The notes below the pieces were generated by a model. The model was not told the origin of the DNA. It ran no database searches and saw nothing but the letters and a program-made list of their open reading frames with translations. Of a stretch of 64,000 nt of DNA, positions 1-64,000 are shown in pieces; position 1 is the stretch's first letter, and each line of letters begins with the position of its first letter. Position numbers and translations under genes: made by a program. The DNA is from Chrysomallon squamiferum (lineage: Eukaryota; Animalia; Mollusca): positions 11,780,001 to 11,844,000 of the forward strand of contig CM022672.1 of the NCBI GenBank assembly GCA_012295275.1, given 5' to 3'.

Positions 1-239
1 ACACAATCACTTTAGTGAATATAACTCAAAAAATTAAACAAACCAAAAAATAGCAGTTTTTGTTCAAAAATAGATGTAGCACCTGCCACCTGCAAACTCC
101 TGGATCCATCCATCCTTTGTATATGTATATATATATATAAATAACATTTCCTATTTTTAATATAGATTCCTACTGATGGTTTGTGTATGCTTACACATGA
201 ACAGAAGACATGACTGTATTGGTATCAACCTTTTGTTTC

Positions 240-485
240 AGCAGTTTATAGATCTGCACTCAGGAAAAGACATCTTGTATTTTGTTGGGAAGATCGGTCC
301 TGTGTTTACTGATGGGATGGGTTCCATATGGTGCAAGTCAGAGCACTTCATTCTCTCTTGTCAGTTGTGCTGAGTACTTGGAGCAAGTAGAATGAACTAT
401 CTCATCAAAAGGGAAAGGTATACAGTCAGTGTGTGCAACTTCGGCTACTACGTCTACAACATCTTTTACAGTAGAGTGAGATGAG
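240..485 (+). mobile_element. Possible LINE ORF2 C-terminal fossil
   Basis: DLHSGK...GKIG...CKSEHFILSCQLC*...SVCNFGYYVYNIF resembles the LRxG...C...EHFLLxC zinc-knuckle-like tail. An ATT microsatellite follows. Confidence 0.3.
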
Positions 486-649
486 AAACACCTGACCAGG
501 AGAGTTTTGAAGTTGTTTCATGTTTTATTATTATAATTATTATTATTATAATTAGTAGTAGCAGTATTACTATCATTATTATTATTTTAATATTGATCTT
601 GTTAATAAATGTTGCGTATCTTTTTATGTGTTGTAAGCAGGGTCTTGTT

Positions 650-842
650 ACTATATATGTATATTGTGTTTATGTATGTACATGTGTTTGTATATATATG
701 TGTGTGTGTACATGTATGTATATATGTTTGTATGAATGGCTGTGTGTATATATATATATGTATGGATCTACATATGTACAAGTGCATTCAAAATTTTCTA
801 TACATATGTGTGTGTGTGTGTGTGCATGCACACGTGTGTGTA
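650..842. repeat. Compound (TG/TA/TATG) microsatellite
   Basis: Seen directly; it generates the spurious CV-rich ORFs. Confidence 0.9.
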
Positions 843-3800
843 TTTCTGCATCATCTCAAGCACACAACATCAGCAATAACAACACCAGCAGACATCTAGT
901 GGAATGGTGGATAATGAAATACCAGATTTGTGGTTTATCACAGCCAGGTTAAACTAAATGTTACATGACTGGTCCCAGATTGCTGGGATCCTAGACACAC
1001 CCCACCACATCTTATTCCAATAAATGTTCTGGGGGGTAAATCTGCCAACTCTGAACCCACAGGGCACAGAAGGAAATATAGATACAGAAAATTTATGTTG
1101 CCAAGCACCAACATGTGATCCTGAGAGGAATGCTTTGAGGCAGAATTCACAGATGACCTTTGATCAAGATAGATTTTTTTTTATTTGCTGTAAATCCAGG
1201 GATGAGTTTCAGAGTGATTTAAAATGTTGTCATAAAGATAATAGTTTTATCTCTGACCATGTATAAACATAAACTCTGTCTGAGGTCTGTAAGAGAAATT
1301 TTCGGGGTAATAATTAAAAAAAAAAAATTCAAAGTTTATTATTCTTGCAGTCCCCAGCTCCTCAAAGAAATAAAGAAAGAAACCAATACAGAATTTAAAA
1401 AATTTTAATTTAAAAAAAAAGAAGTTAATTCAAATATAAAATGTTTTGTAGAATATTTTCTCCAGAACAATCCTCAGTTCATATTAGAACTGGTTGTCTC
1501 CCATTTGTTATGCTGGCACATGGCTCCATATGCTTTTCATTTGACATTCTTCAGTTCAGATGAAAATAATTAAATAAATAATAAAAAAATTAAATTAAAT
1601 TGCAAATGAAAATTAAATTATATTTTCCTGCATTCCATCTAAACAGATGGCAGATAAAATTAATTAGGAAAAAAATGTATTTCTCCTTTTAATATACCAC
1701 ATGTAATGCAAATATGCATTTTTAAAAAACCCCAAGAAATCAAAACATATAGATATTTAAATAAAAAGTAACTTTTGCTGGAGTCCATTAACAAAACACT
1801 AAAACTTACTGTATTCTGAGTACATTTCTATATAACCATTTCCTTTTCCCATATATTTGCTTTTAAATTTTTATGTTCTTTTAAACACAGCTCCAAATCA
1901 GAACCTTTCCTGTTCATAAATTCATTTTTAATTGTTTGAGAGAAAGATTCCCCAGATTTTAGATTTATTTGTTTAGACTTATGCTCCTGGGAATTGTAGA
2001 TAGCCAATGGTTGCTTGGTAAATTAAATAAAATTTCATATTTTATTTTTTTTTTCACTTTCTGACACATGTCTCTATGAATTACAAGAGGCTAAGCAGTT
2101 GCATATTAAATTTATAATGATTGTTTTTGTTGTTTAACTTCATATTCAGAAAGGAAGTGCAATTCTGAATCCACTATAGTAATTAAAATAAAGTTAAATT
2201 TTATTTTTGTTTCTCTCTCTACCTTCTGCCTTCTGATTCCACATACTCATTTATCCATCTCTCTCTCTCTCTCTCACACATACTATCTATTTCTTTTTCT
2301 ATCTCTCTTTCCTTTACACAACCTTCCTCAACATTTGATTCTCTCTCTCTCTCTCTCTCTCTCTCTTTCACTCATACTATCTCTGCTCTTTTTCTGCATC
2401 TATCTGTCTTTCTGTGTATATTTAATTAATCTCATTATCTTCATTAATTTCATTTATTTTATAAGCTTTAAACAAACCAAGGATACCATTTTATTTGAAA
2501 GACAGAGACACTGAACCTAATGATATCACAGCTTTCATGCTCTTCTGCTCATATCATGTACAAAAAGAGACAATAACGGATAATGCAGTTGGTTAAAGTA
2601 AGTACCGTTTCCTACAAGTCAAATTCTAATTGGGATTTCCAACAGCAGCAGAACCAATATATAAATCAAGATGGATTTCGGGGCTTTATTTTTATCTCTG
2701 TTTCAGTTATTTAGTGAAGAAAAACAAAAACAGCAGGGACAATTCTTTACTTGGTTTCATGGAAATCTTGGAATTCGAGATCTTCGAGCACATGCTCTGT
2801 GACTCCCACTGTGTATATACTTCTAACAGAAAACTAAAACCTAACTAGAAACAATAACAGTATCCAAAATGGCTGAAATCACACCCACTGATTGTTATTA
2901 CATACACATATGCTTTTCATCATAACTTGAAATTTATGTGGGGAGGGGAGGGGAATATCTTGTTGTGAGTGGTCACAGTGTTGGAATAAGTTCTTCAAGG
3001 GAGAATGTGTTATGAAAGAAAGCAAAAACAATGAGGTGTCCCAGGGCAGAGGGCATGGATCTGGGTAAACTTTCATAATGTTATCTATACAACAGATTAA
3101 CACTGCTGATAATATCTGCATCATGGTGTGTGGCATAATGAACCAGGGGTTTGTTTTGATATCCAGAAATAAAAAGCAAGGTGATGATGTCAGTGATGGT
3201 ATAAAAATATTTTGAAAACCAAAAAGTATTTTAACACAAGTCATTAAACCAAAAAGAAAAAAAAGAAAGAAAAAAAATTCTAACAAACAATAATGTGTGA
3301 AATATTTTAAGTAACTAATTTTACATATACAATGACATTTGTAGTTCTCTGTATGCAAATTAAGATTGATATATACAATGATGTTCATAATTCTCTACAT
3401 CAAAATTAAAAAAATCAAAAAAATCAAAAAGCCAATAAGAACCACCCACATACAAAATAATTTCAGTTATAATAGTCTCTACTTGAAACATTTCAAAGTT
3501 TAGTCTCAAAACATTAAAATGATTTCATCCAGAAAATCAGAACCATCCAGATACTTTACAACACCCATCAAATTTCTGGTTATATAAATATAGTGATTAG
3601 AAATAAAATAATATTTCAAAGTGCTGAAATAATATGATCATAAGCTTTATCAACCATCATAATTTAACTAAATAATATAAATATTTTATTTTTTCAGTAT
3701 TCAGATGTAGATAGAATTATAAGCTTCAGTTATCAAAGTAATTTAATTAAATAATATATACCTATATTATATATATAACCTTTTCATTTGTTTTTTCAAC

Positions 3801-4469
3801 ACGATTAAAATCATCAGCTTCAATAATCACAGAAGTATAACTAAATAATAATAATATTATTATTACATATATTCTAATTTTATTTGTTTGTTTGTTTTTC
3901 AATACAATTTCACTCACCAAAGTAATATAACTAAATAACATGTAACATTATTATACATACATATATCCTCATTTTATTTGATTGTTCAAAATATAATTTT
4001 TACATTTATTTCGATGGTGGATGATATGGCATTAAGATAATTGCATTGAACTGAGTCTAGCTTGTATCAGTTACAATAATGTGACCACACTCATTTATTT
4101 GAATAAAGAAAGATGGGCAGAATGGTAATAATGTGTTCAAACACAATACACTCATTTGATTCCATTCCAGGCCCTCTCCAGACACATCTATCAATAGCAT
4201 TTCATTTTACAGTTCACCAAGTCCAAAATCTCACTGTTTCTGCCAATGAGATATAAAGAAAACCTTTGCAACGTTATCTGCTTCACCTCAGTCATTGCAT
4301 CGCATATCAAGGGAATATGTATTGCAAGCTTTCATTGTTAGTTTGCCCTTTGTTCTTAGATGTACAGACTCCGTGTTTTCACACTGATCTGCTTATCAAT
4401 ACACACACACAACAAGAAAGGCCTCCCACAGAACTGTTGTAACAGAAGTATCACCAGCATTTTCACAGT

Positions 4470-4990
4470 TCCAAAAGCATTCATGATTGATTCTTGTACT
4501 ATTTAAAAGTATTCAGATCTACTTTTTTTTTACTACTTAGAAGCATTCAGAACTCTTTTACTGTTTAAAATACTGCTTTGCTATTTGAAATTTTTTACTA
4601 ACAAAAAGTATTCAAGACTTCTTTTTTGGCTATTTAAAAGCATTCAGAACTCTTTTACTTTTTTACAACTTTTTGTTTTAATTGTTTTTTTGCCCAGACC
4701 AACACCAAACTGTAATGTTTTGAAAACATTCAGAACTCTTTTGCCACTTTTTTCTGATGAATAACTTTTGGTCTAACAATCATCAGTACATACATAGTTC
4801 TGAAAGCATTCAGAACACTTTTGCTTTCTCTTCCCATTTTCCCTAAAGAGATGTTGAATAACTTTTAGTTTACCTTTTACCTAAACCAACCACCCTTCAG
4901 TGATTATGCAGATCTGAAAGCATCTAAACTTTTTGTTCTTGACTTTCTGTTTTCCCTAAAGAGAAGTTATAATAACTTTTTTGCCCAACA
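4470..4990. repeat. Degenerate tandem array, irregular spacing
   Basis: An AAAGCATTCAGAACTCTTTT core recurs about 8 times. Confidence 0.75.
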
Positions 4991-6374
4991 TTATTTTTAT
5001 TTTTTTTCCCCCAGACACACAATAGAGGGAAATAGCTTATATGACACATTTGATTTATAGTATATATTAAATAATATGGATTGTAATAAAAAAATTAATT
5101 AGGAAATATCCCAAAAGAAATAAAATTCCACAATGGATTGAATAGTGTCAATTTGTTTAGACAGATTAACAAGACTGTCAAGCAAAAAGCCATTGTCTGT
5201 AATACAATTTTCAAAGATAACTGGGTTTTTTCATAAACATTTCATTTATCTGCATCATAGAGGGCCTCGCTGGGAGATGTGGTAAATGATAAATACAGTT
5301 ATCTGTCATTGATTGGTATCCTGCAGGGGAAGTAATTGTTATGTTCAAATTGAAACATTTGCTTACAAGAGCACTAACGATAGAAGTTATGGATATGTTG
5401 TAAATTTTAAATGATAAATAAAATATTAACATAACATTAATTGTAAAACAAAACTTTCAGTGTGTAAATACTGAATCTTAGTTACTTAAAACTTTAATTA
5501 TAGAGACATTTGTTACTTACAAACTACCAAAAAATGAACACTATATGCAGTGTCTTCTGTGTAAGGCCAATGAGAAAAAAATCTTGGTTTACTTAGGAGG
5601 TAAGTTTTAACCTCTAGTGTACCATTCTGTCTTCTCCTACATAAAGACCACTTCAGCAGTGTTTTTCAATAATAACAGAACCACTGGTCTATTGTAATCA
5701 CATTTTCCTCAGTCCAGTAAAATATCTAGATATCATCTATTTCTAAAAAAAATTATGTTAGATGGAGATATCCAGTTCTGCCATGAAGATGTTAAAGACA
5801 GATTCTAAATTATATTCTGGTCTAACTTTATTGTTGGTAAGTATAATTATCATGAAAATTCATTAACTCCATAGGGTGCACTTCAACCAAACATTATAAA
5901 CAACTGCATCTGATACTGCACAACTCTGCTGAACAAATACACACATATTAACTGTATAATATTACTGGTACAGCCATGAGCCAAATTCTACAGATAAACA
6001 AAATATTATGAATAAATACGTAGGCTACACAAACAAACACAGCAGTGCCTGCTGATGCAGGGTTACTCTAGGAATGTCCGAAGGAGTCTGTAACAACCTT
6101 TGCTGAAGCTATTATAAGACAAGGGACAGTTGGACTAGCTTCAGAAGATAAAATGTTGCAGCTGCCACAACAACAAGCAGCTATCAGCTCATTTTGCCCA
6201 TGTGCAAGTGATACTACAGCATGGCTGCCTGTGAATGATCCTCATCTCTTAACTGGCTGGGAGACTGGTAACTTCCTTAAGCTTCTTGCCATAATTCAAA
6301 TTGTCGTAACATGTTTCTACTTAGGCAGAGAGGACTGGCATGTTGGTATATTACATCAAACTGGAATGTACTGG

Positions 6375-6620
6375 AAGCAGAACTGGCTATTTGCTGAACA
6401 TACAGAAATATAGTAGTATTGGCTAGATATTGAACACAGAAATGTAGTAGTATTAGCTAGGTGCTGAACATATAGAGATAAAGTAGTATTTGCTAGTTAC
6501 AGAACATGCAGAAATTTAGAAGTACTGGCTATTTTCTGAACACATCAATGTAGTAGTATTGGCTATGTGCTGAACACAATAGAAATATTAAAGTATTGGC
6601 TTTTTGCTGAACACACACAA
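6375..6620. repeat. ~35-bp minisatellite, about 7 copies
   Basis: TAGTAGTATTGGCTA...TGCTGAACA at 6411, 6445, 6481, 6517, 6551 and 6589. Confidence 0.9.
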
Positions 6621-7084
6621 AGTGGTGAGGTAACACACTTCCCTACCTACCACTGGATGATTCTCTCATAGCTGGTCCAGCTTTCAATGATTAGTATAGT
6701 TACTTACAGCCAGGGTAATGAAGACAATGTTTAGAAGTCTGTCCAAATAAAACACACAGGTAAAAGAAAGCAAACAACTGTTTGTCAGTTAATGAAAGAC
6801 AATTGGGGGTGTAGAGAGATCACATTTCGTACCATGCTAATGTCAAAAGCAGGAAATTGCCTGTGGTTTTTCCTATCATTGGGAACTATCATAGATAAGA
6901 AGTCATCTCCACACAAATATTTATTATTCCCAAAACCTGGCTACTTTGTTGTTTGCACTGATACCATCAGATTGGAAATGGTTTTGGGAGTACAAAGAAG
7001 TGAGGTATCTAAGAATCAACGAAACACACAGCTGATCTCTTTTACAATAAAGCCATCAGACTGGACATTGTTTTACTGAACAAT

Positions 7085-7720
7085 TAACTATAAATATTTA
7101 TTATCTGCAAGATGTATCACTGTTTGAAGTGATAACATCAAAATGGAAATGATGCTGAATGAACTCATAACTTAATATATAACTGAGAGAACATAGCTCG
7201 GTCTAAATTTTTAGGTGACATCATCATATGGGACCCTGCATTGCAGAATAGTGCTCTGTTAAGTATTTATTACTGGCAATATCTGCAATATTACTGTTTG
7301 AAGTGACTGGAAATGATACTGAAATGATATTAAACTGAGACTACCCAGAACTGACCATGTTTTCAATGACATCAGCAGTTTGGAAATTGTCTTATGTCAA
7401 CTATAAATATTTATTATCGTGTACTGCTTCAGTCAGTTATATCATAGTTCAAACTGGTTTCATCTGACTGACATGATACTGACTGAAAACAGAAGCTAAT
7501 ATATAGTGAGACAATCTCTTTTTTCAATGACATCATTGGAAAATTGTCTCATGAAAGAGTAAATTATTAATATGTATTATTTGCAAGTTACATAATTGTA
7601 TGAATTGGTATCATAATTAGAATACAAGGCTGACAATTTTTGCAGTGACAGTAGTTGTATGGAAGTTGTCCTGCAGAAGTGAACATTTATTGTTTTTAAG
7701 CCTCTGGTGTATCACTGTTT
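7085..7720. repeat. Degenerate ~150-bp tandem array, about 4 copies
   Basis: Recurring TAAATATTTATTAT...ACTGTTTGAAGTGA...TTTTCAATGACATCA...GGAAATTGTC. Confidence 0.7.
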
Positions 7721-8910
7721 CTGGATTCTTTTACTGAAGAATGCCCTTTTCATTGCGTCTAAAACTTAGCCATATCATAAGACTGGAGATTGTCTAACAC
7801 TATAAATACATTAACATGTTGCTGGCATTTGTCTTCTCTTGGTAACATCTAACAGTTTGTCTGAATGATAATCATCAAATGTCATCATTGAATGTTTAAT
7901 ACAAGCATTTATCTCACACTGGTTATTATTCTAGACCCCATAATGCCTTTCAGCTCACCACCTGATGAGGCTAAAGGGTAGATTTAGGAGAGGGTGTGTT
8001 TGAACTTTGGGAACAGAAGTATGTTAATATATAAATGTCAGAATGTTTTGCTAACATACTGGTTCTTTTATGGTAATATCAGCTGATGTCTAGGATGGTA
8101 GTAAGAAGTAGTTTTATTTATTCCACTGTCTCTGGTCTGCTATTGAATATATCACATATCTGTTTGTTATTAACACTTGTGTCTCTCTGCTAAGAATCTC
8201 AAAAGTGGTTTCTTGAATCTGATATATAAAACATTCAGAAGAAATCTTCATTCATGCATAATGTAGTAATATTCTTTCTCTGTATTTGTTTTACTGCACT
8301 TTTATGCTTTTAGAATATAACAAAATTATATATTTTTTTAACCATTTCATTTGTCTAATCATGTCCTGTGTAATTTTGTTTTCAAATAAAGCAAATTAAA
8401 GAACAATTAAAGATAAGACATGAAGCTTTATATATGTCAAATACCAATTTAAATCCTTTTTATTTATTTTTAATTCAATTTTAAGGAACCATGTTTAGTT
8501 TGTTTAAATATGCTGTTCAAAAGGTTTGTTAAAAATGCCCTTTAGAAAACAAAGATAATCCTGAAGTTTTATATTTGAATTAAACAGTTTCTTAATCTTC
8601 TAAAACAAAATGAGTTCAGGACCCATCTTCAAGTTTTCCCACAATTACACTTTACATTATATATATTTTTTGTTTCGAAGGAAAAATTTAAAGAACAAAG
8701 AAAATTAAGCAGTAAACTGCTATTTCTAGACCATCTTCTGTATTTAACAGTAACTTTCAAGGAGCCATGTTCACTTTTCCTACATTTGCCAACAGCAGAA
8801 CTAATTGTTGTTTTGGGGTTTTAAAAAAAACAAAAAAAAAACACAAATGGATCTAGTTAGAGACCAAAGAAAGATTAAATGTGTTATTTTTATATTTTTA
8901 AATTAAATAC

Positions 8911-9016
8911 CTGGCATTTTCTGGACCAACTTCTGACTGGTCATATGATGAACTTGCAGAAATGGCTTCATCAGGAATTTTACCTGACTGCATCCCCAGT
9001 GCATTCCGGCACTCAT
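8911..9016 (-). CDS. Ddr: Internal coding exon of a discoidin domain receptor (DDR)-like receptor tyrosine kinase; start of the discoidin/F5-8 type C domain
   Basis: Minus strand reads tttttatttcttgttgcag|AT GAG TGC...AAT GCC AG|gtattt. The exon is 106 nt, phase 1 to phase 2, and translates xECRNALGMQSGKIPDEAISASSSYDQSEVGPENAR. This matches the DDR N-terminal motif CRxxLGMxxGxIPDxxIxASSx(W/Y) (human DDR1 CRYALGMQDRTIPDSDISASSSW, from memory) and the invertebrate-type VGPxxAR ending. Another F5/8C-domain protein is not fully excluded. Confidence 0.9.
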
Positions 9017-9297
9017 CTGCAACAAGAAATAAAAACTAAAATAAGCACAATCAAATAGATATAAATACACATACACTTATACATATATGCACAAACAACA
9101 CACAGTATATTATTATCATTTTAGAAAAAAAACAATAAATTCATATATATTTTCCTAAAAGGGACAATTCCAGCTACTGGGTTTTTTATTGAATTTTTTT
9201 TTATTTCACACATATTCCTTTAAAAACGTTAATTTTATAATTGTTTGTGAATAGGCATCTTTCAGTGCTGCTATGATTTGAAATTGCTTGTTTGTTG

Positions 9298-9383
9298 ACA
9301 CAACTGATTTATCAACAGCCTTGGTTTGTCCTTTCCTGTCCATGGGATGGTGCATTTAAACAATCTCTTACTGCTAATGAAGG
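9298..9383 (+). mobile_element. SINE body fragment
   Basis: caactgatttatcaacagccttggtttgtcctttcctgtccatgggatggtgcatttaaacaatctcttactgctaatg; its reverse complement aligns with the copies at 10780, 11735 and 17345. Confidence 0.6.
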
Positions 9384-9414
9384 TATCTTCTTTTATATCA
9401 TCATTATTTAACTA

Positions 9415-9448
<34 letters not shown>

Positions 9449-10774
9449 TGGAGATAAAGAGAAAGAGAAGAAGAAAGAGAGAAAAGAGTGAGATAGAGAT
9501 ACATATATATCAAGACACCTAAATATAATCTTTCTTTCTTTTATTGTACAGAATTTGTATCAATCCATCCAAATAAACAGCTAAAACTTCAATCGTTAGC
9601 TGAAGCACAAACACACAAACTAAGATGTAAAAAAAAAAAAAAAATCTGAGATAAACTATCTTAATGAAATAATCTCAACAGCATGGCTGACGAGCGCATC
9701 CAACTGGTGATTAAAAACAGGACATAAACCTGCGTCCAGACAATTTTGACAAGTTGTGTCCACCGAGAATAACAACAGTGTAGCCCAAAGCTCACAGGAA
9801 TTTCCATAACACTGGGACTCCTTGATTAAATTTTGTCCTTATAGACTCTGCTGATCAATACACATTATGAGGGAGACATATTTCTATGTAAAAACTGACT
9901 GAATTTTTGTCCATTTGCTTTAATTTTGTCCTTGATAAGAAGATAGACTTGAATATTATATAAGAAGATTTAAAAAAAAAAATTCTTATCTATTTTCTCA
10001 GTCTTTCTCTTTCTCACTATTGGTCTGTCTGTCTTTTTTTTCTCTCTCTGTCTAGTTCTTTTCAAATTTCTTTCTCTCACAAGTAAATGCCTCAACATTT
10101 GTACATCTTTATATTTGACTTTTATGTTTTTGAAACATTTGTATGTTTGCTTGACAGTATAAGCTTCAATATTTGTTTCTTTCTAAATATAAACACACAT
10201 GTAACACATACAAATCACACAACACACACACACACACACACATAAACAAATGATAAAAATCATCAAAAAATGAACATTAACATCTACCATACCTATCAAT
10301 ATCAATAACTTCCCAATTATTTTCACCAGAAATTAATCAAAGGAAGCCATTTGTTCTGCAAACGGCCATTTATTTATTATTTCCAATTTCCTCTAACCTA
10401 TACTCATTACACATAAACCATGGAATCATCGCCTGTAACCGGACCAGACAGATTGCAAATAGATAAATACTTTATTGAACACATGGCTGTTACTGCAGAT
10501 AACTACCCCCTTGCTGGTACATATCCTCCGTAATTATCAGTCAGATAACAGCACAGTATCGAGGCATATAGTTGTTCTGAGTCATGAGTAAATAATAATA
10601 ACTTGCCAGTACTTTAAGTAATAGCATTCGCTTAATGACAAGCAGGCTTAATTACATTTCTTTACTGGAAATTACAGGCAGTGTATTAATAATGGCAATA
10701 CACATGCACACGCAGACACAAACATGTATACACACACACACACACATATACACACATTGTAACTAATAATGATA

Positions 10775-10860
10775 TAAAAGAAGAAACCTGCTCTCATCAT
10801 TCTTCTGAATATTTCTTTTCATTAGCAGTAAGGAATCTTTTATATATACCTTCCCATAAT
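10775..10860 (-). mobile_element. SINE body fragment
   Basis: gaaacctgct...attagcagtaaggaatcttttatatataccttcccata, shared with the other copies. Confidence 0.6.
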
Positions 10861-11634
10861 TCAAACCAAGACTACTGATAAATGAATCACAGTTGACACA
10901 AACACTTTGTTATGAGCTATGAAATAATAACTTGGAAATATATAAAATAAATCTTTATTCATATGCTACAGATACCCCTATCCCAGAGTGAAATGTGTTG
11001 ATATCTTGTATCACAGAATCAGATTCTGAAGGCATCAAAAATCAGATTCTGATCTCACCATTCTAATATTTCTTGGGAGAAATGAAATTTGTTAAAAAAA
11101 AAAAAAAAAAAAAAAATAAAAAAACAGAAAAGAAAAAAGAAAACCAGAGCTGTTAGCTGGAAGAAATCATCAAGGAAGAAATAAACTGAACCAATTTAAA
11201 ATATTTCCTATGCTGACACGGCTCAAGTTTCAGATGACATTTCGATAAATCTGAGGTCCCTGTTCGTCTTTGAAACATTATAAAAACAAAGTGAAAAATG
11301 AACATCAGGTCAGATCAGAACATTTGAACCTACACAACAGGATGTATGATTGAGAAACTCGATAGGTCCAATAATTTGAAAAATCAAAACATATCTCCCG
11401 TTCTCCCCTAATTCTCACAGTCACATAAACACACGTCAGGCAGACTTGATTGACATCTGTGTCTTATTATTAACAATGGAAACTTTCTCTTGACCCTATG
11501 CCATCTAAACATTTACTTAACTTATATATATATATAATTTATTTACATTCCCACATGTGCACTTAGCATTTGGGCAAAAGAAATAAAAAAAGGTTGGACA
11601 CATTTTAATATTTTTATTTATTATCCATCAGTCC

Positions 11635-11636
<2 letters not shown>

Positions 11637-11684
<48 letters not shown>

Positions 11685-11724
11685 TTATTTTTTTTTTTTG
11701 TTGTTGTTGTTGTTGTTGTTGTTG
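11637..11724. repeat. (TAT)n-polyT-(TTG)n compound microsatellite
   Basis: Seen directly. Confidence 0.95.
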
Positions 11725-11734
11725 TAAAACAAAT

Positions 11735-11860
11735 GGAAAAAATCCACTGCTATCTTGTCATGGGTTACTCTTACCTAGTTAGCAATGGTTATTTATGTGC
11801 ACCTTCCCACAGAGAGGGAAAATGGTTTCTGCTTTTATGGTTGGAATGAGAAATAACTAT
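11735..11860 (-). mobile_element. SINE body fragment
   Basis: catgggttactctt...ttagcaatggttatttatgtgcaccttcccacagagagg...ggttggaatgagaaata. Confidence 0.6.
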
Positions 11861-12689
11861 CTTAGGCATTTTGACTGAATCATCAGATAATCATAGAACC
11901 CTGGTCTGACTGGAAAATCGCCATTTTATTCACATTACATGTGTATATTTATTTATTTTAATTTATTTGCTTATTTATTTATTGTTATTGTTGTTATGTT
12001 GTTGTTGTTGTTGTTATCTTCAAGAATTAAGCTCTTCAGTTAAAGTTATATTCAAGATCAAACAACTTTTTCTTTCTTTTGAAAAGAAAAGCCTAGATGG
12101 GTGATTAAATCTTTAGTGGATTTAACATTCAGAAAGGAAGAAAAATATTGCACTCGTGTCTTTTATCACAGAATGTCACTTGATTACAAAACGTGTATAG
12201 GAATTTCAATAAACTAGACAGGTCCTCTCCTGCCCACTTCATCTTCACAATAAAACACTTTTTTCTCATCCAACAGCAAGAATGTCAAATTCATCAATTC
12301 TTTTATCATTTTTGTTTTTTTTCAAAAATATTTCATATGGAGTGAAAAATCAATTCAGCTACTTAATATAATAGGAAACAATTTTTTTTTTTTTTTTTTT
12401 GTAGGGTGAACTTTTTATTTAACAGTTATGAATGACATGAATTTAAGCTCAGCAAAGCAGAAATTAACCGGAAATGTTAAGTTCCAATCTGAGATTAATA
12501 AATCAAAGAGTGCTTGCTTCACACACACACTTGCCCTGTTATTGAAAAGTCTGTGAGAATGAGACATCTGGTTTGGGCAAGCTGTATTACCCGATGAAGG
12601 TGAATGATAAGAAATGATATTTGTGTGCAAGTCAGCAAATAATTTATTAACACAAGGTGAAAAAAGGTGCTGAAGATACTTGGCAGTCT

Positions 12690-12995
12690 GATCATGGATG
12701 GATGGACAGACTACTGGATGGATGGATTAATGGAAAGATGGATAGACAGATGGACAGTTAGACTGAATAAGAACAGATGAATGAATGGATGGATGAATTG
12801 ATAAGTGGAAAGAAAGATTGATGAATGCATGCATGTATAAATGAAAAAAATTGGTTAAATTATTAAATGAATCAATGAAAGAATGACAGATGATTTATCA
12901 ATGCATAGACTGAGAAATAATTGAAAGATGGCTGGAACAATGAATGGATAGATGGATGGATGGATAACAAGTAGTATGATGGATGGTTAGACAAA
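12690..12995. repeat. Decayed (GATG/GAAT)n microsatellite
   Basis: Repeated gatggatgga/atgaatg runs. Confidence 0.8.
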
Positions 12996-14029
12996 GAGTT
13001 GGATTTTATGCAACAATCAGTGTTTCGATTCATTATTGAATTAATGGAAAGAATACATTTTTCTTTTTTGGACAGACACAGAAAAGGAAGAGAAGCAAAG
13101 ATCAAATGACTGATAGACAGACATACAGACACAGATTGACACTAAAAATAGATCACCAGTTTTATCAAAAATCCCCCTAAAAAACAATCTAATCTTCTGA
13201 ACATGACCAATCATCAAAACTCTTAGCAAGCATCCTTTATTCTAACCCTGACCAAACGTTTCTTCATGCCTGGTGGCCTTGTTTAAATTACCTTCAGGTA
13301 TCTGCTGTTGGTTCTGACTAAACAGGTGGTCTTCCAGGACAGGTGCTTTACAATGTTATCACGGGATTCACTAATTAGAAGCCCTAAACCATGCTAAACT
13401 GGCATCGAATCATCTGACCGCTGTTTATTAGTCACGGCACTAGTAAACTTTACTTCAACTTGAAATTTGTTAAAGGAATGTTATCTTGCATATATCAGTT
13501 TAAACACGTTATGCAAGCCAGATGGTTTTGATGAAAACAGAATCATTTTAAATTTTGGTTTTCCTGTGCTTTGAGTCACAAACTGAATTTTATTTCATTT
13601 AGATTTAAAAAGAAAAAGAAAAGGAAAGAAATATTTAATTTTACGGCATTGGCAGCCTTTGGGTTATGTTTGATTTAACAAGAAATATTAGAAATTGCTC
13701 CAACTTTTCAGCTGCAGCAAAATAATTGTGTCTGTGTGTATGTTTGTACAAATGTGCATGCACGTGGCAAAAGAGTGTGCATGTGTGCATTCTTGCAAAC
13801 ATGCATGTATGCATTTTTTGTTACTTATAATGTAGAAACAATAGAAACTGTCAGTTAAGATAATAGTTTGGTATTTTTTAAGGATACAGAATAATGTGTG
13901 AAAATATAATGAAAATGTATGTATGGCTTGTTCCGTGGAGCTGATAACACTGGTATTTTGTTCATCAGACACTCCATCTCAGCAATCACATTCACCTGTG
14001 ATGTCTCTTCACACTGTGGTCTCTTTTAC

Positions 14030-14710
14030 TGACAGGAGACAATCACTTAATCTGATAGCATGGAGAATTCTTTTAAACACAATCAGTTAATATCTGAACA
14101 TTCTGGACAGTCTGGTGATAGCAGTGAGAATTCTTTTAATGCACTCATTCAAAATCAACACATTCTTAAGAGCTATAACAGCATGGAGAATTCTTTTTAA
14201 GCACAGACAGTTAATATCTGCTCATTTTTGATAATTTGATAACATGGAGAATTATTTTAAAACAGTGAGTTAGTATCAGCTCATTTTTAACAATCTGATA
14301 ACATGGAGAATTCTTTTAAACACAGACAGTAAATATCTGCTCATTTGTAACAATCTGATAACACAGAATATCTGCTCTTTTTAACAATCTGATAACATTG
14401 AGAATTCATTTAAACACAGACAGTAAATATCTGCTCATTTTTGATAATTTGATAACATGGAGAATTCTTTTAAAACAGTGAGAGTTAGTATCAGCTCATT
14501 TTTAACTATATGATAACATGGAGAATTCTTTTAAATGCAGACAGTTAATATCTGCTCATTTTTAATAATCTGATAACATGGATAATTCTTTTAAACACAG
14601 ACAGTTAATATCTGCTCATTTTTAACAATCTGATAACATGGAGAATTCTTTTAAATGCAGACAGTTAATATCTGTTCATTTTTAATAATTTGATAACATG
14701 GAAAACTCTT
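14030..14710. repeat. 60-bp minisatellite, about 11 copies
   Basis: Unit TGATAACATGGAGAATTCTTTTAAACACAGACAGTTAATATCTGCTCATTTTTAACAATC, with an exact 60-bp period at 14511, 14571, 14631 and 14691. Confidence 0.95.
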
Positions 14711-17339
14711 TTTCTTTCTTCTTTCGCAGACTGCTAGGGCATGGAGACCCAACACAGCTGCTGGAAGCCATTTTGCTAATTAGATACCCCAGTGATGCTG
14801 AGTACATTTTTTTTGTTGTTTTCATTGTAAAAAAATATATTAAAGAAATGTGTTTGCAAAGAAGAAGAAAGAAAGAAAAGAAGTTATATATTTTTTAAAA
14901 TTTCTGTCAGCTATGAAGATTTGATCCCAGAAATGCTGAAAGCCAGAACAAACTAATCTGTCAATAAATTCAACTTTTATGATTTTTTATAAACTAATTT
15001 TTCAGTTGTTGAAAATATATTTTTTCTTTTTTCTTCTATTAGCATACAAAAGTTCTATTATTTAAAAAAATCTTTTGTTAATAACAATAATTTTTTATTC
15101 TAAAATCTTCCAGTAGGTTTTTATAGTTTATGATACGACTTGACATTCAAAAACGCAGGAAGACTGTTGAATACTGCCTGATACCTGCAACATAAATGTA
15201 ACAATTATATAAATACCACACACACTCTCCTGTTGGGATTTTCTTCCAGTTACACAGGTCATATTTTTTCTGCAAAGTTCACCCGACAATTATATTGTTT
15301 ATCCACATCCCTCGCAGGTTAATTAGAAAGGTTAATTAAAACAGACCTTCTCTGCCCCCTAAACAATTAGTCATGTCATATGTGTGTTTACATAAAATAG
15401 TTACGTAAACAAAGGAAACAAAAGTTAAACAAACACGCTGTCAGCTTCAATGTGTAAAACAAGAGCTACAAAATAGTTGTGTCACACATGATATTTTATC
15501 TCTTTGTGCAGTGAATTCTTATTTTTTGTTTGTTTGGTTATTTATTTATTTATTTAATATTATTATCATTATTTTTATTTATTTATTTTGTTCCCAGTTT
15601 TGTTCAGTTTAACACTTATGTTTTATCTTTAGAATATTCATTCAGGTTTAATTTGTTTTTTTTAAATTTCTGTCAGCTACATATTTGCTTTGATATTAAG
15701 CCATATTCAACTGCTAATTATATCACCTGAATTTTAAACTATCACACTTTGTTTGATGATCCCAGTTCACCATGAATATACAAACATACATGCTCACCCA
15801 TACATGCATACAGCATAATCAGACATACACATACAAACAAACACACATGCATGTAAAAGTACAAACATACATACATACAGAAATACATAATATATACATA
15901 CATACATGCACACACATGCACACATTCAGAGATTTCTCTTTCTTTCTCTTTCCTTTTCATCATGACATTTGCACTTATATTATATTTGTCACATTTACTA
16001 TACAATATCATTTCCATTTGCAAAATACTGGTTGAAACTGCAATACAAATGTAAGCCTGCAAACTAATAAACCTCCTTATAAAAGTGAAAATAAATGTTA
16101 TTCAATCCCCTTTATTATTCCACTGATAAATGCAGTTCTCAAACATAATCCATGACTCTTAATTCCCTTCATGAAAAAAACATCAAAAATCCCCGCCAAA
16201 GATTAAAAATTAAATTAAACACCTATTTACATTACCTCTTAAAATATCTACAAACCTGACTAATTAAATGTATTTCAATTAAATAGCATAAAGTCTTAAA
16301 ATGATCTGTTGTTCTGGTATTTTTTTCTCTGTTGTTTTCTGGGTTTTTCTGCTTTTTAACACTAAAAAATATTTTGTTCAGTAATTGGATTCTAGGTGAA
16401 AAATCAGGTCACATCTGTCACAGAGGATACAAAAAAAAAAGAGAGAGAAAAAAAGGTGGAATTAAAGATGCAGAGCTTTACAATGAACACGTTTTGTCAT
16501 TGTGTCACGGAAGCTTTCTTTTCTGTGTTAAAAATAATTGGGGTCTAGCCGAATAAAAGAAAAGCCATCTGCCTAAGGATAAACTGTGTTAGTTAAAATG
16601 CATCATATAAATTAAATTACTAATGCATGGATATAAATGTAAATTATTTATGTATTTAAAATATCCAGGGATTTGTATTATTTATTTTTTCTTTCATTAA
16701 TTTCAATTTGTATCCTTTTGTATGTTTTTCTTTACTTCTCTTTTCATTATTAAAAAAAAAAAAAAACCTGAACCTAACCCCTGAGTATTCACTGTTATTT
16801 ACACACCTCTTTAGTTAATTTCTAGGGGAAATATTTACGATTATCTCTTGGGTATGATGTAAGTCTGTAGTAAAAGCATTATATTTAATAACATGTGGTA
16901 TCAATTTGTGGATTAAAACTTAGCAAACAAAAGCCAGGATAATAAACTAGTGATCAACAAATGTTCTGCAAAGCCTCCTGCATGAATAAGATATGTCTTA
17001 TAGAAAACAGTATTACGGGCTTCCTCATGGGCTTAATCCATGAAACATTATCACTGAAGCACCATTTCAGAATTTGAGTAAATATATATTAATGTTGTAT
17101 ACTGGATCCTATGACTGAAATTTACAGTTACAAAATAGTTAACTGTTTTAGAATTAGCTAGCAGTTTGCTGTATTAAAAGATGTAGGGGGTGTTGTCTTG
17201 TCCCTAAAAATAGTATAAATCAGTGAATATTTGGTGAGTTTTAAACATATTTAATATTAACAGTTATTAGGTACTGATCATTATATATATATATATATAT
17301 ATATGATTCTGTTTGTGTATAATATGTATTTTATACGTA

Positions 17340-17425
17340 ATGATGCGAGAAAAGAAACTACTACAACTTTAATTTACTCTTATCAGTTAGCAGCAATTAT
17401 ATGTACCTACCCATAAAAACAGTGA
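17340..17425 (-). mobile_element. SINE body fragment
   Basis: gaaacta...tactcttatcagttagcagcaattatatgtacctacccata. Confidence 0.5.
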
Positions 17426-18109
17426 ACAAAAAGGATTCATAAATTAGAAACAGAATCTTCTGTTATTATTCTGCTTAGTGTATTTTGTAACAAAACAGGC
17501 AGACAAACTGTTTCTCCTTGCAGTAATTTAAAAATCATGAAAGGTAATAACCAATCATTTTACAGATATCAAAACAAACCCGATCTTAAGATCAGTGACA
17601 TGAATAGCAACCTAAAAAATAATAGATTAATAATAATCTGGAGAGGTTTTCAAAACAATCTGCAACAAATTGCTTTTATGTTGTTGCAGACACCAGCCAT
17701 TACACACTGGCCCCATAAAATGAGGAAGTGTTTGTTTACAATGCAGTGTAATAGAATGTCTCACCTGTCTACCTGGCTCCAAGTCAGGTGTTTAAACATT
17801 ACCTTACCAAATAAAATAAAAAAAAACCCTTCCTTCATTGATTGCTAGATAAATAATCTTCATTAATAAAAATAAAAAATAAAAAAATAAAAATAAAGAA
17901 GAATAAAATAACATTTTAATTTTTTTTAACCTGGGTTTATTCTTTCTGCCATACATTTGATAAGGGTAGGTTTCAAAATATCTGGTTCAATAATAACAGA
18001 GTAGGCATAGAAATACCCATAATTTATCCATGATTTAATAATATATTACATTAATCAGTCAATTAATGTTACTGCATGAACTGACTTTTTGACCTGCTAT
18101 ATGAATCAT

Positions 18110-18400
18110 GTTGTGGTATACTTAGCCAAAAAGATAATGTTCAAGAAGGTTTAAGTTTAGTGTCAGTTTGATCATTTGCTTTTTAAATTTTTATGTTTAG
18201 GGATGGTATACTGAACAAAAATGATTATGATCAAGAAAGTTTTAATTTTGTGTCAATATTTTTTACTTTCTGTATAAACTTATGTTTTTGAATACTTAGA
18301 AAAAAAATTACTGAAAGTTTAGTGTCTCCATTATTTTTGAAGGGTGGTATACTGGGCATAAAAGATAAAAATAAAGATAGTATGAATAAAGTGTCAGTCA
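18110..18400. repeat. Degenerate ~60-90-bp tandem array, about 4 copies
   Basis: TGGTATACT...TCAAGAA...GTGTCA recurs. Confidence 0.65.
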
Positions 18401-19149
18401 GTTTGTTGAGGTTTTATTTTACAGCAGTTGATAAATCATTTCATTTTGGGTGAATTCAGCAGAAAGAAATATTTTATCACTGCTTTCCCATTAACAGTAT
18501 AAAAACAACAAATCAGTGTTGGTAGTATGTAAAATATTTAGTTCAAAAATGTGTTCAGGACTCCATAAACCATTCAGTTTGGATAAAATCCTTCCCTTGT
18601 GAGGTTTGGTTTTGAAAAGTCTAACTGTGTAAGTTTCCTTTAAATAAATTTTGTCCAGTATATTTTTACTGCTGTTTCCTTATCCCATCTGCCAGGTTAC
18701 ATCCTGGTTGTTCTAAGATCTGGAGATTCAGCTGTAAGCAAAATACAGGTAATCTTTTGAGCAGGGAGGGAGGTAATTCGATTAGTTAAATACATGACCA
18801 CTCTTCTGAAAAATATTCTTTTTCTTTTTTTTTCTACTTCCCCGTAAAGAGAGTAAATTCAAAACATTTGCCAGTGATTTAGATAATAAAAGATAGCATT
18901 AAAAGATATGCTGATGCATAAACTTCTACAAATTATGATGATGAAAGATAAAGTGAAATCATGCTTTAAGAAAAGAAAGAAATGGTTTTTGTAATGGTAA
19001 ATCCCCAAATGAATGATGAGTGTCTTACTTTACAAAATCAAACAAACATCCTGAAGCAAATATTTTGGGCACTGAATCATAAACCTGAGTTAAGAAGAAA
19101 ATGGAGCAGACAATATCAGAGGTTATCTGAGATGTTGTTGAATAAGAAA

Positions 19150-19325
19150 AACAGAAAGTGAATGTTTTATAACACAGCCAGATATTTAATATAAATTGTT
19201 ATTACACACAAGTCATTTGTTTCTTATATAATGAAAGAAAGACTTTGCTGCCATTAAAGAATGAGCTACTGCTACTGATAATAAATTAAAGAAACAAATA
19301 AACAAAATATTTTTGTATGCACCTT
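19150..19325 (-). mobile_element. SINE 3' part/body fragment
   Basis: gaatgttttataacacag...gctgcca...atgagctact...ttttgtatgcacc; probably the same copy as the head at 19575-19650. Confidence 0.4.
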
Positions 19326-19574
19326 ACATCTGAAACAATAATTAATTTGAAAAGTTCAACACACTTTAATATATTTAAAAATCTTTATGGTGACAGGAAG
19401 GTCTTAATATTGCCATAATTTAAACAACAGTGTCATTAATTATGTGTGTGATAAACTTTGATTTCAAAACCACAACAATAAAAAAAATTCTAACAGTACA
19501 TTGCTATTTCTTATCACTGTACAAATACATCAAAACTTTAGTGCAAAAGTTATAATGGACAATAACATTTTTCA

Positions 19575-19650
19575 TACATCAAGGAGAACTGATCCAGGGA
19601 ACTACAATATATCAGGCAAGCACTCTAACCACCAGGCTATATTCAGCTCT
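19575..19650 (-). mobile_element. tRNA-derived SINE head (degenerate)
   Basis: Minus strand reads gagctgaataTAGCCTGGTGGTTAGAGtgcttgcctga...cctGGATCAGTTC, resembling pol III A and B boxes. Similar heads occur at 51030-51220, 54215-54295 and 62840-62910. Confidence 0.55.
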
Positions 19651-19980
19651 GGAAAGGAAGAGATAATAAAAAGAGTAACTTAATCAGTGAAAACAAAAGC
19701 TGCTGTAAACACATAAAAAAAGTGCAGTAAAACCAGTTTTAAACAAAAAAGATTTGGGTTAATATGAAACATTATGCAATAACACCAGCCCATCCCATCA
19801 GTTTTTATGCATTTTTCTTCAGGCAGCTGGCTCAAGCAGACTATGTAAATATGCACACGTTGTGTTCTGTTTTACAGATTTCTAAGCTTTCTCACTATGG
19901 GAGCTGTGTTTGAGGAGAATGTTTCAAAATAATGGAGGCTGTTTTGTTTTGCATATTTGTAATTACAAAATATAAACTAA

Positions 19981-19999
19981 AGGCCACCAGAGGGTACTG
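19981..19999 (+). promoter_or_regulatory. Weaker CTCF-like motif
   Basis: aGGCCACCAGAGGGtACtg has one mismatch to GGCCACCAGAGGGCAC. Confidence 0.3.
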
Positions 20000-21235
20000 A
20001 ATATCGTGTGTTTGATAAACATCGTACGGTATACCCAGGTTGTGTTATAAACTGAATAGTTCACTTTGCTAACACAGACAGAGAATCTGGTGCTTTCAGA
20101 AATAAATAATTCATTGCTGGTTTTGAACTGTTCAGTGTTTTTTTAAAAAAGAGGAAATTTTACAGACCCCCAAAATCTCAGAAGAATACAAAATTACCAA
20201 GTTGTGCATGAATTATTGTCAGTTATTTGTGAAAAGGACAATACACATTTCCACAGTTATAAATCTCGAGATCGTGTAACAGTGTTATTAAGTCAGAAAT
20301 GATAATTAGTTTGAAAAGTTCAACACTCTTTAATATATTCAAAAAAAAAAAATCTTCATATTGACAGTAAGGTTTTTAATATTGATATAATTTAAATAAG
20401 AATATAATCTACTAATTAAAACAAACCACAAATACCACAGATATTAATTTTTGTTATAGAGAAATAAGTCTTATTATTGTATCACATATACAGATAACAT
20501 AGCCATATATAATCTGTGGTTTTACACATTCTTTTATTAGAAATAACATTATTCTATGAAAATATTTACTAAAACAAAATGGCATGCTGACATGTCACAT
20601 TTTAAAGTAAAAATATTATTATTTTCTTTATCCAAACAAATGATGTAATTTAGACTCAAATTTTACTGCTTACTTTGTCAAACAAAACATGTCAAAACAA
20701 ATACAAATTTTATTGTTTTAATTACTCAGATAATATATTCATTATCAACCAAATCCAAATAATAATTCTACTAGTACATTCTGCTTTATCCACAAAAATG
20801 CAGTGATTTAAATAGGAAATTTACTTTGTTTTATCCAGACAAAATACATTGCAATCCTTATTTGTCTGTCAGTTATAATCCACATGCGAGAGAAAAAAAA
20901 ACTAAATCAAAACAGCATATTTGGTGTACTCTGTCTGGCTGATATACTGGAGACAGGTGTGCAGGAGAGTGTGTGGGTGATTGTCATAAAGAGATAGACT
21001 GTTGACAGCATCAAATACACAACACAAAAACAGACTCTTTCATTCAGATGAGCTGTTATCCAGTCAAATGATGAAATAATAAGAGAAAAAACAAAGTAAC
21101 AGAAAGCAGAGTGCGAAAGGGATTGGATAGGGGGAAAAAGAGACAAAGAAAGAAGGAAAACTATAAAATACAAGCGAAAATGAGAGAACCATATCAAATT
21201 CTTCATGTAATACTATAAACAACATACACCCTTGT

Positions 21236-21281
<46 letters not shown>
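21236..21281. repeat. (CA)n microsatellite
   Basis: Seen directly. Confidence 0.98.
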
Positions 21282-21283
<2 letters not shown>

Positions 21284-21564
21284 AATTCTAATCCAACTTC
21301 ATTCATAATAGATTCAGTAAACATATATTTAATATTCATCATAAGGACCAAGGCATTGATTTATTTAAATAATTCATCTTTATGTACGAGAAGACGAGCA
21401 AAGTAGGCTACTAAATGTAATTAGCTAATTAAGCAAAATACTTACTGAGACATAAATATAAATTATTACTGTCTGTAAATGAAGAAGTTCAGTAATGTCT
21501 GCCAATAAATACATTAATTACATGATCAACAGAATTGCTTCGTATTGATTTGTATTTAAATCAG

Positions 21565-21680
21565 AAGAAAATGTCTTTGAAGAAAGGAATCTTTGTCATG
21601 TGTAAAACTATAAAAATTGTCTCTCTGAAGAAAGCAATCTTTGTTACATGTAAAACTACAAAAATGTGTTTTGAGGAATG
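21565..21680. repeat. ~48-bp tandem duplication
   Basis: TGAAGAAAG(G/C)AATCTTTGT...TGTAAAACTA twice, plus a partial third copy. Confidence 0.8.
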
Positions 21681-21942
21681 TTAACTTTATTTGGTGTAAT
21701 GTTAATATCAGGAGCAGATCCAGCATTTCATAAAAAGGAGAGGTTATCATTGCCGTGGATCTAACAATTTCCACTTATTAAATTGTTCCCATTAAAAAAT
21801 TTTAAAAATGTATTTTTTAACATTTTTATTTGTAATATTTATTGATATATTATTTAATTTCTTTCACTGTTTGAAACTCAAAACATTCCAAGTTAACTGT
21901 CTATTATCATTAAAACAAATTATTATTTTTATAAATATTTAT

Positions 21943-22015
21943 ATAAACTGAAATGAAAATAAAGTAAAATATGATGCTTCAAATCATATTTTACTTTATT
22001 TTCATTTCAGTTTAT
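21943..22015. repeat. Perfect inverted repeat with 33-bp arms and a 7-nt loop
   Basis: ATAAACTGAAATGAAAATAAAGTAAAATATGAT-gcttcaa-ATCATATTTTACTTTATTTTCATTTCAGTTTAT. Confidence 0.95.
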
Positions 22016-24454
22016 TTTTAATAAACACTGTCATAATAATTTTATTTAGGTATATTTTTGGAAAAACATGACACCCACCCACACACACACTCACATACAC
22101 CTACACACAAGCTATGTACACCATAGCATTAGGCAAACCATTAAAAACAGAAAACGATCATTTATCTTTCATGTGTCATACCAGACAAACTGTCAATGAC
22201 TGTAGACCAAACATACACCCAAGCCTTAACCACAGACATCTTTTGATAAATTATATTTATTCCTCAGGTGACAGATAAAACAAAATTCAGTACCATCCCC
22301 TTTTTTTCTTTCTTTTTTTTTAGTCATGTTTTTAAAAATGTGCAGTATAAAACAAAGTCAAAATATACAGCCAACTCCATACCTCCAAGCATCAATCAAT
22401 TGATATGTCTGTTTTATATCCTGCATTTCACATTGCAAGTTCCCCAGCCCTTCTCTGTGCACTCCCTGGCTTGGTGCATTGACAGTTTTATTCAGACAGA
22501 TGGCAAGGCATGTAATTTTTATTATCTTGTCTCACCATTTGATATTTTGTAAAAAGTGAGAAAATATCACAAGTTGAGAGATTAATGGAGCCAGCACAAA
22601 TAGGTGTTGGGTCACATCACTGGACCGACGCTGTTGACACGACGTTGCTCTCGTTGTAGAAAATGTTATCTTCTAGCTTCTCGTTCTAGCACAAAACATC
22701 TGCTGATCACAGACAGACTGAAGGACGGATGTCCAGCAGAATATAAAATGTCGTAAAACTAATTAGGAATATTAAACTATATAAAATTAACTAGGAATAA
22801 CCTTTTTTTCTTTTTCTTAAAGTAGTGACATCTTTAGATTATATGTTTTAAAGAATGCGTATATAACAAAATATGTAGCTATTTATAACTAACATGAATA
22901 GATTGATTTTACAGTATTACTTTTAGACTGTATTTTATTTTTATATAAATGAAAATCTACTGAATGATGCACAACAGAAAAACAGATATCATAGCTTTGA
23001 TTTGTTTTGATTCTATATTTATAAATGAAGGCCTTCATGTTTTTTGTTTGTTTTTTTGAATTCATTGTGGTGAATTATCATGATGAAAAGGCTCATTCAT
23101 GGAGCTTTTAAGCCAAACTCAACTGCAGTTCCATGTAATGAAAATAACTGATTTGATTAGATATATAATTCATATATGAGATTTAATAATAATCTGGCAT
23201 TTAAATAACTTTCTTTGATTTGTTTTCAAAAGTTGAAAAATTGTATTTTACTTATTATTCATTTTAAATTTAAGTTAAAATATATATATATATATATGTA
23301 TATAAAGTTATTATTACAGAGTGAACAGATGGTATATAATGAAATCATTAACTACTTAACAAACTTCATTTATCTTTGTTTTCCTCTGACAGTGTGTACG
23401 TTTGTCAACATCAGTTTCTAATATCAACATGATATTTTTAAATATCCCTCATTTGTCACTTCTAATCAAAAAATAAAATTAAAATTAAAAAAGTAATAAT
23501 AATAATAATAATAATAATTTTAAAAGTCCCTAAAACATGAAAATGTAAATATCTTTGGTCATGCTCTAGTTATTGTAAGGGAAAGTGACATATTGTTTGA
23601 AACAAAATAATCAATATCTGTCTTGTTGACAGTATCTCACTCTGTATACTGAACACCAGCTGAGATGATTCATTTGTAGTACCAGTCAATAAAAAATGGA
23701 GGATTCTAACAATGACAGGAGCATTATAAATGTTATAGTGAAGTAATTACTCCTCTTGACTTCTTCTTTTGTTAGAAAAGTTAAGAAATTTATTACTTTT
23801 TCGTCGCTGTTGTTTCTGTTTTTATAGCATTGTTGTAATTATAATAACAATAATGATTTTTATTAGCGTTATTGCTGTTATTGTTTTTATTGTTATCATT
23901 ACTTTTGTTATTGCTATTATTATCATGGTTACTGTTATTATTATTATTACAGTGATTAACTCATGTATGTAAGATAGAATATACTTTTACTATTTAGCAT
24001 TAAACAAAATAAATATTATCAAAACATGGTCACAGTACATAAACATTTATAATGAAATGCTCTTAACCATTTTTCAAATACTTCTATGTACAAAATACAC
24101 TATATCTTTTAATTTTTCTTTTTAATATTTAATTACAAAAAAAAAAATTGTTTTAATAATATAATAACTTATTTTAAAACACGGTCACTTTTCATTAACT
24201 TTTGTTATATAGTACTAACAGCTGTACTGCAAACACCTTTTCATACAAAACATAACAATTTTTCTAAAAACCCACATTTTAATATTGCAATCCATTATTT
24301 AAAAACATGGTCACGATTCATCTACCAATATCCGACAACCAACAGCTGAACCTTTTATTGTTACCAATATTCTCTCTTAAGTATTCATATATTACATATA
24401 ATCCACTCTTTCAAGCTGACATGCTGGTACAATAAATAAGAATAAGAATAATAG

Positions 24455-24875
24455 CACCTGAGATACATATTTTTATATTAACCACTTGGTAAATATTGAC
24501 CAGACAATCATTTCACAACTGAGACATGTATTTTATATATTAACCACCCAGGATATATTGGCCAGCCTATTATTTCACAGAATATCGCCTAAGACATATA
24601 TTTTTTTATTAACCGCCCAGAAAACATTGGCCAAACTATGAATTCAGATCTGAGATACCTATTTTATATTAACCCCACAGCATATATTGGCTAGACTCAT
24701 TTCATTCCAGAGATATAAATTTTATATATTAACCCCATAGAATATATTGCCTATGCTATCTTTAAACACCTGAGAGATATATTTTATATTTGGACTGGAC
24801 TACAGTTTCACACCCTGTGAGATATCTATCGTATTGAACACCCAGCAAATACTGGCCAGAACATCATTTCACATA
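24455..24875. repeat. Degenerate ~60-bp minisatellite, about 7 copies
   Basis: CTGAGATA...TTTTATATTAACC...ATATTGGCCAGAC...ATTTCACA recurs. Confidence 0.85.
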
Positions 24876-24931
24876 ACAGTAAGTGTGTGACTGATCACTT
24901 TCACAGAATCGATAATAGAAAATGATTCACT

Positions 24932-24950
24932 CGTCACCAGGGGGCGCTTT
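24932..24950 (+). promoter_or_regulatory. CTCF-type binding motif
   Basis: cgtCACCAGGGGGCGCttt matches the CTCF core CACCAGGGGGCGC. It is GC- and CpG-rich within a ~30% GC background. Confidence 0.6.
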
Positions 24951-26044
24951 ATCAGATCTTCAGGCGATGTAGGTCTTTTCAGGTGTCACTACACCACTAT
25001 GCATGATAATTTAACACAATGGGTTATTGATTTATCAGAAATAATAAATAATCACCGGCCATTCTCCCAGGTCCATGGCAGTACAATGGCCTATGACTTT
25101 TCTAATGGTATGATTGAAAAGTGCTGTATTTTATTACTATCATCATCGGTGAAGAATGGAAATTTATAAATGATTTAACAAAGGTGGGATTTAAAAAAAA
25201 ATTAATAATAATAAGGGAAAATGATGGTGGAAGAGAAAAAAAGGGTCTGCTGGGACTTGTTCTAATTAATAACAAGGTCTGCCCTGAGGCATGAAATATA
25301 AATGATGGTCAACTGTAAAAGCCTAGTGAAAACGAAAGATATAAAAGATATTTTGTATTAATCTATTTTTGTGTATTTTATCATATTATTGTAATCTTAT
25401 TTACATACTTTTAATAAAGCAAAAACAAAATTGAGTATAGTTCGATGCATGATGTATGTATGTATGTATGTATGTATAAATGAATGACAATATGTGTGTA
25501 TAAACAAGTTTATGTATGTTAGTGTATATGAGTATCTATCTGTGTATATATATCTAAGTCTTTACACATGAATGTATGTTTTCAATACTATTTTATTAAA
25601 ACAAATACACAGATTTAAAACAGCCGCTGTACAAAATTCCGTCGTGAATCTGAAAACTCCACAAACAGTGGATCTACAGATGTCAAGCTGTCCATGGGCA
25701 AACACAGGCTTGTTGAATGGGTGCAAATATTTGTACATTGTGTGATAAAGAGCAATCAAACACAACATTTACTGACAGGTGTTGGCTGTTCAGATCATAA
25801 AACTTAAGCTATGTGTGACAAGGGTTCAAACTGGCCTCTTCACCGCTGATATACCAGTGTTGAAATCCCCAGAGTTTGCTGTGTAATGCAGGCCTAACAA
25901 ATTATGACGCAGACTGATAGAGAGTGTCATGCCACTGATAAGCACATTAATGCACAAACGCTGTGGCACGTCCTCTTTAAGAATCCACTTCACTCAAACA
26001 TTCCTCAATGGTGCTGTGCATATCAGTCTTTTATTCTTGTTATT

Positions 26045-26086
<42 letters not shown>

Positions 26087-26239
26087 TTTTAAAAGAGGTT
26101 TAATTTATACACAATCTTCCTAAATAAGATTACATTAACAGTTGTGCTGTTCCCTGTAGTATTTGTGACAATGTAGCCATATTCTGTAAAAACAGTGGGA
26201 TTAACTTTCAAAATCTTGTACTGCTTAAGATGAACACAT

Positions 26240-26880
26240 AAACATTTGAACATACTAGTAATATATTTATGAACATGAGAAACCTGGTAAAAAGATGACA
26301 TCATTTAACTGTAATTCATCTCCCTACCTCTCTTGTTTTGATAAAATCTTTCATACAAAATATGACAAATCTTTAACATACTATACACATTAAGATATAA
26401 GATAAACCCACACATACATCAGTACATAATGTTAGTATTATAACAAATACCCTGTAATTTATGGACACCACAAATGTGGTAAGATAATATCATTTCACTG
26501 GAATACATCTCTCTAATTTTGTTTTTGATAAAATCTTCTGTATAAAATGTCACTGTTGTACAAAACCACTACACTAGCCAAGAACAACAAAAATAAACTC
26601 AACAGTGTAAGTGTGTTAACAATACACCAGTAATTTATGGACAGGAGAGATGAGGTAAGGAAGGGATTCTGCAATAAATTTGTCCACATCTCTGTAATAT
26701 CTTTTACATGGGTCTAGTTTTATCATCTTCTATGGCAACATGTGACACATCTACAAAACAGTATGCTGGCTAAGATAAACATACACTCACACACACACAC
26801 ACACACACAACAGTATGTATTAAGTGCATATCCTAACAACAGGGCAGTAATTTATGGACACCAGAAAATGTGGCATGGAA
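26240..26880. repeat. Degenerate ~180-210-bp tandem array, 3-4 copies
   Basis: GTAATTTATGGACA at 26454, 26630 and 26847; TTTTGATAAAATCTT occurs twice. Confidence 0.75.
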
Positions 26881-27042
26881 AGAGACACACAAGTACTACA
26901 TGCATAAAGTGTATAAAGAAAATGCTGTCTTCAAAGACATTTGCTTCATGCCTGTCTTGTCTCATTAATCACTCACAACAGTAAATTAGCAGTGTGTCCA
27001 TGGTGGATCCATTAAAGAGAAGACTGCCGCACCGAATCCTAA

Positions 27043-27225
27043 CTTACGAGGTGAACACTGGCTGCAAATGACCTCCTTGGGTCATCCCAGGACATCAAGG
27101 GTATGTACACAAACATTCATGTAGATGGTATCGGACATGTGTTAAAAAGCGTGCTTGAAGATTTGACAGTTTGCTTTAGAAGTTTTGTTAACAGGGATGT
27201 TTTAGTCTTGAATATGAAAAATTAA
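27043..27225 (+). mobile_element. Penelope-like reverse transcriptase fossil
   Basis: The frame reads LTR*TLAANDLLGSSQDIKGMYTNIHVDGIGHVLKSVLEDL, resembling PLE RT motif A (DilvSfDVkSLYTNIPv). Stops lie upstream. Confidence 0.55.
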
Positions 27226-27854
27226 ATAAAGGTGGATTAAAGCTGGGTAGTAAATAACAATAAATAATATAAAACCATGATAAAAAATTAATAATAAAAA
27301 ATTAAATGTGATGATAATAAATTAGCAATTACAACAAGAATTTTGACAACAATAACATTAATATTAATAAGAATAATAATAAATGCAATAATAATAATAA
27401 TAATAATCATGCAATGCTGAATCAAATAATGAATATCATATGACAGAAACAAATTCAATTACTTGGACATCTCAAGACAATTATTTATTTAATATGGAAA
27501 AAAACAAATAGCCAAATGGTAAAAATGTAACAAAATTTATTTATTTATTTATTTACTTATTTTAAATACTATTTTATTTAATTTCCTGTAGTTTAAGAAT
27601 AGGAATGGTGATTTCTACACAACAGATCATTGTTTTGTTTTGGCAGCTGTCAACATGAATTGAATATCCCAGTATAACTATCAAGGGCAGTATCAAGACA
27701 AATTCAGCACATGTTCATTTACTGTTGTTACACTGGGAGTGAGACTTGTCATTATCACAATAAAAGAATGAAAAAAATGACTTTTAAAACACGTGTGGTT
27801 GAAACAGAAGATATAACAGATGGAAGATTATTTGTTCTACAAACAGAAGTATTT

Positions 27855-28315
27855 TAATCATGTATCCAACAAATGGAGGCATTGCAATAAAAAAATCTTG
27901 CATATAAAAGCATTTTTATCATACATTTTGTAGATGTAGGTATTTCAAAATATATCTTGTAATTGTAGATACTTTCTTCATACATTTTGCATTTGTGGAT
28001 ATTTTGTCTGTACATTTTGCAAATGGATGAATTTTCATCATACATGTTGCAGATATACAAACGTGGACATTTTCATCACACTAACAAATATAGGCATTTT
28101 CATTATACATATTGGGTTAATTGGAGGATTTCAATTAAATAACTTGCAAATGAATGTATACTGATCACATATTTTCCACACAAAGGCACGTTCGTCATAC
28201 ATCTTGCAAGTGGAGAAACTTTTATCATATTTAAGTATCTTATATCTCTCAAAACAGAGACATTTTCTTCATACATGTTGCAAACCGAGGCATTTCGGTG
28301 CATTTTTGCTGCACA
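27855..28315. repeat. Degenerate 30-bp minisatellite, about 15 copies
   Basis: TCATACATTTTGCAAATGGAGGCATTT-like unit; TACAT(T/G)TTGC at 27981, 28011 and 28041. Confidence 0.8.
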
Positions 28316-30276
28316 CACCAGATTCTAAAGTTACCAGATCCCAATGATAATGACATGAAATAAGCAGCGTTATAAAATAAACATGCTTTGTAACATAAAC
28401 ATGCTGGTGGGTAATGTAAGAAAAGTGTCATACAATCAACAGCTGCTGGTGAATGTTCAGTTCAATCTATATTAAAAGGATAGAGTTCGCAGAACAACTG
28501 CACATGTCAAAAAATGGCTACAGATGTGGAGACTGAGAAAGAAATCAATATTAATGTTCTGTATGAATACTTTAACAAATGTTTATTATCTGAATTAGAT
28601 TTTGTTGATATTTTTTTTGTTTCGTTTATTGGCGTATGTTTATTTTTAAATATACATATATGTTTTTGTTCTTACTTTGATAAGTTTAGGTTTGTTTTCT
28701 CTTTCGTTTCCATTTATAAATATAACATTTTAAGTAAATAAATTTAATTGGACTGTCAATATTTCTTTGAAAAAGACTTCATGAAGATCTTAACTAGCAT
28801 ACTGTGTAATTTTAAATATAGAATTTATTTTAAAATAAATGAAATACATTTAACTAATATCTTTAATACTTTGTGAGACTTCCCAGGATCATAATTAGAT
28901 GGTGAGCCTGTCAAAACACTTTACATTAAATGAAATATCTCACAACTGAAAAAACTTCACAAAGATGTAAATTATTATGCAGTATTTTCTTTAGACTAGA
29001 TTTTATTTTTATATAAATGAAAATGTATTGAATGAAATTTGGTTTTGCAAAAGACAGTTTTCAGTAAATGATCTATATTTCAATTTAACAATTAATGCTT
29101 ATGCAAATAAATAAATAAAAATTTATAATACTTAATTTTTATTGTTATTATTATCATTATCATTATTACACAAGGTAGCACTTCATCTTTTTTTTAATTT
29201 TTTTAAATAAAAGATGTATATATAGAAATAAGTAATGACCAAGTCAAAAGAATACACCTTTAACTCATCAGACATCAGGATTACTAGAGATGCTAATTAA
29301 TCTCTTCCTAATGTTACTAGTTAGGAAAGCAGTTTGTATCTCTTACACTGTAAATTAAATGACTGATAGTGACTACAAAGCAGGCCTGGGGTTAGAAAAA
29401 TTAGTGTGCTAAAATATTAACTGTCTAGTGATATATTACTCTATGTCACCTTCTAGAATTTTATTTATTTATTTTTTTTAAATTATCTTTCACTGAAAAT
29501 TCTAACTGAACCAAGTATCTGTAGGCCAGTTTGTAATACTAACCATCAGGTTAGTTAGTATGTTAAGATGCTGGCTAATAAGTGACAGACAACTGTGTGT
29601 GTATGTATTTATATATGTATGTATACATGTATGTATGTATGTATGTATATAATACATGTACGGGTGTGTGTGTCTATGTATGAATGTATGCATGTAGCTA
29701 TATATCTATGCACTGGTTTGATAGCAACTTTCTCCACATGATCAAAGAGATCCTGTTAATACGTACATCATCAGCATTCATTAGTGGCTTTCACCAGCCT
29801 CTCCTCCTACCAGCCAGTCAGGAATCTTAGCATCGTCAACATCAACATAACACAACGCCGCTGTTAGAAAAAGTCTCATTCTAAACAAACACACAAACAA
29901 CACTACTGTTACAAAAATTTCTAAATTAACTCAGACAACACTCCTGTTACTAAAATATTCCTTTTGCACTCCTTTCTAAACTAAGTTAGACGTCAGTCCT
30001 CTTACTAAAACAGTATTTTCTGTATTTATTCACTGATTTAGCAGTTTATTTTGAACTGGTATCAATTTGTTTTATCTCTGTACTGGAGTATTAAACATTT
30101 TTTTTAATCAGAGTGCAAAAAGCTTAATTCTGATAGGATTTAATGAAGTTCTTAAAATAAAGATTGCATAATGGTTTAGTCATCATAAGGCTGTAATGAT
30201 AATGCTGTTATCTACTCATTTCAGATACAAGTGTTGGTTGAAGATTTGTTTAGATATGAATATAATTTTTTATATC

Positions 30277-30495
30277 AACCTAAAATGTCATAATGTAGCA
30301 TTGGTCTAAGATATTATATTATAGCACTGACCTAAGATGTCATATCATAGCACTGGCCTAAGATGTCATATTGTAGTATTGGCCTATTATGTTTGATTAC
30401 AGAAGTTACCTAAGATGTCACATTATAGCATAAGATGTCATATTATAATATTGGCCTAAAATGTCATACTGCAGCATCAACATGACATCATACTA
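30277..30495. repeat. 26-bp minisatellite, about 8 copies
   Basis: CCTAAGATGTCATATTATAGCACTGG; starts at 30331 and 30357. Confidence 0.9.
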
Positions 30496-30504
30496 ATATG
30501 GATA

Positions 30505-30710
30505 AATCATTGGAGGAGTGGAGTGACATGGCAGAGGTTGTAGGATCAATTCTGTTCAGTTCTGTCATTATGTTACTTTTCTGTTTTTGACAAGAATGTA
30601 TGCAATGGATGTATCAAATGGTATCAGTGGCAAATGGTTTCCTGACTTCTGAAAGGTAAAATATATAAGGTCCCATGCTGCTGAGTGACAGCACAGTGAG
30701 TTTCCTTTCT
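30505..30710 (+). mobile_element. Degenerate SINE copy
   Basis: ggttgtaggatcaattc (B-box-like)...ggatgtatcaaatgg...tttcctgac...atatataaggtcccatgctgctg. Confidence 0.5.
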
Positions 30711-33700
30711 CATTTCATTATCAGCTGGCTAACCAATTCTTTTCAGATCTTTGTATAAAGGATGCCTTGCTGCAATGTTCCCATCAAAGAACAAAGATTT
30801 GCTTTTTCATGGTCTAATATTAATGAGATAACATTAAATAATCCACCTGTAAATCAACAAAAAAACACCTGCAACAAAGCACTTTCGTTCTTTTAATATT
30901 ATTTTCCATCTATTTTTCCTTCTCTCAATTAACAGGCATTTATTTAGTTACTGCAATACAAGAAATAACACTCACTTTAATTGCTTCAAAATAATGATCA
31001 TTATTTTTTCTTTCTTTCTTTCTTTAACTGAAAATTTCAGATTCTGGTACAAATGCACCTGTCTGTATTTAGTTTCAACACCTAACAATTGAAGAAAACA
31101 AATAAAATCATTGAACATGTCAAGTGATTGTGAATCTATCCATTTATGGCATGTTGAATAACAACAGTTACGAACACTGGGGTGATAATTTAAAAAAAAT
31201 AATGACAATAAAATAAAAGTGAATATAATTCATGTTGCTATGTGTTTTATATAACAAGTGGTTTTATTATAAACAAACAAGAAAGATAAAAACACAGCTG
31301 AGTAATTTTGAATGTAGAAAAAAATAAAATAAATGTCATGTAATTTTTTTTTAATTTTTATTACTGGGTACCTTATATTCTTGAACACCTGTCAGAATTT
31401 TGTCTTTCCCTTCTGTACCTGTAGTGTCTGTTTTCGTGGTCACAATAAAATGAATTATAACAGAATCCCTGGAGTATTGTACGATGTTTTCATCAGTTCT
31501 GTACAATGCCTGGATACCATCTATTTTTACAAAACTTAATATTTAACCTCTCAAATTTCTTCAGAAACAGCAATAGTGGTCATAATTATGAATAATTTCT
31601 ACCTAGATTATCATGAAAAAAAAAAAAATCATATGTATGAAATCAGAAATATATTCTATTTATTGTCCAATTTTTTACATTTTTTTAAAGTTACTCATTT
31701 ACATTGCTATACAGAAAACTCCCACAGTATCATTCCATTATTAAAAAAAACCAGAACCAATTTTACTTTCACTCTTCAGACTACATAGATATATATTTTT
31801 TTATGTGCAACACATGGCCACTGGGCTAATGTGCTGATGTGGATTTTTATTGAACAGTCAACCGAGTGTGAATGACTTCTGAAATTTAACGACAGAAGAC
31901 TTATCTGTGCCTTGATATAAAGCAGGAATATAAAATAAAGTAAAGAAGCCGTGACGACATAATAAAGAATATCTTGTAGGAAAAGCAGTGTGCAGGTTTA
32001 ATGAGCTGAATTACACAGATAACTCTGATGTCTGTTTTAGCCCACACACTGGTGCTGATTTTGTCTTGTAATTTACCACAGGGGAAAAGCCGTCTAACAT
32101 CTTTACTTTAACACTGAGCATAATACTGTCAGTTTTTCTAAACAAGTAATTACTGATCAAGAACACTAAGAGAGAGAGAGAGAACAAAAAAAAAATGTTC
32201 TTGTAAGAAGATATATATTTTTTAAAAATAGGAGTGACTGTAAGAGATGTTTGTGTAATGAAAAGTGAAAAAAAGATTTGGGGAAAAAGATCACTGATGC
32301 CATAATTTTAAATGATAAGAATTTGTAAATTAATTAAATTAAGTTATCCAGTGCATGGGGAAGCTGAAAATTTGGCTAAAACCACATGTGTCTGAATTTC
32401 AAAGCAAAATACTTCTGTGTGGAATAAATATAACCATAGTTACCAGTACAAAATTGATGATTATGTTAGTTCAACAATAAAAAAAACAACTCTGGTACAT
32501 CCAAGCAATAAATGTAACTATAGTTACCAGCTCAAGAAAACACAATAACATTAGTTAATGTTTGGTTATAAAGTCTGCTCTAGTACTTTTCCAGATCTGC
32601 ACGTAGCAGACAGTGTCTATTCTGTGTGAACAAAGGATGTTAACTGACTGTAAAGTCCAGTCATTTCTAGCACTTCTGCACATTTAAACATTTACAGTGT
32701 CTGTGTTTTAAATGAACAATGGCTGCTAAGAGATGCTCAGACTTGGAAGATCTATTATCACATCATTCTCCGACAAGAGCTCTTAAAGGAGAGATAACTC
32801 TGTTCACAAAACTCTAAATCTTTCGTGGAGCTTTTTAACAAAACAGCAAGAAAAACAACACAAATAAGTTACCAATTCGTACCTACCACTGACAGGAAAA
32901 TAACCAAAAACTATAATGGTGTTAAACTCCTTCATAAATTGATCGAGACCTGTTATTAACAAATTTGTTTAAAATCCCTCATTTAATTTATTCAGTATTT
33001 ATTAACAATAAAAATTAACAATCTGAAATATGTTTACATCCTCTGATGATGCAAGCTGTTTAGTTATGTAGTTCAGAGTCTTCTTGGGTAGTCTGTACAT
33101 AACTGTTAGTGTGTTAGTATGTTAGAAGACAAGTTAGTGTGTTAGAAAATAAGTTAGAATGTTACAAGGTAAATTAGAAAGTAAAGCGCATGTCCTGGTC
33201 TTAAAGTGCCCCAAAAAGGTCTGGTTTCAATTTTTTTAAATCAAGATTTGATCCAAAAACCTACAAGTGTTCAGGCCAGTGGCTTAACCAATGTACACCT
33301 AAACAGTGTATTGATTATGAACAAAATACAGATATTTCTGTAATAGCTACTCTGCATTATTTTCACATTTGTGTCTATTAAATGTCTGATTTATGATTTG
33401 AAAATTACAAAGCAGTAAATCTGAATTTTCTGTAAATGGTTAATCCTAGATCCCTAATTTATGTTTATTTTTTAACCAGCTTTGCAAAAGTTAGTCACTG
33501 TGACCTTTCTGGTATTAGGTCAGTATGGTCTTCTGTTTTTTAAATTCCATTGATATATGTCAAAACACAGACAGAGTATGACCAATAGCCAGAAACAGAC
33601 ACACATACAAATACAGACAAATATATACACAGATAACCACATACACACATGCACCCTCTTACACACTTACACAAACACACCCTTACACACTTACACAAAC

Positions 33701-34039
33701 ACACACATTAAAAACACATATACAACCCAGAGTCAACTTGAGAAACACTTAATGAATTTAGGAAAATGTTTTTCCACTTTTTTTTTTTCTCGCCTACTGC
33801 CACTGTAACAGATCACCTGCCAGTTGGTTATATCCTACTACTTAAAGAGCTTTCAAACAACTATTTTAAATTTCACACAGGTATTCTGAATGTTCCACAC
33901 CCTCATCTCACTGTTATCTGATGAGCCCAGGATGCTTTTTGTTTGCATGTATTGTCAGTATGTATAGCTATTTGCATGTAAAACCAAAAGGCTTAGCTAT
34001 GGCTCCAACATCAGAATATTAGTCTCAGGTATGATAAGC

Positions 34040-34200
34040 CACAAGAACAGGCCTCAGTGATGAAATTATCAGTGGAATTTTATTATGCCCAAGGCAGTGG
34101 TTGCATCAAATTTGTTAAAGGGTGTTAAGGACATTGCTGTCCATGAGAAGGTTCTTATTATAAATCACTTGCTGCTATTCAATAAGAGAAATTAATGAAG
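34040..34200 (+). mobile_element. Degenerate SINE copy
   Basis: ctgtccatgagaagg...tataaatcacttgctgctattc resembles the 9298 copy. Confidence 0.4.
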
Positions 34201-36399
34201 TGCTGGTAATTTTGTTGAGATTTTATTAAATCTTCAATGATTCATTCTGTTCTTTTGCTGCTGTATTTTGATGATTCATTTATGGTCCATGAATAATTCT
34301 GTTATATAAAACACAGAAACATAAAATCAAAATGATACCAAGTAACAAATCATTACCTCATATCTTCTTAATACAACTGATAAAACTGAAGCAAAATAAC
34401 AGTCAGTAATATTTCCCATACAACACATTTTCTACCTCTTCACTTTTTCTCCATTTTTTTTCTTTTATATTATTGTAATAACAAAAAACAATACAAAACA
34501 AAACATCCACAATTACTGACAAATATTTAGCTTCCCAAGAATAACCTTGAAATAAACTCTGAAAATAACTACGAATGTGCACCATACCAGAGGTAATGAG
34601 TTTTTCTTTTTCTCACTAATATCAACACACAGTTTTTAAAATGCTATTTCTTCTAATTATTATCTTGACACACAGAAACCTTAAGTTTTGTATAGCTGTC
34701 CTTAATTTTTTATTTCTTTTTTCGCTGTTGTAGGGGTAGTAAGAAAGTAAGTTAAAAATACTTTAAAATGTTAGCAAGAAAGAAAGATAAAATCCTGAAT
34801 TTTATATGAACAAATTTAAAATTGACTGCTGCTGATTAATTTTTTTTTCTTTTTTTAAACATGGATTCAAATGACATTTGAAATTAAAATAAACCTAATG
34901 AAAAGAAAAGAAAAAAAAAGATTCTGTCTCTCACTTTCTGAGATTTTTTAAATGGGAGTAGGATAAGCAAGGTAGGTTTTAAGCATTTTCAATTCCCCTG
35001 AAGAATTATTCAACATAATCCATGGGTGGCCATGGATTATAGAAAGGAGTCAGTCTGCATATGCACAGCTTTTTCATTTTTGAAAACATTTTCTTTTCTT
35101 TTTTTTTTTGCCTCCTACAGACAAAATGCTACTTTATTTTCATTTCTGAAATATTTTCTCAGTCTGTTTCTGTCTGGTTTTTCTGCAGTTGTGTTTTTTT
35201 TTTGTGTGTGTGCGTTTTTTTTTTCTCTTTTTATTTCTTAATGGATTTTTACATTACTCATACATTAATGGCCCAGTCAATTAATGAAATGCCAGAAGAG
35301 AATACCTCATTAAGTGTTAAGTCATGTGAAATCAGATAACAAGGATTTATTTAACTTTTATTTAAAAATATCCAGATTATTTCAACTCACTATCAATCAA
35401 GAACTGTTGATTTATTTGGGGATTTAAATGGAATTTCATTTTAATTTTTTTTTAGTCCATTTTTTTATTTTTGTTATGGGGGTATTAGCATGTGTTCATT
35501 TTAATTTTTATATAAAAAAAAAATATATAATTTATTTATTTATTATTTTTGTTTTGTTTTGTTTTGTGTTGTCTTGTTTCAAGTTCCATTTTTAAAATTT
35601 TGTTATAAACTATAATTCCTCTAAATAGGATGTCTGGTTGAGTTAAAGAAGTTGATGAATGGATACTAATCTCTTTGGGGTCATTTCTATATTTCTAGTA
35701 CCCAGAAATAAAAAATTATCAGGGTAAGTGATTTTTTTTTTACTTGTACTTTTACCTTAAATGTCCTTCCACAAAACATTTCTGTGTGATGAATATGTGA
35801 ATGTGTTTGAAATATGACAACTTGTGTGCATATCTGCATGCATATGCATATGGTTGTATGTGCATGCATTTGGGTATTTAGTGGTTCAACCAGTAATCTA
35901 ACTTAATAATTAAATGTCAGTGGTAGTCATGGCTTCAGTAGAAAAAAAAACTTTATTTAAAAATTCTAAACATTTTCTCTGAATTAAAATTAAAGTAATC
36001 TGAGAAAGTAATCATGTATGAGAAAGTAATCCTAGACTTATCTGTGAGACAGAGCAAGGCTGACTACTTGATCAACAGAGCAATATTTGTTCAATACTTC
36101 AACCACTGACTATTACCCAACATAAAACAAAACTCTTTCTCATTAAAATAACTTTTGAAAACACTCAGTTAAATCTATTGTGAAAAGCAAACATCCTATA
36201 AGACATGGGGGTCAGTGTTTTCTGTTTTCACAGGTGTGAAACTGTGACTATCCCTAAGCAATGAGCCTTTGGTCTATTGCTGACTGAATTACCCCATAGA
36301 AGATTTCTTTACAAGTCAGAAGCCACAAATTTCAAACAGTACAAATGGCCTCTGAAGTTACTCAATAACAAAAACAGTCAGAAATGAGGCAATATTTGT

Positions 36400-36805
36400 T
36401 TCTGCATCCTGTCTATTGTATTCCATCCTGTCTGTTCTGTTCCATCTTCTGTTTTGTTTCCAGTCGTGTGCTGTATTCATTATCTCCATTCTGTTTGTTT
36501 TTCCCCATTCTGTCTGTTAGTTATCTGTTATTTCTTATTTTATTTGTTGGTTCCCAGTATCTGTTATTTCCCATTCTGGTGTATTCTTCCCATTATATGT
36601 TATTTCTCATTCATTTGATTATTTCCTGTTATTTGCTAGTTCATATTCTTTATGTCATTTTCCATAATCTGCTATATCTCATTATCTTGGTTTTTTTTCT
36701 CATTATTGTTTATTTTCCAGTTCTGACTGTTGTATCCCATGCTGTCTACAGTATACCTTTTCCCCCCATTCTGTCTGTTGTTGGCCATCCTGTCTGTTGT
36801 CTCCA
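36400..36805. repeat. Degenerate 36-bp minisatellite, about 10 copies
   Basis: TATCTGTTATTTC-like motif at 36522, 36558, 36594, ~36629 and ~36665. Confidence 0.75.
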
Positions 36806-37576
36806 TAGCAACAGGCTTCAGGAATCTCAAGCCAATTGGAGGGACAACGGAGATAAGTAGATGCAGAGATAGAAATGCTTTCCACCTTGTTTGCTTTGTA
36901 AGATATGACAGTGATTCTTCAAGGCTTTCTGGTTAACAGAAATGAGATGGAGAAGGAAGATTGCATAGCTTGACAATGCACATGCAAACAGTGTGTCCCT
37001 ATTATCTGCAGCAGACATTTCTTTTTCGTTTAACACAATCACTGTTGTATGATGTGTTAATGTCATCACTTCCAGAAGCATGACATTGTGCTAGTGGTAT
37101 GCTGATAAACCGATACAATTCTGTTATGATACTGAAGAAAATGTGACTTAATTTAACCTCTTTCGTGGTGGGGCTTAAGAAAAAAATGTTTGCACATACA
37201 ATCAATATATTATGCAAATACTAGCACCATTTTCAACTAATCTTATGATATATAATCACTATTTTCATTTAATGTTGTAAAAAAAAATCATAATTTCGAA
37301 CTATGGGTTTTGAATAGAAAATAATGCCATTTTCAGCTGCTACCATTTTGAAATGCTGTTGCAAATACAATCACTGAATTTGACTAACACTTTTAATACA
37401 AACACTATTTACAACTACTGTTGTGAATAAAATCATTTTTATCAACTAGATGCAAGTACCATTAATATATATGTGTGTATTTTATTTCTACTAATGTTGG
37501 ATATTAAGAAAATCAACACATTACTTGATATTCTTCAACTCAAACATAAGACACTGATGATTCAGCAGAAGAGACA

Positions 37577-37610
37577 ACTTACCTGAAAATAGAGGAAAAA
37601 AATAATTAAA
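37577..37610 (-). other. Recursive splice site (ratchet point): 3' acceptor directly followed by a consensus 5' donor
   Basis: Minus strand reads tttaattatttttttcctctattttCAG|GTAAGTtg, with the junction between 37583 and 37582. It is on the same strand as the DDR exon. Confidence 0.72.
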
Positions 37611-38624
37611 ATTATTTTGTAGGTAAAACAGATTAATACAGTTTAAAAGAACACATTTATAAAATTGTATAATAAAAACAAGGTAAAAATTTTATAATGT
37701 TTTCTATAAAAATCTGTCAATTATTAAATTACTTCAGTTATGGCACTATATACATTCAGTTGTGTTAAAATCATATTAAATGGAAAATGAAATAATAATA
37801 ATAACAATAGTAATTGTATCAATATCAATTATATATCTCTCTTTACAGTAAGAATGATTGAAGAAACATAGTCACATGCTTTAAGAAACAAGATTTTAAA
37901 ATTTGTATAGCATTTATACAGCCTTCTGAGAGAGAGAAAAAAAATGTTAAATTATTTATTTTAGTTTTCTCTAGGTTAATTCTGAAACTCATTAATTAAT
38001 TTTAAAACTACCAATAAACAGCCACTCTAATGAACTGCCTACAAAAAGAGAATGATAAATAAAATAACACACATGTTGACTGATCGATACAAAGTGAGAA
38101 AAAAATGATCCAAAGATCTCAGTTTTATTACATCCCTACACACCAACATGTAAACTAACATAAAATTATCTCTCTGTGTTTTACCAGGCAGACAAAAAAA
38201 AAAAGTCTCTGAAATAATTTTACAATTTTAGCTTTTCTGACTAACACCATTTACTGCAAACATCGTGACTGACAATATTAGTAGGCAAATGTTCTGACTG
38301 GACAGAATAACAGATGTACTGACTGAATGTGATCATCAGCTAATGTCTAATCAGTCATGATTTACCACCGACTTTGACAGACACTCATAGATCTTGTTAC
38401 AATCTGAAGGAAGTCAGAGGCAGTCCACAAAATGCTAAGGGAGAGGAACGTTATAACTCCCTCAGTCTTATTAATTCCCTCCTTTGAATTAGATCATCAG
38501 TTGTTGTTGTATTTTTTTTTTTTAATTATTTATTCCATTAGAAATTTCACATAACACACCCATTTCATGTATACTTTATTGTGATATAACAAACTAATAA
38601 CTAAATTACATATATAATGTACGA

Positions 38625-38670
38625 GTGTATGTCTGTGTGTGTGTGTGTGACTGTATGTGTGGGTGTGACT

Positions 38671-38710
<40 letters not shown>
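38625..38710. repeat. (TG)n microsatellite
   Basis: Seen directly. Confidence 0.95.
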
Positions 38711-38712
<2 letters not shown>

Positions 38713-39299
38713 TTTATAGTCTTATTCCTTTAGCTAAGTTTGCTCTAACCAAAACTATGTACTTCACAATATTACTTGAAAATAAACCGGAATACTTAAC
38801 AAAATTTTAATCTTCACTATATAAGTTAAATTAAAAAACAACAACTTAATATCCTATATTAAATGTAAAATATTTAAAAAGGCAGCAATAACACTATGTG
38901 GATATCTTAACTTTAATCATGTTTGTGATAAGGAGGAAAATACTAAAAAAAGAAACTGGAAATCATTTCCTTATAAAATTCAACACAAAAAACCCCATAA
39001 AAAACATGATGTTTTTCTGTAATTATTCAAATTTGTCATCGTTGAGCACTTAAATGTTACTGGTATGTGAAAAAACAAACTGAAGAAAATATTAAATATT
39101 TTATTATTATTTTTTTATAGTATTAAAAAGACCTATTTTACTTGTTCGAAGAAAGCTCTCTAATGCGAGCATTATCTATATATCAGTGTCTGACAAAATC
39201 CAGACTCTGTCATATAACCATAATCCTTCAAAAACAATTTTTAATAAAAACTTTAAATAAAAATTTCAGATGTCATTTCTTGGACAAGGATTTATTTCA

Positions 39300-39330
<31 letters not shown>

Positions 39331-39619
39331 AAGAAAACAAGGAGCACCTTCCTTTAGAAAGCTATCAGTAATCAATAATGAATTATTTTCTGATTTACAT
39401 TTCATATACCGATAAGTTCCTCCAACTGTTGGAGAACTGTCTGGTCATATCAAATATTTGTCAATGTGATTCTGATGAATGTTGATGCATTGAGATTAAC
39501 AGGGAATGGAAGGCAGGACAGCAGACAGGGGGCAGAATTTCCAACACTGTTTGTGGTCAGCTTCGTAAGATATTCATCTGTCTGCAGTTTTAATCATCTG
39601 TATTCATATCCAGTGAGAA

Positions 39620-39770
39620 AGATTCGTTTTGCCTCGCTTAATTGTCCCATCTTAATTACCAGCATGGAACTGCTTGTTGAGATTGCGCGAACGAACGCCT
39701 CGTAAATCTATATTAATAAACAATACACGTAGACTTTACGACCCTTCGTTTGTCATGGAAACGATTAATT
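39620..39770. promoter_or_regulatory. CpG-retaining unique patch, candidate intronic enhancer
   Basis: About 11 CpGs in 150 bp, with CTCGTAAA at 39699, TTTACGAC at 39735 and several TAATT cores. Confidence 0.4.
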
Positions 39771-40819
39771 TAAATAAATGCTCCATCTATATCCATCCCA
39801 TTCGAATCTTATGAAGGCAAGTCAATATATATGTATGAACACAACACAGTACATCTCTTTTTCATTCCATGTCTCGCCGCCTAACAGTTTCACACTTGAC
39901 CAATAAATAAGCATCAATCTATTTAAAAGTTTACATTTTCAGGGGAAAATATTAACCACAGACAAATGAATTTGTATCTGAGTTAAACACAACCCCCATT
40001 AATTTTATCTTGAATGCTGGCATCGGAACTGCAGAGGGATAAATATAATTATGCTGACATTTAACAAAATGTAAATAACAGAAATTTGTATGCATAGAAA
40101 AAAACCCAAAAATGATTACTATCTAAATAAAATCTTAATTTTGTAAAAAAAACTTTTCTTTAATATGGATTTATTAGTTTGTTATTACAGTTATCTTTTT
40201 TTTTTCTTTCTTTTTTTCCCTCCCCCTTGTTTGGTATAATACAATTTGGGAAAGAAGAAAAATGCAGTTAAAGAATGAAAAGAGCAAAAACAGGAAAACA
40301 ATTAAATGTCATAACATTTTAATTTTTTCTTTTTTTTAAATTAACAACTTCATTCTTATAATTTTTTTAATTATAATTACCCTTATATCTGTTATTATTA
40401 TTATTATATTTTATTATTAAAATTACCCTTATATCTGTTACTATTATTACATTTATTATTATGATAACCACAGTTAGTTATTCATGAATAAACACAGACA
40501 TAAATGTAGAAAAAAAAAGCCCAGCCTGATGAACTGCAGAACCAACAACTGAACTGTACAAGAAACAGTGAGCTGTTGTTAAGATAATATTTCTCTCTCT
40601 TGTGATTATCATTTTCTTAAACTTCATCAGCAGGCCATGATGGTAACTAGCTCCATGCTAGCCAGATCCCCAGGTGGCTCTGCTGTTTGGCATTGTTTCC
40701 ACATCAATAAAGCCAGGATGCAGGCAACGTAGACCAGCTTGGCACCAAGACTGGATATAACACTGGCAAAAATAATTTCTGCTTGAGTGTTAGCAAAATT
40801 GGTCCTGACAGATCATTTA

Positions 40820-41090
40820 TTTGGCGAAGATGAAGATAGGCAAAGTCGATGTATGCTTATCACATGATTCCACGATCACACCAAGAGGTGTTGCAACTGT
40901 TCAGTGCACGCTTGTCCACTGCTCATTTCCTCTGGACAATGATATAGTGACAACAGAACTATCTTCACTGGCCTGTGACCGGTTCCACTTGACCTCTGGT
41001 CAACTCTGCTACCGAATTCTTTGATGAGTTACAGCAACAGCTCTGAAGCCATTTTATAAATGCAAAAGTTTTACTCTGAATCTTAACAGA
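40820..41090 (+). mobile_element. LINE AP-endonuclease fossil
   Basis: GST*PLVNSATEFFDELQQQL*SHFINAKVLL* from 40981 resembles GsiYRPP...FfdeL...vllGDFN. Upstream HDSTITPRGVAT resembles rDR...gGVA. The segment is stopped and frameshifted. Confidence 0.4.
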
Positions 41091-41142
41091 GAGATATACA
41101 GTATTTTGGTCAGTCTCTTTTTGAAGTTTTTATAATCTTTAA

Positions 41143-41177
<35 letters not shown>

Positions 41178-43729
41178 ATTAGCTCTGTTATTCAGTCTAG
41201 AATAAACTCTGTACACTGAAATCAACTACTACATACTGATAACAGTGCACAACATACGATGGTGATGTACAAGAGCTGGTTACTCAACATTTGTGAGTTC
41301 ACATTTCACTCAGTGGCTACAGATAGTTTGGCTTCATGAATGAATTTAGTTTCAAGGTTAAAACAGTTAAATGAGCTGTTAAACAATTTATCTCAAAGAC
41401 TGAATGAGTCTGATAATCTCATCTATCTTACTTTCTGCTTGAAAAAAAAAATATTTTCATGTTTTTAATTTAAATTAGTTTGGTGTTACATCCTTCCTAA
41501 AAGTACCAAAAACTTTCTTAAAAATAGTTTTAAATAAATAATGAACAAACACAAATGATGATTGGCCATCATTCAGTAGAGATTTAAAAAAAAAAAATGT
41601 TAATAAGCTTAATTTTTAATAAGCTAAACATTTTTAATTACAAAAACTCGCATTCAAAATGAAAATTATTAAGGACCCAATTAAACTATTTATATGAAGA
41701 AGATTAATTAAATTCAAATTAAGTTATTCACTTAACAGATAAACATTGCCTGATCTCTGGAAAGGTATTTCTATTCTATTTTCTTTTTCAGATAACAGAT
41801 AAAAATATCACTGGTTCCATCAGGAAAAGCAAGTTCTCCAAATCTGGATGGGTGACAGATCCATGCAAAGGATGAAAAGATATACGTGTGTCTGTCTGTG
41901 CTTTGTCAGACTGACTTGATAACACTGGCAAGTAGACGCTCATCAAGGCAGATTTTTTAAACATAGCTATTTGTTGAGAAAGTAGTATTATCTGCTGGAT
42001 GAAGTAAAAGGTCAGCAGATATTGAGTAAGCTGGTCAAAACAGATGAAGAATTTAATCTGCTCTGCTGAAAAACAGTCATCATAGTTATCTCTCTGCTGA
42101 AAAAAATACCTCTGCTGATATTTTTTGTGAGGGAATGGTTACAGCTGGATTCAGAATTTTGAAACTTTTCATATAGATTTTTTATTTGATATTTTTTTGG
42201 AAATATGTAATTTCAAACTGAAAGATGTGAATTACTGCCCACTTCAGATGACTTCCAACCTCATTTTGAAAGATTATTATCACAAGAATGTCTGTTAGCT
42301 ATATAATAAAAATTTTACTTGAAATGTCACTGTAGAGGTCACTGCTTTGGTAATAAATTTATTTTAGACATTGATAATACTCTATATGATAGAAGAAGAA
42401 AAAGAAACTGATGAATCCTTTTGGCTCTTGCATTTCTTTAACATCCATCATTATGCTATCAAAATAATTCCAGAAATTACAATTTTTTTTTTTTTTTTTA
42501 CCAACATGATTATTTCAAGCATGGGTGATCATCTTAAAAAGGGCAATAACTGTAAATACTCACTAAACACCAGTAAACATTACAAAACAAACAAAACCAA
42601 ATCAGGGGTGGACAGATAAACTCTACAGGGGCTAAAAGACAAGTTATAAATCTTTTCAGCAGCACCCCAGGGGCCACTGACACATGACAAGAAGTGGTGG
42701 GCAGGAATAACCGATCCCATACAATACCATGAAGGGTCCCAGTCCATTTGGATGTGTATGTATGTATATATCAGACTGAAGACTACAGGTTCCCAAAGAT
42801 GTCCTGCTGTGTTTGCAGTGAGGAAAACCACTTAACAGTGAAAGATATGGGAATACTACAACTCATGTTATTAGTATCATTCCTGACTTGTAGCTGAATG
42901 AATACACTGCCATTCTTCACCAGTCCCATTAATCTTTTAACTCGAGTATTATATTCACCTTCTTTCTTTCTCTATCTCATTATTTCACCTTCTTTGTGTT
43001 TTTCTGTCTTTCTTTCTTTCTACTACTACTCTATCTTGGTCTGTTTCTGTCTCTCTCATCAAGTGAATATCTATCTGTCTCTCTAACTCACTCTCTCCCA
43101 TCATCTGACAGTCTATCTCACTCACTCAGTCTGTTTTTCTGTCTCTCATAATCTTTCTCTATCTCATAGACAATCTCTTTCTCTTCCCATTTTTATTTTT
43201 CTCAAACTCACTAAACTTGTGTGTGTGTGTAATTCGTGTGCATGTTCTTTATTCTGAATGTACATACATACTCACAGACATACATACACAGACATATGGC
43301 TGAGCGCTATATGATTATTTATATTTTCTCTACATTTTAAAATTACAATTTGATTTCCCTTGTTTTGGTAACATTATACAGATCAGTTCTGTTGATTCTT
43401 ATTGGTTTTATTTTTACAAAACGTATCTGTATATTACACAGAAATATTTGTTAAAAAATATATTAATTACCTCATTCCAATATTCTTAACTAATTTTAAA
43501 AAGAAAGAAAGTAAAAAATATTTTTAAAAAATCTTTAAATTTTAATGGTTACCTATAATTTCCTTTATGAGCAATTACTTAGAGATTTAAAATCAAATTC
43601 AAACATAAATTTGTTTTATCCATTTTTTTTTTTGTTTTTTTTTGTTTTTAAGTATTTTCATTACTACATATAAACATACTTAAAACAGTTTTATATTCAT
43701 ATAAATGCATAAGCTACAGAGCTTATAAT

Positions 43730-44015
43730 GTCATACTCTGCACAGACTTGGCTGGGAAGTGGCAGTCCATATTAAAATGGATCAAACTCTTCAGAGACTG
43801 AGTGAAATCTGCAGTTTATAGTAAAACACTGAGACACAAAAGGTCGAAATCTACACAGACTGAGTGGGCTCGGCAGTTTATATTAAAACATTAGTTAAGA
43901 GACAAAAGTCAAACTGCACACACTTTGTATTAAAATGAAACAAAACGTGTCAAAGTCTACACAGCTGGAGTGGGATCTGTAAAAATATTTATTAAAATAC
44001 TGAAGGACAAAGGGT
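43730..44015. repeat. Degenerate ~60-bp tandem array, about 5 copies
   Basis: CTACACAGACTGAGTGGG...GCAGTTTATATTAAAAC recurs. Confidence 0.75.
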
Positions 44016-44059
44016 TAACAACAAAAACAACAGCATATTTAATGAGAACTTGATGCAAC

Positions 44060-44370
44060 ATACAACATCCCTTTTAGAACATCATCTACAGAGATTGATT
44101 TAGTTATGGTATTGTAGTATGCCTTTAATGTACTGCCAAAATAATATTTCATAATGACTGATTAAAAACAAAAAAAACTACATACTAGTTAATGGGAAAA
44201 CACATTTACTAGATAAATGTAATATATAACAACCCTTTCAGAATACCATCAACACAGATTTAGTTACAACTTTGCACTATGACTGCATTGTAATAGAAAA
44301 TTATTTTTCTAACTCATAATGACTGATTAACAAGAAAAAAAGAGAGAAAATACGGAATATTTAATGGAAG
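44060..44370. repeat. ~165-bp diverged tandem duplication
   Basis: CCCTTT(T/C)AGAA...GATTTAGTTA...CATAATGACTGATTAA occurs twice. Confidence 0.7.
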
Positions 44371-44530
44371 TCATCCATTCGTTGCCAAAAGGAGTGAACA
44401 ACTACAGGCAAATCTAACTCAATATTTGCTCATTGGCTCTAACAGCCTTCAGGGTCAATCAAGTCAGGTGCAGCCTCTAGGGGTTTCCCAGTGATAAATA
44501 ATGTACAGGATTGGCAATATTATGGCTCAC

Positions 44531-44545
44531 CCGAGCTCCCAGTGT
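44531..44545 (-). other. Candidate 15-nt microexon
   Basis: Minus strand reads cattaattgtctgtgttttcag|ACACTGGGAGCTCGG|gtgagc. The length is a multiple of 3 and it is stop-free in phase 1 (xTGSS). Confidence 0.3.
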
Positions 44546-44659
44546 CTGAAAACACAGACAATTAATGATCATCTCCAACTGCTTATGTGACTGACTCGCC
44601 ATCTCTCACATACGATTTCAATTATGTTTAAAGTTTATGTACTCTCGGTGGCTCCTGTT

Positions 44660-45070
44660 TAATTAGAATCTACCCTCACAATGCTGGCAGTAGTATTTCA
44701 AATGTGGTGGTTTATAGATAAAATACTAGTTAAACTTGAATCTATTGCTTTATGGACATTTCAGTTCCAGCCAGTTTTGAAGATAAACATTGGTTTAAAA
44801 TTTGAATCTAGCCTTTGGGAGAATATTTCTAATATAACAGTTTACAGATAAATAATAGTATTTGAATCTACCCTTACAAAATATATTGATAGATATTGAT
44901 TTAATTTGAATCTATCCTTTCAGGAAACATTCCCAATACAAAAATGTATAGATAAATGCTGACTTAATCAGAATCCATCAATTCATTAAATACTGGTTTA
45001 ATTTGAGTGTACTCTTTCAGAGAATATTTGTAAACCAGGAGTTTATTGATAAATGTGGACTGAATTATAA
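44660..45070. repeat. Degenerate ~65-bp tandem array
   Basis: AGATAAA...TTTGAATCTA recurs about 6-7 times. Confidence 0.7.
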
Positions 45071-45444
45071 ATTGTTTGTAACAGACATTTGTCCATATGT
45101 AGATATGTTTAAGAAAGGAAGCATTTTTCATTAGGAACGTTTTATGTTGTGGAATAAAGTTAAAACATGACTGTAAAATAAACTGGAAAATAAATAAATA
45201 ATTTTACTCTTTTTTTATTTCTTGTGAAAATTCAGTAGATAATTGTTATAGAACTCTTTTCAAATGTTTTAATGACTCATAAACAGCTGAAGTACTGCAA
45301 TAATTTTAAGTGTTAAAAAAATGAAAAAGTAAGAAATGTTGTTATTTTGTTTGTTTTTTAATTTTTCCAAACTTTAGTATCCCAGAAATTTGAACATGTT
45401 AACTTCTCAAAAAATATATTACTTTGAATAAATATTTATTATTA

Positions 45445-45488
<44 letters not shown>

Positions 45489-47249
45489 ATAAACTGAATA
45501 ACTTTCTTTCATTATATGCTTATTAAATATACTGACCCTTTCAATTATTTGCTTTGTTATTAACAATCAGTACCAGTAGGTTTTTAATGCCCGTAGTTGT
45601 TGACAAGACATTAATGTAGAATCTATTATGTTCTATCAGTTACTAGTATTTCATTTACACTCACTGAGCCCTGTGAACCAAAGTGACAAGTGTATTTATA
45701 AATCTACAAGCTGAAGTCAGCCAGTACATGTACCATCCGTGTATATCAGTTTTCCTCCATAATCAATACATAAAAGAGATGTGCTCTGCAGCCATAGTCT
45801 AAGTATATCAGTTTACAGTGGCTTCTGGTTAAGTGACATATGTAACAGACCCCATCACTGATAAGCATCTGACTGGCACACAGTTGTTTGTTGATTTCTT
45901 TACAAAGACCAGGAACGTTTGGGGACCATTTACTGTCATCAGTCTGTTGGTCTCAATCACCCATTGCAAAATTCAACAGTTTTTTTAGGGTTTTTTTTTT
46001 TAGCTTAACTTTTTGAAAACCATCTTAAATCAAGTGAGTAAGAAAATACTTAAAAGAAATGGAAAAAAAAAAAATTCTAAACCACATCTGTTTTTTTGTT
46101 TTTGGATGATTTTCTTTAAAAAAAATATATTTTTATTAACCTAAGACTTTTGTGATAAAGACTTAAAAAAAAAAAAAAAAAAAAAAAAACATAATGACCA
46201 TCATAATTTATTCTGAAACGTTTGCCAGAAGTGTTATCAAGATTGAAACAAAACCTTTGATCTGATAATGTACTCTAATGACCATGGTTTTCAAGAAGGG
46301 CAGGAATAATGGTATGAATATACAGATTGTCTGTGACAATGAACAGTTGTGGTCTTGTGGTAGAAATGTGTGTCGCACATATTTCTTTTACAGCCCCCTA
46401 AAACAGTTCTTCTCCTGAAATTATAACTCAGAAAAAGTAGTAACATTACAAGAACAAGGCAGGAGAATGTGGAACATGTTGTGCAGACACACTGATGAAT
46501 GGAAATGAGAAACACTATAGTTGTTCTGTGCACATGATAATTTTTCATTTTAGAGTTTTGTTGTTTTGAAGACATTTTTTTTCTTGTATGTCCTGTCTTG
46601 TTGATATATATTTTTTTTATATATTTGGTTGTGGATTTTTTTTAATTTGATTTTATAAAATTTGATAGTTTTAAGAAAAAAAATGGTAACCTCATTTAGC
46701 CATTTTGTTTCTATTAGTATTATTGTTGTTGTTGTTGTTGTTGTTATTATTGTATTATTATTATTGTCATTATTATTGTTATTATTTTAATAGCATCATC
46801 TAATCCTTCATTTTTCCTAAGGTAATTAAATGAAACCATTTCACTTAATCTTTGAGAATGAAAAAAAGAGGAAAAAAAGGAAAATTGAGAAAAAAATCTG
46901 AAAAGCAAGGAGAGAGAAAAAGTGAAAGAAAGAATGAATAAACAAAGAAGAAGAAAAATAGAAAATAAACTCTGGCTAAAAGAAATAAAAAGCTCAGCAA
47001 GGAATAAGAAAGTATGAGAAGGAAAAGAAAAGAAAAGAAATTCCATTTTAACACTTAAAAGTTGAAGCTGATTTTGCCTGACATGTTGTTCTGACCCACT
47101 TTCCCCCAGTAACAATGTGGAGATCTTCCTTCTTTGTTTCCTGCTCACAATTAACACCATCCCCACCACCACTACACACTAGCCCTAGGAGATCTACATG
47201 GTCTCAGCATATTACTTTAACCTACAACTGCCACAACGCTGAAAATATC

Positions 47250-48140
47250 ACCAATATTCTTAGGAGAAATCTTGACCCGTATATCTCAGTTTTCTGTATA
47301 TTTTCTTAACACTTTTTCTTAGTCTTAAAAGAATAGTGAGTAATATTTGTTGCAGAAATCTTGGCCCATATCTCATTTTTCTGTATATTATCTTAACACC
47401 TTTTAATAGTCTTAAAAGAATAGTAAGTAATATTTGTAGGAGATATTTTGACCTGTTACTGCTTATTTGTATATTATTTTAACACTTTTGTTTTAGTCCC
47501 ATCTTAAAAGATCTGTTGAACTAATATTTGTAGGAAAAATGTTTCTGTACATTATCTTAATACATTTCTTAAATCTCAAAAAATAACCTATATATATATT
47601 TTTTTATATATATATATACAACAAATGTATATAACAAATTTTAACACTGGATTTTTCAGTCTTAATCTCTTTATCAACAAGATATCACCATCTGATGGCC
47701 AAAGTTAAAATTATGATAGTGATGAAAATATACAATGTAAAATATCAGAGATTCTGTAATAATGTGACTACATAACTGATTGGATAAAGAAAATTGTGAT
47801 TTAGGACAAAACTGTGATTTAAGATGTTTTATAAGTTAATGTTAATCTGTAAAATCAGTTTTGATCTGTATCATTTATTTCCATATATTAATTAAATAAT
47901 TTTTTTCGTGGTCATACAAGAAGAGTCTAATTTATCATTTGCAAAAGAAATCTTCTTTCCGTATATAATTTTAACACTTGCCTATCAAGTCCAGCTAGTA
48001 GTCACAGAAGACCGTGTTATTATTTTCTATATCATTTTAATATCTTTTTTCACAGACTTACAAGAAGAGACTAACTAATATCTGTAGCAGAAAATTTTGC
48101 TTTATTTTTCTCTGTATATTATTATTTTAACCCTTTTTCC
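47250..48140. repeat. ~90-bp tandem array (about 4 good copies at 47250-47580, diverged copies at 47900-48140)
   Basis: TAATATTTGTAGGAGAAATCTTGACC...CTGTATATTATCTTAACAC...AGTCTTAAAAGAATAG. Confidence 0.85.
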
Positions 48141-49692
48141 CACTGTTAAAAACAGAGAGAGAGAGTCTGACAGTAAATTGGAACAGATTAACACCAGAGC
48201 TACAGTAAACAGAATAATTATGGTGCAGTCTTTTAAATCACTTGTTAAAGGAAATTTTTATAAAAACAAGAGATTATCGGGGATTTAGCTTCTGAATGAT
48301 TTAAATTCGGTGGGTTTTATTTTGGAACAAACATAAACATTAACTAATTATGTTGGTCTAAACTTAACCAAAATGTCTTCCTTGACTTGCAATAAAAAAA
48401 AAATGTTTTTCTCCTGATAGAAACATTATCAGAGAATCCCTGCAGTGAGATTTGTAACTCGAGATGGGGTATAAAAAAAAAAATTAAAATGACTGAACAG
48501 TCAAGTCGGCAGACTTCTGGATCATTCCATCTGTGAGATAAAAACACATTCATAGATGCACAGACAGACATACACACAGCAACAGTATGGAGTTACAGAC
48601 AGACAGACATATAGTAACAGAGTTATGCAGTTAACAGACTGATGCATACACAGTTTTCAGAATCGGACAAAGTGACAGACACACACACATACACACACTT
48701 ACAATAGTAGTAATGATGATGATGATGATGATAATAATAACAACAACAACAATAATAACAAAATAGTAGCCCAATGAAAATATGGAAGTTAAAAGACAAA
48801 TGTATCATTTTTGCACACACATTAAATTTTTTTCTCAGACATGCATCAACATAAATACACCCTCCACACCCCCACATGCACACATAAACATCCACACAAC
48901 ACCCACCCAAACACACACATCCACACAGTGCACAAAACTCTCTCACACATACACATAATATACGCAAGTATCTATTTAAAATACTTCTGGTCAGTACTAA
49001 TAATTAGATGAATAAGAAGAATGGTTTTATCTGCCATTCTACATAAACTCTGAAGATGTTTACTGCAGTGAAAACTGCGACTGTATTTTCAGGACAACTG
49101 TTTAGGCTGGGTGTCTCTAGGCAATACTTTCACAGTTAATTTGGTCTAAAACCCCACCAATGACTCTTCTGTCCATGGTGGAGCATTACAATATTTAGAA
49201 GGAGAAAACAGAGATTTGTTAGTTCTGAATTAGTGAAAAAGTATCATCAGTTTCTTATTAAAAATAGAAATAATTCTTTGGAAAATTATGTTAAAATCTC
49301 TATGAAATGTTTTAAGAAAAAAAAAAAAAAAAAATTGTTAAAAATATATGCCTTTTATTTAAATTTTGTTGATTGGCCAAATAATTAGAAAAAAAAACCA
49401 ACCTACAACCCCCCCCCCAAAAACAACAAAAACAAACAAACAAGGGAATTTTACTGATCAGAATATCATTCTCTTACATATATACACTGTTTTATTTAAC
49501 ACTGAAAATACTGTTTTTAAATCCCAGCTTTCTTTTTCAGACACAAACAACATATTTTATAACAGTTCTATTTCTCTACCCATTTCTTCTCATCCTTTTT
49601 CTTTACACATATTTGTGGGGTTTTTTTGTTTTGCCTTCACTTCTTTTTTTTCTGCAATAAAATTTTCATCACCATAGCCAGAATGGTCATAA

Positions 49693-49770
49693 AAACTCAC
49701 AATGGATGAAAAATGGGTTCATTTATAATACGTATGTGAAAGGAAAAAACAAACTTCCACCGCTCCTGAA
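49693..49770 (+). mobile_element. mariner transposase fossil
   Basis: KLTMDEKWVHL*YVCERKKQ resembles the mariner first catalytic-Asp motif VTGDEKWVxYxNxxRKxQ. Confidence 0.4.
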
Positions 49771-50478
49771 CAGTGCTTGTTGTTTGTTTTGAAAAAGCAT
49801 CTGATGCTAACTGACGGGACTGTTAGAAGAGGAGGCCATGTTATGAACAATGGTCACTTTGATGGATGAAATGTTATGACAGTGGTGATTGATGGTCAAT
49901 GGTTATTGACAGTACAGTTCTTCAGCAGTGAACTGGGATCAAATTCACAGCACTGCAACAATGATGAGTGCTACAACAATGTGGAGAAGTCACTCCTCTC
50001 TGTCTGTGCTTGTGCCAAGCTGCATGCTTATGACTGGAACTTAAAAGCTCAGTGCTGGATTAGCAGTACAAGGGTTAATTCAACAGATTTTTGAGGTTTG
50101 TTTTGAGGCAGTGTTGCTATATTTAGCAGAAGTCTATGTTTGTTGATTCCAGGAGTCAGCTTTAAATATAAAATAAGTTAAACCAACTGACTTTGGAAGA
50201 CAGCTTAATGTAAAATTATATCATTTAGTTTGAAAAGAATAGACATCCTGGATACAGATCAAATGTTTACCCAGTAAAATTATGAATCCAAATCTCATTA
50301 GACAAATACAAAAGGGTTTTGTCTTGTTGTTTTTAAAAAGTCTGAAGCAAAGCAAGATTTATGAAAAAAAAAAAAAAAATGAAGTGGGAAAAAGAATTAG
50401 TCATGCATTCAACACAACAGAAATCTTTCATCCAGCAATTCATCATTTTACCTGTTAAACATGTTCTGCATTCTTGTA

Positions 50479-50700
50479 CCTTGTTTTTGTACATTAAAGT
50501 CGTGTTTTGCAACTTTTCTCTCACCAATTGGAAACTCATAAACATTGTAACTTATTACTATTCTGGACAGCATGGATGGATGTGCAAGAAAATACATTTA
50601 ATTTTTCTCAGATCTTGTTTTTGTACATTAAAGTTGTGTTTTGCAACTTCTCTCTCACCAGTTAGAAACTCATAAACATTGTAACTTACTGCTGTTCAGA
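50479..50700. repeat. Direct duplication of ~85 bp with 134-bp spacing
   Basis: CTTGTTTTTGTACATTAAAGT...GAAACTCATAAACATTGTAACTTA at 50480 and 50614. Confidence 0.9.
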
Positions 50701-50914
50701 AAATAAAGTCATAGGTGGATGTATAAACAAAATTCAAAACATGGCACGGTAAAATAACTTTTCAAACATTAAAAGCTAAACAAATGTATAAAAGTTTCAT
50801 TCATTCTTATTTATTACTGTTTTCACACTTTGATAAAGTTTAATTTGTTTCATAAAACCAGAGTGGAAAATGATTCATTTTTTTTTTAAGTGTGTGTTAA
50901 TTCCGACATACATT

Positions 50915-51220
50915 CCATTTTAGCATCTTTTTTATTCAACTTACCAAAGACATGAAAACTCAAAACTTTACTTCTGATAAGCAACAGAGGAGCACAGGCT
51001 AGAACAAGAAATATACTGATGTGTACTTAAAGTCAGATCCTGTCAGTGACTAGAATTTTAAACTCAGGAGGAGTACAAGGGTTAATTCAACTGATTTCAT
51101 GGTCCACTGGTGCTGTGCTCCTATTTCAGATTGTTGGTCCCAGAAGACAGTTTAAACGTAAAGTTAAACCCAGTTTATCTTAGGTCAAGCACTCTAACCA
51201 TCAGACCTGCCCACTCCTAC
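50915..51220 (-). mobile_element. Degenerate SINE copy interrupted by a ~110-bp insertion (51069-51178)
   Basis: ggagcacaggctagaacaagaaata...cagatcctg...ctcagg[insert]cttaggtcaagcactctaaccatcag; the resumed part matches caggcaagcactctaaccaccag at 19613. Confidence 0.5.
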
Positions 51221-51614
51221 TTTAATAAAGAAATGCCGAGTAATAAAGATTTCTTATTAGCATTTACCAAACACAGATGTTCAAGTTGTGTGCTTCATGG
51301 AGCATGCAGCATTCAGAGAGAATTCTGGGAAGGAAATCGCTAAGATATATGCATGATGATAAAAGCATGTTTTACATTCACAGAAGCAGAGATCCTTCAC
51401 ACATGACATGCTTGCTTTCTACACTGTCTTTCGCAGGCTAATATTGCCCACATGTCCATTTCCTGTAACAAAATTATCAGTTCTGGAACTGTTTGGATGT
51501 ATTAATAAAATATATCTTTATTTGTTTGCACCTAGCTTATCCAAAATAAACCTTCATACAAGACATGTTATACATGACACAGAAATAATTTTGCTGCATT
51601 TTTTGCTTGGAAGG

Positions 51615-52035
51615 ATGACCCATGAATGAAATTTTGAATTCTTTGATTATTTCTATCTAGATATATTAACAAATTAGTAATGAACTATATCTTCTTGAAT
51701 CAAGGAATATTGCAAAATACATCTTTATTCATGACTTTTTCTAAACAAAAGGTTTTCTATATTTCAATGTACAAGATTATATTACCCATGAATCCACAGT
51801 CCCAGTTATAAAATTCTTAATTTATCTATCATTTCTATCAAAATATATATTTTTTTTCTTTCAGAAATAACACTTTCAATTGTTTGTACCTAGGAACATC
51901 ATAAAATACACCATTATACATAATTTGCAGTAAACAAAAAATTTCCATCTACAAGATTCTATTACCCATGAATCCCCAGGCTGAGATATAAAATTCTGAA
52001 TTCATCAATTATTTCTGTCTAGGTATATTAATGAA
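51615..52035. repeat. ~180-bp tandem array, 2-3 copies
   Basis: ACAAGATT(A/C)TATTACCCATGAATCC at 51771 and 51951, partial at 51618. Confidence 0.8.
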
Positions 52036-53404
52036 GACACCTTTAACTGTTTGTGCTTAGGTGTGTCACAGAAGCTTTCACATCTGCTTCACAAGAATAT
52101 TTTCCTAGACTTTCAAGTACAAATTTATTTTACCCGTGTGTAATATTTCCTGCTATAAACTTCAGACTTCTTTTAATTGTTTCCACCATGATGCTTCCCA
52201 GAAATACATCTTTAAATAATGGATGCAACTGGCCCATAAAACACAGCTTCAGAAATGCAGAATTTACAACAAGAAGCTATCATCTTGGGCTACCTCGGTT
52301 GTTTTGATCTTTCATGAATATTTTTGACAACACTTCCTGTTTCTTGGTATGCTGTATATTTGTCCTCCATTTTCTTTCTTTTTTTAACCATTACACTTAC
52401 AGTACAATGTTTTCGATTGTTTTTTTAATCTTTGTCACTTATAATGTAAGAATATACACAGAACACTTTATAAATGAAAGATCTACACTTGGAAATAGTT
52501 ATGTGTTGTCTGTGGTAACAGGTATTTGTTGTGTACTGAAAGCTCTGTTTTAGTGCATTCCACTGACCACAACAACACACAGTTAATGTCCTTATGTGTG
52601 TGCTTAATCTACTATCACCACTGAATATACATCTTGCAGTGTTAAGCATTTGTCTGATAACAAGAATAATAACATGATGGCCAACAGTTAATCATTTACT
52701 GTCCATATAACAATAATAAGAATATATATTAAAAACAAATATGTGTTTGAATGCCAACATGGCAGATTTAATCTTTCTCTTTCTATCTTTATTTTGCAGA
52801 TCATTCATTTTGTTCTAGATCATTTTTAAAGATCCATACATTTATTCATCCATTTAATTATTCATTCATTAATTTCTCCCCTCTCTAGCTTAACATCTTC
52901 CCCTCTCTCTCTCTCTGTCTTTACAACTTCAAAAAGCTCAAGAACTCATTGTTAATTCTAATATGGCAAAAATCAGTCCAATACATTCCAAAACGTCTTT
53001 ATTTTTTTATATTTTTTTTATTTTTTATTTTTTGGTTTTGTAAATCTTTAATTAGCACATAATAAAACATATAATTCACAAGTACCAATAAAGAATGTTT
53101 CTTATCAGTGCATTTTTAGTCTAACAGGGAAGATATGGAAATTCTAGAGCTCATTTCTAACAACAGTTTTGATCGCTGATTACACAGTGATCTGGTTAAA
53201 ACCCCTAGAGACCAGCAGCTGTAACTGCTTATACCGGTAACATGTAGATATGAACAAAATGTTAACATTCCTTCCTCTCAGGCAGGTCTCCAAGCACCTC
53301 AGTGCTTTTACATAAATCTTCAAATTCCAAACAGTGGTTATTAATAAATCAGATGATAATCTCTTTAATTTCCCATTATAAATTTTCTATTTTTGTTGAA
53401 TATA

Positions 53405-53860
53405 CTTATGACACTGAAAATATGTTTGATTAATAGGGTATATTTGTCAACTGAGGTTGTAAAGTTGAAAATGTTTGATAAGTATGTTGGGTTTTTTATT
53501 TTGTGAACAAAGTTGTGATATTCAAAATATGGGTGATTAATATGGTATTTGTGAATGTAGCTGTGACGTTGAAAATAGTTTTAATTAATATTGTATGTTT
53601 GTCAACATATTTGGACATTGGAAATATGTGCTATTAATATGCTATTTTTGTAAACATGGTTGTGGTGTTGAAAATATGTTTGATTAATGCGGTATTTTTG
53701 TCAGCATGGTTTGGCACTGAAAAGATTGTTAATATATGATTAACTGACATGACTGTGATGCAGAAAATACTGTTAATTTTGATTAACATGGTATTTTGTC
53801 ACCACAAATTTGATACTGAACTCATTGTTAATATCAGATTAATATGGTATTTTGTCTAAT
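53405..53860. repeat. Degenerate ~50-bp minisatellite, about 9 copies
   Basis: TGAAAATATGTTTGATTAATATGGTATTTTTGTCAACATGGTTGTG-like unit. Confidence 0.8.
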
Positions 53861-54049
53861 CTTGATATATTACAAATTTATACTTCAACTTTAGCATTAA
53901 ACAGATAATATTATCAATCAATCAGATTATTTCTTATTATCTGCTAGTGCCATATCATTCAAACACAACCTAATAAGATATTTATGAATATTATTTAAAT
54001 ATTTATACATCATAACCTCCACATATTTTAATATTAGAGGTTATTATGT

Positions 54050-54295
54050 TTAGAAATAGAAAAAAAAACTGCCACTGGTATTTTGTAAACAATTTATATC
54101 ACTTAGCATTAGAACGTTTTCCTACATACACCCTCCCATAAACAGCAAGAAACACAGTATTACATATGATGAAGCAGTAATGGGCTGTGACTGGAAAGGA
54201 AACTGGCCCCAGAAACATGCACCATGAAGGACTGATCCTGTGACTGTTAGAATTCTAGTCTAGTTCTTAGCATACTGAGATAGAGGCTGCTGATC
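54050..54295 (-). mobile_element. Degenerate near full-length SINE copy
   Basis: ctgccact...ttagcattag...catacaccctcccataaacag...ctggaaaggaaac...caccatgaaggactgatcctg. Confidence 0.5.
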
Positions 54296-54590
54296 TTACT
54301 GAGCAGGTTCAGAAAGATTAATGGTGTTTGAGATACACATGTCTGAGTTTAGACTCTACAGAATGTTCTGGAAGCCTGGATTCTTTACACAGTAATAACA
54401 CTTATGGCCCAAGGGATGTGTTTTTCATAGTTCACAGCTTTCTGTGGCTGTTGAAACATGAATGCATACAGCTTGCATGAAAAGTAAAAAAAAAAAATTG
54501 TGTTTTTGTTTTTTAATGACAGATTTTTATTTATGTAAATGTGATTCCTGGAACTAGAATTTCCTTTTTTTGTTACCCTGTATATTTTAG

Positions 54591-54627
<37 letters not shown>

Positions 54628-57470
54628 TACATCAGACAATAGCAATAAAACAAGATTACCTTTCAAGGCTAACAATCCTTGAGTTGGATTTGACTGTCTT
54701 CCCAAGATGGTTTTAGCTTCTTAGAATGTTATTAGTAATGGAGGACAGCCAAAGTAATAGTCAAGTGAATCCATGTAGAAGCCAAAAAACAAGATGTGAA
54801 CGCTTTTCAATTACGAGTGTGGTGATCTTTCAACTTTCTAATTAACTCTGTATAAGCTGATACATGAATGGGATCTCAGGGCTTGTCATTCATATAGTTC
54901 ATAGATGACTGCATTGGTTAACATTTATGACTATATGTACAATAATTATATAACCACATTGGAAACTGATTCTTATATTAATGGTAACAGTATACGTATC
55001 TAAATACATAACTATATCCTTATAACAGTGGTAGATAATAAAGTGACATCCTTTTATTAATGGTACATTGATTATATGGACCATCATTTTACTAATGGTA
55101 CAGTTAATACATACACACACACACATACACAGACACACACACACACACAATAAATATATGATTCTTTGATACAAATGCCTATGCAACCAAGTTGAAAATA
55201 ATGTACATTTTTTACCACAACACAAAGACAGTATGCAAACATCATTTTACTATGCATGGTACAGACACTGTATAAAACAGTATCATTTTACTAATGGTAC
55301 AATGACTCTGTGTAACTGAATTGGTAATAGTATCATGTCATTCTTAACCTCGATGTCAGTGCTGCTTGAGATCTCTTTGTGCTAACAAGCCATGTTAATT
55401 GTCATCTCATTCATTACCTTATCATGTTTCCATCTACCCAGTACACTATTATGTTTCAGTGCCAGGACACCCTAGAAAGAAATCTCTTCTGGTCTTTTGT
55501 AAGTGTAAACAGTTTGCTATTTGTCTAATGTTCTGATTATAATGATATCTGCAGAACAACCACGCACACATATCACCTCAAGGCATCTTCGGATAGATAT
55601 CTATAGGTGTGTCTGTGTGTTTATAACATACAAACACACATACACCCACATACACAGTACTCAGCTGAATTCATGATTTACATAATCTTCAATTGTGTTG
55701 CTAAATGGGTATAGAGTTTACTATGAAAATATTTTCCGACATTTAATCTTGACACTTTGTGTGTGTAGAAACTGCTTTTATAACAGTACACAGATTACAG
55801 TGACAGTGTACAATACGTATACACACGTAGTGACTCTAGTGGGCATTATTTTCAACATTTGAATACCACAATTTGTGGATATGTCTTTAGTTTGAGACTT
55901 TGTATCCTTATCTCAAGTATCAATCTCGTCACTACCATAGTGGGGGTATCTTCATTTAAAGGAAAATATTGTGAGCTATGGTTAAAGTACACAATACCCA
56001 GACAGTGTACTGGACTGATGAAAACTTGATATGTAAGAAATTCTATTGTAGCTCAGTATATTGCAAGCACAAGAGTTGTTCTACAAGTCACAATAAGGAT
56101 CATTACAGAAATCGTTACACATTTTATACATAGTTTGAATTCTTAATTTGTATTGCCTTAATTTTAAAATCTATAGACACAGATTTTCAGTACCATAATT
56201 AGTGGCTTTAATGAAGAGACTAAACAATGTCTCAAAAATATATTTTACACCCGAGTTCTGTTTCTGAATAGAAAATCCAATAAAAAGCCATGGACACTGC
56301 AAGCATGTTTGAACACCAATGACTGTCAACACTTTAATAAATTAAATCTTTTTGGTTTCTTATTAATAACATGACAGAAGTGTATTTTCGTCTTTTCATC
56401 TTTTTTTTTTTCTTTTTTGTATAGCTTTTTTAGGACTTAGATAACAGTGTTTTTTCCAAAAACTGACTTATTATTGGCTTGTCAAAAGAAGAAGAAGAAA
56501 AAAAACTGTCTGCATAAAATATTAAGCCAGGCTTAATAATAAAAATTTAATTAACCAGCAATCCAGGGATAAATTCCATTTCATCAAATATTTCATTCCA
56601 GTGAATGCTCAATACTTGAATACATGGTGATTAACTATCTATAATATTTGTATAAATACATACAGATATTTATTTCTATAAAGCTTTGACTGGATCATTA
56701 ATACAAATTCTGTGAGTCTTTTATTTTTATTTACAGAACATTCTTTTACTATTCTTTGGTTTGTTTAATCTGTAGTTCTATTATTATTTCTATATATATT
56801 TGTGTTTTGTTTGTTTTATTTTTCAAATGTCTTTAAAGTATCAGTATAAACAGCTGATCTTTTAAACCAATCAAAAAATAAAAAATATACAGCAACAATT
56901 TAGTATTAAATACAACACCATGAAGACTGTATTGAGTATATATTATAACATATCATTTTTTTATATAATGGGATTTACCTACAATATATTTGGAAGATTT
57001 ATTTCAAAGAGTGACATTCTCTAGTGTGTCTTGAATGTCATCAGTTTTAAATATTAAATGTGAAATTTGAAAAATAAAATACCACACACAACTTTAACAC
57101 ACCTTACCACATGGACACTGTCAACAAGGCAGGGCCATGATTTATGAAGGCAGCAAAACATTTCAAAACTCAATCAATTTCACTGATATAATTTACACTG
57201 TCGTGTCAGACGTATGAAGAGAGGAAGCGATGAGGAATAAATCAATATTTTATTTGCCTCGAGTGTAAATTTTGAGGCTTTCATTCCTCAAAAGCTGTGA
57301 TGTACACATGCAGAAGCACTCAAAGAACGGAGCGTATCCCAATTAGCGGGTCTGAATTATTTCCAAGTGATGATTTTAGACTTGTTAAAATCATCAGTCT
57401 GCAGATGGACAGGAAATCTCTCCTTGGGCTGTCCTCTCTGCTTGGGGGGACTGTCACAAGATTTAATAAA

Positions 57471-57513
57471 AGAAGAAGAAGATGATGATGATGATGATGA
57501 TGAAGAAGAAGAA
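57471..57513. repeat. (GAA)(GAT)n(GAA) trinucleotide repeat
   Basis: Seen directly. Confidence 0.95.
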
Positions 57514-60187
57514 CTTGACAGACTTTTTCTTTTATTCCTTTTTTTTTTTTTTGTTCAAACACTCCAGACAGGAATGTTGGTCGTCCACGCAAATTATGCC
57601 CTTCTCCCAAGTGCCTCAAGAGATGTCTCCCCAACTTCTTCTTGTTTTGGGGGCGGAGCAAAATGCTGCTTAGCAATTAAGGCTTTATTTGTTGTGTGTT
57701 AGCAGTCAATAAAAAAACTTAAATCTGTTAATTGTAATGGCTTACTATATAATGACATGATAAGAAAGATTAAAAATTAAAATCTGTCTGTCAATGGGTT
57801 GTGGTATGATCCAGTTAATGCCTTGTTTCTCAGTTAAGAGACTATAAGTAATAAAAATTTGTTTTTCAATACAGACTTAATACATATAATGTTTAATGAT
57901 GTAAAATTTTAAAGAAATTTCTCATTTGGAAATAAAAAAAAGGGTGTTCGCTTTTATTAACATTATATTTATTATCAAATTAATATCCATTAAATTTCTT
58001 CTGTACCTGGAATCCATTATTTACACACTGTTTAGCTACACTTCTTTTAAAAAAGAAGAAAAACAAAACTGATATTATTGAATAAAACAGAAAAGTTTCC
58101 ATCAACCATGTATATATTATTTACCAAGCTGTAAACTAATGATGATATTTATCAAGTATTACCAGTAACATATAACAAGTCTCGTACATCATAATTACAT
58201 ACAACATTTTATAACACCAATTATACATAACTAACATCACATATTGCTAATTACACTAAATATATGTCACATGTTGCATAATATATCTTGACAGGCAATT
58301 ATGAATTATTCTGGGGGGTTTTGTGTGCGTTTTGAAAAATATGTGAAAATTAGCCGTTTGTGTTATATACCATGACAGAAAGTATTTCCCTTTTATTAAC
58401 AGAAAACACATTATCAGTCCTTTGGTTGCTGAAGTGCACAGGAAATAATGACTGGTGAAAGTAATTATTTTGTAATGTCTGTATTAAAGTATTTCAAAAT
58501 GGGGGGTTTAAAACAGTTTTAAAATTTTATTACTTTTAAAAGTTTGGTTTAATTTTTAAATTTCCAAATCTTAAATTTTTAAACATATCAGCATTTAATT
58601 TTTTTTCTATATAATCTCTAATTTCAGAAATTTGTATAAATGTTTTAATATTTCTAAATATCATTATTTAAACATTTAAAAATATTCCAAAATTTCCATT
58701 GAAATTTTATATTTCAAAATCCTCATTAGAAAAGTTATAATTATTCCAAACGTATTTCAAAATTTTCATCAAAATGTAAATACGTCAAAACCTCACGCAG
58801 AATTTAGACATTTCAAGATCTCAATCAACACTTAATTACTTCCAAAAGTCCCTCAAGGGTCACATTTGCATTAATTGTTGAAAGGTGTCTCCCGTGAATG
58901 ATCCGAATAATGAAGCCAAAAAAAAAAAAACTCGGAGGAAATTCTACAATGTCAGGTCTAAACAGCACGTGCATCATTCAAATTTTTTACACTTGTCTTA
59001 TCTAACCCTCGGAGGCAATGACAAGTCGCCATAGAGTCATGGATGATGGAACAAGTAAATGATTTACTGCTCCCATCAGATTACATCAGAAGTCAACCAG
59101 TTTTCTAATTAATGGCCACACCAACACTGCATAATAAATGACTTAATGTTTCCCCAAACGTGGTGAAACCTTGCTGACAGAATGTGTTAATTAAACCCAT
59201 CAGCTGTTAGTTAGCTATGAAAGACAGAGTCTTCCGTATCAAGGTGATAAGAACAGAATTTAGAAAAAATAAATAAAGAAAGAGAGAGAGTGACATTTTT
59301 AAATATGTTTATTTATAACGTCCTTGCTTTTTTTTTTTTTATTCAAATCTTTAATTTTATTTTTGATTCATTTTTATATATTTTAAATTTCTGTTATTTA
59401 AATTGATTTTGGTTTTTGAGAATTTTAAAAGTTATTGGTGTTAGTATGACACTGCAGTCTTCTCTAACTGTTTAACTGAAGGCAGATACGGTTTCTCTCC
59501 ATTTTTTTAAAAATATTTTAATATCTTTTATTGTTCTGAAATGTTATTCTGATTTCAAACCAAACATTCTTAAACAAAAAAGTAAAGCATTATCACCGTA
59601 ATTCAGTGCCATGAGGGCCTAATTTATTTTAATTTTGATAACCAAAATGTTATAATAAAGTGAAGAAAAAAGAAAAAATGATGAATCATTTGTGCAGTCA
59701 GAATTTGAACCTGTTTCAAAGAAGCCAAATCACCTTCAAATTTAACTTTGATGAGTGTTTTGGGGTTATTTTTTAAAAAATTATTTATTATTATTATTAT
59801 TATTATTATTTTTTTTTTTTTTTGCATGCTCTCAGATTTTTGAACTCTTGCTTTCAAACATTATTTCCAGTTCTAAAACAACAGATGCAGTAGGAAGTAA
59901 TTTCTGTGTGCAATCTGTTCTCAGCATAAAAATCTTTATATCTAATAAATCTTATCTTAGATAACCGTTTCCTTGAAACAGCTCATTCCCATCGGCGCCA
60001 ATGTATGACATGTATAATCAGCTGACATTAAACAGTGCAAATGCAGAAATGAAATTAAAAATCAATACTCAAAGGATTACATCAGGCTATGAATTCATTA
60101 CACATATAAAAAAAAAAATAATAATAATAATAATAAATAAATAAATAAATAAATCAGGACATGATTCTCTATTCTATAAAAGTTTTA

Positions 60188-60243
60188 TGTTATTGTTGTT
60201 CTTATTATTATCACTACTGTTGCCATTATTATTATTATTGTTG

Positions 60244-60281
<38 letters not shown>

Positions 60282-60310
60282 TTTTTATTATTATTATTAT
60301 TATTATTAAT
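60188..60310. repeat. (TAT/TGT)n microsatellite
   Basis: Seen directly. Confidence 0.95.
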
Positions 60311-62809
60311 TTTTTTCTAACAAAATCAATTTTTATTTCAAATAAGCATAAAACTGGAAGGAACATTTTTTTATTTTTAAAAAAAGCATCAAAATTAATG
60401 TGCAGCCACAAGCTGTCATAATCGTACATAAAAATGTCTGCCTGCAATCTGATTGTCGTAAATCAGTGTTGAAAACGACATGGAAACTGCTCACCTATAA
60501 CACATACCAAAACCTACGAGATCTTCACCAGATATTTCTCACTGAAATACGGTTCCTTTAAACCTCCTAAATTTCATATGAAGAGCAAAAATCCCAGCAT
60601 CACTGCCACATTATCATTTTTACAGTGATCAGGGGAACGCGTAAATGTTGTGATAAAACAGGAGAGAGAAAGTAAAAAATGATGGATGAGTCAAGAACAT
60701 AAAAATGAATCGAGAGAGTCTGTCTCGTAGAATCAAAAGCAAACAGATTCTCTCCTCCAGTCAATATTGACGGAAGGCAAAATTATGCTCTTTGAATGAA
60801 ACATTTAGAAAATAAATGGCCACTGAGAACTTATAAAAGGTGGCAAAAGCATCAGCATTAAAATAAAAGCTGGAGGGAAAGCTGGGAGGATCACAAAGCT
60901 AGGGTGTAGTGGCTAATCATTGAGAGAAGTGCGAAGAATCTCCGACATGAAAGCAAAACGATTCCTTACTCTGCAGGAGAGACATGGACACAGCCAAAAA
61001 CGAGTGATGGCAGTCATAAAACTTCTGTTAGAATTTCTAAGTACTGTTCTCATCAATTTGCTTGCAGAAAAGATGAAACGAAAGTTACGGGCTGTTTTCA
61101 CTCGACTGGTGTTATTTAATGGTCAGTGGGTAAACAGTGACCAATGGAGTAATTGAAGAATTAAGCTTTGACCATTGGTCACACGTCTCTGCTTCCACTT
61201 GTAATAGCTGTTAAATAATTCATGTGTGCCAGTCTGAGTGATTTAAGTATGAATGATTGAAGAAGCTGGGTACAAGAACACAGACAAGCACGGGACCCCT
61301 CCTCCTCCTTGTACAGGGACTGAAAAATTGTATTAAACAAAGAGAGCTTGAATTTTAATTCAAAAGTTAATAAATGGATTAGCAAATGTAATTCAATAGA
61401 GTAATATAATCTGCATCTGTCCTGTTATTTATGCAAGTGTGACCAAAATTATGATTGTTTTTTTTTTGTTTCAGCATAACTGTCTGTGGTTTGTTTTGTA
61501 CCAAATACAAGATGTAAATACATATAAAACATTAATTGGTTGGTTAATTTTTGTACATATGTAAATTTTTCTTATTGTAACTTAAGTTTTTGTGTTGGAC
61601 TTTTTCTCTAAATACATGGTGACAAAGTGGAAAATTTGGTATTACATTCAAGAATAATTAAATTAAATGTTAAAATTTTTTAAAATGAACAAAATATTTT
61701 TTATCTATATAATAATAATAATAATAATAAATTAATAAATAAATAATAAATAAAACAAACAAATTAAAACAAAAACAAACTAAAAACAAAACAAAATTCA
61801 ATTAACATTTAAATTTTTTTTAAATTTCAGTCATTATTAGAGGTGCCAATATTTATCACATTTTAATGTTTTATTTTATTGCTAGGACACAGCCAAGAGA
61901 CCCTGGTATCTTGTCTTCTTCAGATAAGTGGTGTAAAACTGCCATACTGACACACAAAGCAAGACGCTATCAGAGTTTCCTCCCAGCCACAGTGACTCAA
62001 ACACAGCAACCCATGTAATCACTCTCCAACTTGTAAGAACCAAAATCTCAATGAAAAAATGTCAGGCATTATTATGGATTAGTTCTTATTAAAAAAAAAA
62101 AAAAATTACAAAACAAAAAAAAAAAAAAAATCTTAACCCTTTAACTTGCTGCTTTAGAATAGAAAAGTCTTCTTCTTTTTTTTTTCTTTCTTTCTTTTTT
62201 TTTTTTTTAGGTTTGAAACGAAATGTAAATAATAATATTAATAATAATAATAATAATAAATATAATTATTATTATTATTATTATTTGAAGATTAACCCTT
62301 TCCCTTATTTAGAGCAGGCTATGTCTTTATTATTTTACATTTATGGTCAATAACTGTTTGCCTGTTTAGAATATTTCTTCTTCTTCTTCTTTTTTTTTAA
62401 AGAAAGGAAGAAAAAAGTATCAGACTTAAAAATTAACCCTTTTCCATGTTACAAAACAATTACAGAGATAAAGGGTAAGAACAGCAGTACCAGTATTTTA
62501 TCTTGTTCCTCTCTTTCTGAGATAAATTATTGACAAGTGAAGTCAGAATATGTCTTAATTTACATTATTTATTGGTTTTTGCCCACACTTTTCACTTACA
62601 GATATTCTAATGGATGATTATTTGCTAAACCAAATCTTAAAACATTTTATTAATGGTTGGTAGACACAAAATCTATTGATTTTGCAAAACAATGTTATTA
62701 ATTAGTTGTTTATTAGTACAGATGCTTATTAATTAGAAACAAGAATCTTCAAACAGACTGGGGGAAAAAAATATGAGTTAGCTTTTGATATATTAATCAT
62801 GAGCACTAT

Positions 62810-62910
62810 TTAGAATGGAAAATAAACTGGAGACTGCATCAAGGGGATTTGATCTAGCAGCTTATCATGACTAAGACCTGTACTCATTACACTAAGCTGG
62901 AGTGTGCTTC
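62810..62910 (-). mobile_element. SINE head fragment
   Basis: gaatggaaaata...catcaaggggatttgatcta...tactcattacactaagct parallels 19575-19650. Confidence 0.45.
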
Positions 62911-63961
62911 TGTAATATTTCAATTTTATAATCAAAGTAAACTTTTAAGAAATATTAAAGAAGACACTGATATCCAAAATATACTGCCAATAACAGTGAG
63001 AGCTAAATGTAGATGAATATACTGGATATTTTATTACATTGCAATACAAAGAAAGTTTAATATATCATGTTGACTCGCATGTTTATTTTAGAAAATGTAA
63101 GAATGTTTTAAGAAATTTTATGATTAAAAGAAGCAAACATAACATGTTTTAACAAGCCATGTTTTTCAATTTCTTTTACATATCTTTAACGATTATTCTG
63201 TTTGATCTCTGAAATACCATAATTAAGTGAAAATCAGAAAACTGGCATCTAAGTGAGAAATCAACAGCAATGAACAAAACAACAAGAATATGATATTACA
63301 CTCTTAGTCAGAACAAATAAATGACCAGAGCTGGACATCAATGACCACCGAGAAAGAAAACGAAGTACAGTGAAGAAAACACCTGGATTCTTACAAAAGG
63401 ACTGGACAATTGCCCTGACAGGAAATGACAAAGGGAAGTAATTTCTGGTAATGAATTCAAAATGAAAAGGTCATAACTGATGGTCAATATTTGAGCATGG
63501 ATATTTTCATAAAATGGTGAAGCTATTAATCATACATGGAGTGGAACCAACAAAGAAAAGTGAAAATAAAGGAGAAGTAAAAATGAGGAATTCCCTATAC
63601 CGCTTTCATCTCATTGTTTTCAAGCCGCCATTTGCTTTCCTGTCCTACAAGGCTTGAAAGGGTATTTTTGTTTTTCTGTGTATACTGGGCACATTAGTAC
63701 TGCATGAAAAGTTTTTTGTTTGGCAATAAAAACTTTTCTGAAATTGGTGGTCAATATGTACAAAACATTGATCAAAGAAATTGGTTTCTTGTGGATAAAC
63801 AAATCTGAACTGTGAAATTAACAAAATAAACCTAAACAAAAACTGTAAACACTTCAATGTGTAATATTTTTAAACAAAACAGTTATTATTAAAACCCAAC
63901 TATGGACTTAAAAATAAGACAAAACATAACTCCCAGAATTATTTATTTATTTATTTATTAT

Positions 63962-63998
<37 letters not shown>

Positions 63999-64000
63999 AT

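What the first reader, a model, noticed from the sequence alone, without database searches (positions are those of the whole stretch)
37577..37610. Candidate recursive splicing (ratchet point) in a giant intron of an invertebrate, probably molluscan, DDR gene
Seen: on the DDR-sense strand a strong acceptor (tttttttcctctattttCAG) directly abuts a perfect donor (GTAAGT), 28.6 kb upstream of the discoidin exon. It was the only polypyrimidine-YAG|GTAAGT I found on either strand, and it does not lie in a recognised repeat. Known: this AG|GT 'zero-length exon' is the hallmark of recursive splicing in long Drosophila introns (e.g. Ubx) and some long vertebrate neuronal genes. Inference: this intron is removed stepwise. 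I am not aware of recursive splicing being characterised in molluscs/lophotrochozoans, so this could extend the mechanism to another lineage.
Basis: partly seen in the sequence, partly recalled or inferred. Interest (0 to 1): 0.82.

Follow-up and report, generated by a model that had tools for sequence, protein, structure and literature searches.

The report
Snail intron likely cut in steps
Inside what is likely a very long intron of a snail collagen-receptor (DDR) gene sits a back-to-back intron-end/intron-start signal, and RNA from three samples covers the DNA downstream of it but not the first kilobase upstream, so the intron is likely cut out in steps as in flies, a route we did not find described for molluscs.

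Summary
The motif is real: on the minus strand, acceptor CAG (37585-37583) abuts donor GTAAGT (37582-37577), 28,566 nt upstream of a discoidin exon matching gastropod DDR (34 of 36 residues). It ranks first of 253 AG|GT sites. It has a 17/20 pyrimidine tract, TT at -6/-5, a branch candidate at -24, no other AG for 119 nt and a weak donor 58 nt downstream. Chance gives about 0.002-0.08 per strand, depending on stringency. RNA contigs from three runs of one study cover 26 of 26 bins downstream and 0 of 3 upstream; two stop 26-27 nt from the donor, while a control run passes through. That step fits a recursive splice site, but no junction contig was seen, strand is unknown, only 1 kb upstream was examined and the upstream exon is unidentified. 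Best reading: a functional ratchet point (0.7). Rivals: an internal transcript start, an antisense end, or chance. The mechanism is known from flies and vertebrates, and motif enrichment from sea urchin; our searches found no mollusc report. This scan noted similar motifs before in octopus, annelid and urchin DNA, mostly without RNA. New member of a known kind.

The parts
37583..37609 (-). Acceptor half of the site: branch-point candidate TTAAT (A at -24 = 37606), pyrimidine tract (17 of 20 at -24..-5), TT at -6/-5, CAG at 37585-37583
   Evidence: sequence
37585..37703 (-). AG-free zone of 119 nt before the acceptor AG (18 of 1732 minus-strand YAGs have 100 nt or more; median 12)
37577..37582 (-). 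Donor half, GTAAGT; with the preceding CAG a 9 of 9 match to the recalled MAG|GTRAGT consensus
37525..37582 (-). Candidate cryptic RS-exon, 58 nt, closed by a weak donor CAA|GTAATG (6 of 9) at 37524; would shift the frame if included. Inferred; an equally weak donor lies at 123 nt (37459)
   Evidence: size expectation of about 50 nt from PMC8605326 passage
30500..37556 (.). RNA-covered stretch downstream of the site (as far as examined): 25, 20 and 14 of 26 bins in runs X1, X2, X3; outermost contigs end at 37556 (X1) and 37555 (X3)
37557..38600 (.). Stretch without any RNA contig in X1-X3, spanned by a 3110-nt contig of run X5 (kind not on record, DNA-like flat depth 43) up to 38492
9017..37582 (-). 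Predicted last segment of the recursive intron, 28,566 nt, ending at the acceptor ...ttcttgttgcag of the discoidin exon
   Evidence: inferred
8911..9016 (-). DDR exon, 106 nt, start of the discoidin domain (DECRNALGMQSG...), phase 1 start, phase 2 end; the only DDR exon detected in the window

Best explanation
The minus-strand CAG|GTAAGT at 37583/37582 is likely a recursive splice site that would let a probably over-55-kb intron of a snail DDR gene be removed in at least two steps. Shown: the fused acceptor/donor sequence, its position on the DDR strand 28.6 kb upstream of the discoidin exon, and a step in RNA-contig cover at the site. Inferred, step 1: the upstream exon (probably the signal-peptide exon, not found in the window) is spliced co-transcriptionally to the CAG, using the branch candidate at -24, perhaps helped by definition of a 58-nt cryptic exon; this removes the upstream segment soon after it is made, so RNA just upstream of the site is scarce. 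Inferred, step 2: the join recreates a perfect donor, which outcompetes the weak donor 58 nt downstream and splices to the discoidin exon at 9016, leaving no trace in the mRNA. RNA downstream of the site persists until the polymerase has run another 28.6 kb, which would explain the dense cover there.
For: Sequence: top of 253 AG|GT sites, 119-nt AG-free zone, 17/20 tract; TT at -6/-5 and branch candidate at -24, matching 196 of 197 fly ratchet points and the -36 to -21 branch window (10.1101/006163); segment of 28.6 kb within the fly range 2.6-63.6 kb. Chance 0.002-0.08 per strand. RNA: some depth in 26 of 26 downstream bins against 0 of 3 upstream bins across X1-X3 (Fisher p 2.7e-4, bins not independent; 22 of 22 against 0 of 3 outside the search query, p 4.3e-4), in the direction a minus-strand saw-tooth predicts. 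X1 and X3 contigs end within 1 nt of each other, 26-27 nt from the donor, the only such pair among 279 listed end pairs (0.2 expected somewhere). X5 spans the empty stretch. Two of the three empty bins have ordinary GC, 0.32-0.33 against a downstream median of 0.30. Listed pieces alone cover 46, 26 and 21% of the downstream stretch against ceilings of 18, 14 and 10% if the runs' contigs were spread over a genome of X5's size, so plain DNA carry-over is a poor fit. Context: no signal-peptide exon found in the window; the summed TA+GC skew of the minus strand upstream of the site is 0.047 [0.011, 0.085], the same as downstream, 0.046 [-0.001, 0.092]. Weak hint: the longest stretch free of listed substitutions in X5 (588 nt) spans the site (p about 0.015; 34 of 43 differences listed).
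Against: No contig joins any exon to 37582 and none covers 37557-37582 in 3 of 3 RNA runs laid (the bin depths are fully explained by the contigs that stop there), although nascent intermediates should carry the junction at about the depth seen next to it. No decline in depth over the 7 kb downstream (rho -0.02). Only 1 kb upstream was examined. Contigs are unstranded, all three RNA runs come from one study, and the tool rates a stop without a loose end as at most a weak hint even for two studies. Some downstream depth comes from repeat fragments (17 of 38, 12 of 21 and 2 of 9 records only partly fit), and the union of listed full-length pieces has an 811-nt gap downstream against 1,044 nt or more upstream, so the p-values overstate. 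The first 234 nt upstream are only 18% GC. The contig ends fall on a sense ATCAGT, which resembles an initiator (recalled). The upstream exon was not identified (laid nothing). Skew in 50001-64000 is not different from zero. The cryptic-exon donor is weak and not distinctive (3 donors of 6/9 within 300 nt).
Confidence: 0.7

Rival explanations
1. An internal start: a minus-strand transcript begins at or near the site (initiator-like ATCAGT at 37558-37553, or a very short first exon that uses GTAAGT as an ordinary donor), so RNA exists only downstream. The acceptor-like sequence would then be incidental.
For: X3 ends on the A and X1 on the C of TCAGT; no RNA upstream and no junction contig. An edge shared by two runs suits a fixed 5' end.
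Against: No raised depth or loose end marks a spliced first exon among those shown (contig depth 5.46 against a mean of 4.98; 183 loose ends not shown). The match to the recalled fly initiator TCAKTY is imperfect and was noticed after the fact; no TATA box or DPE by eye. CpG o/e at the site is 0.17-0.21, like the window's 0.23. It leaves the strong acceptor and 119-nt AG-free zone unexplained. Standard second-strand synthesis usually loses the very 5' end (own knowledge), so the true end probably lies a little upstream of 37556.
Confidence: 0.11
2. The motif is a chance match and the RNA step has another cause: the 3' end of a plus-strand transcript (ATTAAA at 37605, AATAAA at 37671), dropout in very AT-rich DNA, or a low-depth gap.
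For: Loose-class motifs are expected up to 0.08 times per strand and the scan reads very many windows. Contigs are unstranded; depth is only 2-6; 37583-37816 is 18% GC; an 811-nt gap exists among listed pieces downstream. Plus-strand poly(A) signals lie 50-115 nt beyond the ends.
Against: Needs two coincidences (best motif of 253, edge within 27 nt of it). No plus-strand gene found: 0 of 136 open frames reach a Pfam cut-off, and no Rfam hit in 10000-64000; short exons would be missed. The empty stretch continues through normal-GC bins and X5 crosses it.
Confidence: 0.12
3. The acceptor is real but opens an ordinary or alternative exon that starts with GTAAGT (an expressed RS-exon or 5' UTR exon, 58 or 123 nt), kept in some DDR mRNAs.
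For: The acceptor is at least as strong by eye as the true acceptor of the discoidin exon; downstream GT candidates exist; expressed RS-exons are described in flies and mammals (PMC8605326 passages).
Against: Contigs run straight through both candidate donors at intron-like depth, with no joint or loose end listed there. A 58-nt exon would break the frame. Only one tissue set was seen.
Confidence: 0.07

Closest known systems
Drosophila intronic ratchet points (Ubx, kuz, osp, fz, luna; Duff et al. preprint 10.1101/006163, whole text read; Pai et al. PMC6110457, passages and part 1 of 11 of S1 table)
   Same: Juxtaposed YAG|GTRAGT, strong pyrimidine tract, TT at -6/-5, branch candidate in the -36 to -21 window, long developmental-gene intron, segment length in range, RNA step at the site.
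   Different: Fly sites are defined by exon-to-site junction reads plus a full saw-tooth; neither was obtained here. Host is a gastropod. Fly Ddr was not found in the Pai tables under recalled identifiers, so orthologous use is not shown.
Cryptic RS-exon model of fly and mammalian recursive splicing (Joseph et al. PMC8605326, passages)
   Same: A weaker donor about 58 nt downstream of a perfect regenerated donor, out of frame, as donor competition would require.
   Different: The downstream donor here is weak (6 of 9) and not more than chance; inclusion on donor loss is untested.
RP-site enrichment in large introns of invertebrates (Shepard et al. PMC2773006, passages with Table 2)
   Same: Same motif class on the sense strand of a large intron; reported ratios 8.2 in sea urchin, 21.7 fly, 4.0 bee, 8.0 beetle, with background about 0.07-0.12 per 100 kb.
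   Different: That survey included no mollusc or other lophotrochozoan and had no RNA; here one site with an RNA hint and no genome-wide count.
Human recursive sites in very long introns (as tabulated in Hoppe et al. PMC10156609, passages)
   Same: YAG|GT with pyrimidine tract; saw-tooth criterion.
   Different: Saw-tooth-defined human sites are few and lie in introns of hundreds of kb; vertebrate large introns show little motif enrichment (ratios 0.9-1.5).
Gigantopelta aegis DDR2-like (XP_041368248.1) and other molluscan DDRs
   Same: 34 of 36 residues identical over the exon; Haliotis rubra 28 of 36.
   Different: Only one exon is in the window, so the full gene is not reconstructed; human solved-structure hits rank neuropilin above DDR, so the DDR call rests on the molluscan match.

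Membership tests
Recursive splice site (ratchet point) | Juxtaposed strong 3' and 5' splice sites around AG|GT | tested here: met
   CAG|GTAAGT, 17/20 tract, first of 253
Recursive splice site (ratchet point) | TT at -6/-5 and branch point about 21-36 nt upstream | tested here: met
   TT present; TTAAT candidate with A at -24; branch use itself not shown
Recursive splice site (ratchet point) | Lies on the sense strand inside a long intron | tested here: inconclusive
   Same strand as the DDR exon; no upstream DDR exon found in the window (best local score 40, shuffled mean 41); skew alike on both sides; upstream exon not identified
Recursive splice site (ratchet point) | Saw-tooth read density that resets at the site | tested here: inconclusive
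   Step present in the right direction (26 of 26 against 0 of 3 bins), but no gradient over 7 kb, only 1 kb upstream, one study, unstranded contigs
Recursive splice site (ratchet point) | Junction reads from the upstream exon into the site | tested here: inconclusive
Recursive splice site (ratchet point) | Lariat that starts at the site's GT | not testable with these tools
   No raw reads were offered; contig ends 26-27 nt from the GT are compatible but not proof
Recursive splice site (ratchet point) | No site-derived sequence in the mature mRNA | tested here: inconclusive
   No exon-like depth or joint listed downstream of the site; mRNA junction at 9016 not seen (laid nothing)
Recursive splice site (ratchet point) | Conserved in related species | not testable with these tools
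   No relative's genome on hand; the one metagenome match is a chance 22-mer; within-species hint only
Cryptic RS-exon type | Weaker competing donor about 50 nt downstream | tested here: inconclusive
   CAA|GTAATG at 58 nt, 6 of 9; two more of equal score within 300 nt
DDR receptor tyrosine kinase gene | Discoidin exon closest to DDRs | tested here: met
   3 of 3 hits at E<=0.01 have the DDR domain set; best 94%
DDR receptor tyrosine kinase gene | Linked transmembrane and kinase exons | not testable with these tools
   Not in the window; no genome held

The most novel reading that the evidence does not exclude
[quoted passage not shown] With flies, vertebrates and the sea-urchin motif enrichment, it would make stepwise removal of long introns an ancestral bilaterian practice. 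If the shared contig edge 26-27 nt from the GT marks a physical RNA end, the second-segment intron would persist after excision and dominate the signal, so that ratchet points could be mapped across unsequenced phyla from public RNA contigs alone.
Probability: 0.45. Interest if true: 0.6.

Novelty: new member of a known kind. Interest (0 to 1): 0.45.

Why it matters
Recursive splicing is established by RNA evidence in flies and vertebrates and suggested by motif counts in other insects and sea urchin. Lophotrochozoans are the large gap. A used site in a snail would support one ancestral mechanism for long introns across bilaterians rather than separate inventions, and gives a defined target for a one-day RT-PCR. 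The mechanism itself would not be new.

Tried and rejected
No whole genome is held, so genome-wide sense/antisense counts were impossible. Within the window 4 of 4 [C/T/A]AG|GTRAG matches are on the minus strand, too few to count, and three lack a tract. Searches for the upstream signal-peptide exon failed: tblastn with three DDRs, donor-anchored scoring against five N-termini (best 33) and six-frame alignment of the G. aegis N-terminus (best 40, shuffled mean 41, self 236); signal peptides diverge, so this is moderate evidence only. No protein with this exact exon was found. The attempt to lay RNA on the exon gave no data, which leaves open the identity of the upstream exon and a positive control for the step at a true splice site. 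Run X4 (share 0.07) was never laid. A 22-nt exact scan of metagenome contigs gave one match, L001, which agrees only over the seed and lies in an open frame, so rejected as chance. RNA editing as a strand marker was rejected: T>C exceeds A>G in X5 as well. Eight joints have sides of 20-27 nt, occur in X5 and lack splice ends; treated as repeat artefacts. The expected-count column carried a spurious factor of 4; one search replaces it. Pfam missed the exon itself. Fly Ddr was not found in nine Pai supplements under recalled identifiers; one supplement store gave no answer, and the bioRxiv supplement with the Duff site list was not seen, so fly Ddr is unresolved.

Full report
Observation. The minus strand reads ...tttacctacaaaataattttaattatttttttcctctattttCAG|GTAAGTTGTCTC, with the junction between 37583 and 37582. 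Seventeen of the 20 bases at -24..-5 are pyrimidines, the previous AG lies 119 nt upstream (18 of 1732 minus-strand YAGs have 100 nt or more), bases -6/-5 are TT, and a TTAAT branch candidate has its A at -24. It ranks first of 253 AG|GT sites on my score and is the only YAG|GTRAG with a tract of 15 or more in 20 on either strand. Expected counts on the minus strand are 0.0023 for the strict class and 0.075 for the loose class; Markov strands gave the strict motif in 0 of 154 and 0 of 145 trials. No tandem array overlaps it.

Host gene. A 106-nt minus-strand exon at 9016-8911 encodes DECRNALGMQSGKIPDEAISASSSYDQSEVGPENAR. Three of three hits at E<=0.01 carry the DDR domain set; the best is Gigantopelta aegis DDR2-like, 34 of 36 residues, against 28 for Haliotis rubra. 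G. aegis is a peltospirid gastropod, so the window is probably from a related snail (inference). The exon starts in phase 1 at residue 43 of the G. aegis protein, so a signal-peptide exon must lie upstream. It was not found in the window by three searches, which suggests an intron longer than 55 kb containing the site, but signal peptides diverge and this is not proof. No other gene was detected: 0 of 136 open frames of 62 residues or more (frames over 25% tandem repeat and those near 9.3-10 kb left out) reach a Pfam cut-off, three giving sub-threshold hits, and Rfam finds nothing in 10000-64000. The summed TA+GC skew of the minus strand is 0.047 [0.011, 0.085] upstream of the site and 0.046 [-0.001, 0.092] downstream, but 0.014 [-0.033, 0.059] in 50001-64000; reading this as transcription-linked skew rests on my own knowledge and is a weak hint.

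RNA. A search with 36650-37700 returned five runs: four metatranscriptomic RNA runs of one study and one run of unrecorded kind from another, all held as contigs. I laid three of the four RNA runs and X5 on 30500-38600. X1, X2 and X3 have depth in 25, 20 and 14 of the 26 bins downstream of the site, together 26 of 26, and in 0 of 3 bins upstream (Fisher p 2.7e-4; 22 of 22 against 0 of 3 when bins in the search query are dropped). The straddling bin's depth is fully explained by an X1 contig ending at 37556 and an X3 contig ending at 37555, 26 and 27 nt from the donor G. X5 crosses the empty stretch with one 3110-nt contig at flat depth 43, and shares the RNA runs' alleles, so divergence does not explain the gap. 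Two of the three empty bins have ordinary GC. Listed pieces alone cover 46, 26 and 21% of the downstream stretch, against 18, 14 and 10% if each run's contig letters were spread over a genome the size of X5's contigs; this uses X5 as a stand-in for genome size. The direction of the step is the one a minus-strand saw-tooth predicts (10.1101/006163).

Results against. No contig joins an exon to 37582 and none covers 37557-37582 in 3 of 3 RNA runs. Depth does not fall over the 7 kb downstream (rho -0.02), though only about a quarter of the segment was seen. The contigs are unstranded, shallow and from one study; 17 of 38, 12 of 21 and 2 of 9 records fit only in part, so some bin depth is repeat-derived; 183 loose ends and 355 pieces were not shown. 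Among listed full-length pieces the longest downstream gap is 811 nt against at least 1,044 nt upstream, so the p-values overstate the step. The first 234 nt upstream are 18% GC. The contig ends fall on a sense ATCAGT that can be read as an initiator (recalled consensus) or a second CAG, and plus-strand poly(A) signals lie at 37605 and 37671.

Mechanism. The best reading is two-step removal. Inferred: the upstream exon is spliced to the CAG while transcription continues, which clears RNA just upstream; the join recreates GTAAGT, which outcompetes the weak donor CAA|GTAATG 58 nt downstream and splices to 9016. A cryptic exon of about 50 nt, usually out of frame, is the fly pattern (PMC8605326 passages); 58 nt would shift the DDR frame. 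The stop 26-27 nt short of the GT would fit a physical 5' end at 37582, as in an excised second-segment intron, with the usual loss of terminal bases in library making; this is my inference and an internal start would look similar. I put the ratchet point at 0.70, chance motif with another cause for the step at 0.12, internal start at 0.11 and an expressed exon at 0.07.

Within-species hint. The longest run without a listed substitution in X5's contig is 37439-38026, which spans the site; p is about 0.015 for a gap that long among 34 uniform differences, but 9 of 43 differences were not listed.

Known systems and literature. Duff et al. (10.1101/006163, whole text) define fly ratchet points by junction reads, AG/GT and saw-tooth, with TT at -6/-5 in 196 of 197 and segments of 2.6-63.6 kb. 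Shepard et al. (PMC2773006, 12 of 19 passages including Table 2) report sense-strand enrichment of 8.2 in sea urchin and 4-22 in bee, beetle and fly, against 0.9-1.5 in vertebrates, with no lophotrochozoan sampled. I saw passages of PMC8605326, PMC6110457 (supplement search, list, part 1 of 11 of its site table) and PMC10156609. Searches for a mollusc report, seen as listings only: 'recursive splicing' with 'mollus' gave 2 papers with one mention each, on other subjects; with 'octopus' 0; with 'snail' 8, 7 listed, none about the animal by title; searches showed none among the rows listed (30 of 11,996 and 15 of 6,801 for the two broad ones). The library lacks most subscription journals, so this is not proof of absence. 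Earlier notes of this scan report similar motifs in octopus, annelid and urchin DNA; they are unchecked and I did not test them. A look-up for a snail case with an RNA step found none, and none near this place.

Verdict. Observation confirmed; interpretation likely but unproven. It works like a fly ratchet point by sequence and by a coverage step; membership is not established without junction or lariat reads. New member of a known kind; interest 0.45.

Noticed in passing
window 37553-37558 (minus): The RNA contig ends of X1 and X3 fall on the C and A of ATCAGT, which is both a second CAG 26-29 nt after the site (preceded by a short pyrimidine run) and an initiator-like motif.
   Followed up: partly
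window 14049-14712: A 60-bp minisatellite of about 11 degenerate copies inside the DDR intron.
   Followed up: no
window 9381-9438 and 10732-10789: A 58-nt inverted pair, 84% complementary and partly non-microsatellite, 1.3 kb apart, about 0.4-1.8 kb upstream of the discoidin exon's acceptor; could be the ends of a small element or an RNA stem.
   Followed up: no
window 57276-57702: Overlapping open frames on both strands with low-complexity acidic, His and Lys/Arg/Ser runs; sub-threshold Pfam hits only. Possibly a decayed transposon fragment.
   Followed up: partly
window 38001-40000 and 58001-62000: CpG observed/expected rises to 0.44-0.53 against 0.23 for the window; could mark young repeats or regulatory DNA. 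The first lies just beyond the RNA-empty kilobase.
   Followed up: no
window 30500-38492: Runs X1-X3 and X5 share many substitutions against the assembly (43 in 2910 nt for X5), so the assembled haplotype differs from theirs by about 1.5%.
   Followed up: no
window 8905-8910 (minus): The true donor of the discoidin exon is GTATTT, much weaker than the site's GTAAGT, although it opens an intron of at least 8.9 kb.
   Followed up: no
whole window: Runs of 12 or more A on the plus strand outnumber runs of T by 18 to 9, so the DDR sense strand is richer in U runs.
   Followed up: no
L001 5001-5022: A chance 22-nt match to the site inside an open frame of a marine metagenome contig.
   Followed up: yes
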